From the NCBI GenBank assembly GCA_002269645.1, contig NIVC01000099.1, positions 826,853-890,852 of the forward strand: DNA of 64,000 bases, in the 5' to 3' direction. This DNA is from Macrostomum lignano. Lineage: Eukaryota. Shown piece after piece: positions 1-64,000 of the stretch. Below the pieces are notes generated by a model, which worked only from the letters and a program-made list of their open reading frames with translations, had not been told where the DNA came from and searched no databases. Both the position numbers and the translations under genes were made by a program. How positions within the stretch are numbered: the stretch's first letter is position 1; each line of letters begins with the position of its first letter.

Positions 1-803
1 GCAATGGATTGGAGTGGACTGGAATGGATTTAGTGGACTGAAATGGATTTTAGTGGACTGGAATGGATTTTAGTGGACTGGAACGGATTTTAGTGGACTG
101 GAATGGATTTTAGTGGACTGGAATGGATTTTAGTGGACTGGAACGGATTTTAGTGGACTGGAACGGATTTTAGTGGACTGGAACGGATTTTAGTGGACTG
201 GAATGGATTTTAGTGGACTGGAACGGATTTTAGTGGACTGGAACGGATTTTAGTGGACTGGAATGGATTTTAGTGGACTGGAATGGATTTTAGTGGACTG
301 GAACGGATTTTAGTGGACTGGAATGGATTTTAGTGGACTGGAATGGATTTTAGTGGACTGGAATGGATTTTAGTGGACTGGAATGGATTTTAGTGGACTG
401 GAATGGATTTTAGTGGACTGGAATGGATTTTAGTGGACTGGAATGGATTTTAGTGGACTGGAATGGATTTTAGTGGACTGGAATGGATTTTAGTGGACTG
501 GAACGGATTTTAGTGGACTGGAACGGATTTTAGTGGACTGGAATGGATTTTAGTGGACTGGAATGGATTTTAGTGGACTGGAATGGATTTTAGTGGACTG
601 GAATGGATTTTAGTGGACTGGAATGGATTTTAGTGGACTGGAATGGATTTTAGTGGACTGGAACGGATTTTAGTGGACTGGAATGGATTTTAGTGGACTG
701 GAATGGATTTTAGTGGACTGGAATGGATTTTAGTGGACTGGAATGGATTTTAGTGGACTGGAACGGATTTTAGTGGACTGGAACGGATTTTAGTGGACTG
801 GAA
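1..803. repeat. Minisatellite, 20-bp unit GAA(T/C)GGATTTTAGTGGACTG, about 40 copies, SLC5 intron 8
   Basis: Exact 20-bp periodicity that ends a few bases from the donor at 814. Confidence 0.97.
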
Positions 804-814
804 TGGTAACCCAC

Positions 815-3800
815 CTGCTCCCTGTCCACGGGTTTGGTGAGCAGCGAGATGGCGGTCATGATCAGCGCTGCGAAGGCGAACAGCGCGATGCCGAAGTGCA
901 GGAAGTGCAGCTGGGCGATGGGCGCAGGCCGGGTGTCCGCCTCGCCGCACTGGGGCGGCGGGTACACAAAGTTCAGCACCATCCAGACCACGCCGATCAC
1001 CATGGAAACCAGCAAGCCCCAGAAGACGCCCTGCACAAATTTTCAAACATTTCTGGATTGCATTTCACTTTTTCCGAAATCCAGCGCATCATACTACTCA
1101 CCGGTTCAGTAGTGCGCGGCCACAGGCTGGCCATGAGGAAGACGGTGAGAATCGGCGGCGTGAGGTATGACGTCACCGACTGGGCGTAGATCACCAGCTG
1201 GCCGCCGCCGCTGGTGCGCACGATCGGCAGCCAGAGGACTCCGATCACCGTCAGGGCCACGATGAACAGCCTGCGGGGGGAGGCGAGCTCAGGACGTTTG
1301 TGGGCTCGGCTTGAATCTCACTCTGTTCCGGTCGGGTCTCACTCTCCCCCAGTCGGGTCTCACTCTCCTTGGGTGGGATCTCACATTCTCGTAGTAGAAT
1401 CTCACCCTCTGTCTGTAGAATCTCACCCCCTGTCGGTATAATCTCCTCCCCCTGTCGGTAGAATCTCACCCTTTTTCGGTGAGATCTTACCCTTCATTAG
1501 TAGAATCTCACCCTCTGTTGGTATAATCTCCCCCCGTCGGTAGAATCTCACCCCCTGTCGGTAGAATCTAACCCTTTTTCGGTGAGATCTTACCCTTCAT
1601 TAGTAGAATCTCACCCTCTGTTGGTATAATCTCCCCCCTGTCGGTAGAATCTCACCCCCTGTCGGTAGAATCTAACCCTTTTTCGGTGAGATCTTACCCT
1701 TCATTAGTAAAATCTCATACTCTGTCGGTCGGGTCTCCCTCACCCTGGTTGGGATCTTACTCTCCCTTAGTAGAATCTGGCGCACTATTGATAAAGTCTC
1801 GGTAGAATTGAATTTCACCTGCCCACTTGAGAATCTCACCTGCTCACTAGAGAATCTCACCTGCTCACTATAGAGAAGCTCACCTGCTCACTAGAGAATC
1901 TCACCTGCTCACTAGAGAATCTCACCTGCTTACTAGAGAAAATCTCACCTGCTCACTAGAGAAAATCTCACCTGCTCACTAGAGACAATCTCACCTGCTC
2001 ACTAGAGACAATCTCACCTGCTCACTAGAGAGAATCTCACCTGCTCACTAGAGAGAATCTCACCTGCTCACTAGAGAGAATCTCACCTGCTCACTATAGA
2101 GAAGCTCACCTGCTCACTAGAGAGAATCTCACCTGCTCACTATAGAGAAGCTCACCTGCTCACTAGAGAATCTCACCTGCTCACTAGAGAATCTCACCTG
2201 CTCACTAGAGACAATCTCACCTGCTCACTAGAGAAAATCTCACCTGCTCACTAGAGAGAATCTCACCTGCTCACTATAGAGAAGCTCACCTGCTCACTAG
2301 AGAGAATCTCACCTGCTCACTATAGAGAAGCTCACCTGCTCACTAGAGAGAATCTCACCTGCTCACTATAGAGAAGCTCACCTGCTCACTAGAGAATCTC
2401 ACCTGCTCACTAGAGAATCTCACCTGCTCACTAGAGACAATCTCACCTGCTCACTAGAGAGAATCTCACCTGCTCACTAGAGAGAATCTCACCTGCTCAC
2501 TAGAGAGAATCTCACCTGCTCACTAGAGAGAATCTCACCTACTCACTAGAGAGAATCTCACCTGCTCACTAGAGAGAATCTCACCTACTCACTAGAGAGA
2601 ATCTCACCTGCTCACTAGAGAGAATCTCACCTGCTCACTAGAGAGAATCTCACCTGCCCACGATGACTTTCTCGACCTCCCCGGCGGCCGGGCGCAGGCG
2701 CAGCCACAAGTCGATGGTGAAGAGGGTGCCGCCGCTGTTGAAGATAGAGGTGATGGAGGAGATGAGGGCCGCCAGCATCGCGGCGATCATGACCCCGCGA
2801 ACTCCGGTGGGCAGCATCTGCTTGATGATCTCGATGTAGGCCACGTTGCTGCAGCCCTCCGGGATGCCGCACAGCCTCTCGCAGGCGGAGGCGTTGACGC
2901 AGGCGACGATGTCGGCGTAGTGAATCCGGCTGACCATGCCGGGGATGATCATCAGCAGCAGCGGCAGCGTCTTCAGGAAGCCCGCGGCCACGCTGCCGGC
3001 CTAGGCGGGTGGAGAGTATAGTAGAGTGCATAGTGAAGTATAAAGTAGAGTGCATAGTAGAGTGAATAGTAGAGTGTAAAGTTAAGTGCATAGAAGAGAG
3101 TGTATAGTGTAGTGCATAGTAGAGTGCATAGTAGAATGCATAGTTGAGTGCATAGTAGAGTGCATAGTAGAGTGCATAGTAGAGTGCACAGTCAAATGCA
3201 TAGTGGAGTGCATAGTCAAATGCATAGTGGAGTGCATAGTAGAGTGCACAGTCGAGTGCATAGTGGAGTGCATAGTAGAGTGCATAGTGTAGTGCATAGT
3301 AGAGTGCATAGTGGAGTGCATAGTAGAGTGCATAGTAGAGTGCATAGTCGAGTGCATAGTAGAGCGCATAGTAGAGTGCATAGTAGAGTGCATAGTAGAG
3401 TGCATAGTAGAGTGCATAGTAGAGTGCATAGTCGAGTGCATAGTCGAGTGCATAGTAGAGTACATAGTAGAGTGCATAAGTAGAGTGCATAGTCAAATGC
3501 ATAGTGGAGTGCATAGTAGAGTGCACAGTCGAGTGCATAGTGGAGTGCATAGTAGAGTGCATAGTGTAGTGCATAGTAGAGTTCATAGTGGAGTGCATAG
3601 TAGAGTGCATAGTAGAGTGCATAGTCGAGTGCATAGTAGAGTGCATAGTAGAGTGCATAGTAGAGTGCATAGTCGAGTGCATAGTCGAGTGCATAGTAGA
3701 GTACATAGTAGAGTGCATAGTAGAGTGCATAGTCGAGTGCATAGTCGAGTGCATAGTCGAGTGCATAGTCAAGTGCATAGTAGAGTGCATAGTAGAGTGC

Positions 3801-6800
3801 ATAGTGGAGTGACTTTAGTAGACTTTCCAATCGTCAGGCATGTACACTCTCTGTGCTAATTGCTCGACATCCCAAATTGGCAACCAATCCCCCCAGCGGC
3901 AACCTTGGCGTGCTGCAGGCTCCTGGCCGCCAGGGTTCTCTGCACGAACAGCTGGTCGGTGCACCAGTGCCAGGCGGACAGGATGTTGGCGCCAAAGAAG
4001 GCTCCCAGCCAGGGGTAGTCGGGGTCGGCGATGTGGCGCAGCATGTGGAAGGCCTGCGGGTCGGGGGCGCCGCAGCCGGTCGAGTTGTCGTAGTCGGCGG
4101 GGTACGAGGCCAGGAAGCGGCTCTGCAGGTTGCCGAGGCCGCCGATGGAGTCGATGCTCATGACGGCCAGGACGCCGGCACCCAGAACAACGATGACGCC
4201 TTGGACTGCGTCCGTGATTATGACCGTGGTCAGGCCGCCCACCATAGTGTAGATTGCAGTCATCAGCAGCAGCACCGTGATGGACAGCACCTGGTCCCAG
4301 CCCATCGTGTTCTGGATGATCAGCGAGCCGGCGTACACCTCCAGCTGTGGGCGGACGGTGTACAGGGCTGATGATGCTGGGTTGTGGTTCGGATGCTGGG
4401 GCGGACGGTGTACAGGGTTGATGATGCTGGGTTGTGGTTCGGATGCTGGGGCGGACGGTAAGCGGATGGTGGGGCGGACGGTGAGCAGATGGTGAGCAGA
4501 TGGTGAGCGGATGGTGAGGCGGACGGTGAGTGGATGGTGAGCAGATGGTGAGCGGACGGTGAGCGGATGGTGGGGCGGACGGTGAGCGGACGGTGAGCGG
4601 ATGGTGAGCGGATGGTGGGGCGGACGATGGGGCGGACGGTGTACAGGGCTGATGATGCTGGGTTGTGGTTCGGATGGTGGGGCGGACGGTGAGCAGATGG
4701 TGGGGCGGACGGTGAGCGGATGGTGAGGCGGACGGTGAGTGGATGGTGAGCAGATGGTGAGCGGATGGTGAGCGGATGGTGGGGCGGACGGTGAGTGGAT
4801 GGTGAGCAGATGGTGAGTGGATGGTGAGCGGATGGTGAGCGGATGGTGGGGCGGACGGTGAGCGGACGGTGAGCGGATGGTGAGCGGATGGTGAGCGGAT
4901 GGTGGGGCGGACGGTGAGTGGATGGTGAGCAGATGGTGAGTGGATGGTGAGCGGATGGTGAGCGGATGGTGGGGCGTACGGTGAGCGGACGGTGAGCGGA
5001 TGGTGAGCGGATGGTGAGCGGATGGTGGGGCGGACGGTGAGTGGATGGTGAGCAGATGGTGAGCGGATGGTGAGTGGATGGTGAGCAGATGGTGAGCGGA
5101 CGGTGAGCGGACGGTGAGTGGATGGTGAGCAGATGGTGAGTGGATGGTGAGCGGATGGTGAGCGGATGGTGGGGCGTACGGTGAGCGGACGGTGAGCGGA
5201 TGGTGAGCGGATGGTGAGCGGATGGTGGGGCGGACGGTGAGTGGATGGTGAGCAGATGGTGAGCGGATGGTGAGTGGATGGTGAGCAGATGGTGAGCGGA
5301 CGGTGAGCGGACGGTGAGTGGATGGTGAGCAGATGGTGAGTGGATGGTGAGCGGATGGTGAGCGGATGGTGGGGCGTACGGTGAGCGGACGGTGAGCGGA
5401 TGGTGAGCGGATGGTGAGCGGATGGTGGGCGGACGGTGAGTGGATGGTGAGCAGATGGTGAGCGGATGGTGAGTGGATGGTGAGCAGATGGTGAGCGGAC
5501 GGTGAGCGGATGGTGAGCGGATGGTGGGGCGGACGATGGGGCGGACGGTGTACAGGGCTGATGATGCTGGGTTGTGGTTCGGATGGTGGGGCGGAGGGTG
5601 GGCGGATGGTGGGGCGGACGGTGAGCGGATAGTGGGGCGGACGGTGAGCGGATGGTGAGCGGACGGTGAGCGGATGGTGGGGCGGACGGTGAGAAGATGG
5701 TGGGGCGGACGGTGGGGCGGACGGTGAGCGGACAGTGAGCGGATGGTGAACGGACAGTGAGCGGATGGTGAGCGGACGGTGAGTGGATGGTGAGCGGATG
5801 GTGGGGCGGACAGTGAGCGGATGGTGAGCGGACGGTGAGCAGATGGTGGGGCGGATGGTGAGCGGATGGTGAGCGGATGGTGAGCGGATGGTGAGTGGAT
5901 GGTGAGCAGATGGTGAGCGGACGGTGAGCGGATGGTGAGCGGATTGTGGGGCGGACGATGGGGCGGACGGTGTACAGGGCTGATGATGCTGGATTGTGGT
6001 TCGGATGGTGGGGCGGAGGGTGAGCGGATGGTGGGGCAGACGGTGAGCAGATGGTGGGGCGGACGGTGAGCAGATGGTGAGCGGACGGTGAGCGGATGGT
6101 GGGGCGGACGGTGAGCAGATGGTGAGCAGATGGTGAGCGGACGGTGAGCGGATGGTGAGCGGATGGTGGGGCGGACGATGGGGCGGACGGTGTACAGGGC
6201 TGTTGATGCTGGGTTGTGGTTCGGATGGTGGGGCGGAGGGTGGGCGGATGGTGGGGCAGACGGTGAGCAGATGGTGGGGCGGACGGTGAGAAGATGATGG
6301 GGCGGACGGTGAGCGGACGGTGAGCGGACGGTGAGCGGATGGTGAGCGGATGGTGAGCGGATGGTGAGCGGATGGTGAGCGGATGGTGAGCGGATGGTGA
6401 GCGGATGGTGAGCGGATGGTGAGCGGATGGTGGGGCGGACGGTTGGGCAACGGTGGGGCGGACGGTGGGGCGGATGATGGGGCGGATGGTGGGGCGGACG
6501 TTGGGGCGCATGATGGGGCGGACGGTGGGGCGGATGATGGGGCGGATGGTGGGGCGGACGGTTGGGCAACGGTGGGGCGGACGTTGGGGCGGATGATGGG
6601 GCGGATCGTGGGGCGGACGGTGAGGCGCATGATGGAGCGGACGGTGGGGCGGATGTCGGGGCGAACAATGGGGCGGACAGTGGGGCGGATGGTGGGCGGA
6701 TGGTGGGGCGGAGACTCACCGAGAGCTTGGCGAAGACGTACATGAGCAGCGACTGCACAGCCAGCAGGATCTGCATTCGCTTGCCGCCGAATCGCTTCTT

Positions 6801-9800
6801 AATGTACTCCGGCATGGTGAAGGCCTGCAGCGGTTGGGCTGGTTTTTGACTTTGACTCTCACCCCTTCTACCGGACTCTTATGCGTATGTCAAACACCCC
6901 AGAAAATCAGACTTCCACTGCAGACACTCACTCCAGACACACCAGACACCCACCGCAGACACTCACCCCAGACACGCCAGACAACCACCGCAAACACTCA
7001 TCCCAGACACGCCAGACACCCACCGCAGACACTCACCCCAGACACGCCAGACAACCACCGCAAACAGTCACCCCAGACACCCACCCAGATACCCACCCAG
7101 ACACCCACCCAGACACCCACCCAGACACCCACCCAGACACCCACCCAGACACCCACCCAGACACCCACCCAGACACCCACCGCAAACACTCACCCCAGAC
7201 ACGCCAGACACCCACCGCAGACACTCACCCCAGACACTCACCCCAGACACGCCAGACAACCACCGCAAACATTCATCCTAGACACCCACCCAGACACCCA
7301 CCCAGACACCCACCGCAAACACTCACTCCAGACACGCCAGACACCCACCCAGACACTCACCCCAGACACCCACCAAGACACCCACCGCAAACAGTCACCC
7401 CAGACACCCACCCAGACACCCACCGCAGACACTCACCCCAGACACGCCAGACACCCACCGCAGACACTCACCCAGACACCCACCGCAGACACTCACCCCA
7501 AGACACGCCAGACAACCACCGCAAACACTCACCCCAGACACGCCAGACGCCCACCGCAAACACTCACCCCAGACACCCACCCAGACACCCACCACAAACA
7601 CTCATCCCAGACACGCCAGACACCCACCGCAGACACTCACCCCAGACACGCCAGACGCCCACCGCAAACACTCACCCCAGACACCCACCCAGACAACCAC
7701 CACAAACACTCATCCCAGACACGCCAGACACCCACCGCAGACACTCACCCCAGACACGCCAGACAACCACCGCAAACAGTCACCCCAGACACCCACCCAG
7801 ACACCCAGCGCAAACACTCACCCCAGACACCCACCCAGACACCCAGCGCAAACACTCACCCCAGACACCCACCCAGACACCCACCCAGACACCCACCGCA
7901 AACACTCACCCCAGACACGCCAGACACCCACCGCAGACACTCACCCCAGACACTCACCCCAGACACGCCAGACAACCACCGCAAACATTCATCCTAGACA
8001 CCCACCCAGACACCCACCCAGACACCCACCGCAAACACTCACTCCAGACACGCCAGACACCCACCCAGACACTCACCCCAGACACCCACCAAGACACCCA
8101 CCGCAAACAGTCACCCCAGACACCCACCCAGACACCCACCGCAGACACTCACCCCAGACACGCCAGACACCCACCGCAGACACTCACCCAGACACCCACC
8201 GCAGACACTCACCCCAAGACACGCCAGACAACCACCGCAAACACTCACCCCAGACACGCCAGACGCCCACCGCAAACACTCACCCCAGACACCCACCCAG
8301 ACACCCACCACAAACACTCATCCCAGACACGCCAGACACCCACCGCAGACACTCACCCCAGACACGCCAGACGCCCACCGCAAACACTCACCCCAGACAC
8401 CCACCCAGACAACCACCACAAACACTCATCCCAGACACGCCAGACACCCACCGCAGACACTCACCCCAGACACGCCAGACAACCACCGCAAACAGTCACC
8501 CCAGACACCCACCCAGACACCCAGCGCAAACACTCACCCCAGACACCCACCCAGACACCCAGCGCAAACACTCACCCCAGACACCCACCCAGACACCCAC
8601 CCAGATACCCACCAAGACACCCACCCAGACACCCACACAGACACCCACCCAGACACCCACCGCAAACACTCACCCCAGACACGCCAGACACCCACCGCAA
8701 ACACTCACCCCAGACACGCCAGACACCCACCGCAAACACTCACTCCAGACACGCCAGACACCCACCCAGACACTCACCCCAGACACCCACCAAGACACCC
8801 ACCGCAAACACTCACTCCAGACACCCACCCAGACACCCACCGCAAACACTCGACCCAGACACGCGAGACACCCACCGCAGACACTCACCCAGACACCCAC
8901 CGCAGACAGTCACCCAGACACCCACCGCAGACACTCACTCCAGACACCCACCCAGACACCCACCGCAGACACTCACCCCAGAGGTCAGGTACACGGGCAC
9001 AAACAGGTACGCCAGCAGCAGGAGGCTGTAGATGCCCACAAACTCGTAGCACAGAACTCCGAAACCGTTGGCTGCCGCGGAGCCCGCAGTCCCGATGAAG
9101 GTGTTGCTGCCGATGTTGCTCATGTAGAGCGACAGGGCGATCTGAAATGTCAATTCATGACTTCACGCGATGAGCCGCAGTTGCTACTGGGGAGTAGTAG
9201 AAGCAGCACACAGATTTTACAATTAACCCACCGTCCACCAGGACATGCTGCGGCCGGCCAGAAAGTAACCGGCTGATGACGTCTTTGATTTCCTTTGCTC
9301 TCGAATGGCCGACTGAGAGTATTGTCAAAGGTAAAAAATATTAGGGGTTGAATATAATGTAATATAAATGTACATCTTGTATATCTTGAGTCGTTTTTTA
9401 AATCAATTCTAACTGACCAGAGTCATGTCTAGTCACTCCAGTAAGACAAGAGTCATGTCCAGTCACTTCAGTAAGACCAGAGTCATGTCCAGTCACTTCA
9501 GTAAGACCAGAGTCATGTCCAGTCACTACGATCAGACCAGAATCATGTCCAGTCACTACGATCAGACCAGAATCATGTCCAGTCACTACGATCAGACCAG
9601 AATCATGTCCAGTCACTAAGATCAGACGAGAGTCATAGAGTCATGTCTAGTCACTTCAGTAAGACCAGAGTCATGTCTAGTCACTCCAGGAAGACCAGGG
9701 TCATGTCTAGTCACTCCAGTAGGACCAGAGTCATGTCTAGTCACTTCAGGAAGACCAGGGTCATGTCTAGTCACTCCAGGAAGACCAGAGTCATGTCTAG

Positions 9801-10438
9801 TGACTCCAGTAAGACCAGAGTCATGTCTAGTCACTTCAGTAAGACCAGAGTCATGTCTAGTGACTCCAGGAAGACCAGGGTCATGTCTAGTCACTCCAGT
9901 AAGACCAGAGTCATGTCTAGTCACTCCAGTAAGACCAGAGTCATGTCTAGTCACTTCAGTAAGACCAGAGTCATGTCTAGTCACTCCAGTAAGACCAGAG
10001 TCATGTCTAGTCACTTCAGTAAGACCAGAGTCATGTCTAGTGACTCCAGGAAGACCAGGGTCATGTCTAGTCACTCCAGTAAGACCAGAGTCATGTCTAG
10101 TCACTCCACTAAGACCAGAGTCATGTCTAGTCACTTCAGTAAGACCAGAGTCATGTCTAGTCACTCCACTAAGACCAGAGTCATGTCTAGTCACTCCACT
10201 AAGACCAGAGTCATGTCTAGTCACTCCAGTAAGACCAGAGTCGTCTAGTCACTCCAATCAGACTAGAAACATGTCTAGTCACTCCAGTCAGACCAGAAAC
10301 ATGTCTAGTCATCAATGATCGGTACTCGTATGTTTCACTCACAAAAATGCCAATGGCAAAGGTGGCCAGCAGGTACAGAGCAATCACCAGGTAATCTATC
10401 CAGGTGAGCTCAACAGTTAATGAGAAATCTGTCTCCAT
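815..10438 (-). CDS. SLC5/SSF sodium:solute symporter (SGLT/SMIT-like), 3'-partial, 8 exons in window
   Basis: Exons (minus): 10343-10438, 9232-9312, 8977-9141, 6720-6824, 3904-4344, 2654-3000, 1102-1270, 815-1030. All introns are GT-AG and phases are consistent. SSF motifs: GYFLAGRSMSWW, SLYMSNIGS, TMPEYIKKRFGG, YTMVGGL..V..TD, WHWCTDQLFVQRTLAA, SSITSIFNSGGTLFT.DLW. No stop before the left edge. Confidence 0.93.
1290..2655. repeat. SLC5 intron 6 tandem arrays: degenerate GTAGAATCTCACCC family (about 1290-1800), then about 35 copies of a 21-25-bp unit CTCACCTGCTCACTAGAGAGAAT
   Basis: Visible periodicity; the array is continuous with the donor at 2653. Confidence 0.95.
3013..3815. repeat. Minisatellite, 12-bp unit AGAGTGCATAGT, SLC5 intron 5
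   Basis: Periodicity; source of the MHST/HSRV/CIVE pseudo-ORFs. Confidence 0.96.
4346..6710. repeat. GC-rich complex minisatellite (11-bp GGTGAGCGGAT family with a recurrent about 50-bp GTGTACAGGGCTGATGATGCTGGG block), SLC5 intron 4
   Basis: Short unit throughout; the longer block recurs near 4355, 4400, 4640, 5545, 5970 and 6190. Confidence 0.95.
6885..8976. repeat. C/A-rich complex minisatellite (CAGACACCCACC / CACTCACCCCAGACAC) with a 716-bp higher-order duplication, SLC5 intron 3
   Basis: Diagnostic ATTCATCCTAGAC at 7271 and 7987; identical track ORFs are offset by 716. Confidence 0.95.
9412..10312. repeat. Minisatellite, 30-bp unit AGTCATGTCTAGTCACTCCAGTAAGACCAG, SLC5 intron 1
   Basis: 30-bp periodicity, about 29 copies. 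Confidence 0.96.
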
Positions 10439-10974
10439 CGTTGCGGTTTCAGGTTCGAATCAGTCTTTTCTGTCAATCGCAACAACAAGTTTCTCAGCGA
10501 AATGCTCAGACTTAAGAGAAACTCGAATGAAAAATTTCACCTTCAGTTTTATCAGCCTGAGCTCGCTATTCACAGCACTGCTTATCGGCGAGCTCAGGTT
10601 AATCAGCTTTTTTGAAAATCTTTCCTTGCTGATAATTTTTTCAAAGTTCTGCTCTGCTTCTATTTGAAATTGCAATGGTCTGGTCTCGCCTGAGGGGGCC
10701 GAAAATTTCTAAGAATGGGGTGGGAGAGCGCGGTGCCATTCGCTTGAAGACTGGCTCATCATATGCGGGCTGCTGGACCCCAAAAACATTTTGCTTTCTG
10801 AGTTGCCATTCTGTATGTTCGACTGGTGGTTGTCACTGTGGTTGCTGCGTGCATTCGCATACAGTGTGTTGGAGACGGCGTCTTTTTTATCAAGGACTCA
10901 ACCCAGGACAGCTGCGCTAAACAAATTGCTGAACTTTTAACATTTGCATTTCATAGCTCGTATTGACTATTGCT

Positions 10975-11640
10975 GTCGCTGATCCGCCCACACAGTCCTT
11001 GATAATCCACCTTCATCCGCCCGTTTTTGAGAATCCGCCCCTGACACGCACCCTCAGTCCTTGAGAATCCACCCTCATCCGCCCCAGTCCTTGAGAATCC
11101 GCTCCTGATCCACCCCCTCAGTCCTTGAGAATCCGCCCCTGATACGCACCCTCAGTCCTTGAGAATCCGCCCCTGATACGCACCCTCAGTCCTTGAGAAT
11201 CCGCTCCTGATCCACCCCTCAGTCCTTGAGAATCCGCTCCTGATCCACCCCTCAGTCCTTGAGAATCCCCTCCTGATCCACCACTCAGTCCTTGAGAATC
11301 CGCTCCTGATCCACCCCTCAGTCCTTGAGAATCCGCCCCTGATACGCACCCTCAGTCCTTGAGAATCCGCCCCTGATACGCACCCTCAGTCCTTGAGAAT
11401 CCAGCCTGATCCGCCCTAGTTCTTGAGAATCCGCTCCCGAGTCCTTCAGAGTCCACTCTGATCCGCCCCTCAGTCTCTAAGAATCTGCCCCTGATCCGTC
11501 CCTGATACGCACCCTCAGTCCTTGAGAATCTGCCTCTGATCCGCCCCTCAGTCCTTGAGAATCCGCCCTCTTAAGTTTATCAGAATCCGCTCCTGATCCG
11601 CCCCAGCTCCTGAGAATCCACTCCTGATCCGCCCCCACCC
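10975..11640. repeat. Minisatellite, 33-34-bp unit CAGTCCTTGAGAATCCGC(T/C)CCTGAT..., upstream of SLC5
   Basis: Periodicity, with degenerate edges. Confidence 0.9.
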
Positions 11641-11896
11641 ACTCTCCTTGACAGCCGACCGTTTGACTTCCCAGCCGCAGTAAAAATAAAGTACACAAAG
11701 TCCTCAAAGACAGACAAGTTTTTTGGTACAAAGTTGTTTTGTCCCAAAGAAAAATGATAAGTTTTTAAATAATTTGACCCACCTCAGCGATAATCCGATC
11801 CGATTTAATACTAAGGCTGCACGCACAGCAAAGTAGATATGGGTAATATATGTAATACATAAATAGATAAACAAATATATGTATTTGCACGCAAGC

Positions 11897-12049
11897 GCCG
11901 AGCCATAAAACACATTGGGACAGGTGGGGTTTTACTGAATCAGTTCACTGCCAGCCAGAGCGCAACCCGGGCCGAGCCATAAAACACATTGGGACAGGTG
12001 GGGTTTTACTGAATCAGTCCACTGCCAGCCAGAGCGCAACCCGGGCCGA
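11897..12049. repeat. 74-bp tandem direct duplication
   Basis: GCCGAGCCATAAAACACATTGGG... at 11897 and 11971, one mismatch. Confidence 0.9.
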
Positions 12050-12784
12050 TAGGCACGCAAAAAAACACTATAAAATTTCAACTTCACAAAAAGCGATCCA
12101 TAAATTGAATATAAAAACACAATTTTAGAACTGCCTGTCAATCAAGAAATCGATAGTTAATTTCAATTATTCTAATCGTTCGGTGCCTTACTTTGGTATT
12201 AGATTTATTGATTGATTGATTGATAGGCAGCACAGGGGTCACAATATAAGCAGGTGGCACGTAAGACTCACAGAGATAAGGATGTACAGGAGTTTTCCAT
12301 TTCAACAGCAATAATACACAACAAACAGGAATCGATATCCGCTGCATACTACTTACTAACTAAAGCAATCATCAGTAGTGCAATAGGGGCACAAAACGAA
12401 CGCTGGAGAACTGGAGAATTAACGGTGGGGAAAGAGCAACCGATATAGATGGCACGCTAATTAAAAAGAGAGTTAAAACGCGCGCTCTATGGGATATATA
12501 TATTGACGGGCAGAGCGGCTAATACAGTAAAAATCGGTAAGCAGTTCAGTATTAAAGCAGCGCATTGGGGCGGGACGCTTCCGCCTCTTGGATAATAAAA
12601 AAACTCGGCAAATATTCGGATTACTTGGTAGTTGAAGCAGCAAAGCAAAAGAGAGACAGTTAATCGGCAACTTGTTGCACTTGCGGAAATTGGAACAGAT
12701 TAGTGGTACAGTCCTGGCCAGTTCTACTGTGGCAAACTTCATCAGCATCACCAATTCGGCTTTGCCGTTCTGTAGCTGGGCAGC

Positions 12785-14791
<2,007 letters not shown>

Positions 14792-16738
14792 ATTTTTGTA
14801 GTATTTTAAGGCACCAAAAACCAAAGGCCTCAAGTGCTAAAATTCTAGCCATAGTGTAAACTATACTACATGGTATCCTAGAACAAAAAAGGCTCATCAA
14901 TTATATATCAATATGGCAAGAAAAAATATATATTAATATACCAAGAAAAGGGTTTGATTTCTTTCCGAAAATACAACCTAGATCATACTAAAATGTTAGA
15001 AAATTTTTAATATACATAGTCAAAAGTTATGCATATCAAAGTTATATGAATTTTGGTATATATGCAATTTTCATATCCTTGACATGTCACTAGAAATATA
15101 TTATGACTAGGCTTCATAATTTTTGTTTCCATTGTCTGTTTTAATGCTATTATTTAATATGAAAAAGAGAATTACTGCTATAAATTTGTACAAAATGATT
15201 TTATTTGGATCATTAGAACAAAATATATAATGAAAAGTAATACTAATTTTGGGGCAACCCTTGTAGCTTTCTATTAGACCTATAGAAGGACCTAGAGTAT
15301 ACTATTAGCATATAACTTGACATACAGAGGCCTGGCATGCCTTTTTGATATATAGCTGGCATATAATGATCACCAAAATAGCAGGTAAGACCAAGTTCCA
15401 AGTTCTAACCCATAGTCTAGATCATGCTAGGTACTCGTATACACCTGAACAAGAGTGAAGAGTTACAAATGTATACCAAAAAATTTTTGTATATGCCTGC
15501 AATCTTAAAATATCACAAACTTTTGCTTTAATGCATTATTAAAAAGCTTGAAAGCTAAAAAGTTTGAAATTTTTACTAAAATAAACATTTTCAATCTTTT
15601 TTTTCAATTTAACACGAACTCTTGCATGATTCTATTAAGTGCATACCAGGTGTGCACATATATTATTTTCTTAAGAGTCATGCACACCAACTATGCACAC
15701 CTAAATTTAGGCATGCAGGGCCAATGCAAGCCCAAATTTTTGGGCATAGGCACCAAAAAAGTGCAAATAACTCTATTGGATCTAGAGTGACTCTATCTAG
15801 AGTGACTTTCTGGCACTCTAGGACCAGCAAAAATTGACTCATAGGCTTACTACATGATCCAGAGTATAGGTTCCTACCAATGTACAAAGTTAGCATACAA
15901 AAAAATAAGTTAAAGTTTAGTGTAATCTCTATATGCTAATAAGTATAGTTAGGATTAGATAAGCTAAATTTTGATCAAAAAGAATATCCCCTAAAATAAA
16001 TAAAAAATTAAATATTATTATGTTTCACTTCTCTGGTATCTAGTCAATCTGGCAACAAGACAATCTGGCAATAGACAATCTAGCAATGGTCAAAATGGTG
16101 CAATAAATCAGGCAACAATTTGTAATAAATTGGCTATTGTTATTTAAGCAGATTAAAGAGAGCTTTGATTGTTATAATTATTATTATTATTATTATTGTT
16201 ATAAACTATTTTTTATTAGAATGTATGCAAAAATAGTTTTGGGAATTAGAATTTAGCAGGTTCAAAATGCACAGATTTTGATCAACTATCAATAGTTTAT
16301 TTTCTTATAATGGTGATACATGCATTTTATTGCTTTAAAAATAGGAAACTGCATTAAATCAATACATTCTTTTTTATTTTCACTAAAGGCCACATACTAG
16401 TTTTCATCTATAGATACATTATTACATTAAAATGCATTTAATATGATATCCTAAACTGTCAAAAATACAGACATAATGTAAAATTTCTTATTAGAAAAGT
16501 GAAAACATACTGGTTGTCTTAGGCTAAAGTGAATTCTATACATGTAAAATCAAAAACTACAGTTCATGTAAAGTTTTATTCATATTGTATCTACATATAA
16601 AATTGTATCTAAAATCTGTAAAATCTATAATACAAAATCTGTTGCTGGGTTGTCTATTGCTAAATCATCTCGTTGCCAGAGTGTCTAGAAGCCCAGTTCT
16701 TTAAGAAGTAAGACTAGAATAAAACAAAAATATTAAAA

Positions 16739-17289
16739 GGCAGTGCTTATCCCCACGGTACCGTAGGAATAATTTCTGTCTTATTCCAATGGTACCATGC
16801 GAATAATTTTCTGCTTATCCGCACGGCACACTGACGAGATAGCTGCCCTATCTTCTACATATGCCGTGTTGTGGGAAGTTTAGTACATACGATTTGAGTG
16901 CAGTATAACAACATAACTTGGCTTGAACATTTGTTCTAAAGAAATAAAGATTTTTTCTATGAGAAAGATTTTTTTTGTGTAGTAAAAAATGATTTAAATT
17001 AAATTAACTCTAAGAATTGTTTATTATTTAAATTTTTAGCAAAGTCTAATCTGATCTCGCCGTGATTTATATAGTCCATTGCCGCTTCCGTAGAATTTTA
17101 CTACTCATGTGAATTCGCATGATTCATATTCATATTATGGATAAGCAGAAAATTATTTGCACGGCATATGTAGAAGATAGGGCAGCTATCTCGTCAGTGT
17201 GCTGTGCGGATAAGCAGAAAATTATTCGCACAGTACCGTTGGAATAAGACAGAAATTATTCCTACGGTACCGTGGGGATAAGCACTGCC
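16739..17289. mobile_element. 551-bp MITE, 130-bp TIRs, 9-bp TSD (Mutator/MULE-like)
   Basis: TIRs 16739-16868 and 17160-17289 (GGCAGTGCTTATCCCCACGG...), 4 mismatches; ATATTAAAA at 16730-16738 and 17290-17298; no ORF. Confidence 0.9.
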
Positions 17290-20200
17290 ATATTAAAATA
17301 CATTAATGTTCTGGCACATATTTTGCCTAGCCTACTTTGTTAGATAGTAATATCCCCCCTATACATTATACAAAAAATTGCTGGCATACTCCAATGCATA
17401 AAAAATAGTCTATACCTTGGAACCTTGCTATGCAGAATATTAAGTAGATGATAGGCCTAGCTAGCAATTGTAACTTTTTGAAGAAGTAACAAAACTAATT
17501 TTACTATATAGAAAAACTTGATATTTTTTGTGATGTTAATTTTTAAAAAAGTTTTCTAGATTTTGATCATGCATTTTTGCTTTTTGCAATTTAAATAGAA
17601 AATTAATAATATAGCATCTGTCTTTTGTTATAGGCCTACAATGAATTTGTCATTAAAAAAATGTAGTTTTAAAGCCCAATAGTTCTATACAGAATGGACA
17701 GTTCCATGAGAAGTTTTTTTACTGATATGCTGATAGGCAAGATTTTTCGTGTTGGGTACAATATGAGTATTACCATATCATGAAGTTCATAGAAGCCCTC
17801 CCCAAGACTGGTAACTGTAGAATAAATCATTAAATGTACGGTATGAAGATAGGCTTACAAAAAAGTTCCCAAAATTACATGCTTTCATGGGGGACAGGCC
17901 TCCTGGCTGCGCCAGCGCCAAAGTAAATCGTTTGCCACTGTCACAGTCAAAGGAAGAAAGAAAGCAACAATTGAATTCAATGAAATTGTATGAGGTATGA
18001 CCACCTAATTCTACTTTGTAATATACTCAAAAGTTTTCTTTATAAAAGTGAACTATGATTTACGTTTTTACGTAAAATATAGTAATATTTATATTATTAA
18101 CATAAATTCGATCTTGTCCGTAAATAAGTTTAATAAAAGACCCTTATTTGTATAACTGCAACAATTTATTTTGATTAAACTTTGCTTCTTCCGTAAATGG
18201 AAAGCGCCACGATCTTGGTTGTTTCTGTTAAAGCTTCTGGGCCTTTGGATCGGATTATAATTAGTAATATAATACTAATGTCTTAATGTCTTAATGTTTT
18301 AAAGACTTCAGACTATACTATAGCCTACTAAACTACATGTTCGACGTTCCTAACAGTGCATGTATACACATAGTACCGGGCAGGGGCCTGGTCAGGCCAG
18401 GGCCCAAGAAAATGTAAAAGTACGCCTATGCATATGTGTACATATATTTGACAAATACGAAGTACATGTGTGAATATGCGCACACAATGCACGTACTGTT
18501 CACCAAGGACGATTTAAAAGTAAAGTAGGCAATTGTTTTTAGTCTCCCCTTGACTAAGTGCAATGTTGGTCTACACAGTTTCTATGCATGAAGTATTCAA
18601 ACTTTTGTTTATTACAGAAAATGTGGGCAGATCGAGCTAGTACTGTAGCTCAACAGAGTAATTACCCATTTGATCGACTCTACGTATACCCGGCCCCAGC
18701 TCGCGGAGCGAGATTTTTTGTCTTGTGCACGTGTGAAATGTGACCCATTACCGTAGGGCCAATCCCCAAAAACAATTGACACAAATCAGAGTGCCGTACA
18801 TGTACATGTAAACGACGAAACGTACATGACGTGAGTATGTAAGTACATATACAATTGTACCGTATGTCTGCAATCTGCATGTGTCTGCATGGTATAGTGT
18901 CCGCAAGCTTGTACATGTATATTGTGTTACACGTACATGTAACGCATGTGGCAATTAGGACAGGAGTCAGCGGAATTGACAGATTGCCTCACATGTACCG
19001 CTGAGGTGGTATGGCCGGACGTCGATGTCACCGAAGTCGTACAACTAATGTATAGCTACATGTATGGCCGGTGGCTCACAATACTCCCTGTGGTTATATT
19101 AATTTTTGTTACTGTGTGGGCGCGGCTCATATGCATGATGCAGTATGTGTCGATCCCATATTTCACTGGACTGCACATGTGCTGTGCATGCAACTGTATA
19201 GGGATTTCATGCATTTACCTTGAATTGCAGTGTGTACTACTACTAAAGTACATGTACATGTAAATCAATTTACATGCAGAATTTGCGATATTTACATTGA
19301 ATGTGTAACGAGACGCAAATGCTTAAATAATTTTTTACAACGGCATGATATGATTCAGTATGTAGCCACAGCACTTGTAGAGGCCGGAGCAAGCTAAATT
19401 TTAGCGGTTAAAACAATAGTTTTTTGCTAACACCATCAAACGCTGCGCAATGCAATGCGCCCCTGGTGCTGACGCCCCTGGTGTTTGTTCATTGTTCATC
19501 TTGCAAGTTTCCTGTGGGCTGTGAGTCTTCTGCCTGCAGTTCCCGGCACAGCACAGCATGGCAGATGCGCGCACTTGCCCAGGAACGCAGCTGGCCGATT
19601 CTCCTAAATGTCAAATGCACAAAAAATGTTGAGCTGAAAAATCCGATTGCGGATTGCGACTGAGGCTTGAGAGCCTGTCGTGTCATTTTTACAGAGGCCA
19701 TCCATCAGACGGGCGAGCCGCACAGAGCTGCAGCTAGCTCTCATGCCTTCATAGTTATTAATAGCCATAATTTTATTCGCAGCAGTTTTTTAACGCGAAC
19801 TTCAAAATTGCGAAAGATATGAAATAAGCAACGCAGCGGCATTAGCGGCGGCCTCCAAAGAGGCCAAATTCTCACGCGCGAACCCAGAAGGCCCTAAAGG
19901 CCCCAGAAACAATTCTGTATCGCACGGTAGCTGTGTAAATCAAGAACTTGCAGCTCCCAGACGACGGAAAAATCTGTGGAATGGGAAACGAGTAGGATTG
20001 GCTGGCTGGGGGGAAGTGGAGGGGGACGCTGCTGCAACACTGCACAATCCACATTAGGAAATAAGTAAGTAGTCAGTGAAGCTTATTTAGTCCTGTTTAC
20101 TGGGCGAGTGGCAAACCACCAAAAAGCTAAATCTTTATACCCGAAAGGCCAGACAGACCGCCCCACCTTTAACAAACGGCCCAGCCAGCCCCACCACCCA

Positions 20201-22796
20201 AACTTTAACGCCACCTCTGACCCCTCCCCGCGCCGCTCCGCCGTTCCCTGTGATCTTGCCGCCCCCGGGCCCAGCCGATTGGGCGCTTCGCCAGAGCGAT
20301 CGAGCGAGGGGAGGCGGCGGGGACGGCGGGTCCTGCAAGGTGGTTGGCCCAGCCGAGACCATAAAAACTCAAAACTTGGACGGGGCGCAGGGCCGGACCC
20401 CCTCTCCGCCAGACCACTGCGCGCGCACCAGTTTAGATTAATATATATAATACATATTGTATACAACACGCGTGTATTCGAGTGGAGAGGCGCCTCCTCC
20501 TCCCCCCTCCGTCAAGCAGCGCATTTTGCCTTTTTATGACGCCGCCAAACGGAGAGAGAGAGGCGGAGTTGGAGAGAAGAAAGAGCAGCCGACAAGCAGT
20601 TCAAAGTTAAACGCTATTATATTATTCAATTCAACACAGCCCGCGGGCCGCAAGGCATGGCGGGAGTCAAGTAGGCGGTGAGAGCGAGCGCCACTGCCCG
20701 TCTGTCTGATTTCTGCTTGACTACTCCCTAGAGGTGTCGCAAACTCAAGAAAATTTCCGGAATTTCCTGTAACGATTTCGCTCCAGCTCAGCTACATTTT
20801 TTGGTGAGTCTGCGCTAATTTTCAATTATTGCTGTGCTCAAATTTAATGTATTATAAACGCCAAAGCCCAAGCAAAGTCAGGCAGTCAGTCAGAAGCTCC
20901 AGCCTAGGCGTGCCTTCGCATGTTTTTAATTTAATTTCACTTTCTACAATGTTGCAACATCTAAAGTTACTCGCAATAATAATCAATAACGAGACGAATT
21001 TGACCAAAAATGAGTCAATAATAACCTTGTTGGCCAATATCTGGACCTTGTAGACGAGAATGCGGCAAATTTTATGACAAAAATTCGTGCCGCTCTCCGC
21101 TCTGGCCATACCTTGATATGAGTAGGTCGAGGGAATAGGACTAGACACCTGGTGGTGGTATTCTTGTTTGATGCCATTTCCGCGTTGAGCAGTGGGTGAG
21201 CACTCGGCTCAACTCGAATCCCAAAAACAAATCCTTTCCTTCCCTTATGCAGCCAAGCCCCGAGCAGTTGCAGCTGAGCAGCCGGCTGAGCTGAGCAGAT
21301 TCGAACTAGCAGCTACTCAAGAATCCCGCAGTGGATGCCAAAGGGGAAGAGACAGGCCCGACAGCCCGGCCTGGGGAGGGCATGGAAGTAGAAAGGGACT
21401 TCGATCAGGATCGCTGACATGTCGGCTTGATTGATGACTGCTCATTGAGTGGGGGGAGCATGGCTGAGCAGGGCGGCTGTTCTCTGATGGGAAATAATGT
21501 GATTAGGCTCCACCCACCCCTGAGCCCCTTCTGCCCCTGCCCCCCGCGTTAAACAATTCTGAAATTTGATGAATGAAGATGACAGCGGGCCCTGGGTCTT
21601 GAGCATAAGGGAGCCTGACAAGTGACGGAATGCCGAGGGCCTCCGCCCCGTCCCCCCTGTCACCACGCATTTATCATGACTTCCATCCCAAGGGCTCTCC
21701 AGTGCGCGGCTTGAGGGGCCGAGCGAGAACTGCCTCGGCCCGAGATGTCGGGGCTGCTGGGGGCAGGCCGAGGTTCCCCAATTACTGCCGCCCCCGAACA
21801 CCCGCGGGCTGCCAGGCCGGCTGCGGCAGCGCCTGGCTTTTTATCCTGCTCTGCCGCTCGCGCAGACTCCAGCAGGGCTTGTTGGCCGCCCTTCTCCCTT
21901 CCTTTCCTTATTCACCCTGGCTTGCATGCCGCCCTGCCTGTCCATCTGTCTCTCCATCCTGTCTAGCTCGGGCTATGGCCTCTTGTAATAGCTTTCATAG
22001 CTTTGAGCTTGCTGGCGAATCCAGGGAAGATTAGCTGGAGGACTATTACTTATTATATTGGACTGTATTCAATATTGAGCTGGAAATAAAATAGGTGTCA
22101 GCTCTGTCTAGACTCACACACTGACGCAGTGACCAAACAAACAAATTTTCGAGCCATGGAAACTAGCCATTGAGACTGGTCATCTTAGACAATCAGATAA
22201 CAATGAGAGGGAGAGGAGAGACAGGGAGACGAGACGAGAGATGGGAGAGGAGAGACAGGGAGACGAGAGACAGGGAGACGAGATTGGGAGAGGAGAGATG
22301 GGATAGGCGAGATGGGAGATGGCCAGATGGGAGTCAGAGGTGAGGGGATATCGGGTTGTTGGTAGCTGAAGGATTCAGACAGAGAGTCGGATTGACAGCC
22401 AGAATCCGCAGAAGCAAGGCTGGGCAGGAGTCTTTCTAGCTCAGTTCGGCGACACATGCTGAGAAAATGATCAGGGCAGGCAGGCAGTACACACAGCGGG
22501 GCCTCAGTTAAGTTCATTGAGGGTGAGTAGCCAGAGAGTGCAAGGAAAACTGGAAAAGATGGGCTGGCAGGCTGGCCCGGCCTGGGCAGAAACTCTACTA
22601 GCCTGATGCACCCGGATGATTGACAGTTCACTGATGAGCCGCGCCGGCCAGCATTCATTCAGGGGGATTTCTTCTGCGGATCACAGTGCTCATGCTTGCA
22701 TTCCAGCCTCTCCTTCATCTCCCGAACTCGTGTCCTGCTAAAGAAAATTTGCTGGTTTCTGCTTACCCGTGTTGAATCTTATATTGTTATTGAATC

Positions 22797-23035
22797 ACTG
22801 CGGGGATAGCAGCTGAGGGACTGGGGCAGCAGCTGAGGGACTGGGGCAGCAGCTGAGGGACTGGGGCAGCAGCTGAGGGACTGGGGCAGCAGCTGAGGGA
22901 CTGGGGCAGCAGCTGAGAGACTGGGGCAGCAGCTGAGGGATTGGGGCAACAGCTGAGGGACTGGGGCAACAGCTGAGGGATTAGGGTAGCAGCTGAGGGA
23001 CTGGGGCAGCAGCTGAGGGACCGGGGCAGTAGCTG
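22797..23035. repeat. Minisatellite, 20-bp unit GCAGCAGCTGAGGGACTGGG, about 11 copies
   Basis: Periodicity. Confidence 0.93.
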
Positions 23036-23739
23036 GGAGTCAGCTCAGGCAGTAGCAAGAGCAACAAGAAAGACGTCATGTATTTGCACATGAGTAGCAT
23101 ATACTAAGAATTTAATCATCAGTTATGGGGCTTTCCGATTTCACCACTTCACAACCCAAGTCAGCTAGCAGTCTCAGCAGTCCACAGCGTTGAACTCTCA
23201 CTTTCTGGGGTCTGCAATTTGCTCTGGGAGTAAAAAACCCAAAAGGTGAAGCAGAGGCCGGAGCTGCGCGATTGCGGGCCCAACCGGCGAAGAGTGACAG
23301 CTCAGACCTCGGAGGAGTTGACGGACAGCTGCTTATAATTTGGTTGTCCACTTGAGCAATTGTACTCACACACTGCCCCACCAACACGCGCGGCCCCTCC
23401 CCGCCCCGTAACCTCATTTGCGAAAGCCCGGGAGCAACCTGCTCAGCGGAGGCCAGGGAGGGCTGGCGGCGAGCGGCCCTCCACACAATATTCGTGTTGC
23501 GGCCGCGTCCGTGTTACTCAAGAGACCTCATCAAGACCGTCAGTTATGCCCCCCGGAGCGCCAGAAACTGCGGAGCCACTCCGCAACTGTCTCTCACTGC
23601 GTGTCTGTCCGTTTTTTACTTTTAAGTCTCGTGTTTTTCAAGCCCTCCACCCCAGCCGTGGCGAATGCGACTCGGGTGATCAGTCAGCTCTGGTCTGTTG
23701 CACTTGAGCTCACTGTCTTGATCTCTTGGGATTTTGAAA

Positions 23740-24075
23740 TGGGGATATCAATGGGACTTTCCAGGTGATTGGGGATCTTAACGGGATTTTCCAGGTGATT
23801 GAGGATCTTAACGGGACTTTCCAGATGATGATTTGGGATCTTAACGGGACTTTCCAGGTGATTGGGGATCTTAATGGGACTTTCCCGGTGATTGGGGATC
23901 TCCTAATGGGACTTTCCAGGTGATTTGGGGATCTTAATGGGACTTTCCAGGTGATTGAGGATCTTAATGGGACTTTTCGAGTTATTGGGGATCTTAACAG
24001 AGCTTTCCATATGATGATTGGGGATCTTAATGGGACTTTCCAGGCGATTAGGGATCTTAATAATGGGGGATGGGA
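23740..24075. repeat. Minisatellite, about 30-bp unit GGGATCTTAA(C/T)GGGACTTTCCAGGTGATT
   Basis: About 10 imperfect copies. Confidence 0.9.
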
Positions 24076-25066
24076 TCTTAATGTGGAATTTCAGGTGGAT
24101 AACTGGGACCACATGGATCATAACAATGGGGATCAAGGAGTTCTGATTCACTAAGTGTACATACACATTGTTCGAACACTTCCGTGCAAATCAGTCAGCC
24201 TAGTCTTTGCTGGACAAGATCGAGCTCTCATCGCATTATCCGAAAAACGTATCCTCGCATAACTCTTATCTGTCTGAGTTGTGAGCGGCCTTTGCAGACT
24301 ATTAAAGCACTAAGCGCTGACAGTTTTAAGGGCCCCAGCCCGGCTTTAATAATAAAATTGTTTATGGTCCAAACCGAGGCGCTTCGTGCAGCTCTGACCC
24401 TCTCGGCCCGAAGGCTGTAAAAGTAAGGCTGCTGGAGGCTTCAAATTCGAACTGGCTGGGCTGCGGCAACAACACAGGAAAAGCTTGACAGAAGCACCCG
24501 GGGCCCCCGCCCGCCTGCAGCTTTGATTTACAACCGCAGAGCCAGAAGGCCCGCCAGCCACACGGGCGGGCAGGCAGGCAGTCTAGTACAGCCAGACCCG
24601 ACCCCGACAACAACAGGGCCAAGCCGCAAAAAATGCCCCTCCCTATGTGCGTAGGTGCGCGGCTCTCATAGCTCGAATGAGTCAAATGAAATGAATAGAG
24701 CTAAACTGAGAACAGCTCATTCGTGAGTGATAAGGCACCCAAATATGCAGCTGGTCTGAGCTCGAGTTCCTCTCACCTCTCACATCTTACCCGAATGATC
24801 AACACTGTAGTATAGACTTCCATTAGAGCGTTATACCTCAATTATCTACCCAATGAAAGACTTGCCATTCTTTGCCTAATCTCCCATCTCCCACCTGATC
24901 TTCCATCTCCCACCTGATCTCCCATCTCCTACCTGATCTCTAATCTCCCACCTGATCTCCAATCTCCCCAGTGCATAAACTGTTAATCCCTCATCCAAAG
25001 CGGACCAGGCCTGAGATTCATCTATGAGTTCATCTATCCATATTTTCACTCGGAAATTTCAGTCGG

Positions 25067-26321
25067 ATGCAATCGCAGCAGCGGCAGCCCAGCCCAGACA
25101 TGGCAGACTCCATCGAGACTGTCAGCGCATCAACCACCGCTTTAGTAGCATCAGCCACTTCAACTCCCGGTATCGCCTCGGCGCCATCAGCATCCGCGAT
25201 GTCGAGCTCTGCCACCGCCGCTATGGTGCCGCCGAAGAAGCGGGCGATCAGCAGCGAAGACCACCGGCGGGACTCCGCAGGCCCGGACCCGCTCGACCTG
25301 TCCGGCCGCGGAGGCGGCGATCCGGCGGCGGCAGCGGGTGGCGCCAGCCCGGCCGCAGCGGGCAGCCAGCAGCGGGACCTTCTGCGAGACCACTACCTCC
25401 AGCTGCAGTACCTTCGACAGGTGGGCGGCTTCGGTCTCGTTGATGCGCAGCAGCAGCAGCAGCAGCAGCTTCTTCTGCTGCATCACCTGCAGCAGCAGCA
25501 ACAACAGCAGCAGGCCTCGATGTACGCGCACTACCTGTACTGCTCATCGCTTGCCGGCAACGCGCCACTGATGATGCCGCCATTCTTCGGCCTGCAGATC
25601 CAGCCGCCAACCTCCTTGGCCTTCCCTCACTTTGCGCAGCCGCAACTTCCGCCGCCGCCTCCGCCGCCGGCCCTTCAGCAGCCGCCGCAGCTTTCGGCGC
25701 CTCCTACAACCGCGCCGTCTCGACTACCCGCCGCGCCGACAGCGAAGCGGCAGCAGCTCCCTCAGCAAGTTGCTGCCTCGCCAGCTGGCGGCCTCGCCAC
25801 CCCCAAGACTTCGCCGTCGACGACCGCCTCCGCCGCAGCCTCAGCGGCAGTCGCAGCCGCCGCCGCCGCCGCCGCCGCCACCGCCACCGGCCGAGAAACG
25901 GACTTTGTCTGCTCGTGCGAGCGCTCCTTCCCCAGCCTGATCAACCTGACGGTGCATCTGACCGAGACCGGGCACTCGCCAGCCGCGGGCATCAAGGAGA
26001 AGGACCTGCCCAAGCTGGTGCGCGGCCAGGACATGTGGATCAACTCGGAGACCGAGCAGACCAGGGAGATCCTGCGCTGCATCCGCTGCCGCCAGAGCTT
26101 TCGCACCCTGCCTGAGCTCACCCTCCACATGATGCACAGCGGCCACTATGCGGAGATCATCTACAGCGAGCAGCAGCAGCAGCAGCCGCCGCAGGCGCAG
26201 CAAACTCCGCCATCCCAGCCCCCCAAGAAGTCGTCCCCGCTAGCCCTGCCGTCGCCGCAGCCGCAGCAGAAGCGGCGCCGTCAGGCAACAGCGGAGGTGA
26301 CAGAGGCCGATTCGGCATCAG

Positions 26322-26352
<31 letters not shown>

Positions 26353-27301
26353 CACGCTGGAGAAGATGAGGCAGTTCGTAGAAGACAACCTCCGGATGGG
26401 GGCAGCTCAGCAGCCGCAGCCGCAAGCTTCGCCAACGCAGCAGTTTCAGCAGCCGCCGAGCCGCTGCGACTACCTGAGCCCGGACTGCGCCGCCAGCCCG
26501 CCGCCGGCCTCTCCCGCCGCCGCTACAGTCAACGGCCACGGCGCCGACTCGGCGTCGCTAGCGGCTTCGGCATCCTCAGCTGGGGTGGCGCTGGCCGACC
26601 CGCTGAGCTCCCTGCAGCGGCTGGTGGACACGGCGGAGAGGGCCGTGCCGACCGTCGCCAGTCCGGCTGCCCGGCCGGCGTCCGCTCCGGATACTCAGCA
26701 GCAGCAGCAGCAGGCCGCGGTGCACGGAGGCCTCCTGCTCAGTCCGCTGTACCACCCGCTGTGCCAGCCGGCCTCATCAGCTGCCAGCAGGTCGTCCTCA
26801 GCCTCTTCAACTCCGGCAGCGGCAGCGGCGGCAACGGTGGCTTCGGCGGGCAGCCAGAAGCCGAAGCGAAAAACCTCGGGCCCGTCGGGGGGCAAGTCGG
26901 CCGAGAAGCTGCGCACTCTGCAAACGAACTCGGCGACTGCGGCTGCGGCTGCGGCTGCGGCAGCAGCAGCGGCGGGCGGGCTCCAGAAGCGGGCCAGGTG
27001 CCAGTACTGCGGCAAGCCGTTCGCCAACAAAGGCCAGGTGCGGCTGCACATCAGCAAGGGCAAATGCCCCCGCCTGATGGCCTCCTTCCCCGCCACCTGC
27101 ATGCCTCCGCTGGTGCACCCGGAGCTCTGCGGCGCCGCGGCCGCAGCAGCAGCCGCCGCGGCAGCCTCAGCCGGCGCCGCAGATTCCTCGCCGCTGGACT
27201 GCCTGCGGGCCGTAGCGGCGGCGGCGGCAGCTGCTGCAGCGGCTTCGGCGCCTTCTGGAACCTCGCCAGCTGCTGCCACCGGGCCCACTGATGCGCGATG
27301 A
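25067..27301 (+). CDS. tsh: Teashirt/tiptop-family zinc-finger transcription factor
   Basis: 744-aa ORF with a CtBP-binding PLDLS motif, ZF1 CSCERSFPSLINLTVHLTETGH, the tsh-typical KLVRGQDMW..EQTREILRC linker into ZF2 CIRCRQSFRTLPELTLHMMHSGHY, and ZF3 CQYCGKPFANKGQVRLHISKGKC; polyQ/polyA tracts. Acceptor TTTCAG at 25057-25062; the start could be 25067 or the next ATG (MADS). Confidence 0.88.
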
Positions 27302-27483
27302 CCGCCTCCTGGCTGGTGCACAATATGCACTTCAGGGTCAGTTCAGGTCTGTGTAACTATTCCAATTAGCACCTGCATGTACACTCGAGACTGGCAGTCA
27401 GCCAATATTCAATATGCAGTGCCTCGCGTACTTTCTGCTCTGTCACACTCCTGGAGATGTCGCGCCCCATGAAATCTGCTGTA

Positions 27484-28776
27484 CGAGGGGCACTATTAAA
27501 GTTCTGAGCCTTAATATGAAAGAGAGGAGATATGGGCAAAGTGAGATCAGCTTTTCTCAACATAGTCTCCCCCAACCAAGATGCACTTATGGCATCTTGA
27601 TCACAGCGCCTCAATGCCACTCTGGAAGAATTGCACCGAGCAGCCCTCAAACCAAGCAGTTGCAGCATCCTTCAGCGCATCATCAGTGTCAAATCGCTGT
27701 CCACGGAGCGCCCGCTTGAGATGTGGAAACAGGTGGAAGTCGCTCGGGGCCAGGTCTGGTGAATAGGCTTGGTGCGGCAGCTCTCGAAACCCTGCGACAC
27801 TAACAGCAGCCTTGGCAATCCTGCTAGTGTGGGCCGGTGCATTGTCGTGCAGCAGCACAACACCTCGGCTCAGCATCCCTCGCCTATTTTCCTTGATTGC
27901 CTCGCGCAGACATGCGATCAGGTCAGCGTAGTAGGCGCCTGTGACTGTCTGCTTGTGCGGTAGAAAGTCCAGCAGCAGCGGGCCCTTGGCATCCCAGAAG
28001 ACGGTGAGCATAATCTTGCCCGCACTGCATGCAGTCCGTGCCTTCAGTGGTGCAGGTGAACCAACTGGCAGCCACTGCTTGGACTCCTGCTTGGACTCGG
28101 GATCGTGGTGATGGATCCACGTCTCATCCCCGGTCACGCAGCAGGACAGAAAGTTGGCAGGGTCCGGATTGTAGGAGTCCAGAACAAGCTTTGAGTACTG
28201 CACCCGTGCGGTCTTTTGGTCCCTTGTCAAGATTCGTGGGATCCATCTGGCAGAAACCTTGGACAGATGAAGATGCTGGTGCAGGATCTCAATGACTTGC
28301 GGGTCAGAGAGTCCAGTGTCTGCCGCAAGTTCCCTGACTTTCACCCGCTGGTCACTGTCAACCAGAGCCTGGATGCGCTGGATGTTGTCGGCAGTGACAG
28401 CAGTCCGGGGTCGTCCACATCGGGGGTCATCTTCGAGCGAGTCGCGGCCACGCTTGAACTCGGCTGCCCAGCGATTTATGGTGGCGTATGAGGGGGCAGC
28501 GTCAGCGTACACACTAGCCATGCGGCTTTGAATTTCAGCAGGCTTTGAGCCCTCCAGAGTCAGAAATTTAATCACTGCCCTGTGCTCAAGCTTCAATTCT
28601 TGAGAAAATGCCATGGGGTGCTGGAAATAAAATGGTGCAGTGGGACTTAGGGAATGCAGAAAATTCTGAAAAGTTGACAATAGACTATTAACATGTGGCG
28701 CTTTTAGAGCCTAAAGTTTCAACACTTTGCCACTATAAGATCTTGGTCAGGCTCAGAACTTTAATAGTGCCCCTCG
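27484..28776 (-). mobile_element. Full-length mariner (DD34D) DNA transposon, 1293 bp
   Basis: Perfect 28-bp TIRs CGAGGGGCACTATTAAAGTTCTGAGCCT (27484-27511; 28749-28776), TA TSD at 27482-83 and 28777-78, transposase ORF inside. Confidence 0.97.
27547..28614 (-). pseudogene. Mariner transposase with a premature stop 17 codons before the natural end
   Basis: ATG at 28614 (MAFSQELK); motifs [24 protein letters not shown]; TGA at 27601-27603 followed in frame by SRCHKCILVGGDYVEKS* (27547-49), the usual mariner C-terminus. Confidence 0.85.
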
Positions 28777-28994
28777 TATCTGCTGTATCATTGATTTGTC
28801 TGTGCTGCCAAATTCCCTGTCAAGCCTTTCCTGTTCAGCGTATCGTTTTTTTAGCGAAATTAATTTGGTGAGTTGAGCATCAACTTCTCACAGTTTTAGT
28901 GTCACTTTGCTGCTTGTCCAGGCATGCTTTGCCCTCCTTGTTGTTCCGCATGCCGCTTGCTTCATCAACTGCAGGAATCTTGAGAAAGAAAAAA

Positions 28995-29490
28995 AGTTAT
29001 CTCTCTTATCTCACCTTTTATCTCTCTCTATCTCACCCTCTATCTCTCTGTATCTCACCCTCTATCTCTCTTTATCTCACCTCTATCTCTCTGTATCTCA
29101 CCCTCTATCTCTCTGTATCTCACCCTCTATCTCTCTTTATCTCACCCTCTATCTCTCTTTATCTCACCTCTATCTCTCTGTATCTCACCCTCTATCTCTC
29201 TTTATCTCACCATCTATCTCTCTTTATCTCACCTCTATCTCTCTGTATCTCACCCTCTATCTCTCTTTATCTCACCCTCTATCTCTCTATCTCACCCTCT
29301 ATCTCTCTTTATCTCACCCTTTATCTCTGTATTTCACTTCTCTCTCTGTCTATCACAGTCTATCTCTCTTTATCTCACCTCTATCTCTCTGTATCTCACT
29401 CATCTATCCTCTTTATCTCACCCTCTATCTCTCTTTATCTCACCTCTGTCTCTCTGTATCTCACCCCCTATCTCTCCGTATCTCACCCTC
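28995..29490. repeat. CT-rich minisatellite (TATCTCTCT(T/G)TATCTCACC(C)TC, about 20-22 bp)
   Basis: Periodicity. Confidence 0.92.
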
Positions 29491-29864
29491 CTTGAATTCT
29501 CACCCTACTTGAATGAGTTTTGAAGCTCCTGCACTCTTGGCTGGTGCTTGAGCTGCTGGCTCCTGATCTCTGTTAATTTGCGATCTGCCTCTGTCACTGT
29601 TAGTGAAACTTGGCTCATGGCATGCTACTGGTTGGTGTCGCGCTTGGAACAATACAATGATGATCGCACAGTACTTCCAGTCACATTCTTTAATGATTTG
29701 CGTCAGTGTAACTGAAGTGTTTCTGGCTTATTTTCATGGATTTTTTAAACTTTTTTATCAGAAGAGCTAATTTCCTACAGACGTAAAGAACCAGATACAG
29801 ACAGGCAGACGGGGGAGACAGAAGGGAAGACAGTAAATCGAGACGGATAGAAGCGAGACTATAT

Positions 29865-30440
29865 TGAGGGAGACGGAAGAGGGGAGCAGAAGATGGGAGA
29901 CAGGAGATAGAAGGGAGACAAGAGAGGGAAGACATGAGAGGGAGGGGGAGGTAGGGGAGACGAGAGGGAGGGGGCAGAGGGGAGACACAAGGAGACAGGA
30001 GATGAGAGGGAAAATAGGGATAAAAGGAGAGGGGAGACAAGAGAGGGAAGACAGGAGAAGGGAGACAAGATATGGAGGGGGAGAGAGGGGAGACAGGAGA
30101 GGAGACAATATATGGAGGGGGAGAGAGGGAAGACAGGAGAGGAGACAATATATGGAGGGGGAGAGAGGGAAGACAGGAGAGGAGACAAGATATGAAGGGG
30201 GAGAGAGGGAAGACAGGAGAGGAGACAAGATATGGAGGGGGAGAGAGGGAAGACAGGGGAGGAGACAAGATATGGAGGGGGAGAGAGGGAAGACAGGAGA
30301 GGAGACAAGATATGGAGGGGGAGAGAGGGAAGACAGGAGAGGAGACAAGATATGGAGGGGGAGAGAGGGGAGACAGGAGAGGAGACAAGATATGGAGGGG
30401 GAGAGAGGGGAGACATGAGAGGAGACAAGAGGAAGACAGG
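29865..30440. repeat. GA-rich repeat with a 40-bp core unit GGAGACAAGATATGGAGGGGGAGAGAGGGAAGACAGGAGA
   Basis: Unit starts at 30301 and 30341; polypurine strand. Confidence 0.92.
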
Positions 30441-31089
30441 AGGGCACCAGGCAGAGCCTGTATCCAGGCCAATAAGCATAAAATTTGTCAGGCTGCGAAA
30501 TGCCAACTGGCCCCAAGAAATCCTAAAGGAATGCCATTCAGCCAATGCTTTTGTTTCTCAAGTCACGGAAGCCGAAGTCCCGCAGGAGACGTTCGATTTA
30601 ATTTTATAATCAGTTTATCTAGCCAACTTGTTACCTCCTTGGCCTCCGGGGTAGCAACCGCGGCAGTCAATTCGGGCGAGCTGAGACCCTGTCGGATCCG
30701 ATGGAAGTTTTCACAACTGAACCGGTGGCACGTGACTTTATAAATCTTCTCTCCCAGCAAGTCAGTCGCCAGGGTTGTAAATAAAACTCGCTCGCTCCCA
30801 ATGCCGCGATTGCCGATTAGCGGTGAATAGAGAGGCAGAGAGAGAAGGCCTGTTCAAGTCTCACAATAAAAGCGGGAAATTCGATAGCTGAACGGTTTGG
30901 ATTTGGCTATTTATCGATATGGCGTGTGAAATATTGTTTTCCTGACAATAAATTCTCGTTCAGGCATCGCGGCATGCAGTTTTGCGGACATAAATTCCCA
31001 AAGCCCATGGCTCCTGACACCCAGCTGTTTTGCTTCATTCTGTTCAAGCGCCATGAAGCCTGAAGCATGAAGGCTGGCATCAGGTGAAC

Positions 31090-33100
31090 CCTACCGTACC
31101 TGCTCTGCTCTTCATTCTACTCCTCTTCTATCGTGTCTACTCCCTTCTACCGTGTCTACTCCCTTCTACCGTGTCTACTCCTTTCTACCGTGTCTACTCC
31201 CAATTCTACCGTGTCTACTCCCTTCTACCGTGTCTACTCCCTTCTACCGTGTCTACTCCCAATTCTACCGTGTCTACTCCCTTCTACCGTGTCTACTCCC
31301 TTCTACCGTGTCTACTCCCTTCTACCGTGTCTACTCCCAATTCTACCGTGTCTACTCCCTTCTACCGTGTCTACTCCCTTCTACCGTGTCTACTCCCAAT
31401 TCTACCGTGTCTACTCCCTTCTACCGTGTCTACTCCCAATTCTACCGTGTCTACTCCCTTCTACCGTGTCTACTCCCAATTCTACCGTGTCTACTCCCTT
31501 CTACCGTGTCTACTCCCAATTCTACCGTGTCTACTCCCTTCTACCGTGTCTACTCCCTTCTACCGTGTCTACTCCCAATTCTACCGTGTCTACTCCCTTC
31601 TACCGTGTCTACTCCCTTCTACCGTGTCTACTCCCTTCTACCGTGTCTACTCCCTTCTACCGTGTCTACTCCCAATTCTACCGTGTCTACTCCCTTCTAC
31701 CGTGTCTACACCCTTCTACCGTGTCTACTCCCTTCTACCGTGTCTACTCCCAATTCTACCGTGTCTACTCCCTTCTACCGTGTCTACTCCCAATTCTACC
31801 GTGTCTACTCCTCTTCTATCGTGTCTACTCCCTTCTACCGTGTCTACTCCCAATTCTACCGTGTCTACTCCCTTCTACCGTGTCTACTCCCAATTCTACC
31901 GTGTCTACTCCTCTTCTATCGTGTCTACTCCCTTCTACCGTGTCTACTCCCAATTCTACCGTGTCTACTCCCTTCTACCGTGTCTACTCCCTTCTACCGT
32001 GTCTACTCCCTTCTACCGTGTCTACTCCCTTCTACCGTGTCTACACCCTTCTACCGTGTCTACTCCCTTCTACCGTGTCTACTCCCAATTCTACCGTGTC
32101 TACTCCCAATTCTACCGTGTCTACTCCCAATTCTACCGTGTCTACTCTCTTCTACCGTGTCTACTCCCAATTCTACCGTGTCTACTCTCTTCTACCGTGT
32201 CTACTCCCTTCTACCGTGTCTACTCCCTTCTACCGTGTCTACTCCCTTCTACCGTGTCTACTCCCAATTCTACCGTGTCTACTCCCAATTCTACCGTGTC
32301 TATTCCCTTCTACCGTGTCTACTCCCTTCTACCGTGTCTACACCCTTCTACCGTGTCTACTCCCTTCTACCGTGTCTACTCCCAATTCTACCGTGTCTAC
32401 TCCCTTCTACCGTGTCTACTCCCAATTCTACCGTGTCTACTCTCTTCTACCGTGTCTACACCCTTCTACCGTGTCTACTCCCTTCTACCGTGTCTACTCC
32501 CAATTCTACCGTGTCTACTCCCTTCTACCGTGTCTACTCCCTTCTACCGTGTCTACTCCCTTCTACCGTGTCTACTCCCTTCTACCGTGTCTACTCCCAA
32601 TTCTACCGTGTCTACTCCCAATTCTACCGTGTCTACTCCCTTCTACCGTGTCTACTCCCAATTCTACCGTGTCTACTCCCTTCTACCGTGTCTACTCCCT
32701 TCTACCGTGTCTACTCCCTTCTACCGTGTCTACTCCCAATTCTACCGTGTCTACTCCCTTCTACCGTGTCTACTCCCTTCTACCGTGTCTACTCCCTTCT
32801 ACCGTGTCTACTCCCAATTCTACCGTGTCTACTCCCTTCTACCGTGTCTACTCCCTTCTACCGTGTCTACTCCCAATTCTACCGTGTCTACTCCCTTCTA
32901 CCGTGTCTACACCCAATTCTACCGTGTCTACTCCCTTCTACCGTGTCTACTCCCAATTCTACCGTGTCTACTCCCTTCTACCGTGTCTACTCCCTTCTAC
33001 CGTGTCTACTCCCAATTCTACCGTGTCTACTCCCTTCTACCGTGTCTACACCCTTCTACCGTGTCTTCTCCCTTCTACCGTGTCTACTCCCAACACTACT
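31090..33100. repeat. Minisatellite of mixed 19-bp (CTACCGTGTCTACTCCCTT) and 21-bp (...CCCAATT) units, about 100 copies
   Basis: Periodicity; source of three overlapping 666-766-aa pseudo-ORFs. Confidence 0.97.
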
Positions 33101-33699
33101 CTACTCCCACACTCCCTGTTCTACACCATATAAATTTCCTAAAATTGGAATCCCCATTTTCGTGTTCCCGTCCCTACCTGCTCTCCCACTCTACAAGCCC
33201 TCAACCGCAGCTCCGGCGGTTAAATATCAGCGACATTCCCCGCACCAAACTGGCACCGCGCGCCTCTGGAAACATCAAACAGGACCGCCAACCGCATTGC
33301 GGCCTACAGAAGCCCGAGCGTGCGGCAATATTAGAGTTGAAAACACCGGCCGCTATACAGGGGCAGCCACTGGCGATGCGATAAGGCAGTTCGAGATAAG
33401 AGAGACCGGCAGCGTTCGGCTGCGGGAGGGGCCGCCAGTGTGCAGCTGGTAGCGATCGCCTATTAACTGAAAACACAATTGCGCCAATGCAGATTTGCCG
33501 TGTCAAAGTGCAGCGCAGGCAGTGAACGCTGGATCGGACTTATCAATCTGTTTCCCTCGCTTGCGCCATGCAGCACTGACAGAATCTGCGCGGCTAATGA
33601 AAACCGCGATCACGTGACAGAGGGGCTGCGAATTTATGCTGATTCTTCAGACTGATAAATGAGCGTCATTCCGCTTTGGCAGAATCCGGCACCACTGTA

Positions 33700-34345
33700 T
33701 TGACCCCGGGCGGAAGTGGGTCAGATTGGGGCGGATTGACTCCGGGCGGGAGTGGGTCAGATTGGGGCGGATTGACTCCGGGCGGGAGTGGGTCAGATTG
33801 GGGCGAATTGACTCCGGGCGGGAGTGGGTCAGATTGGGGCGGATTGACCCCCGGGCGGGAGTGGGTCAGATTGGGGCGGATTGACCCCCGGGCGGGAGTG
33901 GGTCAGATTGGGGCGGATTGACTCAGGTGGGAGTGGGTCAGATTGGGGCGGATTGACTCCGGGCGGGAGTGGGTCAGATTGGGGCGGATTGACTCAGGTG
34001 GGAGTGGGTCAGATTGGGGCGGATTGACGCCGGGTGGGAGTGGGTCAGATTGGGGCGGATTGACCCCCGGGCGGGAGTGGGTCAGATTGGGGCGGATTGA
34101 CTCAGGCGGGAGTGGGTCAGATTGGGGCGGATTGACTCAGGTGGGAGTGGGTCAGATTGGGGCGGATTGACTCAGGTGGGAGTGGGTCAGATTGGGCGGT
34201 TTGACTCAGGTGGGAGTGGGTCAGATTGGGGCGGATTGACTCAGGTGGGAGTGGGTCAGATTGGGGCGGATTGACTCAGGTGGGAGTGGGTCAGATTGGG
34301 CGGTTTGACACGGCAAGAGTGGGTCAGATTGGGCGGTTTGACACG
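33700..34345. repeat. G-rich minisatellite, 39-40-bp unit GGGAGTGGGTCAGATTGGGGCGGATTGACTC(C/A)GG
   Basis: About 16 copies. Confidence 0.94.
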
Positions 34346-34844
34346 GCAAGAGTGGGTCAACTCGGCCAGCACTGTACATGTACATTCAGCCACAATGAAA
34401 ATTCGGAGGATCAGCCAAGTCTTCCTTACAGCTGCCGGCGAGGGGTATAAATTATCCCATGAAACTGCATCCCACTGTTGAACGAATCTCTTCCCCCAGC
34501 AGCAACCGTGCAGGACCCCCCCCCCTCAGACTCAAAGCGAGCCACGAGCTGTTATCTCAGCTCCAGCACCGGCCGCAAGCTCAAATATATGGCGGCCGTG
34601 CAGGCTGCAGCTTCCGCAGTCCATCAAGCGGCTCTCTGCGACAGATTTACAGCTGCGCGAGCCCAGCGCTGCCGCAACTCGGGTCCCCAATGCAGTGATT
34701 TATCCGGGGTGTTTATGGCTGTTGGCTGTGGCCAGAAACCCGCATGCAGTTCTGAGTCAGTCAACGAACTGCTTCGTGGAAAAAGCCCATTACCTCCAAT
34801 ATCCACATTATCATCCCACCTCATCTCTGCTCCCCATCCTTACT

Positions 34845-35530
34845 TCTCAACTACCCATCCATCCCTACTCCTCAAATGTCCACCCCAACTCCTCAAATCC
34901 GCCATCCATACTCCTCAAATCTGCAATCCCTACTCCTCAAATCCGCATCCCTACTGCTCAAATCCGCATCCCTACTCCTCAAATCCGCATCCCTACTCCT
35001 CAAATCCGCATCCCTACTCCCCAAATCCCCATTGGTACTCCTCAAATCCCTATCCTTACTTCTCAAATCCCCATTGGTACTCCTCAAATCCCTATCCTTA
35101 CTTCTCAAATCCCCATCCCTACTTCTCAAATCCGCCATCCCTACTTCTCAAATCCGCCATCCTACTTCTCAAATCCGCCATCCCTACTTCTCAAATCCGC
35201 CATCCCTACTTCTAAAATCCGCCATCCCTACTCCTCAAATCCGCCATCCCTACTTCTCAAATCCGCCATCCCTACTTCTCAAATCCGCCATCCCTACTTC
35301 TCAAATCCGCCATCCCTACCACTCAAATCCGCCATCCCTACTTCTCAAATCCCCATCGCTACTCCTCAAATCCCTATCCTTACTTCTCGAATCCCCATCC
35401 CTACTCCTCAAATCCCCATCCCTACTCCTCAAACCCCTATCCATACTCCTCAAATCCTCATCCATACTCCTCAAATCCCCATCCATACTCCTCAAATCCC
35501 CATCCCTACTCCTCAAATCCCCATCCATTC
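34845..35530. repeat. Minisatellite, 21-22-bp unit CTACT(C/T)CTCAAATCCGC(C)ATCC
   Basis: Periodicity. Confidence 0.93.
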
Positions 35531-36374
35531 TCCCCAAACCTTATCGATTGCAAGCATGTAAAGCAACGATAAAATGTGCAGTTTCGTTTTGTATTCATCA
35601 AAGAAAGCAAGTGCAATCTTGCAACAAATATGGATAAGAAGATTCCTCATGAAAGTCGAGCTGGCTCGAATTCAAATCTCATGCTCTAAAGCGGTGTATA
35701 TTTAATCTGTCATCAAACCCGGGGCACTGCAGTCACACATGGCAGTAAATGCATGGTCAAAGTGCCGATCTTGCAAGGAAGCTTTGCAGCATGCAACAAA
35801 ATAATGCTTTCTGATATTCGGACAGGCACGACAAATATGAGAAATAAATAATAGATAAAAATTCCAACCATCCTACTGCCATTGGTCAGCAGTAGAATGT
35901 TGGGGACATGCAACGATAAATTTAATATATCATTTGATTTGGTTGCTGAGGCAAATGGGCAGACAAGCAAAAACGTTAAAGAAGGGAACAAGAAGCCGAT
36001 TCGCCACCTCAGAAGGGATTCAAAGATCAACAGTGGCAATTATCAAGCCAAGGGTGAAAGCAGTTCTTGACTAGGCATGCTTGCGCGCGCACGAGTCCCG
36101 ATGTTGGCAATGGTTAAGCATTGGGAGGGATGTGGGGAATGCAGGCACACGCAAAATAATTGTCCAAATTTTGTTGCAAATATTCACTTAGAATTTTGGG
36201 ATGCAGGGTACTGCGAGTCTGGAGCAGCTGCGCCCCAACCATTTTTTCATCTGGTAAATAACAAAAATTACGAATTCAAATATCAACCCTCGTCAAGGTA
36301 GGAAAACCGGCGCACATCAGAGAAGTAAACAGCGGAAACCAGCACGCATGCGCGAGTCCCCGGGAGTCTTGAGC

Positions 36375-36827
36375 TCTTAGCAACAGAACAGGTCAAGCAA
36401 CAGAACCGCTTCTATAGTAACCGAGTTCCAAACCTAGCAACAAATTTTATCGCCTTGCAACAGATTATAACAGTTTCCATAGCAACCGAGACTCCCAGCC
36501 TAGCAGCAGAATTATTTCAGTTTTCATAGCAACCGAGTCACCAGCCTAGCAGCAAAATCATTTAGTTTCCATAGCAACCGAGTCCCCAGTATAGCAACAA
36601 AATCAATTTAGTTTCCACCGCAACCGAGTCACCAGCCTAGCAACAAAATCATTTAGTTTCCATAGCAACCGAGTCCCCAGTATAGCAACAAAATCAATTT
36701 AGTTGCAATAGCAACCGAGTCCCCAGCCTAGCAACAAAAATCATTTCAGTTTCCATAGCAACCGAACCCCCAGCCTAGCAACAAAATCAATTTAGTTGCC
36801 ACAGCAACCGAGTCCCCAGCCTAGCAA
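36375..36827. repeat. About 46-bp minisatellite (GTTTCCATAGCAACCGAGTCCCCAGCCTAGCAACAAAATCATTTA) directly 3' of the ABCF3 stop
   Basis: About 8-9 imperfect copies abutting the TAG at 36828-30. Confidence 0.9.
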
Positions 36828-39800
36828 CTAAGCCAGCTCGAGCTCCTTCTCTACCAGCCGCCTGTAGGCGTCAATGCCACCCTCAATAGTCCGCACCAGG
36901 CCATCGGAGACCAGCCACAGCTCGGTGCAGATCATCTTGATCAATCGCTCATCGTGCGACACCAGCACAACGCCGCCGTTGAAGGAGTTCAAGGCGTCGC
37001 CAAGGGCTTTGATGGTCTGCACGTCCAGGTGATTGGTGGGCTCGTCCAGCACCAGGAAGTTCGGCCGGCCGGCGGCGATCAGGGCGAAGGCGATTCGACA
37101 TTTCTGGCCGCCGGACAGCAGGCGGATTTGGCGCAGCGCCAGGTCGCCGCCAGCGCCAAACTGTCCGAGCTGCTGCCTGTAGGCCTCCTGCGGCTGGCCG
37201 GGAAATGTCCGGGCCATGAACTCCAGTGGGGTCGAGTTCAGGTCGAGCTGGTCAACGAAGTGCTGGGAGAAATAGCCGATGCGCAGGCTGCGGTGCGCGT
37301 GCCGGACGCCCTTCGATGGGGACAGGTCGCCGAGGATGATCTTCAGCAGGGTGGATTTGCCCTGCGGAGTCGGGTGGGTGGCGTTGCTATGGTTACTGCT
37401 GGCATCACTTGATTCCACAGCATTCCTACCATTCCTACTCTCTAAAGCATTCGCCTTCAGAATCATTTTGCTAGGAGTTGTTAGGGGAGATTTGAAACAG
37501 GAATTTAGGAATCTTTTAATAGATAGGGATTATTTTATCTCTATTCTAAGGATTCCAAACCAGATTGCGATTTTATCCCTAGATTCCAAACCAGATTGCG
37601 ATTTTATCCCTAGATTCCAAACCAGATTGGGATTTTATCCCTAGATTCCAAACCAGATCGGGATTTTTCATCTCTAGATTCCAAACAGATTGGGATTTTT
37701 ATCCCTAGATTCCAAACCAGATATGGATTATTTTTATCTGTATTCTAGATCCCAATTCAGATTGGGATTATTTTTATCCCTATTCTAGGATCCAAATCCA
37801 GATTGGGATTTTTCTAACCCAATTCTAGGCTTTCGTTTTGACAGGCGCCCCCTCACCTGGCCGTTCTCTCCCACAACGCAGATCCTGGAGTCGGAGCCGG
37901 CGCAGGCGCAGACGCCCTTCAGCACGGTCCGGTCACTGCCCGGATAGCCGAACACGACCTCGTCCAGCTGCAGGATGGGCGGCGACAGCTTGTCCTCGAC
38001 CGGCGGGAACTTCATCGTGACCTCCGAGTCGTGGACTGGCGCCTCCAGCTTGGGCATGGCCTCCAGCATCTTGATGCGGGACTGCACCTGGCTGGCCCGG
38101 TTGGCGTTGTAGCGGAACCGGTCGATGAACTTCTGGATGTGCTCCCGCTCGGCCATCTGGGCGTCGTACTCGCGCTGCTGGTTGAGCAGCTTCTCCTCTC
38201 TGGAGCGCACAAACGTGTCGTAGTCGCCCTTGTAGTACTCCAGCCTCCTGTTGCTGATGAAGAGGATGTCCGTAGAGACGGCGTTCAGGAAGGCGGTGTC
38301 GTGGGACACAACTAAGAGGGTGTTTGGCCAGCGCTGCAGGTAGTTCTCCAGCCAGATGATGGCCTTCATGTCCAACATGTTGCTGGGCTCGTCCAGCAGC
38401 AGCAGGTCCGGCCTGCGGTGGCGGGGCAGTGATAATGGGACAGGGTTAAGCATGGGACTTTGGGGTTCGAAATGACCCTAAAAACTCCCTTCAGAACCCT
38501 AAAACCTCCCTTTTAAATCCTAAAACCTGCTTTCAGAACACTAAAATCCTCTCCAAAACCCTAAAACATCCCTTCAGAACCCTAGCGCCCCTTTAGAACC
38601 CTAAAAACCTCCCTTCAGAACCCTAGCGCCCCCTTCAGAACCCTAAAAACCTCCCTTCAGAACCCAAAAACCCCTTGAGAACCCCAAAACCTCTTGAGAA
38701 CCCCAAAACCCCATTGAGAACCCCAAAACCGCATTGAGAACCAAAAAACCCATCTAGAAGCCCAGTTATTTCCAATAAATGGAGAGAAGAAAAGTGGAGA
38801 GGCTAAAAGTGATATTCCTTCATGGCAAAACTAAAATAAGGGCAGAGATTGGCGCTTTTCTGCACTCACTTGGCAAACAGCGCCCTGGCAAGCGCCAGTC
38901 GCATTCGCCAGCCGCCGGAAAACTGCTTTGTGGGCGCGGTCTGCATCGCCGGCGTGAAGCCCAGGCCGTGCAGGATGCTGGCGACCCGGGACGGCGCCTT
39001 GTCCGCCTCGATCGCGGCCAGCTCGGCGAACAGGGCGGCCAAGCGGTCGGCGGCGCCTGGCGCGTCTGGCTCGGCGCGGCAGCGCGCCTCCTCGGCCAGC
39101 AGGCGGGCCCGCTGCTCGTCGGCCTGCAGGACGCTCTCGACTGCCGGAGTATCGTCACCTGCCACCTGGGATTGGGGAAGCCCGGCGGGTTGAGGAGAAT
39201 GTGAGTGGCTCAGCTTCAGGTCATTTAGACCTCTCATCTAGAGATTGTAAATCTAGATAAAGAAACCGTGAATTCGGATACAGAAACCGTAAATGCGAAT
39301 AAAGAAACCGTGAATGCAGATACAGAAACCGTGAATTCGGATAAAGAAACCGTGAATGCAGATACAGAAACCGTGAATCCAGATAAAGAAACCGTGAATG
39401 CTGATACAGAAACCGTGAATGCGAATAAAGAAACCGTGAATTCAGATACAGAAACCGTGAATGCGGATAAAGAAACCGTGAATTCAGAAAAGGAAACGGT
39501 GAATTCAGATAAAGAAACCGTAAATGCGGATATAGAAACCGTGAATGCAGATACAGAAACCGTGAATCCGCAGCCCAGCTACTCACCTCCTGCTCCACGT
39601 GCAGCACACGGATATGCGATGGCACGCTGATCTGCCTGGTGCTCAGCAGCTTCAGCAGGGTGGTCTTGCCCAGCCCGTTCCGGCCAACAAAGCCGTAGCG
39701 CCTGCCGCTGGCCAGGGTGAGGTTGGCGCCCTCCAGCAGCTGCCGACTGCCGAAGGCGATGTCCAGACCTTCAACGCGAATATCGCGCACGCGGCCCGAC

Positions 39801-40876
39801 TCGCCGTCCAGAGCGGCATCTTTGCGATTAAGCTGCTGGCTCACCTGCGGATGTCCGGAATAGTTTGAACTCCAATTTTACGATCTCTGAGCCACTTTGT
39901 TTTAATCTGTTAGTAGAACGGCCAAGGGGGTGAGGGAGTTGACAACGGAAGCAACGCAGGCGCACGAATTTCAAGGGCACGGGCGAACCTTTTTGCTGTT
40001 GCGCACCTTCGCAAACAAGAATCAAGTCGCCAGCCTTTCGGACCGTCGAGATATTCAAAAATTCTGCCAGAAAGTCGGATTTTTTACAAGTCTGCAAATT
40101 TCACCAGCTCGTCGACGACAGGTGTCTGAATCAGCTCTGACTTCTGGACCTTCAACAGATGGCACCGGGTGACTGTGCCCGGTAAAATTGCTTGGTATTC
40201 CTACTGGAAAGATCATTATGAACTTCAGAGTCCCTAATATCCACTTACAAATCTCTTTCAGAACTCCCAAATCCCTATACAAATATCACCCCATCTCCCT
40301 ACGCAGACTCACGGAAGCTCCGCACTCGTCCTGCGAAGTGAGCGAGTTGGAGGACGCATTGTTAACCTTCATCAGCCGCTTGGCAGCCTTGGGGTCGTTG
40401 GCTAGCGAGGCTTCAACATTGATGAGCTTGTTCTCAGACTTGCGCTGCATCCAGATGCCGCCGCTGTTGCTACCGCCGCCGCCGAGCCCTCCGCCGCTGT
40501 CGGCCACAGCGGAGTGCAGCTCGCCCAGCTGCACAGGCGCGCGCAGCCGCTCCGGACCCGCCGCGTCGCCATTGGCTGTCGCACTGCCAGCCGGCGCGCC
40601 GGAGTCAGCAGCAGCGTCGGCCGCAGAGTCGGCAGAAGCGGCGCCGGAGCAGAATCTGGTGTAGATGGACTCGCAGATGTCGCGCACAGACTCCGGCGTC
40701 TGGTTGGCGTCGGCTTCGTGCAAGAAGTCGCCAATCGCAGCCTCGATGTCGGCGCCGCTGACGAAGTCGTCGACACCGTCTGCCAGCAGGCTGTGCAGGT
40801 ACTGGCTGAAGTCCTCGTCCAGGTTGGCAACCCGGGACTGCAGGAACTGCAGGATTGGCGCGTCGCTGTCTGCCAT
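36828..40876 (-). CDS. ABCF3: ATP-binding cassette sub-family F member 3 (GCN20-like), 735 aa
   Basis: Exons 40313-40876, 39587-39844, 38870-39165, 37857-38412, 36828-37361 (2208 nt, phases consistent). Two NBDs (GRNGLGKT / FSGGWRMR / LLDEPSN; GENGQGKST / LSGGQK / LDEPTN), no TM segments, ABCF3-type N-terminus. Confidence 0.95.
37490..37815. repeat. About 31-bp minisatellite CCAGATTG(G/C)GATTTTATCCCTAGATTCCAAA, ABCF3 intron 4
   Basis: Periodicity. Confidence 0.88.
38470..38755. repeat. Degenerate about 21-bp repeat GAACCCTAAAACCTCCCTTCA, ABCF3 intron 3
   Basis: Periodicity. Confidence 0.8.
39255..39570. repeat. 21-bp minisatellite GATA(C/A)AGAAACCGTGAAT(G/T)C(A/G), ABCF3 intron 2
   Basis: About 15 copies. 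Confidence 0.92.
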
Positions 40877-41823
40877 GCGGCTTGCAAGCTGGGGAGGGCA
40901 GATTTTTATGTACTTAAGCATTTGAGCAGATGAACTCACTCACTCCAGTATCTTCAATGGCGAGTACCCTAGGTTTTATTTTCGTGTAACAGTGTGTCAT
41001 GATGTACCAGCCTTCATCTTTTGTGATCGAGCAAAAGTAAGATATCCATATTATTAGAACTTATTATAAGACTTTATAATTGTAGAGAATTTGCTGAATC
41101 ATGCAATAACTTAAGCCTAGGTAGGTCGCAAACTTTAAGACATGCCAAGAAAACCAAAACTGTGATCCAAATCAGGCATTATACTTAGCAAAACAGCTTT
41201 CTACTTTCAGTTCAGTAACAATGAAGAATACATAAGCTATTTTATAAGAATAGAGGCAGCTAAAATGACTTTGATAAGTTTAGAAGCCTAAGCTTATAGA
41301 CATAAACAATTGCCAATTGGTTCAGATATATATGCATTAGCCATTGAAATATACAGGGCAGATTTAGGCAGAACAATTAAAGAAAGTAATAAAAATTGGG
41401 TATAGTTTAAATTACTACTAAATTGAAGTAACTTACATGCAAATATGCTAAGTGGCTCATTCAGTAGATATTCTAAGAATCTGTGAATTCTATAAAATAT
41501 TCATAATTAAATTAATCAAATAATTGATATAAATAAATACAACTAATATAAAAATTTATAAAACTAATAGATGATTTAAATATTAAAAACCTTAAATAGA
41601 AGTTCTAGGTGCCTAATTATAAACAAATTAATAAATAGTATGGGCTATAAACTAGATTAGACTTTTGCGATTAATACAACTATATAGATAAAAAACAAAA
41701 TTTTGTATAGATAATTGATGTGCCAATCTATTATCCTGCACCAACTTCAATTGGCAGGCTATTATGTGATCTAGACTGATGGGCATTCTTTCATTTTATG
41801 AAACCTATAGGACAATTGATTAC

Positions 41824-42478
41824 TTGCATCAATTTCATTATACAATACCCAATAAAAAATAGTAAGAATTAAAATAGACAGCCATGATTGCAAAAATGCT
41901 ACAATTATAGCTTACTAAACTCTAAAGCATGATCCGTATATTTACTTTCATTAGGGGCCTATATGATGTTTTCAATAGAGAATTTGTTAAGAATGCATTG
42001 TAAAACAAAAGTGAGGGGGTGTAAAAGCAAAAAAAGAGAGAATAGTAAGAATTGGATGTAAGCCATACAAGAATCCTATAATTGTAAGTTATTAAATATT
42101 AGAGCATAATTCTTATATTCACTTTTGTTATAAAAATATGATGCTCTAAATTTAAAATCTAAGTAGAGAATTTATTAGGAATGCATTTTAAAATGAAAGT
42201 GAAGGGGCTTATAGCAAAGAAAAGAATTAAAGACTAAAAAGAAATGGGTGTGACAATACTAAAAAATTGTCATATATTTTCATTTTTATCCCCTTTCACT
42301 TTCATTTTACAATGAATTCTTAACCAATTCTCCTTTAAAGGCTTTGTATAACAAAAATGAATATAAGGATTGTGCTGTAATGAGCTATTATTGTAGCATT
42401 TTTACAATTATGGCTATATCTATTTAATCAATTCTTACTATTTCCATTGGGTATTATATAACAAAATTGATGCAAAAT
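41824..42478. mobile_element. Degenerate AT-rich inverted-repeat element (old MITE/foldback)
   Basis: TTGCATCAATT..ATACAATACCCAAT..AATAGTAAGAATT..AAAAATGCTACAAT at about 41824-41915 is mirrored at about 42380-42478; no TSD recognised. Confidence 0.6.
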
Positions 42479-43275
42479 GTAAATATTATAAAATGAAAGA
42501 ATGATATCTATATTCATTTTTGTTATACAATGCCTTCAAAGGAGAATTGGTTAAGAATGCATTGTATTTTATGAAACTGCCCCTGGGCCTGGGCCCCAAC
42601 CTATTCAGGATATTTTACTGCTCACCTTGCAGGGCCCATTCAGAGGAGGGGCAGGCACTTAGGCAGGATATTTTTAAAGTTATTTTTACCATTATTAGGC
42701 CTAGGCTTAGGGGACAGTTTTCACATTTGGCCCCTTGTCCCTTTTTTGTTAAAATTAGTTAAATGCCTTTTTAGATACTTTCTACTATATTCAGAAATTC
42801 TAGATAACATTGAAAACTTATTTATTATCACTAATATAATAAAATACAATTTAGTTCAGTTCAGTTTAGTTTTGAGATTGTTATTTCAAATAAGATCTTA
42901 TCATGTTTTAGGATTTAAGAATGACAATAATATAGACTTTTTAATAACCTTTTTGAAACCAGTGTGTAGGAATTTTTAAAAATTCAATTAACTATAAACT
43001 AGATATGCATGGGCAGCATGGCTTGCTTAAGTTGTTACTAGATTAGTAGATTAAACTATACTAGTAAACTATACTAGCGACCATCATAGAGTAGAGGCTT
43101 AGCCAGGCCGGGCCGGGGCTTATCAGCTATATAAAAATAAGACAAGGTTATAGAGATATACTTGTTAGTTAGTATATAAATATTATATTCGAAGTATCAT
43201 TTAAAATAGATCCTTAATCCGCCTTTAAACTTTAATTAGGGCCTAGGCCTAACACGAACCAGTTATGCATAGCGA

Positions 43276-44080
43276 GGGGGCGCTTCATAAGACCTAAATT
43301 TCACAACGCCTAAAGCACATGACTTCACATCACCTAAATTTTATAACGCCTAAATTTCACGACGCCTAAAATCGAAAATGCAGCCTCCTTCACAAGGCCT
43401 AAATTTCACATCGCCTAAATTTCATAACGCCTAAAACCGAAAATGCATCCTACTTCATATCGCCTAAATTTCACATCGCCCAAATTTCACAACGCCTAAA
43501 AATCTGCATGCTCTTTCATATCGCCTAAACTTCATGTCGCCTAAATTTCACAACACCTAAAACTGAATGTGAAGGAGAGAAGCAAAGATTTTAGGCGTTG
43601 TGAAATTTAGGCGATATGAAATTTAGGCGATGTGAAGGATGCTGCATTTTAGGTTTTAGGCGTTGTGAAATTTAGGCGATATGAAATTTAGGCGTTGTGA
43701 TTGTGAAGGAGGCTGCATATATTTTAGGCATTGTGAAATTTAGGCGATATGAAATTTAGGCGATGTGAAGGAGGCTGCACTTTTGATTTTAGGCGTTGTG
43801 AAATTTAGGCGATATGAAATTTAGGCGTTGTGAAGGAGGCTGCATATATTTTAGGCATTGTGAAATTTAGGCGATATGAAATTTAGGCGATGTGAAGGAG
43901 GCTGCACTTTTGATTTTAGGCGTTGTGAAATTTAGGCGATATGAAATTTAGGCGATGTGAAAGAGCGTGCAAATATTTTAGGCGTTGTGAAATTTAGGCG
44001 ATATGAAATTTAGGCGTTGTGAAGTGTGGTGGTTTTAGGCGTTGTGAAATTTAGGTCTTATGAAAGCGTCGGCCGTCCCC
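43276..44080. mobile_element. Foldback-like element: inverted arms built of 16-bp repeats (CCTAAATTTCACA(A/T)CG), 7-8-bp TSD
   Basis: Left TTCATAAGACCTAAATTTCACAACGCCTAAA mirrored by right TTTAGGCGTTGTGAAATTTAGGTCTTATGAA; CATAGCGA at 43268-75 and 44080-87; GGGG...CCCC ends. Confidence 0.8.
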
Positions 44081-45284
44081 ATAGCGAAGCCTCAGAGGCT
44101 CATCCTCAGTCAGCCCGATTGCAGTTGCAGTGTGTGCGTGTGTATTTTCTTCGAAACAATTAAAGCCTAATACAAACAAAATGTTAAGAAAATATTTTTA
44201 AGTAGCTGCTAAGAGCATTGAGTCTAATAAATTTTATTGATATGGTACAAAAGGAACAACTAAATGCTAATAACAGGCTATCGATAAGTTTTTTTCAAGT
44301 TATTATTTCTATTATCGATTAAAAATTATAATACTTAATAATAATATAGATTATTGGCCTGTTGGCCTTTCAGCTTCAAAACTTCAACTTAAATGAATTT
44401 ATTGATTCATACAGAATAAATGTAAAGAACTTTAAACTTTAAATAGCCTAATATCTATAATGCTGACTGAAAAAACTAATGTAGATAGCAAGCTCATAAT
44501 TAATTTCATAATTTAACTTGTTTTAATTTATTTTAAAGCCAAAGGCGTCAACAATCCTCAAATGTAAAAAAATTCTTTTCTAGGGCTTTCAAATTTTACT
44601 AAATGATGTAATTTTAAATGTCAGTGTCTTGTGTTAAGTTACATGAATTTTAATTTAGCATGTAACTTTCACTTATTATTCATGAGAGAAAACTACTAAA
44701 TGAAAAACATGGAGCCAGCCTATTTTCTACATCAAAAATTTTCCCAGCTCTGGCTGTTCAAACAGCATGTGCTCGCTAGAACTGGCTAGTGTCATTAAAA
44801 ATAATAATAATAACAATAACAACTTTTCACTGTAGCTCTGAATATAAGCAAAGCAGTTGAAACTTCATATATGGCTAAAATAGATTACAAAAACTTAAAT
44901 CATTTTTTAATCCACAAATTACATATTTTTAGATTTTACATCAGGTCTTTCCTCTCGTTTTAAATAAAATTAAAATAGACATATTTTAAATCAAATGATG
45001 AGAACTTATGGAGTAACTAGTCTGATTCATTTGTTACAGACTATAAGATAAAATATAGATACAGTATACTTACTTTCATCAAGGATTTAGATTTAAACTA
45101 TCACTGAATGAATTTGCTACATTGAGCTATGCCTGGTGCAGTTAAAAATATAACAAGCAGATAAGATCATAAATTGTGTGATTACTAAGTATAATGTAAT
45201 AAATTAAACTATTCACATGGTAATTTTATACAAGCCAACGATTTCTACTCTCAAAATCATTTATCTTCTTTCCTGATTGCAGGC

Positions 45285-46549
45285 ATGAACTGCACAGCGA
45301 AATTTTTATTGATTCTGGTGCAGCTGGTGTACGCTGGTCTGTCAATGTCATCTTTTGCTTCCGATCCAGACCATTGCAAAGGTGATTAAAGAGTTAATGT
45401 ATTACTTTTCCCAATAAATTATAAATATTGCATGAGCTTTAGTCTTTAGTAGGGTCAAATTCACAATATGTGTACTCTTAGGTTTAAACTATGTACTTTA
45501 TAAACTAATTTATGCTTACCTATCCTGTGTTAGACCAGAACATGGACTGTGTGGAATGCGACTCACTGTACGACAGCCGATGCCGCGACCCCTTCGACGT
45601 GTCCCTGGTCAAGCGCGGTTTGGTTCCGTCAGTGCGCTGCGGCGGAGTCTGCTCCAAATGGGTGCACAGATACGCTGGTAAGGGCTAATTCTCTTCTCTC
45701 AGGTCAACATGAGCACAAGTTAGCTATCAGGGCGATAGTAAACTAAATTGAGCGGTACCGCGCTCACATCAGATCCCGAATTCCATTCGTTTCAGACCAC
45801 TATAATGTCGAGTTTCATGCGAGAGTCAGGGCTTTTAGTGTAGCTAGTGGTTGGAGCGTCGGACTTACGACTGAAAGGTCGGGGGTTCGATTCTCGACCC
45901 ACTCGGAACAATTTGTATCCTTGAGCAAGAGGACACTTAACACTTCACGCTTCAGTTCAAAAGGATGCCAGCATTACCTGTGGTAATTGAGGGTGTATGG
46001 CGACCTCCCAGTCCTTGGCCTGAACAGTTGTACGCAGCCTAGATGCGCCATGCAATAGCTGCGGCTGAGCTGTCGGTTGCACATCTGCCCATTAGGGCAG
46101 GTGTAATCAACTATTATATGTAAATAACTATTATATTACATTAATATGCGCTAATGTTAGCCTGGGACTCGTGTGACTCGTGTGACGCTCATAAAAGGTG
46201 TATTGTGCCTGAGTACGTATCCGTGTGAGGGTGTGCTCAGGTGTGAGCAGGATGAGCGGGCACGCCAGACTGCGGCATCAGTGACAGCAGCGACTTAATC
46301 ATGCAAGCACAATATCGCCATTCAGACGGCAGTTCCCGGGTGCGGCGCACCTGTTCAAAGAACCTGCGGCTGAAGAAGGTGTCGCCCTACCTGGTCTGCA
46401 TCGACGAGTCCCGGCGCAACGGCCAGCTCTGCTTCTGCGACAAGCGAAATTGTAACGCTGCTGTGGCGCTAAAAGCTGCTGGCTTCAGCTCGGCTGTTGT
46501 CTCTGTGATGCTGCTGCTGCTTTGGAGTATACGGCTTGAACTTCTTTGA
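45285..46549 (+). CDS. Ly6/uPAR three-finger protein, quiver/sleepless-like, predicted GPI anchor
   Basis: Exons 45285-45381, 45534-45677, 46326-46549 (phase 1/1). Signal-like N-terminus, CVECDSLYDSRCRDPF, CGGVCSKW, RRTC, LCFCDKRNCN, hydrophobic C-terminus. Confidence 0.85.
45829..46135 (+). mobile_element. tRNA-derived SINE in intron 2 of the Ly6 gene
   Basis: A box TAGCTAGTGG and B box GGTTCGATTC with broken tRNA stems, followed by TGTATCCTTGAGCAAGAGGACACTTAAC and an AT-rich tail; 3' end uncertain. Confidence 0.7.
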
Positions 46550-47479
46550 ACTGCCTTGCTGACTATAATTTATCAATCAGTTTTATTTATTTTAATGACT
46601 ACTTCACCCGTACGACTCAACTTAGACATGATTTTACTTTGACGAGGACTGATTTTTCCAATCAATATTTATTCCTGATATACAAAGATGTTGTTGTGTG
46701 AGCTTGCAATTTTACACTTTGTTGTTTCCGGTTATGAGTGACGTCGCCTCTGCACTATTTTGCAAGGAAAGTATTTTAGCCAATTGCTCATTATATCCTT
46801 TGCCTTAGCAGCTTGTTTAGTGTCTTTCGGCTTGAGATAATCAAAGAAGCGATTAGTTTAAGAAGCTCTTCGTCTTATGCTGCTTTTGTGTCTTATTCTA
46901 GTGTCATAGCAGAGCATTTTATGGTACTATATTGTGTACTGTTACAATATTGATGCACACTAGTATTTTTAGATTGTTTTATTGTATAATTGGCAATTTT
47001 AGAGTCACCAGAACAGCTCTAAGCTTCATTTAGTTGATTAGTAATTGTCTGGTGAATTGCTGAAATGAAATCAATTAAAGCATAATAAATTTTATCAGGC
47101 AATCTATTATCCGAACAAAATATACAATTTTTATTAGACTGCACAGCCAGAAATATGTCTTACCAGCAATGACGAGAAGATACTCAGTTTAAAAGCCACT
47201 ACATCAATCACCTTTCTGGAGTGACGCCCTGTTCAAAAACTGATTTTCTAATTGCTTTCGCAAGTCTGTGAGGCTCTGGCCGATTGAAATGCAGAAAAAT
47301 TCGGTTAAAAAACGTGCTATATGTACCTGTTTGTAAGCACGTGCTTCAATCGGAGCCATTAACAGGTTAAATGTAAAGTGTAACCTCTAGAGCACCCGTT
47401 TTGTGCATGCCACCTTTGTGCTGCGATTGAGTGAAGTCACGACATACATGTAGTGAAAAGCTTGTCTAAGCTGACTTCC

Positions 47480-47870
47480 GTTCGTGAGGGCAGTCCTGCA
47501 GTCCGAGGTACTAGTGTTGTTCCAGGCGGTGGTCGAGACCGTCCTGCTGTACAGCGGACTTGCTCGAGCGACAAGTAGATGCCGCGCCGCCTTCAAGATC
47601 GGAGACGAGCGAGTCACCAAAGCGACACTGTATCGCCGCGCCAGCCTGGTCCGTCAGCGACCCATTGTGCCGTGACGATTGCACCTTATCAGGCCACATC
47701 ATCCGCGCCGAGTCCACTGTTCACATCTGGTGCAGGAGGTACTGCTGCTGACGCAGGGACAGGCGCGCATTCGGCATTTCGTCGACTGCCTGCTGACTGA
47801 CGCTGGCGCCTCGGACTCGGTCGGCGGCGTGGCCTTCGTTCGCAACGTGGCTCAAAGGCGCGACATGTGA
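47480..47870 (+). mobile_element. Degenerate 3' fragment of a non-LTR retrotransposon ORF2 (RTE-like)
   Basis: Frame-broken peptides LFQAVVETVLLY and GHIIRAES resemble the post-RT ES.LLYG / LRWAGHV.R motifs of RTE-type LINEs. Confidence 0.6.
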
Positions 47871-49120
47871 AGCTGCCGTTTAAAGACCTTGACAGCGTAT
47901 TTTGCTGTTTTTGTATTTTGATCGATAACTTATGCAGCTTGGACAGCTTGGACCTTCTCTTACTCGAGAAGCTCTTTAATGCGGAACCGTCCAACACATC
48001 CTGTCCAGATTCCACTTTTCCAATCGCGGACATGCGAACGAAAATGGGAGCAGCAATCCAAAATGGGAAAAGTGTAAATTCACTAACAACACACAGCAAG
48101 CCTGCGTTAGCTCCATGTTTCTCGGCATCTTATATACCCCATCAGGATGAATTACGACACTGTTCGAATGGTACTTCGTAACTGGTCCACTGTAACCATC
48201 TTGGAGTTTGAACGGGTTCCCGTAATGCAGTATAGAAAGGGCATGCTATAAAAGTACATAATATCACGAGCCCTCACAGATGATCGCGAGCACATTTCCG
48301 TCACTTGTAGAATTGAGCTTTGAAACTAAAGTACATGTACAGCATAGTCTAATGCATCGGAAGTTGTACGTGTATTAGCATGGCTTGGGCAAGATTTTTT
48401 TTATAAGAGGGGGCCGCAACCCTTGCCAGTATTTGGTGGGCGTCACTGTCTCTCAGAGGGCGCCTTTGTCTCTTGTTGGTGGGCGCCCCTGTCTCTTGGT
48501 GGGCCTCTATCTCTCTCTCTCTCAGAGGGCGCCCCTGTCTCTTAATTGGTGGGTGCCGCTGTCTCTTGGTGAACGTACCAGGTAATTCGTCGAGATTGGT
48601 CGCCTCTTTCACTTCGTTTTTTAAGAATTGGAGAAGTGAAATTTTAGGGCGATTAAGGCGAATACGGCCCTGCGTCCGCCCCTGACATGGATGATTGTAT
48701 GATCTAAAAGAGAAAACGAAGTAACGAAGCAATTTCAAAATAATCGTCTGCAGCAATCCGAAATCAATAGTCGAAAAAAATTGCATCGCAAAACATGATT
48801 TGTGCCTTTTTGTGGACTCCAAATACCAATGAATTGTCACGATTCAATTTTTCGCAGGTGATAAACAGCCGCCTTATGCCACTCGACTTATTTATTGGAG
48901 GATAGCTCTGCACTTAAAAGGTGGAAAACAAGAGAACGCATGCGCATATCGGTATGGATTATCCATTGAAAGCAGATGGGCCGTGACTTACAGATGATTC
49001 TACTGACCTCACTATCTGACTAGCAGCAGTTTCAGGGGCAGCTGAAATCAAGCGCATTCGAAAACTGCTTTGTCAGCGTATTCTCGGGCGTCAGGGCGTT
49101 TCCTTCCAGTCTCAATAGTT

Positions 49121-49128
49121 TATAAAAG
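49121..49128 (+). promoter_or_regulatory. Candidate TATA box of the giant secreted protein gene
   Basis: TATAAAAG about 140 bp upstream of ATG 49267. Confidence 0.45.
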
Positions 49129-49266
49129 CGAAAATCGAAAACAGTGGCTGAATAACAATTCGAGTCAGAGTTCTCCCATTCAACCAGATTGGGAAACTTC
49201 AGCCTATATTTTACTAGAATCTGTTACTAATCTGTTCAGACGGACTGAGCAATCGCATCGATAGCA

Positions 49267-52200
49267 ATGAGGATGCTAGCGTCGGCTACCAGTCTCATGC
49301 TGGTTGCCACTGCGCTACTGACAACTGTCCGGTGAGTTTGATACTACTCTAAGTAAGCAGTTTTGATTACTATATGCATCTACACTGTAAAGCTAATAGA
49401 AATGGTCCTTTTTCATTTTTTTCAACAAAATTAGCGCCCATCCCAAGACTGGTCTTTCACCCACGGTGAGGGACCCGGTGGTCAAGTGCGGCAACGCTGA
49501 CTACGTTATAGTGCTGAACCTGCAGCGCAAAGACTTCGACAGTTTGACAGCCTATCAGCAGCAGATGACTGCTGTTGTCGCTCGCGCCCGCCTCCTCACT
49601 GAGAACGACATCGGCGTCGGCTTTGTAGCCTTCTCCAAGAAGGTCGAGCACACGATACCGGTGACGCGCAATCTGACGCTAGTGCAGCGCAAACTCAACC
49701 GGCTGCTGTCCCAGCTTCCGCGGTTCGACGGAATCGCCACGGGAGACGCCATGCTGGCTGCCAAGCACCTGCTCGCCAAGTACCACCACCAGCTGGTTGA
49801 GGTGGGAAGACGCAAGTGCAAGCTGCTGGCTGTGGTGGCAGTGGGTGGCGACCGAAACGCTGGCACTCACCGCACGTTCGCCGCGTCGACGCAACTGCGC
49901 CGTGTTGCCTCGCACGTATTTGCAGTCAACCTGGCGGGCGGAGCCTCTCCGTGAGTTGATTGAACTGCAGGCAGTCTCATTTTTGCTAGCGTTTGAGTGG
50001 GGAAGACTTTTGCTTCGATTTTTGTCTGCTTAATCTTGATTATTTCATCCAATTCCATCCCCCAATTAAATTTTGTAACCGTCTCTCGTCTCTCTAATGC
50101 ACTTCCTGCAGCAAAGAGCTCTACAGAATCGCTAGCGACGGAACGCGTGGCATCTTCGACGCGTCCAACATTGTTGAAGTCCTCACCAAGACCGAGGCCT
50201 ACGCCCAGGTGTTCTGTCCGTGCCCGCTGTCCTGGACCACCTATGACAACTGCACAGTCCGGGGCCGGGCGCAGGTGCAGCGCTTCTTCTACAATCGATC
50301 GGAGGAGTTGCCGCACAATTGCATCAGAAAGTTAGCGATTTCGTTCGAGCCGTGTGGTAAGCCCTTTTTTATTGCTTTTTAACAACAGTTCAATTTTAAA
50401 GTATTCTTATGGATGATCGTGGATTGTACTACATTGTTGCGCCTTGAGCAAAGCCCACGAGATCTAGAAGACCAGCAGCAAGTCAGAGCCACTGCATGCA
50501 GCCTGCACGAGTCGTGCTTATGCATCCACACGCACATTTATGCTCGCGCTTACTCGAAGGGGTGTGAAATTATTGTAGGTTAGAATTGGCGAACTCTGTG
50601 AGACGCTGCTGATGACAGCTAAATGCACAGCACTTCTAAGTAGTGGCTGACATGCTTAAACAGACAGAATCAGGGGACTGGGAGTGGCTCTCAGGTCAAA
50701 AGTGCCAAAATATTCGCATAAGTCACCAGCTAACTCTCATCGCCAACAGATTGCCCTCCAAATCGAGTTGAGCGAAGCGAATGCGTCAACGGATTCATTC
50801 GAATCTCCACCTTTGTGTACTCCCGGCCTGACAACAACAGCGACTGTACGGAGTCCGTGACCACCCAGACTGAGGCCTGCGGCAGGGCCACCGGCTGCGA
50901 GTCCTTTGTGTGTCCGCCGGGGTCCGTGTGCGTTAACGGCACCAATAACAGTGAGTTGAGAAACGCTAAATAACTCGCGGTCTTCATACTCGTAAAATTA
51001 TTTATATAACATCAAATTGGATGTGAATTGAGCACAAAATGGAGCCCGAACTTTGCGCTCTGGGTCCAACTACATCGAAACGATTTCTTGTCGGCTTACC
51101 TGACTAGAAACACTGAGATACCAAATTCGAGTCTTCTCTATTGGGTTCTAGCATAGAATGGGATGGATTGGGTGGTGTGACGTTCTATTTAGACTATACT
51201 GAGAAAAGTAGACGTGTACAATTTAGGTTGTAAAATCTCTCTCATACCTGGAAAGATGCCGCCTTAAAAGAAGACAGCATAAAAGAAAGAAAAGTCTGTG
51301 CACACGGAATGCTGGGAGAGGGGCCCACTGACCAAGGCAAACAAGCCGAGGTTCAACCCCCACTTTTAGTGTGTCACATGTGGGTTTCTTGATGTTTCTA
51401 GTTATTGATATCTCGGTGATGCTACTCGCTTCAAAGGCATTGTTTTCGATGAAACTGCGCCGTACCTCACAGTATTTCGTAGTATACATAAATTGCAACA
51501 TATGTATCTCTTCAGCAGATCTGAAGTCTCGTCACAGTGACACTGAATGCGCCCTATCTCCACCAGGGGCATCACCAGCGGAAGGACATGCCCCCCCCCC
51601 GATTAAAGCTATGGGGGCATGTCTATGCTTTCGCCCCGGCACCACCTCGTGACCTGTTATGAAAATCTAGAACTTCTCTTCAGGCGCCAAAATAAGTCCC
51701 TTCATTGCCAAAAAAATCAGTACTGACGTCTAGGATTCTTGATTTTGCAACCTCCACCAAAAAACCCATGGCCAGGGGCTTGATCTCAACCACTCTACAT
51801 TCACAGCCATCAGATGCAACTGCACGAATCCCAACGACATCTTCAAGACCACTGGCTGCGAGAGCTGCGGCGACCGCTCCCCGCTCACCCGCTACGGACC
51901 CTGCATTAACCGCCAGCGCACTGTCGTGGTGACCACCTTCACCAGGATCAACGACACCTACTGTCACCACGTTTTCAACATGCGGAAAGAGAATTGCTCA
52001 GGTAGGAAATGGGAGCTGCCTCCTGATCAGAGATCGGGGGTCAGACGATCAGAAGTTTGGGAGGTCATCCTGACAGTTGGGAGGGGAGGTCATCCTGACA
52101 GTTGGGAGGGGAGGTCATCCTGACAGTTGGGAGGGGAGGTCATCCTGACAGTTGGGAGGGGAGGTCATCCTGACAGTTGGGAGGGGAGGTCATCCTGACA

Positions 52201-55200
52201 GTTGGGAGGGGAGGTCATCCTGACAGTTGGGAGGGGAGGTCATCCTGACAGTTGGGAGGGGAGGTCATCCCGAGAGTTGGGAGGGGAGGTCATCCTGACA
52301 GTTGGGAGGGGAGGTCATCCTGACAGTTGGGAGGGGAGGTCATCCTGACAGTTGGGAGGGGAGGTCATCCTGACAGTTGGGAGGGGAGGTCATCCCGAGA
52401 GTTGGGAGGGGAGGTCATCCTGACAGTTGGGAGGGGAGGTCATCCTGACAGTTGGGAGGGGAGGTCATCCTGACAGTTGGGAGGGGAGGTCATCCTGACA
52501 GTTGGGAGGGGAGGTCATCCTGACAGTTGGGAGGGGAGGTCAACCCGAGAGTTTGGAGGGGAGGTTATCCTGACAGTTGGGAGGGGAGGTTATCCTGACA
52601 GTTGGGAGGGGAGGTTATCCTGACAGTTGGGAGGGGAGGTCATCCTGACAGTTGGGAGGGGAGGTCATCCTGACAGTTGGGAGGGGAGGTCATCCTGACA
52701 GTTGGGCTATAGCTTGTGATGACTTTGCGCTAACTCACAGACTTTCACTCCATGTGCTAAGCGACTTACAAAGATGAGTATGAATAATTGAAATCAATAA
52801 TTTCGAACTCGCCAGCCTGCCAAGGCAGCGGCAGCAGGCAGTTCGGGCCATGCGTCCGGGGCTATCAGCAAGTGACGGTGACCCTCTACAGGCTGAGGGG
52901 CGGCCGGTGCTACAAGAGCCTGAAAACTTTTCAACGGCCTTGCCGACTTCAATCCGAGTACCGTGAGTGACTTTTGCAGTTTGCTTTTAAAATAAGGGAT
53001 TCAGGAAGTGACTCAGTAGCATTGAATGACCGAGATTCAGGAAGTGACTCAGTAGCATTGAATGACCGAGATTCAGGAAGTGACTCAGTAGCAGAGAGTG
53101 ACCGAGATTCAGGAAGTGACTCAGTAGCATTGAGTGACCGAGATTCAGGAATTGACTCAGCGGCAGAGAGTGACCGAGATTCAGGAAGTGACTCAGTGGC
53201 ATTGAGTGACCGAGATTCAGGAAGTGACTCAGTGGCAGAGAGTGACCGAGATTCAGGAAGGGACTCAGTAGCATTGAGTGACCGAGATTCAGGAAGTGAC
53301 TCAGTAGCATTGAGTGACCGAGATTCAGGAATTGACTCAGCGGCAGAGAGTGACCGAGATTCAGGAAGGGACTCAGTAGCATTGAGTGACCGAGATTCAG
53401 GAAGTGACTCAGTAGCAGAGAGTGACCGAGATTCAGGAAGTGACTCAGTAGCATTGAGTGACCGAGATTCAGGAATTGACTCAGCGGCAGAGAGTGACCG
53501 AGATTCAGGAAGTGACTCAGTGGCAGAGAGTGACCGAGATTCAGGAAGGGACTCAGTAGCATTGAGTGACCGAGATTCAGGAAGTGACTCAGTGGCAGAG
53601 AGTGACCGAGATTCAGGAAGGGACTCAGTAGCATTGAGTGACCGAGATTCAGGAAGTGACTCAGTAGCATTGAGTGACCGAGATTCAGGAAGTGACTCAG
53701 TAGCATTGAGTGACCGAGATTCAGGAAGTGACTCAGTAGCAGAGAGTGACCGAGATTCAGGAAGTGACTCAGTGTTAGAGAGTGACCGAGAGTTGGAGTC
53801 AGAGTCAGGTGCGCCATGCAAGCCGCATCCGTGACCCGCCCTGAGCAGAGTGCATCGGCAGCGCTCTGAGCGGCGGCCAGTTTCTCACCTACGACGGCCA
53901 GCTGATTGACTTTCCGGGGCCCTGCGAGTATCTGCTGAGCGAGAGGCAAGGCCACTTCCAGGTGCGAGTCCGGCACGCCATCAAATTCCCCAGCCTGCCG
54001 CAGCTCACCCAGCTTGACGCCATCGTCATCGTGATGGGCAACAGGAGCTACGAGCTCGCGAACAACCTCGTCTTTAAGGTTGGTTGGCTTCCTGAAACAG
54101 ACTAGTTATCACTATAGCGAGTTCGATAGACAGCTTTCTTTAATACTAATCCTATTCGAATCCTCTCTTCCCCAGCCGCACCCCCTTTGAGGTCCCGCAT
54201 CCCCACCCTGATAACCATTCAGACCCCACTTCCCCACCCTAATCCGCATTCAGGCCCCACTTCCCCAACTTGATCCCCATTCAGATCCCACTTCCCCACC
54301 CTAATCCGCTTTCAGATCCACTTCCTCACCCTGATCCCCATTCCGATCCCACTTCCCCACCCTAATCCGCATTCAGGCCCCACTTCCCCAACTTGATCCC
54401 CATTCAGATCCCACTTCCCCACCCTAATCCGCTTTCAGATCCACTTCCTCACCCTGATCCCCATTCCGATCCCACTTCCCCACCCTGATCCCCATTCAGA
54501 CTCCCCATCCAAAACTTGATCCCCTCTTAGAGCTTCATTCCTCAAACCATATCCATATACTAAAATTCACTTTCTAATCTCGATTCCCATGCCATTTTCA
54601 GACCCTCGAAGTCCCAATTCGACACTCCTAATCTCCAGCCAATCTTACCGAACTTACCGAAATCTTGCCGTGATCCCTTCCCCCGAGTAAATCAAAGCAC
54701 TGATTCGCATTCACTACAATCTCAAGAGATCCCCCGATCCCGTTGCCGCAGGTGGGCGCCGTGGCGCAGCCGCTGCCCTACTCGGACGCGGCCAGCGGAA
54801 TCGAAGCGATCTACAGCGACGACGCGCTGGTGTTTGCGGCCGGCGACCTGTACGTGCAGATGCGCGGCTCGGCCGCCACCATCAATGTGCGCTCCGGGGC
54901 CGGCGGCCTTCGCGGCATCCTGGGCAACTGCAACGGCAGCCCGGGTGATGACTTCACGAATAGCAGCGGCCAGGACGTGTCGCAGCAGTCAAATCCTAGC
55001 GCGGCTCTTGGGAACAGCTTCCGAGTGAGACCTGCTTGGGCTGGGGTCGGTGGGAGAGGGGAGAGGGGGGAGAGGTGGGTCTTGGTCGCGCGATGTCCTG
55101 AGCCTGAGAGTGGTTAAGAGTGTGCGCTGGCTGATAATGAAACAGTATCGTATCAGAATCATAAGCTTTCGGTCTAAACGTCACTATGTTTGCATTTTAT

Positions 55201-58200
55201 TTTTATGAGCTTTGAATAAACTGTGAATTCCGTTGGCTTCAATTTCTTTCTAACTTTCTCTCTCCAGTTGACGACCTGCTCAACAGCAGACTGCTGCTCG
55301 CTGCCGGACACAGCGCCAGCTTGCGGCACCAACGCCAGCATGGAGGCGGCTTCCGTGTCCAACTGCGGCCACCTGACGGCGGACGCCATGTCGCCCTTTG
55401 CTCACTGCGGCCAGACAGCCATGCAGCCGCTGTTCAGGGCCTGCATCTCGCTCTACTGCCGAGCCAAAGGTAATAGGCAACATTTTATTGATGTTTGTCT
55501 TAAGTATGAAAGTAGATTTTGTAGGAATCCGAGTTTGATAAGTTCGAACTGCGCTCGTAGTTTTTACTTTTCAAGGTATATTTAGAATTAAAAATACTTG
55601 AGGGCGCTTGGTTACCAGGCAATAAGGCGATATCACCAATCTTGATTAATTTCGCAGCTAACACAATGTGGCAACGCTCGCTTGTGTGCAGCACCCTCGA
55701 GGCTGCAGCCTTCCGTTGCTACTTGCAGCAGCAGAACGGCACCCAACGGAGCCGTTATCCGATATTCCGGTCGTCTAACTTCTGTCGTAAGCATCTTTTA
55801 GGACCAATACTCACATTTTTTTCATCCCAATTTTCAAGATCCCTGAAAGAAATCCGAATCTTTCGCAGCAAAATCCTGCGGTCACAATGCTGAATTCGTT
55901 GACGATGCTGACTTTTGCCCGAGGACCTGCGCGCGTCACTTCTTTAACAGCCAGTCGCTGGGCTGCGTGACGCCATTCGGCTTCAGATCAAGGAACGTGA
56001 ACGGCCAGTCGCCGCTGCCAGGCTGCCAGTGCAAGCCGGGCTTCGTGCTGGATGGAAGCAACTGCGTGCTACCCAATGAGTGCGAGTGCATCTCCAACCT
56101 GTGCATCGACCGGCAAAACCGGACAGTCTGCGAGGCGTGGAAGGCGCAGGGCTACTGCGACAAGTACCCGCTGCAGATGCGTCGCTACTGCAAGCTCACC
56201 TGCGACCAGTGCCAGGCGCCGTGCCAGGACCAGATCAGCAAGACGACATGCCAAACGATCAAGTCGCAGGGCAGGTGCAGCGACAGCTTCTACAAGCAGA
56301 TGTGCCAGCTGACTTGCAATCCGAGTGACTGCGGTAGGTTTCAAAACCAGGTTTAATCTTAATCACAGATCATAGAATCAGCTAGATTTTTTACTTGCAA
56401 AAGCAGAGCGTATCCTTTTTTCAGTAGTCTGTCTGTGCAGTGTCACTTAAATTTGAAGCTAAAATTACATTTCCTTCCTCGGGGTTTGCCGCTGCATGAG
56501 CAGGTGGGTAAAGAATGAGCAAGCAAGCGATGTACACAGGTGAACGCAAGACGGACGAAACTCAGCCTAGGGGCAGGCCCAATCTGGCTTAGCCAATGAG
56601 AGAGCAGTAAGGAGAGAGGTCAAAGTCAGACACAAGCCAAACTGTTTATGGGCCTGGCTGGAGGCTGGGGCGCCACCCCTTTTCTCTCTTGCTCGCCATG
56701 CACACGTCCGCCGAGCACGATTTGTGTTTTTACGTTTTCCTGTAATTTTTGGATTTGAGCTCATTCCTTTTTATTAAATAATTTAGAGCCGGAGGCAGTC
56801 TGGAGTCGTTACAGTAGAATGAGGATGCTGATATCTGCAGGCAGAAATTGTTTTCTTTCTGGGTCTGCTTGTAGAGACCCAGAGGCGATTGCTGCAGCTT
56901 CAAAAAAGTTTTAATAACTTCTAAAATTTAATAGATAGGAACTTAAATGTGAATATCTGGAATTCCACAATTCCAGAATGTCCGCCCTGCAAAACCGTCC
57001 GCGGCCCATGCGACTCGCAGAACAAAAACCGCCGGGTCGTCACGTACTGCTACGCGCCGGACAGCAATGGGCGCTGCCAGCGCAGCCAGTCCAGCAGCGT
57101 CTACGAACCCTGCGGCGACTGCCAGGAACAGCAGCAGCGGGTGGACACTCGGTCCTGCAACTACTGCACTCAGGAGCAGGTGACCAGGATTGTGCGGACA
57201 GTTCGCGAGACTACAGGCGAGATGCGCTGCATTGAGGTGAACACAAACATGACCACCAGGAGTCCCGGCTGCGAGTGCCAAACGAACACCAACAGGACTG
57301 TGTGCTACCGCAACTCTGAACTATACGTCATCAACACCGTATCAGCACCCTCCGCTGACTGCGCCACCTGCAACACCACAGTCACGGAGACCCGACTGCG
57401 CAACGTCACCTGCACAAAGGTTGTTAAGCGCGGTGAGTGCGACCAAGTTGTCACCAAGCGACGGCCAGTGACAGTGACGCGCGGAATTGTGCGCAACTGC
57501 CAATGCGACCTGATCACGGAGCAGTATGAGGAAATGTGCGTCTGCCCGAAGCCGCACTGGACGCCAACAATTTGCCATCGCAACCGCGCAAAACTGCGCT
57601 GGTTTGTAGCTTTCAGTCTCGTACATGGCCGCTGCGTGCCGATTGTGAAGCCGCACAAGCACCGCGTGCCGTGTCCAAGGCGGCATCACGTCAAGTACAA
57701 ATGCAAGAGCTGCAATCGATATAAGTTGCATTCCTGGTACGAGCGGCGTCATTGCCGTTGTATTCGAAAAAAGAAGACAGTTGAAGCTGGAAGATGCTGT
57801 GAGCCTTTTAGATTTCTTACTGCTACTCTCGTACTTACCTGCACTGTAATAAAACACTGTACTATGGCTTATTGTATCTTACTTTGGTTTAAATCTTTCT
57901 ATTTTGCAGGCTGCCCCAAACCGAAGAAGGTACGCGGCGAGTGCATAGGCCAGCATAGGCGCATTTTAATCACCCATTACACGCTGGACAACTACAAGTG
58001 CCAGGCAGACACTCGAGAGATTTCTGAGCGCTGCGGCTGTCCGCCATCAAGGCCGATTAAAGAGTGCGACGGTGAGACTGGCGTGATAACCGTAGGCAAA
58101 CTGGTCTTCAAGCTGGTCGATGGAACCTGCGAAGAGGTTCGACAAGTAAAGACAGAGCCTACAGGTGAGTGCAGTCTATCGTATCGTTTCGGGTTTTCTT

Positions 58201-61200
58201 TTCTAATGTAAATATGAGACGGCACTTTGGTTTCAGGGACATTCTAGATCAATCGTTTAAATTGATGAAAGTTGTTTTGAATGCAGCTTTGGATTAACAT
58301 AGGACCATTCTTTCATTACTAGCTTTCGAGCAGCAAATCAATAATCATCATCTCCATTACCTGAACTTAGTTTGCAAGAAGATGCGAGTGATTCGCCGAG
58401 GTCCGTGCCGCCTGTTGAAGGCGGACGACGTCGTCAAGTACCGGCGCGTGTACTACGAGCTGTGGAAGCGAATTCGTGGAGATTGCAAGTGTAAACACAT
58501 TAAGCGGTCAAAGCTGGTCGCCTGTGGCTGCCGCGAGCCTCAAGTGCGCGTGTCAAAGTGCCCGTCTGGCTGTCCCACCACCAGCCGCAGCTGTCCCGAA
58601 CATTGCTATCGGACACGAGCGGTGGTTGAATACCGCCTGGAAGATGGCAAATGCCATCCTGAGGAGAGAGACCAGCAGGATCTGCCCTGCTGCTGCGAGA
58701 AGCCGCGTAATAAGCCGCCGGTTTGCGAGAACGGCAAAATTTTGGCTATTCGAAAATATCACGTCCAGCTAGTGGCCAACGTGAGTTACCACAAAATCAG
58801 CTTCTTTTCGTTTTATATATTACAGATAGTGGCTATACAAGTTGGAAAACACCAGGAAGATTAGCAGCGAAGCTTTTCAGTGATTGCAAAGGCGCCCTGT
58901 ATTTCCTAATTAAAAACAGGCCTGCAAAATCAAGAAGCACGTCGTTCGCAAAGACGTTACTCGACACTGCGATCTCACTGACGTGCGCCGAATGCGTCAC
59001 GGAGACGTTATCATAGTGAAGCGGCGCGTTGTGCGCAACTGCCGCTGCATTTGGCGCGAGAGGCGAACCAGCTGCCCGGCTCGGTGCCCTCCGCCCTCCA
59101 AATTTGTCAGGTGCGACGGAGCCACAGGCGAACGGGTGCTCATCAAGCGATTTTACAAGATGCATTCCTGCCACTGCCTGCCAGTGAAGCGAATTCGCCG
59201 ACTGCCAGTTGACTGTCCGGAGCCGCGCATTGAGCGCCGGAATTTTTGCTTTAGAGAGAATCCAGCTGTCATAATCAGGCGCATTAACTTCTACGTGGAC
59301 GGCGAATGCCACTGCAGAAAGAAGGTCTCTGAGAAGAGATACCGGTGTGAAGGAGAGGGTAAGTTGCTTCGAATGCTATTCGGAGAAATGTCGCTTCAGC
59401 AGTAAAGAACTCTCGCTATAGAGTATGGCAGCTTTTTAACTCTGCTTTTCGGAAGAGCTCTACTTATGTTACTTACAGGATAAAAAACTAACAATATTTT
59501 ATACAAAAGATTTTAGCGGTTTTATCTGTCTTAAACTTTAGAGTCAATCTTAGCTAAATTCCAAGGCCTTTTTAATGTTTTTAAACATGGTATCTTTTAG
59601 TGTGTGATCAACGCCCGTCCGTTAGACTCCACTGCCACGCCAACCGCTTGTACAATGTCGTGACTCTATTCAAGCGAGACGAGGAGGGCCGCTGCGCACC
59701 CCATGAGTTCAAACACAGAGTTGAGACCCCGCCCTGCACAGGTCACGGCAAGAGGAAGAAGGTTAAGAAATGTGTCAACGGAAAGCTGATCCTGCTTATT
59801 AACTGGCTTGAAAGGCGACACTGCAAATGCCACACAAGATACAGGAAGAGCGTTATCGGATCCTGCAATAGCTGTAAGTAGAGAAATTGGGAACTGTAAA
59901 GTGTGAAAAAGCAAAATATTATATTAGGGTGCTTCATGATACTCTGGCATCATGATACTTTTGTTGTAAGTTTCGGTGTTGGATTTTGGAAATTCAATTT
60001 TCACTCAGTCGATATTTTGATAGTTTTAACCAGCTCTCTCTATTCTTTAATTGCAACAGACTGCGAGCACAGAAACCGCGGTAAGAGCCTTCGGACCCGA
60101 CGCCGCTGCAATAAGCACACAAACGAACTAGTTGTCTACCGCCTGAAGTGGAACTTTGACGGCGATCACTGCGTGCGCAGATGGGTCGCCACTAACAAGC
60201 GGGTGGAACCAGACTGTCCAGGACCTCGGCTTCGACGACTGCCCTGCGACCACGAAACTGGCAAGCAGCGCCTAGAGAAATTGGTGTATCATATGCGCAA
60301 CTGCAAATGCCGCGGTCCAAAGGTCAAGGTGTCTTACAGGAAGTGCACTTGCCGCGGTCCCAAGGTGCTCGGCCGGTACTGCGACCATCAGCATGGCTGC
60401 ATTGTTGTTCGAATGCTGATTCATAAATGGAACTTCGAGATGGATGCGTGTCACACTAGACTCGTACGAAAATCGATTCCAGTTCGTAAGTGCAGCTTGA
60501 TGCGAGTTTTATTGATTTTATAGTTGTGTTCAAATGATTATTTCTCAATTTTGAAATATGTATATTTAAAAACCTGCTACCTGCTTTTAAACCTGCTACT
60601 CTTTAGCATGCAAACATCACATCCATTCGAGCCACGGCGCCTGCATCCACGGTCATATGCAGTATCGTCGCATTCGTTATGTCCGCGACCGGCACAACTG
60701 CCGCTGTCGAAAAAAGATCGAAAAGAAACTAGTCAACTGCCGTAAGTTTAAAAACTACAAAGCATGTTTTTCACATTGTTTAAATAATGTTATTAGAGGC
60801 CTAAAACCATAAAAAATGAATAACTCTTCAGACTGCCCCGTTGTTATTCGTCGGAAAAAGTGCAACGATAGACGGAGTGTTGCAGTTACAAGAATTGTTT
60901 ACCGAAAGTTCAGTACAAAGAAGCGCCGCTGTGTTACTGTTAAGGTGAAGCGCCACCACCGAAAGTGTCGCTGCCCAAAGCCCAAGGAGGTGAAGAAGTG
61001 CGTCAACGGAAAGAGGCTTGTTAAAAGAGTCGGTTATCGATTGGTGGAGGGCGAATGCGAGAGAGACAAATCCTCGGAAACGTTCAGCATAGGTCAGTAT
61101 TTTTATTTTGACCTTCTGTCCTAATCTAAACAAAATAATAACAATCTTAACATAAATACTTCTAGTTTGCCGCAAGCCGCCGGTCGTTCGATCCACTAAA

Positions 61201-64000
61201 TGCGACGAGAACACGTGCTTTCGAAAAATTCTTACTTATAAATGGAAAGTGAATCCGAAAAATTGTCGCTGCCAACTTCAATTAGTGCATCAGAAGACGT
61301 GCCGATGCTGCGGTAGGTTTAGAACTTTTTCTGTTTGCCACTTATCGTATTCACGTATGCTTTAAAACTCAATATTTGTCCAACTATCCACAGGATGCCC
61401 AAAGCACAAGCTTAGCCGGACTTGCATCAAAGGGAAGATCTGGAAATTTACAGTCGTTATTCACTCTCTGCGGATAAAGAAATGCTCGAAAACTTGTCGC
61501 AGACATGTGACGCATCGCACCGAGCGAGTTCGCTGTCCGCAAAAGAAACGCGTGCACTGGTCTCGCTGCCACCGGTGCCGTAGTAGGAAGATGGTGACGA
61601 AATTCCGCAGCATTGGCTGCCGATGCCGCGCCGATTATACAAAACTGACCACTTTAGGTCCTGCTGCTGTCACGGAGGGACCCGCGTGAAAAAGCTCTGC
61701 CAGCAGTCTACTGGTCTTTGGGTTAGACATATTAGTAAGAAAAAGTTGTCAGGGCACAAGTGCGTGCGGCACACTAAAGTCAAATACCTGCCACGACCAG
61801 GTACAGTTAAGAGTTATTTTATTTGTTAATAAAAGTTTGCAAGTAGATTTATAGTGAAATAATTTTGATTTAAATTTTCAGTTTGTCGTCTGCCTGAAAC
61901 GCCTGTTACATACGGAGTTTGCAACAGGACCACGTGCCAGCAAACAGTAACAAAAGTCGTTAATGTTTTGAACAAGCACACCTGCAGTTGTCACATGGTT
62001 AGCAAGCCAGCAGGAACCAGAACCTGCTGCTGCTTGAATACAACGCCTGAAATAAAGATTAACTGTGTCAACAACAACATGAAGCAACGCGTTACAGTGG
62101 CTCCCGTGTTCGATGAAGCCACACATACGTGCACCACTAAAACCGAAATCGCTACTGAATTGGTGACTTGCGGAGATGGGGAAACTCGCTCTTCAGATCC
62201 GCCGTGCACTGGAGAGACCCGAACAATTGTTAGGACAAGATCTGTTGTTGTTAACTGCGTCTGCGTTAACCAGACTGTTGACACCAGAACAGAGATGTGC
62301 ACTTGCCCATCCCCAACTAAATGGACAGTTCGCTGTGATGTCAACAGCGGAAAGCAAGTGCTTACAAGAACCGTTTATAATTTAGTAAACGGTTCTTGCT
62401 CTGCAGTCACTGAAACAAAGCTCCGTACTGTGTTCTGCAACCAGAAACCACAGGTTGTACCTGTGTGCAACAGAGACAGCTGTATTGAGACCGTGACAAC
62501 AACAGTGACACGACTTGATACGTCTACTTGTACTTGCGTTCCGGACAGAACGATATCTACAAGACAGTGCTGCTGCCCAACTACGACGCAGACACGAAAC
62601 GAATGCATCGACAATCAAATAAATACCATAACTACCAGGCAGACGCTTAATGCGGTAACTCGGACGTGCGAGTCATCCGACACCACCACCAGATCGGGAG
62701 AGGTGCCTTGTAAAAATGAGACCCGAGTTAATGGGCCCTGCGATCGGGCAACTAGGAAACGCAAAATTAAGGTTACTAGGCGAGAAATAATAAACTGCCA
62801 ATGTCAAACCACTGGCGTTTCAGTTGCTCGTGAGCTATGTGGTAAGCGGTGCGAAATTTATCGATATCGTCTGTGATGCACTTCAAAATTGTTTGAATAA
62901 ATTTTGCCACCACTTTACCGTTTCAGCTTGTCCACCAACGCGGAAGAATCAAGGGCAATGCGATCGCAAAACTTGCATGCGCCAAGTGACATTGGTTAAG
63001 TTTAATGCGGTAACATCGAATAATGGCACTCTGCACTGCGTCAAGACTATAAGTCACCGCCAGCAGCGCTGTTGTTGCACTCCATTGGGTCATAAGCGAG
63101 TTCGCGTGCATGTGCAGTGTGACAGAGAAACAGGAAATCTCTTGATAAATAAAGAATGGAGCAAGTTTGTTGCTTCTACAAAACAATGCCGAACTTTGCA
63201 CAAGTCTTGGATCAAAGAAGTTGGTGAGTAGGACTTTTAGAAATACTTTTAGCTATTATATTTCTGCAGTTTTCTTAGTTATTATACGAGCTTTTCTCGG
63301 ACATTCTACTCGACTTTTTGGGAGCCGTAGCCCAGCGGTAGCGCAGCTGCTCTGGTGTGCCAGCGACCCAGGCTCGATTCCAAGTGCAGTCACATTAATT
63401 TGGGGCTGAATTGGAATCTCTGCTTGGCTCTGCTCGTGCAATTAACGGCCTTGAGAGCCAACCCCCCAAGACGCAGTGAAGTGTACATGCCTAACGATAA
63501 TATAAAGTTAGGGCCGCTGTACACTCCTGTGTGAGTGTGTGCCTGCGTACGTATCCGCGCGCTTGTATGCCTGCTCAGGGGAGTCGGCGGAATGGGCAGT
63601 AATGCCTCTCGCCGGTTGTGTGCCTATGTCGCTTAAAGTGCGCCAGGGTGCACAGAACCCCCCCCCCTGCCTCTAATAATAATAAAACCGACTTTTTATT
63701 TCCAGATTGTACCAGAAAGTTTGATGGAGAAGGCCACCTAGAACACCGAGGTCGGTGCAATCATCGAACAGGACGAAGGAAGATAATAGTGAAGTGGTAT
63801 ACGCATGACACACGCAAGTGCCGATGTAAACTTCACGTCCGAAAGCACTACAGAATCTGCTCATGCAAGCACAAGCGTGGTATGAAGCATAAATACTGCG
63901 ACAAGGAAACAAATGAGCTGGTGTCTGTGCGGAAATTCTTTGTTTTCGAAGATGATCAGTGCATTCCTCAGGAATCTCAGAAAAGAAAGCAAATTGTTTG
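49267..64000 (+). CDS. Giant secreted Cys-rich modular protein (SP-vWA-Cys modules-vWD-C8-TIL-2xShKT-long Cys-module chain), mucin/adhesive-like, 3'-partial
   Basis: Exons: 49267-49331, 49435-49950, 50112-50356, 50750-50950, 51807-52001, 52816-52962, 53849-54078, 54752-55024, 55268-55469, 55658-55786, 55869-56333, 56977-57798, 57910-58164, 58371-58780, 58920-59358, 59601-59873, 60060-60485, 60607-60741, 60832-61092, 61166-61312, 61394-61800, 61882-62841, 62927-63223, 63706-64000+. All GT-AG; phases join except for a 1-nt deficit in 61394-61800. About 7.8 kb coding. Confidence 0.88.
49435..50190 (+). other. vWA-like domain (degenerate MIDAS) of the giant protein
   Basis: ADYVIVLN / VGFVAFS / ATGDAMLAA / VFAVNL / ELYRIAS follow the vWA secondary-structure pattern; DxSxS is absent. 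Confidence 0.7.
52060..52706. repeat. Minisatellite, 25-bp unit GAGGGGAGGTCATCCTGACAGTTGG, about 26 copies, intron 5 of the giant gene
   Basis: Exact periodicity. Confidence 0.96.
52995..53800. repeat. Minisatellite, 36-bp unit GAGATTCAGGAAGTGACTCAGTAGCA(TT/GA)GAGTGACC, about 22 copies, intron 6 of the giant gene
   Basis: GAAG at 53041 and 53077. Confidence 0.96.
53849..56333 (+). other. vWD-C8-TIL cassette followed by two ShKT domains
   Basis: vWD: GGQFLTYDGQLIDFPGPCEYLL...GILGNCNGSPGDDF...GNSF. C8: CGHL..PFAHC...CISLYC...CSTLEAAAFRC. TIL: CGHNAEF..CPRTC..GCQCKPGFVLDGSNCVLPNEC. ShKT: CIDRQ..CEAWKAQGYC..MRRYCKLTCDQC and CQDQ..CQTIKSQGRC..MCQLTC. Confidence 0.88.
54210..54520. repeat. C-rich about 30-bp repeat CCCACTTCCCCACCCT(A/G)ATCC..ATTCAG, intron 7 of the giant gene
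   Basis: Periodicity. Confidence 0.85.
63320..63688 (+). mobile_element. 369-bp tRNA-derived SINE with 9-bp TSD
   Basis: A box TAGCCCAGCGG, B box GGCTCGATTCC, (TAA)n tail; CGACTTTTT at 63311-19 and 63689-97. Confidence 0.8.

Follow-up and report, generated by a model that had tools for sequence, protein, structure and literature searches.

A giant Cys-rich protein of Macrostomum lignano with a signal-peptide-like N-terminus, composed mainly of tandem copies of a 43-residue module

Polymerisation of gel-forming mucins and von Willebrand factor relies on multiple D assemblies (D1-D2-D'D3), a CxxC motif of the CGLC type and a C-terminal cystine knot, and FCGBP possesses 13 D assemblies, which bear the GDPH motif for cleavage. 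For reversible bioadhesion, Macrostomum lignano serves as the main model organism. Its adhesive protein Mlig-ap1 combines a C-type lectin domain, a central vWD and 17-19 EGF modules, which are flanked by Cys-free low-complexity GRK repeats, and the K/R-rich regions provide a charge-based cohesion that is blocked by heparin; Mlig-ap2 contains repeats of 221-255 aa, an LDL-receptor domain and TSP-1 repeats (PMC6410801). The same types of architecture recur in Tmed-ap1-3: ap1 and ap3 have lectin, vWD-C8-TIL, an EGF array and GRK regions, while ap2 proteins across species consist of 221-330-aa repeats and TSP-1 (PMC9229212, PMC6410801). Here we describe a further very large gene from M. lignano, the source organism of Mlig-ap1 and Mlig-ap2. 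The protein resembles Mlig-ap1/ap2, Tmed-ap1-3 and the sea-star Sfp1 in its size, a VWD-C8-TIL stretch, Cys-rich domain parts and long K/R-rich regions, and it shares with FCGBP, MUC2, MUC5, von Willebrand factor, otogelin, zonadhesin and SCO-spondin the contiguous VWD-C8-TIL and the giant, secreted and Cys-rich character.

The window, i.e. the whole stretch of 64,000 nucleotides that was analysed, represents the last 64 kb of contig NIVC01000099.1. We rebuilt the gene by hand as 24 exons on the + strand (to which all features below refer), starting with the ATG at 49267. All exons have AG acceptors, GT stands at the start of all 23 introns, and the phases agree at every junction. The ATG is preceded at a distance of 146 nt by TATAAAA (49121-49127), a candidate TATA box by motif match only. 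The GenBank entry PAA91016.1 (BOX15_Mlig008915g5, 2,043 aa) is residue-for-residue identical to exons 1-21 and therefore validates the hand-built model independently. A preliminary description had joined the exons by phase to about 2,600 aa; this length holds (2,597-2,598 codons, open to the end of the window), but only with a correction of one nucleotide at 61629 in exon 21. It had also seen no end of the gene, which is right, since the contig itself ends there. PAA50356.1, encoded on another contig, supplies the remainder and leads to a full length of ∼5,744 aa. The best explanation is that 49267-64000 contains the 5' 45% of one gene of ∼26 kb and ∼5,744 codons, which GenBank splits into the 'hypothetical proteins' BOX15_Mlig008915g5 and g3 plus the copy Mlig019034g1. 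The split is due to assembly breaks or contig ends and single-base indels, so the public annotation of the gene is wrong and can be corrected. As supposed before, no named protein corresponds to it: it is public only as hypothetical fragments, and neither Mlig008915 nor Mlig019034 is mentioned in the papers and supplements searched. RNA genes were not found in the window by ARAGORN or Rfam.

Compared to two other copies of the gene in the assembly, L002 and L003, the window is one base short at ∼61629 (GCCG-CGCCG) in exon 21 (61394-61800), which encodes Cys modules. The deletion after 61628 leads to a premature TGA at 61687-61689, exactly where the public model ends, whereas L002 and L003 with their extra base read through as CRCRRRLYKTDHFRSCCCHGG. 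Neither the frameshift site nor the window end interrupts the protein models P0007, P0027 and P0028. Window positions 51658-64000 have a colinear counterpart in L003 (NIVC01003657.1), which goes on to a stop codon. Alternative splicing around the frame break was considered as well; the only phase-compatible donors, GTCTCG at 61560 and GTGCCG at 61575, are weak and would remove part of a module, and this explanation was dropped in favour of a 1-nt deletion because of the extra base in L002. The difference at 61629, the stop behind it and the end of the public annotation could also mean that the window holds a truncated or decaying duplicate, which yields only the 2,043-aa product or nothing functional, with the downstream exons as relics. 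Such duplicates would fit a hidden polyploid with many gene copies, as which M. lignano is described (PMC10468722). However, exons 22-24 retain perfect splice sites, phases and open frames and differ from L003 in only six of 587 residues. Moreover, the three copies do not share an exon indel: every one carries a private indel at a place where the other two are intact, and for this reason the frameshifts look like assembly errors of the long-read consensus type. Over exons 1-18, window and L002 differ in 0.90% of nucleotides versus 3.5% in the short introns. Of the exon changes, 30 are synonymous and 18 nonsynonymous (pN/pS 0.18); together these values point to coding constraint on the gene. 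We therefore regard a decaying copy as quite unlikely.

The predicted protein consists of a signal peptide, a vWA domain, four Cys modules, VWD-C8-TIL, two ShKT domains, another ∼95 modules and, at the C-terminus, a ShKT-like/PAN cassette; the order of its N-terminal domains is the one read in the preliminary description. Exon 1 (49267-49331) has the same start as PAA91016.1 and encodes a signal-peptide-like N-terminus (aa 1-22), MRMLASATSLMLVATALLTTVRA followed by HP, with a hydrophobic core and V-R-A before the likely cleavage site as judged by eye. By its sequence the product is predicted to enter the secretory pathway, with a putative cleavage site. Exon 2 (49435-49950) contains the greater part of the vWA and exon 3 (50112-50356) its end together with the first Cys module (aa ∼229-275). 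The spliced exons 2 and 3 match Pfam VWA with 32.3 bits (cut-off 23.8) over profile positions 19-164 of 174. After the first strand, where the MIDAS motif DxSxS would be expected, the sequence is VIVLNLQRKDF, with N-L-Q-R-K in place of the motif; the domain is a vWA without metal site. Further Cys modules follow in exon 4 (50750-50950; aa 277-318, module HMM 1.3e-11), which also has a short EGF-like Cys stretch with a weak Pfam match (E 0.0097), and, by module HMM, in exon 5 (51807-52001; aa ∼363-409) and exon 6 (52816-52962; aa ∼409-456). The preliminary description makes no mention of these three to four copies between vWA and VWD.

The N-terminal half of the VWD is encoded by exon 7 (53849-54078) and the C-terminal half by exon 8 (54752-55024), and the full-length domain is matched by Pfam over the exon junction (48.9 bits, cut-off 22.9). 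Exons 9 (55268-55469) and 10 (55658-55786) encode the two parts of a C8-like region. Pfam does not match C8 in the spliced protein; the assignment is based on alignment of these exons to the C8 of FCGBP D assemblies, to which the entire VWD-C8-TIL stretch aligns (PDB 8rde, E 5.5e-20). Exon 11 (55869-56333) contributes TIL (31.7 bits, cut-off 24.5) and the two ShKT domains, which Pfam ShK recognises with 36.1 bits (cut-off 20.9) as two stretches with a six-Cys pattern (aa 812-889). The preliminary description had taken the VWD-C8-TIL stretch for the polymerising assembly of mucins and von Willebrand factor. This argument is weak, since there is only one VWD-C8-TIL in ∼5,744 aa: within the N-terminal 937 aa Pfam detects a single VWD stretch, and it detects none in the remaining 3,793 aa. 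In addition, GDPH is missing from the VWD, the position of CGLCGN reads RGILGNC in the FCGBP alignment, so that CGLC is absent too, and in the last 489 aa Pfam finds no cystine-knot domain at E≤0.05. In these features, in the lack of a PTS mucin domain, in the vWA and ShKT pair at the N-terminus and in a bulk made of another repeat module, the protein differs from the known D-assembly proteins. Since the VWD-C8-TIL stretch has its closest solved relative in FCGBP, the product could be a mucosal-barrier or microbe-binding protein on epidermis or gut, with cationic modules that would trap microbes; small cationic disulfide-rich beta modules as well as ShKT and PAN domains do occur in defence proteins. 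We consider such a function very unlikely, as FCGBP has 13 D assemblies with GDPH compared to the single one without GDPH found here, and Pfam and PDB searches revealed no similarity of the module to known antimicrobial families.

Most of the chain is built from a module of 43 residues with four cysteines, of which we count ∼41 copies in the window and ∼100 in the full-length protein. In the window 38 copies follow the ShKT pair, in line with the dozens of unnamed Cys modules noticed earlier, and in the full-length protein ∼95 tandem copies lie between this pair and the C-terminal cassette. None of the Pfam families is common to the 39 modules scanned, and a profile search detected no PDB sequence match at E≤10. 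Non-overlapping di-modules were aligned; overlapping four-module windows gave a staggered alignment of 615 columns, which was discarded. The two modules of exon 13 (57910-58164) were chosen for structure prediction, and AlphaFold modelled three strands per module, at a pLDDT of 96.6 when one module was submitted and 86.6 when both were. In this prediction a module adopts a flat antiparallel beta-meander of three strands, and many such small, disulfide-rich beta units would follow one another along the chain. Foldseek found no significant match to this fold (best E 0.35 and 0.09 for the two models); the matches to CorA, GFP-like barrels and the mosquito protein SGS1 (E 0.09) reflect generic beta-sheets. 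With 40-55 residues, three predicted antiparallel strands and putatively disulfide-forming cysteines the module may resemble thrombospondin type-1 repeats and the heparin-binding domains of midkine/pleiotrophin, and like midkine domains many of its copies are strongly basic. However, Pfam TSP_1 matches none of the modules and PTN_MK_C only one of 39 (E 0.07), hhalign against midkine and TSP-1 repeats gave probabilities of 0.5% and 0.2% (with approximate reference sequences), the motifs WxxW and CSxTCG are missing, and neither family is among the 50 Foldseek matches listed per model.

The modules are arranged in alternating blocks, which are either rich in Lys, Arg and His or rich in Thr and Asn. 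Exon 12 (56977-57798) encodes six modules, first a Thr/Gln-rich block and then the start of a cationic one. Cationic modules continue in exons 14 (58371-58780), 15 (58920-59358), 16 (59601-59873) and 17 (60060-60485), in the single His-rich module of exon 18 (60607-60741) and in exon 19 (60832-61092), and exon 20 (61166-61312) adds another module. The seven modules of exon 22 (61882-62841) form a Thr/Asn-rich block with glycosylation sequons, the next cationic block begins in exon 23 (62927-63223), and exon 24 (63706-64000) with further modules is cut by the contig end and continues in L003 and P0027. Lys and Arg together account for 26% of the residues in the cationic blocks, which have a pI of ∼10, are His-rich and contain no N-glycosylation sequons. 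The Thr-rich blocks have ∼10% Cys and are composed of the same 43-aa module; a long Pro/Thr/Ser-rich, Cys-free mucin domain is not present in the protein.

The last 489 aa contain PAN_1 as the only Pfam match (E≤0.05). At its very end the protein has a Cys pattern of the ShKT-like type; for the C-terminal segments of this type the assignment is made from the cysteines only, and Pfam does not recognise them. With vWA, ShKT and PAN, and with basic residues inside Cys modules that are predicted to be folded, the protein differs from ap1 and ap2. Lectin, EGF-array, LDL and TSP-1 domains gave no Pfam matches in its N-terminal, module and C-terminal parts, and no protein of the size of ap1 or ap2 is among the module matches. 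Identity with Mlig-ap1 or Mlig-ap2 was rejected on the basis of the domain architectures described for them (PMC6410801), and the architecture of Tmed-ap1-3 (PMC9229212) differs as well.

A search of 1.84 billion proteins with the module recovered 21 representatives at E≤1e-3, and all named ones are from flatworms, namely Macrostomum, monogeneans and cestodes (Cichlidogyrus, Protopolystoma, Dibothriocephalus, Sparganum proliferum); at the same threshold the module was not detected in planarians or schistosomes. The monogenean and cestode relatives share the module in tandem and are all uncharacterised hypothetical proteins. The UniRef names SUEL-lectin, VWFD and DUF4789 given to module-bearing proteins were not confirmed by Pfam, which on these other proteins returned only spurious EVH1_PP4R3 and DUF2291 matches and no qualifying stretch. 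A homologue search with the whole protein yielded its own cluster only, among the matches listed. The cestode protein BHF74423.1 of S. proliferum (P0016) has 25 module copies and a vWA, which reads VFLVDESVSS at the MIDAS position, and the C-terminal 440 aa of the Macrostomum protein are colinear with it over the ShKT-like/PAN cassette (27% identity, E 3e-25). P0016 carries its vWA at an internal position, and a VWD was not observed in it, whereas the Macrostomum protein has an N-terminal vWA and one VWD; at the 3' end the P0016 model probably includes a fused methyltransferase gene.

A module that is shared with monogeneans and cestodes suggests an old and common flatworm function, and together with the colinear C-terminal cassette in parasitic species it argues against a glue specific for Macrostomum and leaves room for a role in the extracellular matrix. 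Given the relatives in endoparasitic cestodes, a general function in the matrix is no less fitting than glue. The protein could accordingly be a component of matrix or basal lamina from ordinary tissues instead of gland glue or mucus, with a role like that of hemicentin, papilin, fibrillin or SCO-spondin; matrix proteins typically contain vWA, PAN and extended arrays of small disulfide modules. On the other hand, the extreme positive charge and the His content are unusual for such proteins, and a core matrix component that is not detected in planarians and schistosomes would be odd. On balance we hold the matrix role to be unlikely.

The reading that we favour, with a probability of roughly 0.55, is a secreted structural or cohesive macromolecule that binds polyanions. 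Its cationic blocks would bind sulfated glycans, the glycocalyx or negatively charged surfaces, the Thr/Asn-rich blocks may act as glycosylated spacers, and the terminal vWA, D-assembly and PAN domains may link the molecule with itself or with partners. What is observed is the architecture together with the secretion signal; that the protein binds polyanions, multimerises and comes from a particular gland or tissue is what we infer. The observation of the preliminary description is confirmed, and its interpretation as a gland-secreted structural polymer is partly supported, with adhesive, rhabdite, egg cement and mucus as conjectural assignments. More tentatively, the protein might be the founding member, and the best preserved one, of a family of giant secreted 'block-copolymers' that is confined to flatworms, with an undescribed disulfide-linked beta-meander fold, His-rich polyanion-binding blocks that are tunable by pH or metals, and glycosylated spacers. 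This is possible, and we put it forward with clear reservation. If true, free-living flatworms and parasites would share a novel molecular way to achieve cohesion or attachment, and structures for attachment or eggs in monogeneans and cestodes would be concerned.

If the favoured reading as a secreted structural or cohesive macromolecule holds, a module seen only in flatworms, with ∼100 copies and no Pfam or PDB match, merits listing as a family in its own right and determination of its structure. M. lignano would then possess a second kind of giant, strongly basic and Cys-rich secreted protein beside Mlig-ap1/ap2, which carries its positive charge on folded modules and not on low-complexity repeats. 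The monogenean and cestode relatives could mark a secretion or matrix common to parasitic flatworms, and in M. lignano itself the gene would be an obvious candidate for work on bioadhesion.

The sequence of the giant cysteine-rich protein was already public as fragmented hypothetical proteins; what this analysis adds is that they belong to one gene of ∼5,700 aa and that its repeated module is undescribed and restricted to flatworms. Our gene model, drawn up ahead of any database look-up from stop-free segments and direct reading of the DNA, comprises 24 exons on the + strand (49267-64000, first exon from ATG 49267) and 2,597-2,598 codons in the spliced reading frame. GT stands at the start of 23 of the 23 introns (GTGAGT, GTAAGT or GTAGG in most), all acceptors are AG, each with a pyrimidine-rich tract, intron lengths range from 73 to 886 nt, and phases agree at all junctions. 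Exons 1-21 equal GenBank PAA91016.1 (BOX15_Mlig008915g5, 2,043 aa) residue for residue, and PAA75931.1 (Mlig019034g1), encoded on a second contig, shows 99% identity to the model. The rebuilt model bears out the 24 phase-joined exons and ∼2,600 aa of the preliminary description, once the frame in exon 21 is corrected. Its observation that the protein has no end inside the window also holds: over their last 24,734 bases, the window and NIVC01000099.1 (890,852 bp; Mlig_3_7 assembly of Macrostomum lignano, GCA_002269645.1) coincide exactly, so that the window is the final 64 kb of this contig, and the gene is truncated by the contig end itself, beyond a mere window edge.

The remainder is found on NIVC01003657.1, where window 51658-64000 has a colinear counterpart in a further copy (L003), which then runs ∼11.4 kb more to a stop codon. 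PAA50356.1 (BOX15_Mlig008915g3, 3,733 aa; start within exon 21) and two older models of 3,793 and 3,945 aa, with starts in exon 21 and exon 16, reach past both the frame-break site and the window end, for a gain of 3,146 residues; within the 587 residues that PAA50356.1 shares with the window, 6 positions differ. The composite of window model and tail has 5,744 aa (∼663 kDa, pI 9.7, 528 cysteines), which makes 49267-64000 the first 45% of a single ∼26-kb gene. Directly downstream of the third copy (L003 26567-27774) lies a gene whose 292-aa product has a WSC domain and represents another type of secreted, carbohydrate-binding protein.

Due to a frame shift in exon 21, the public model terminates at TGA 61687-61689. 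L003 and the copy on NIVC01000855.1 (L002) have one extra base, GCCGCCGCCG versus GCCG-CGCCG in the window, and translate through the site as CRCRRRLYKTDHFRSCCCHGG. A private exon indel marks each of the three assembly copies, at a site unbroken in both others: in exon 21 of the window copy, at a single base in exon 19 of L002 (about 21951) and at a single base in exon 15 of L003 (about 7739). An apparent additional ∼100-nt copy is present in L003 exon 12 (about 5436-5643). The L002 indel explains the odd, out-of-frame tail of PAA75931.1, while the private indels together with the extra copy in L003 exon 12 explain the division of the gene into g3, g4 and g5 in GenBank. One private indel per copy looks like consensus errors of long-read assembly. 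The frame break might also mark the window copy as dead, which is the less likely reading: between window and L002, 0.90% of bases differ in exons 1-18 and 3.5% in short introns, and the codon changes in these exons (30 synonymous, 18 nonsynonymous; pN/pS 0.18) indicate that purifying selection acts on the gene.

An ABCF3-like ABC-ATPase gene (about 39267-40885 and beyond, −; 738-aa product with Pfam PWI_ABCF3 and ABC_tran matches) is the next gene upstream, in opposite orientation, and also lies upstream of the L002 copy, and the duplication therefore extends past the giant-protein gene. Minisatellites occupy intron 5 (52059-52706, 25-mer x26), intron 6 (52998-53791, 36-mer x22) and intron 7 (54167-54524, 31-mer x11.6), with copy numbers varying among the three assembly copies; the 36-mer array causes long spurious ORFs on both strands, e.g. 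52949-53821 (−, 290 aa) and 52974-53834 (+, 286 aa). Intron 23 contains a ∼370-nt insertion (63320-63688), missing in L003, with the direct repeat CGACTTTTT on both flanks, a tRNA-like 5' segment (GTAGCCCAGCGGTAGCGCAG...GGCTCGATTCC) and an A-rich tail at its end. It resembles a tRNA-derived SINE, was not called by ARAGORN or Rfam, and has no further copy in the window or the loci compared with it. Minisatellites are extremely dense in window 1-48000, where Tandem Repeats Finder gave 36 rows scoring at least 300 (periods 4-226 nt; overlapping rows are the same array), including 4451-6432 (11-mer x175), 6921-8982 (13-mer x170) and 31116-33091 (19-mer x100). The GC and GC-skew swings of the composition profile probably stem from these arrays.

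On the spliced protein, Pfam detected VWA (32.3 bits, cut-off 23.8), the whole VWD profile spanning the exon 7/8 junction (48.9, cut-off 22.9), TIL (31.7, cut-off 24.5) and two copies of ShK (36.1, cut-off 20.9). C8 had no Pfam match on this protein; the entire VWD-C8-TIL stretch aligns to FCGBP D assemblies (8rde, E 5.5e-20), C8 cysteines included, and the proposed vWA-VWD-C8-TIL-ShKT2 string is thus correct. As read from the sequence, the vWA is without a DxSxS metal site, and the VWD, also in the FCGBP alignment, without the CGLC and GDPH motifs. Towards its C-terminus the full-length protein contains PAN (27.2 bits) and ShKT-like cysteine patterns unscored by Pfam. The protein does not fit a mucin/vWF-type polymer: it has just one D assembly, which is without CGLC, it has no Cys-free PTS domain, and no cystine knot was found, which leaves the argument from a polymerising assembly weak. 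Mlig-ap1 has K/R-rich low-complexity ends, a C-type lectin domain, a central vWD-C8-TIL and 17 EGF modules, and Mlig-ap2 combines 46 repeats of 221-255 aa with TSP-1 repeats, two vWD and an LDL-receptor domain (PMC6410801); the Theama proteins resemble them (PMC9229212). Compared by description, these features were not found here, and identity with any of these adhesion proteins was rejected.

Cysteines recur at periodic spacing between residue 891 and the window end. An HMM that started from eight manually chosen units and was iterated over the protein found 38 units in this region and three between vWA and VWD, where a fourth was assigned by eye; the composite protein gave ∼100 matches. The module of ∼43 residues has a C-P-x-P-like start and the pattern C1-x(9-11)-C2-x(16-21)-C3(-x-C)-x(11-13)-C4, frequently with a CxC or CCC motif at its end linking to the next unit. 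Pfam recognised no family in the 1,660-aa module region or in 39 units scanned singly, the profile had no match among PDB sequences even at E<=10, and hhalign gave a probability <1% against midkine and thrombospondin repeats, in what is a weak test. AlphaFold predicts three long antiparallel strands per module with a 39-unit alignment (pLDDT 96.6), and again three in each unit of a two-unit target (pLDDT 86.6). Foldseek found nothing significant in the PDB for these models (best E values 0.35 and 0.09).

Searched exhaustively by HMMER with the module profile, 1.84 billion representatives yielded only 21 proteins at E<=1e-3, none of them of the sizes of Mlig-ap1, Mlig-ap2 or the Theama proteins and none from planarians or schistosomes. 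Every named protein among them is from a flatworm: several from M. lignano, and others from the monogeneans Cichlidogyrus casuarinus and Protopolystoma xenopodis and the cestodes Sparganum proliferum and Dibothriocephalus latus. The remaining ones stem from unnamed sequencing runs or database entries. M. lignano proteins other than the giant one (P0008-P0010, P0029-P0034) carry the module 10-15 times; UniRef labels them as containing SUEL-type lectin, VWFD or DUF4789 domains, which Pfam scans did not confirm. With 3,690 aa, the protein from S. proliferum has 25 units and a true vWA (80.9 bits), and its ShKT-like/PAN/module tail is colinear with the last 440 M. lignano residues (27% identity, E 3e-25). 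Glue, mucus or egg cement are candidates for the material formed, and so, given such relatives in parasites, is tissue matrix; a literature and supplement search by gene ID found no expression or proteomic information.

Residues 1079-2084 are strongly basic (K+R 26%, His 6%, pI 10.2) with zero N-glycosylation sequons, and are flanked by a Thr/Gln-rich block with four sequons (891-1078) and one with 20% Thr and five sequons (2085-2402). This alternation persists along the full protein, in which about four near-neutral, sequon-carrying Thr/Ser-rich stretches are interspersed among cationic ones (net charge +13 to +41 per 150 residues, mostly +20 or more). A signal for secretion appears to be present, as judged by eye. 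The proposed secreted giant structural protein is a reasonable reading with partial support. We propose that small beta units, rich in disulfides, are strung into a long chain outside the cell. Polyanions would bind to its basic, His-rich blocks, similar to the charge-based action of the K/R regions in Mlig-ap1 (PMC6410801), while the Thr/Asn blocks may carry glycosylation and the vWA, D-assembly and PAN ends would fasten the chain to partners.
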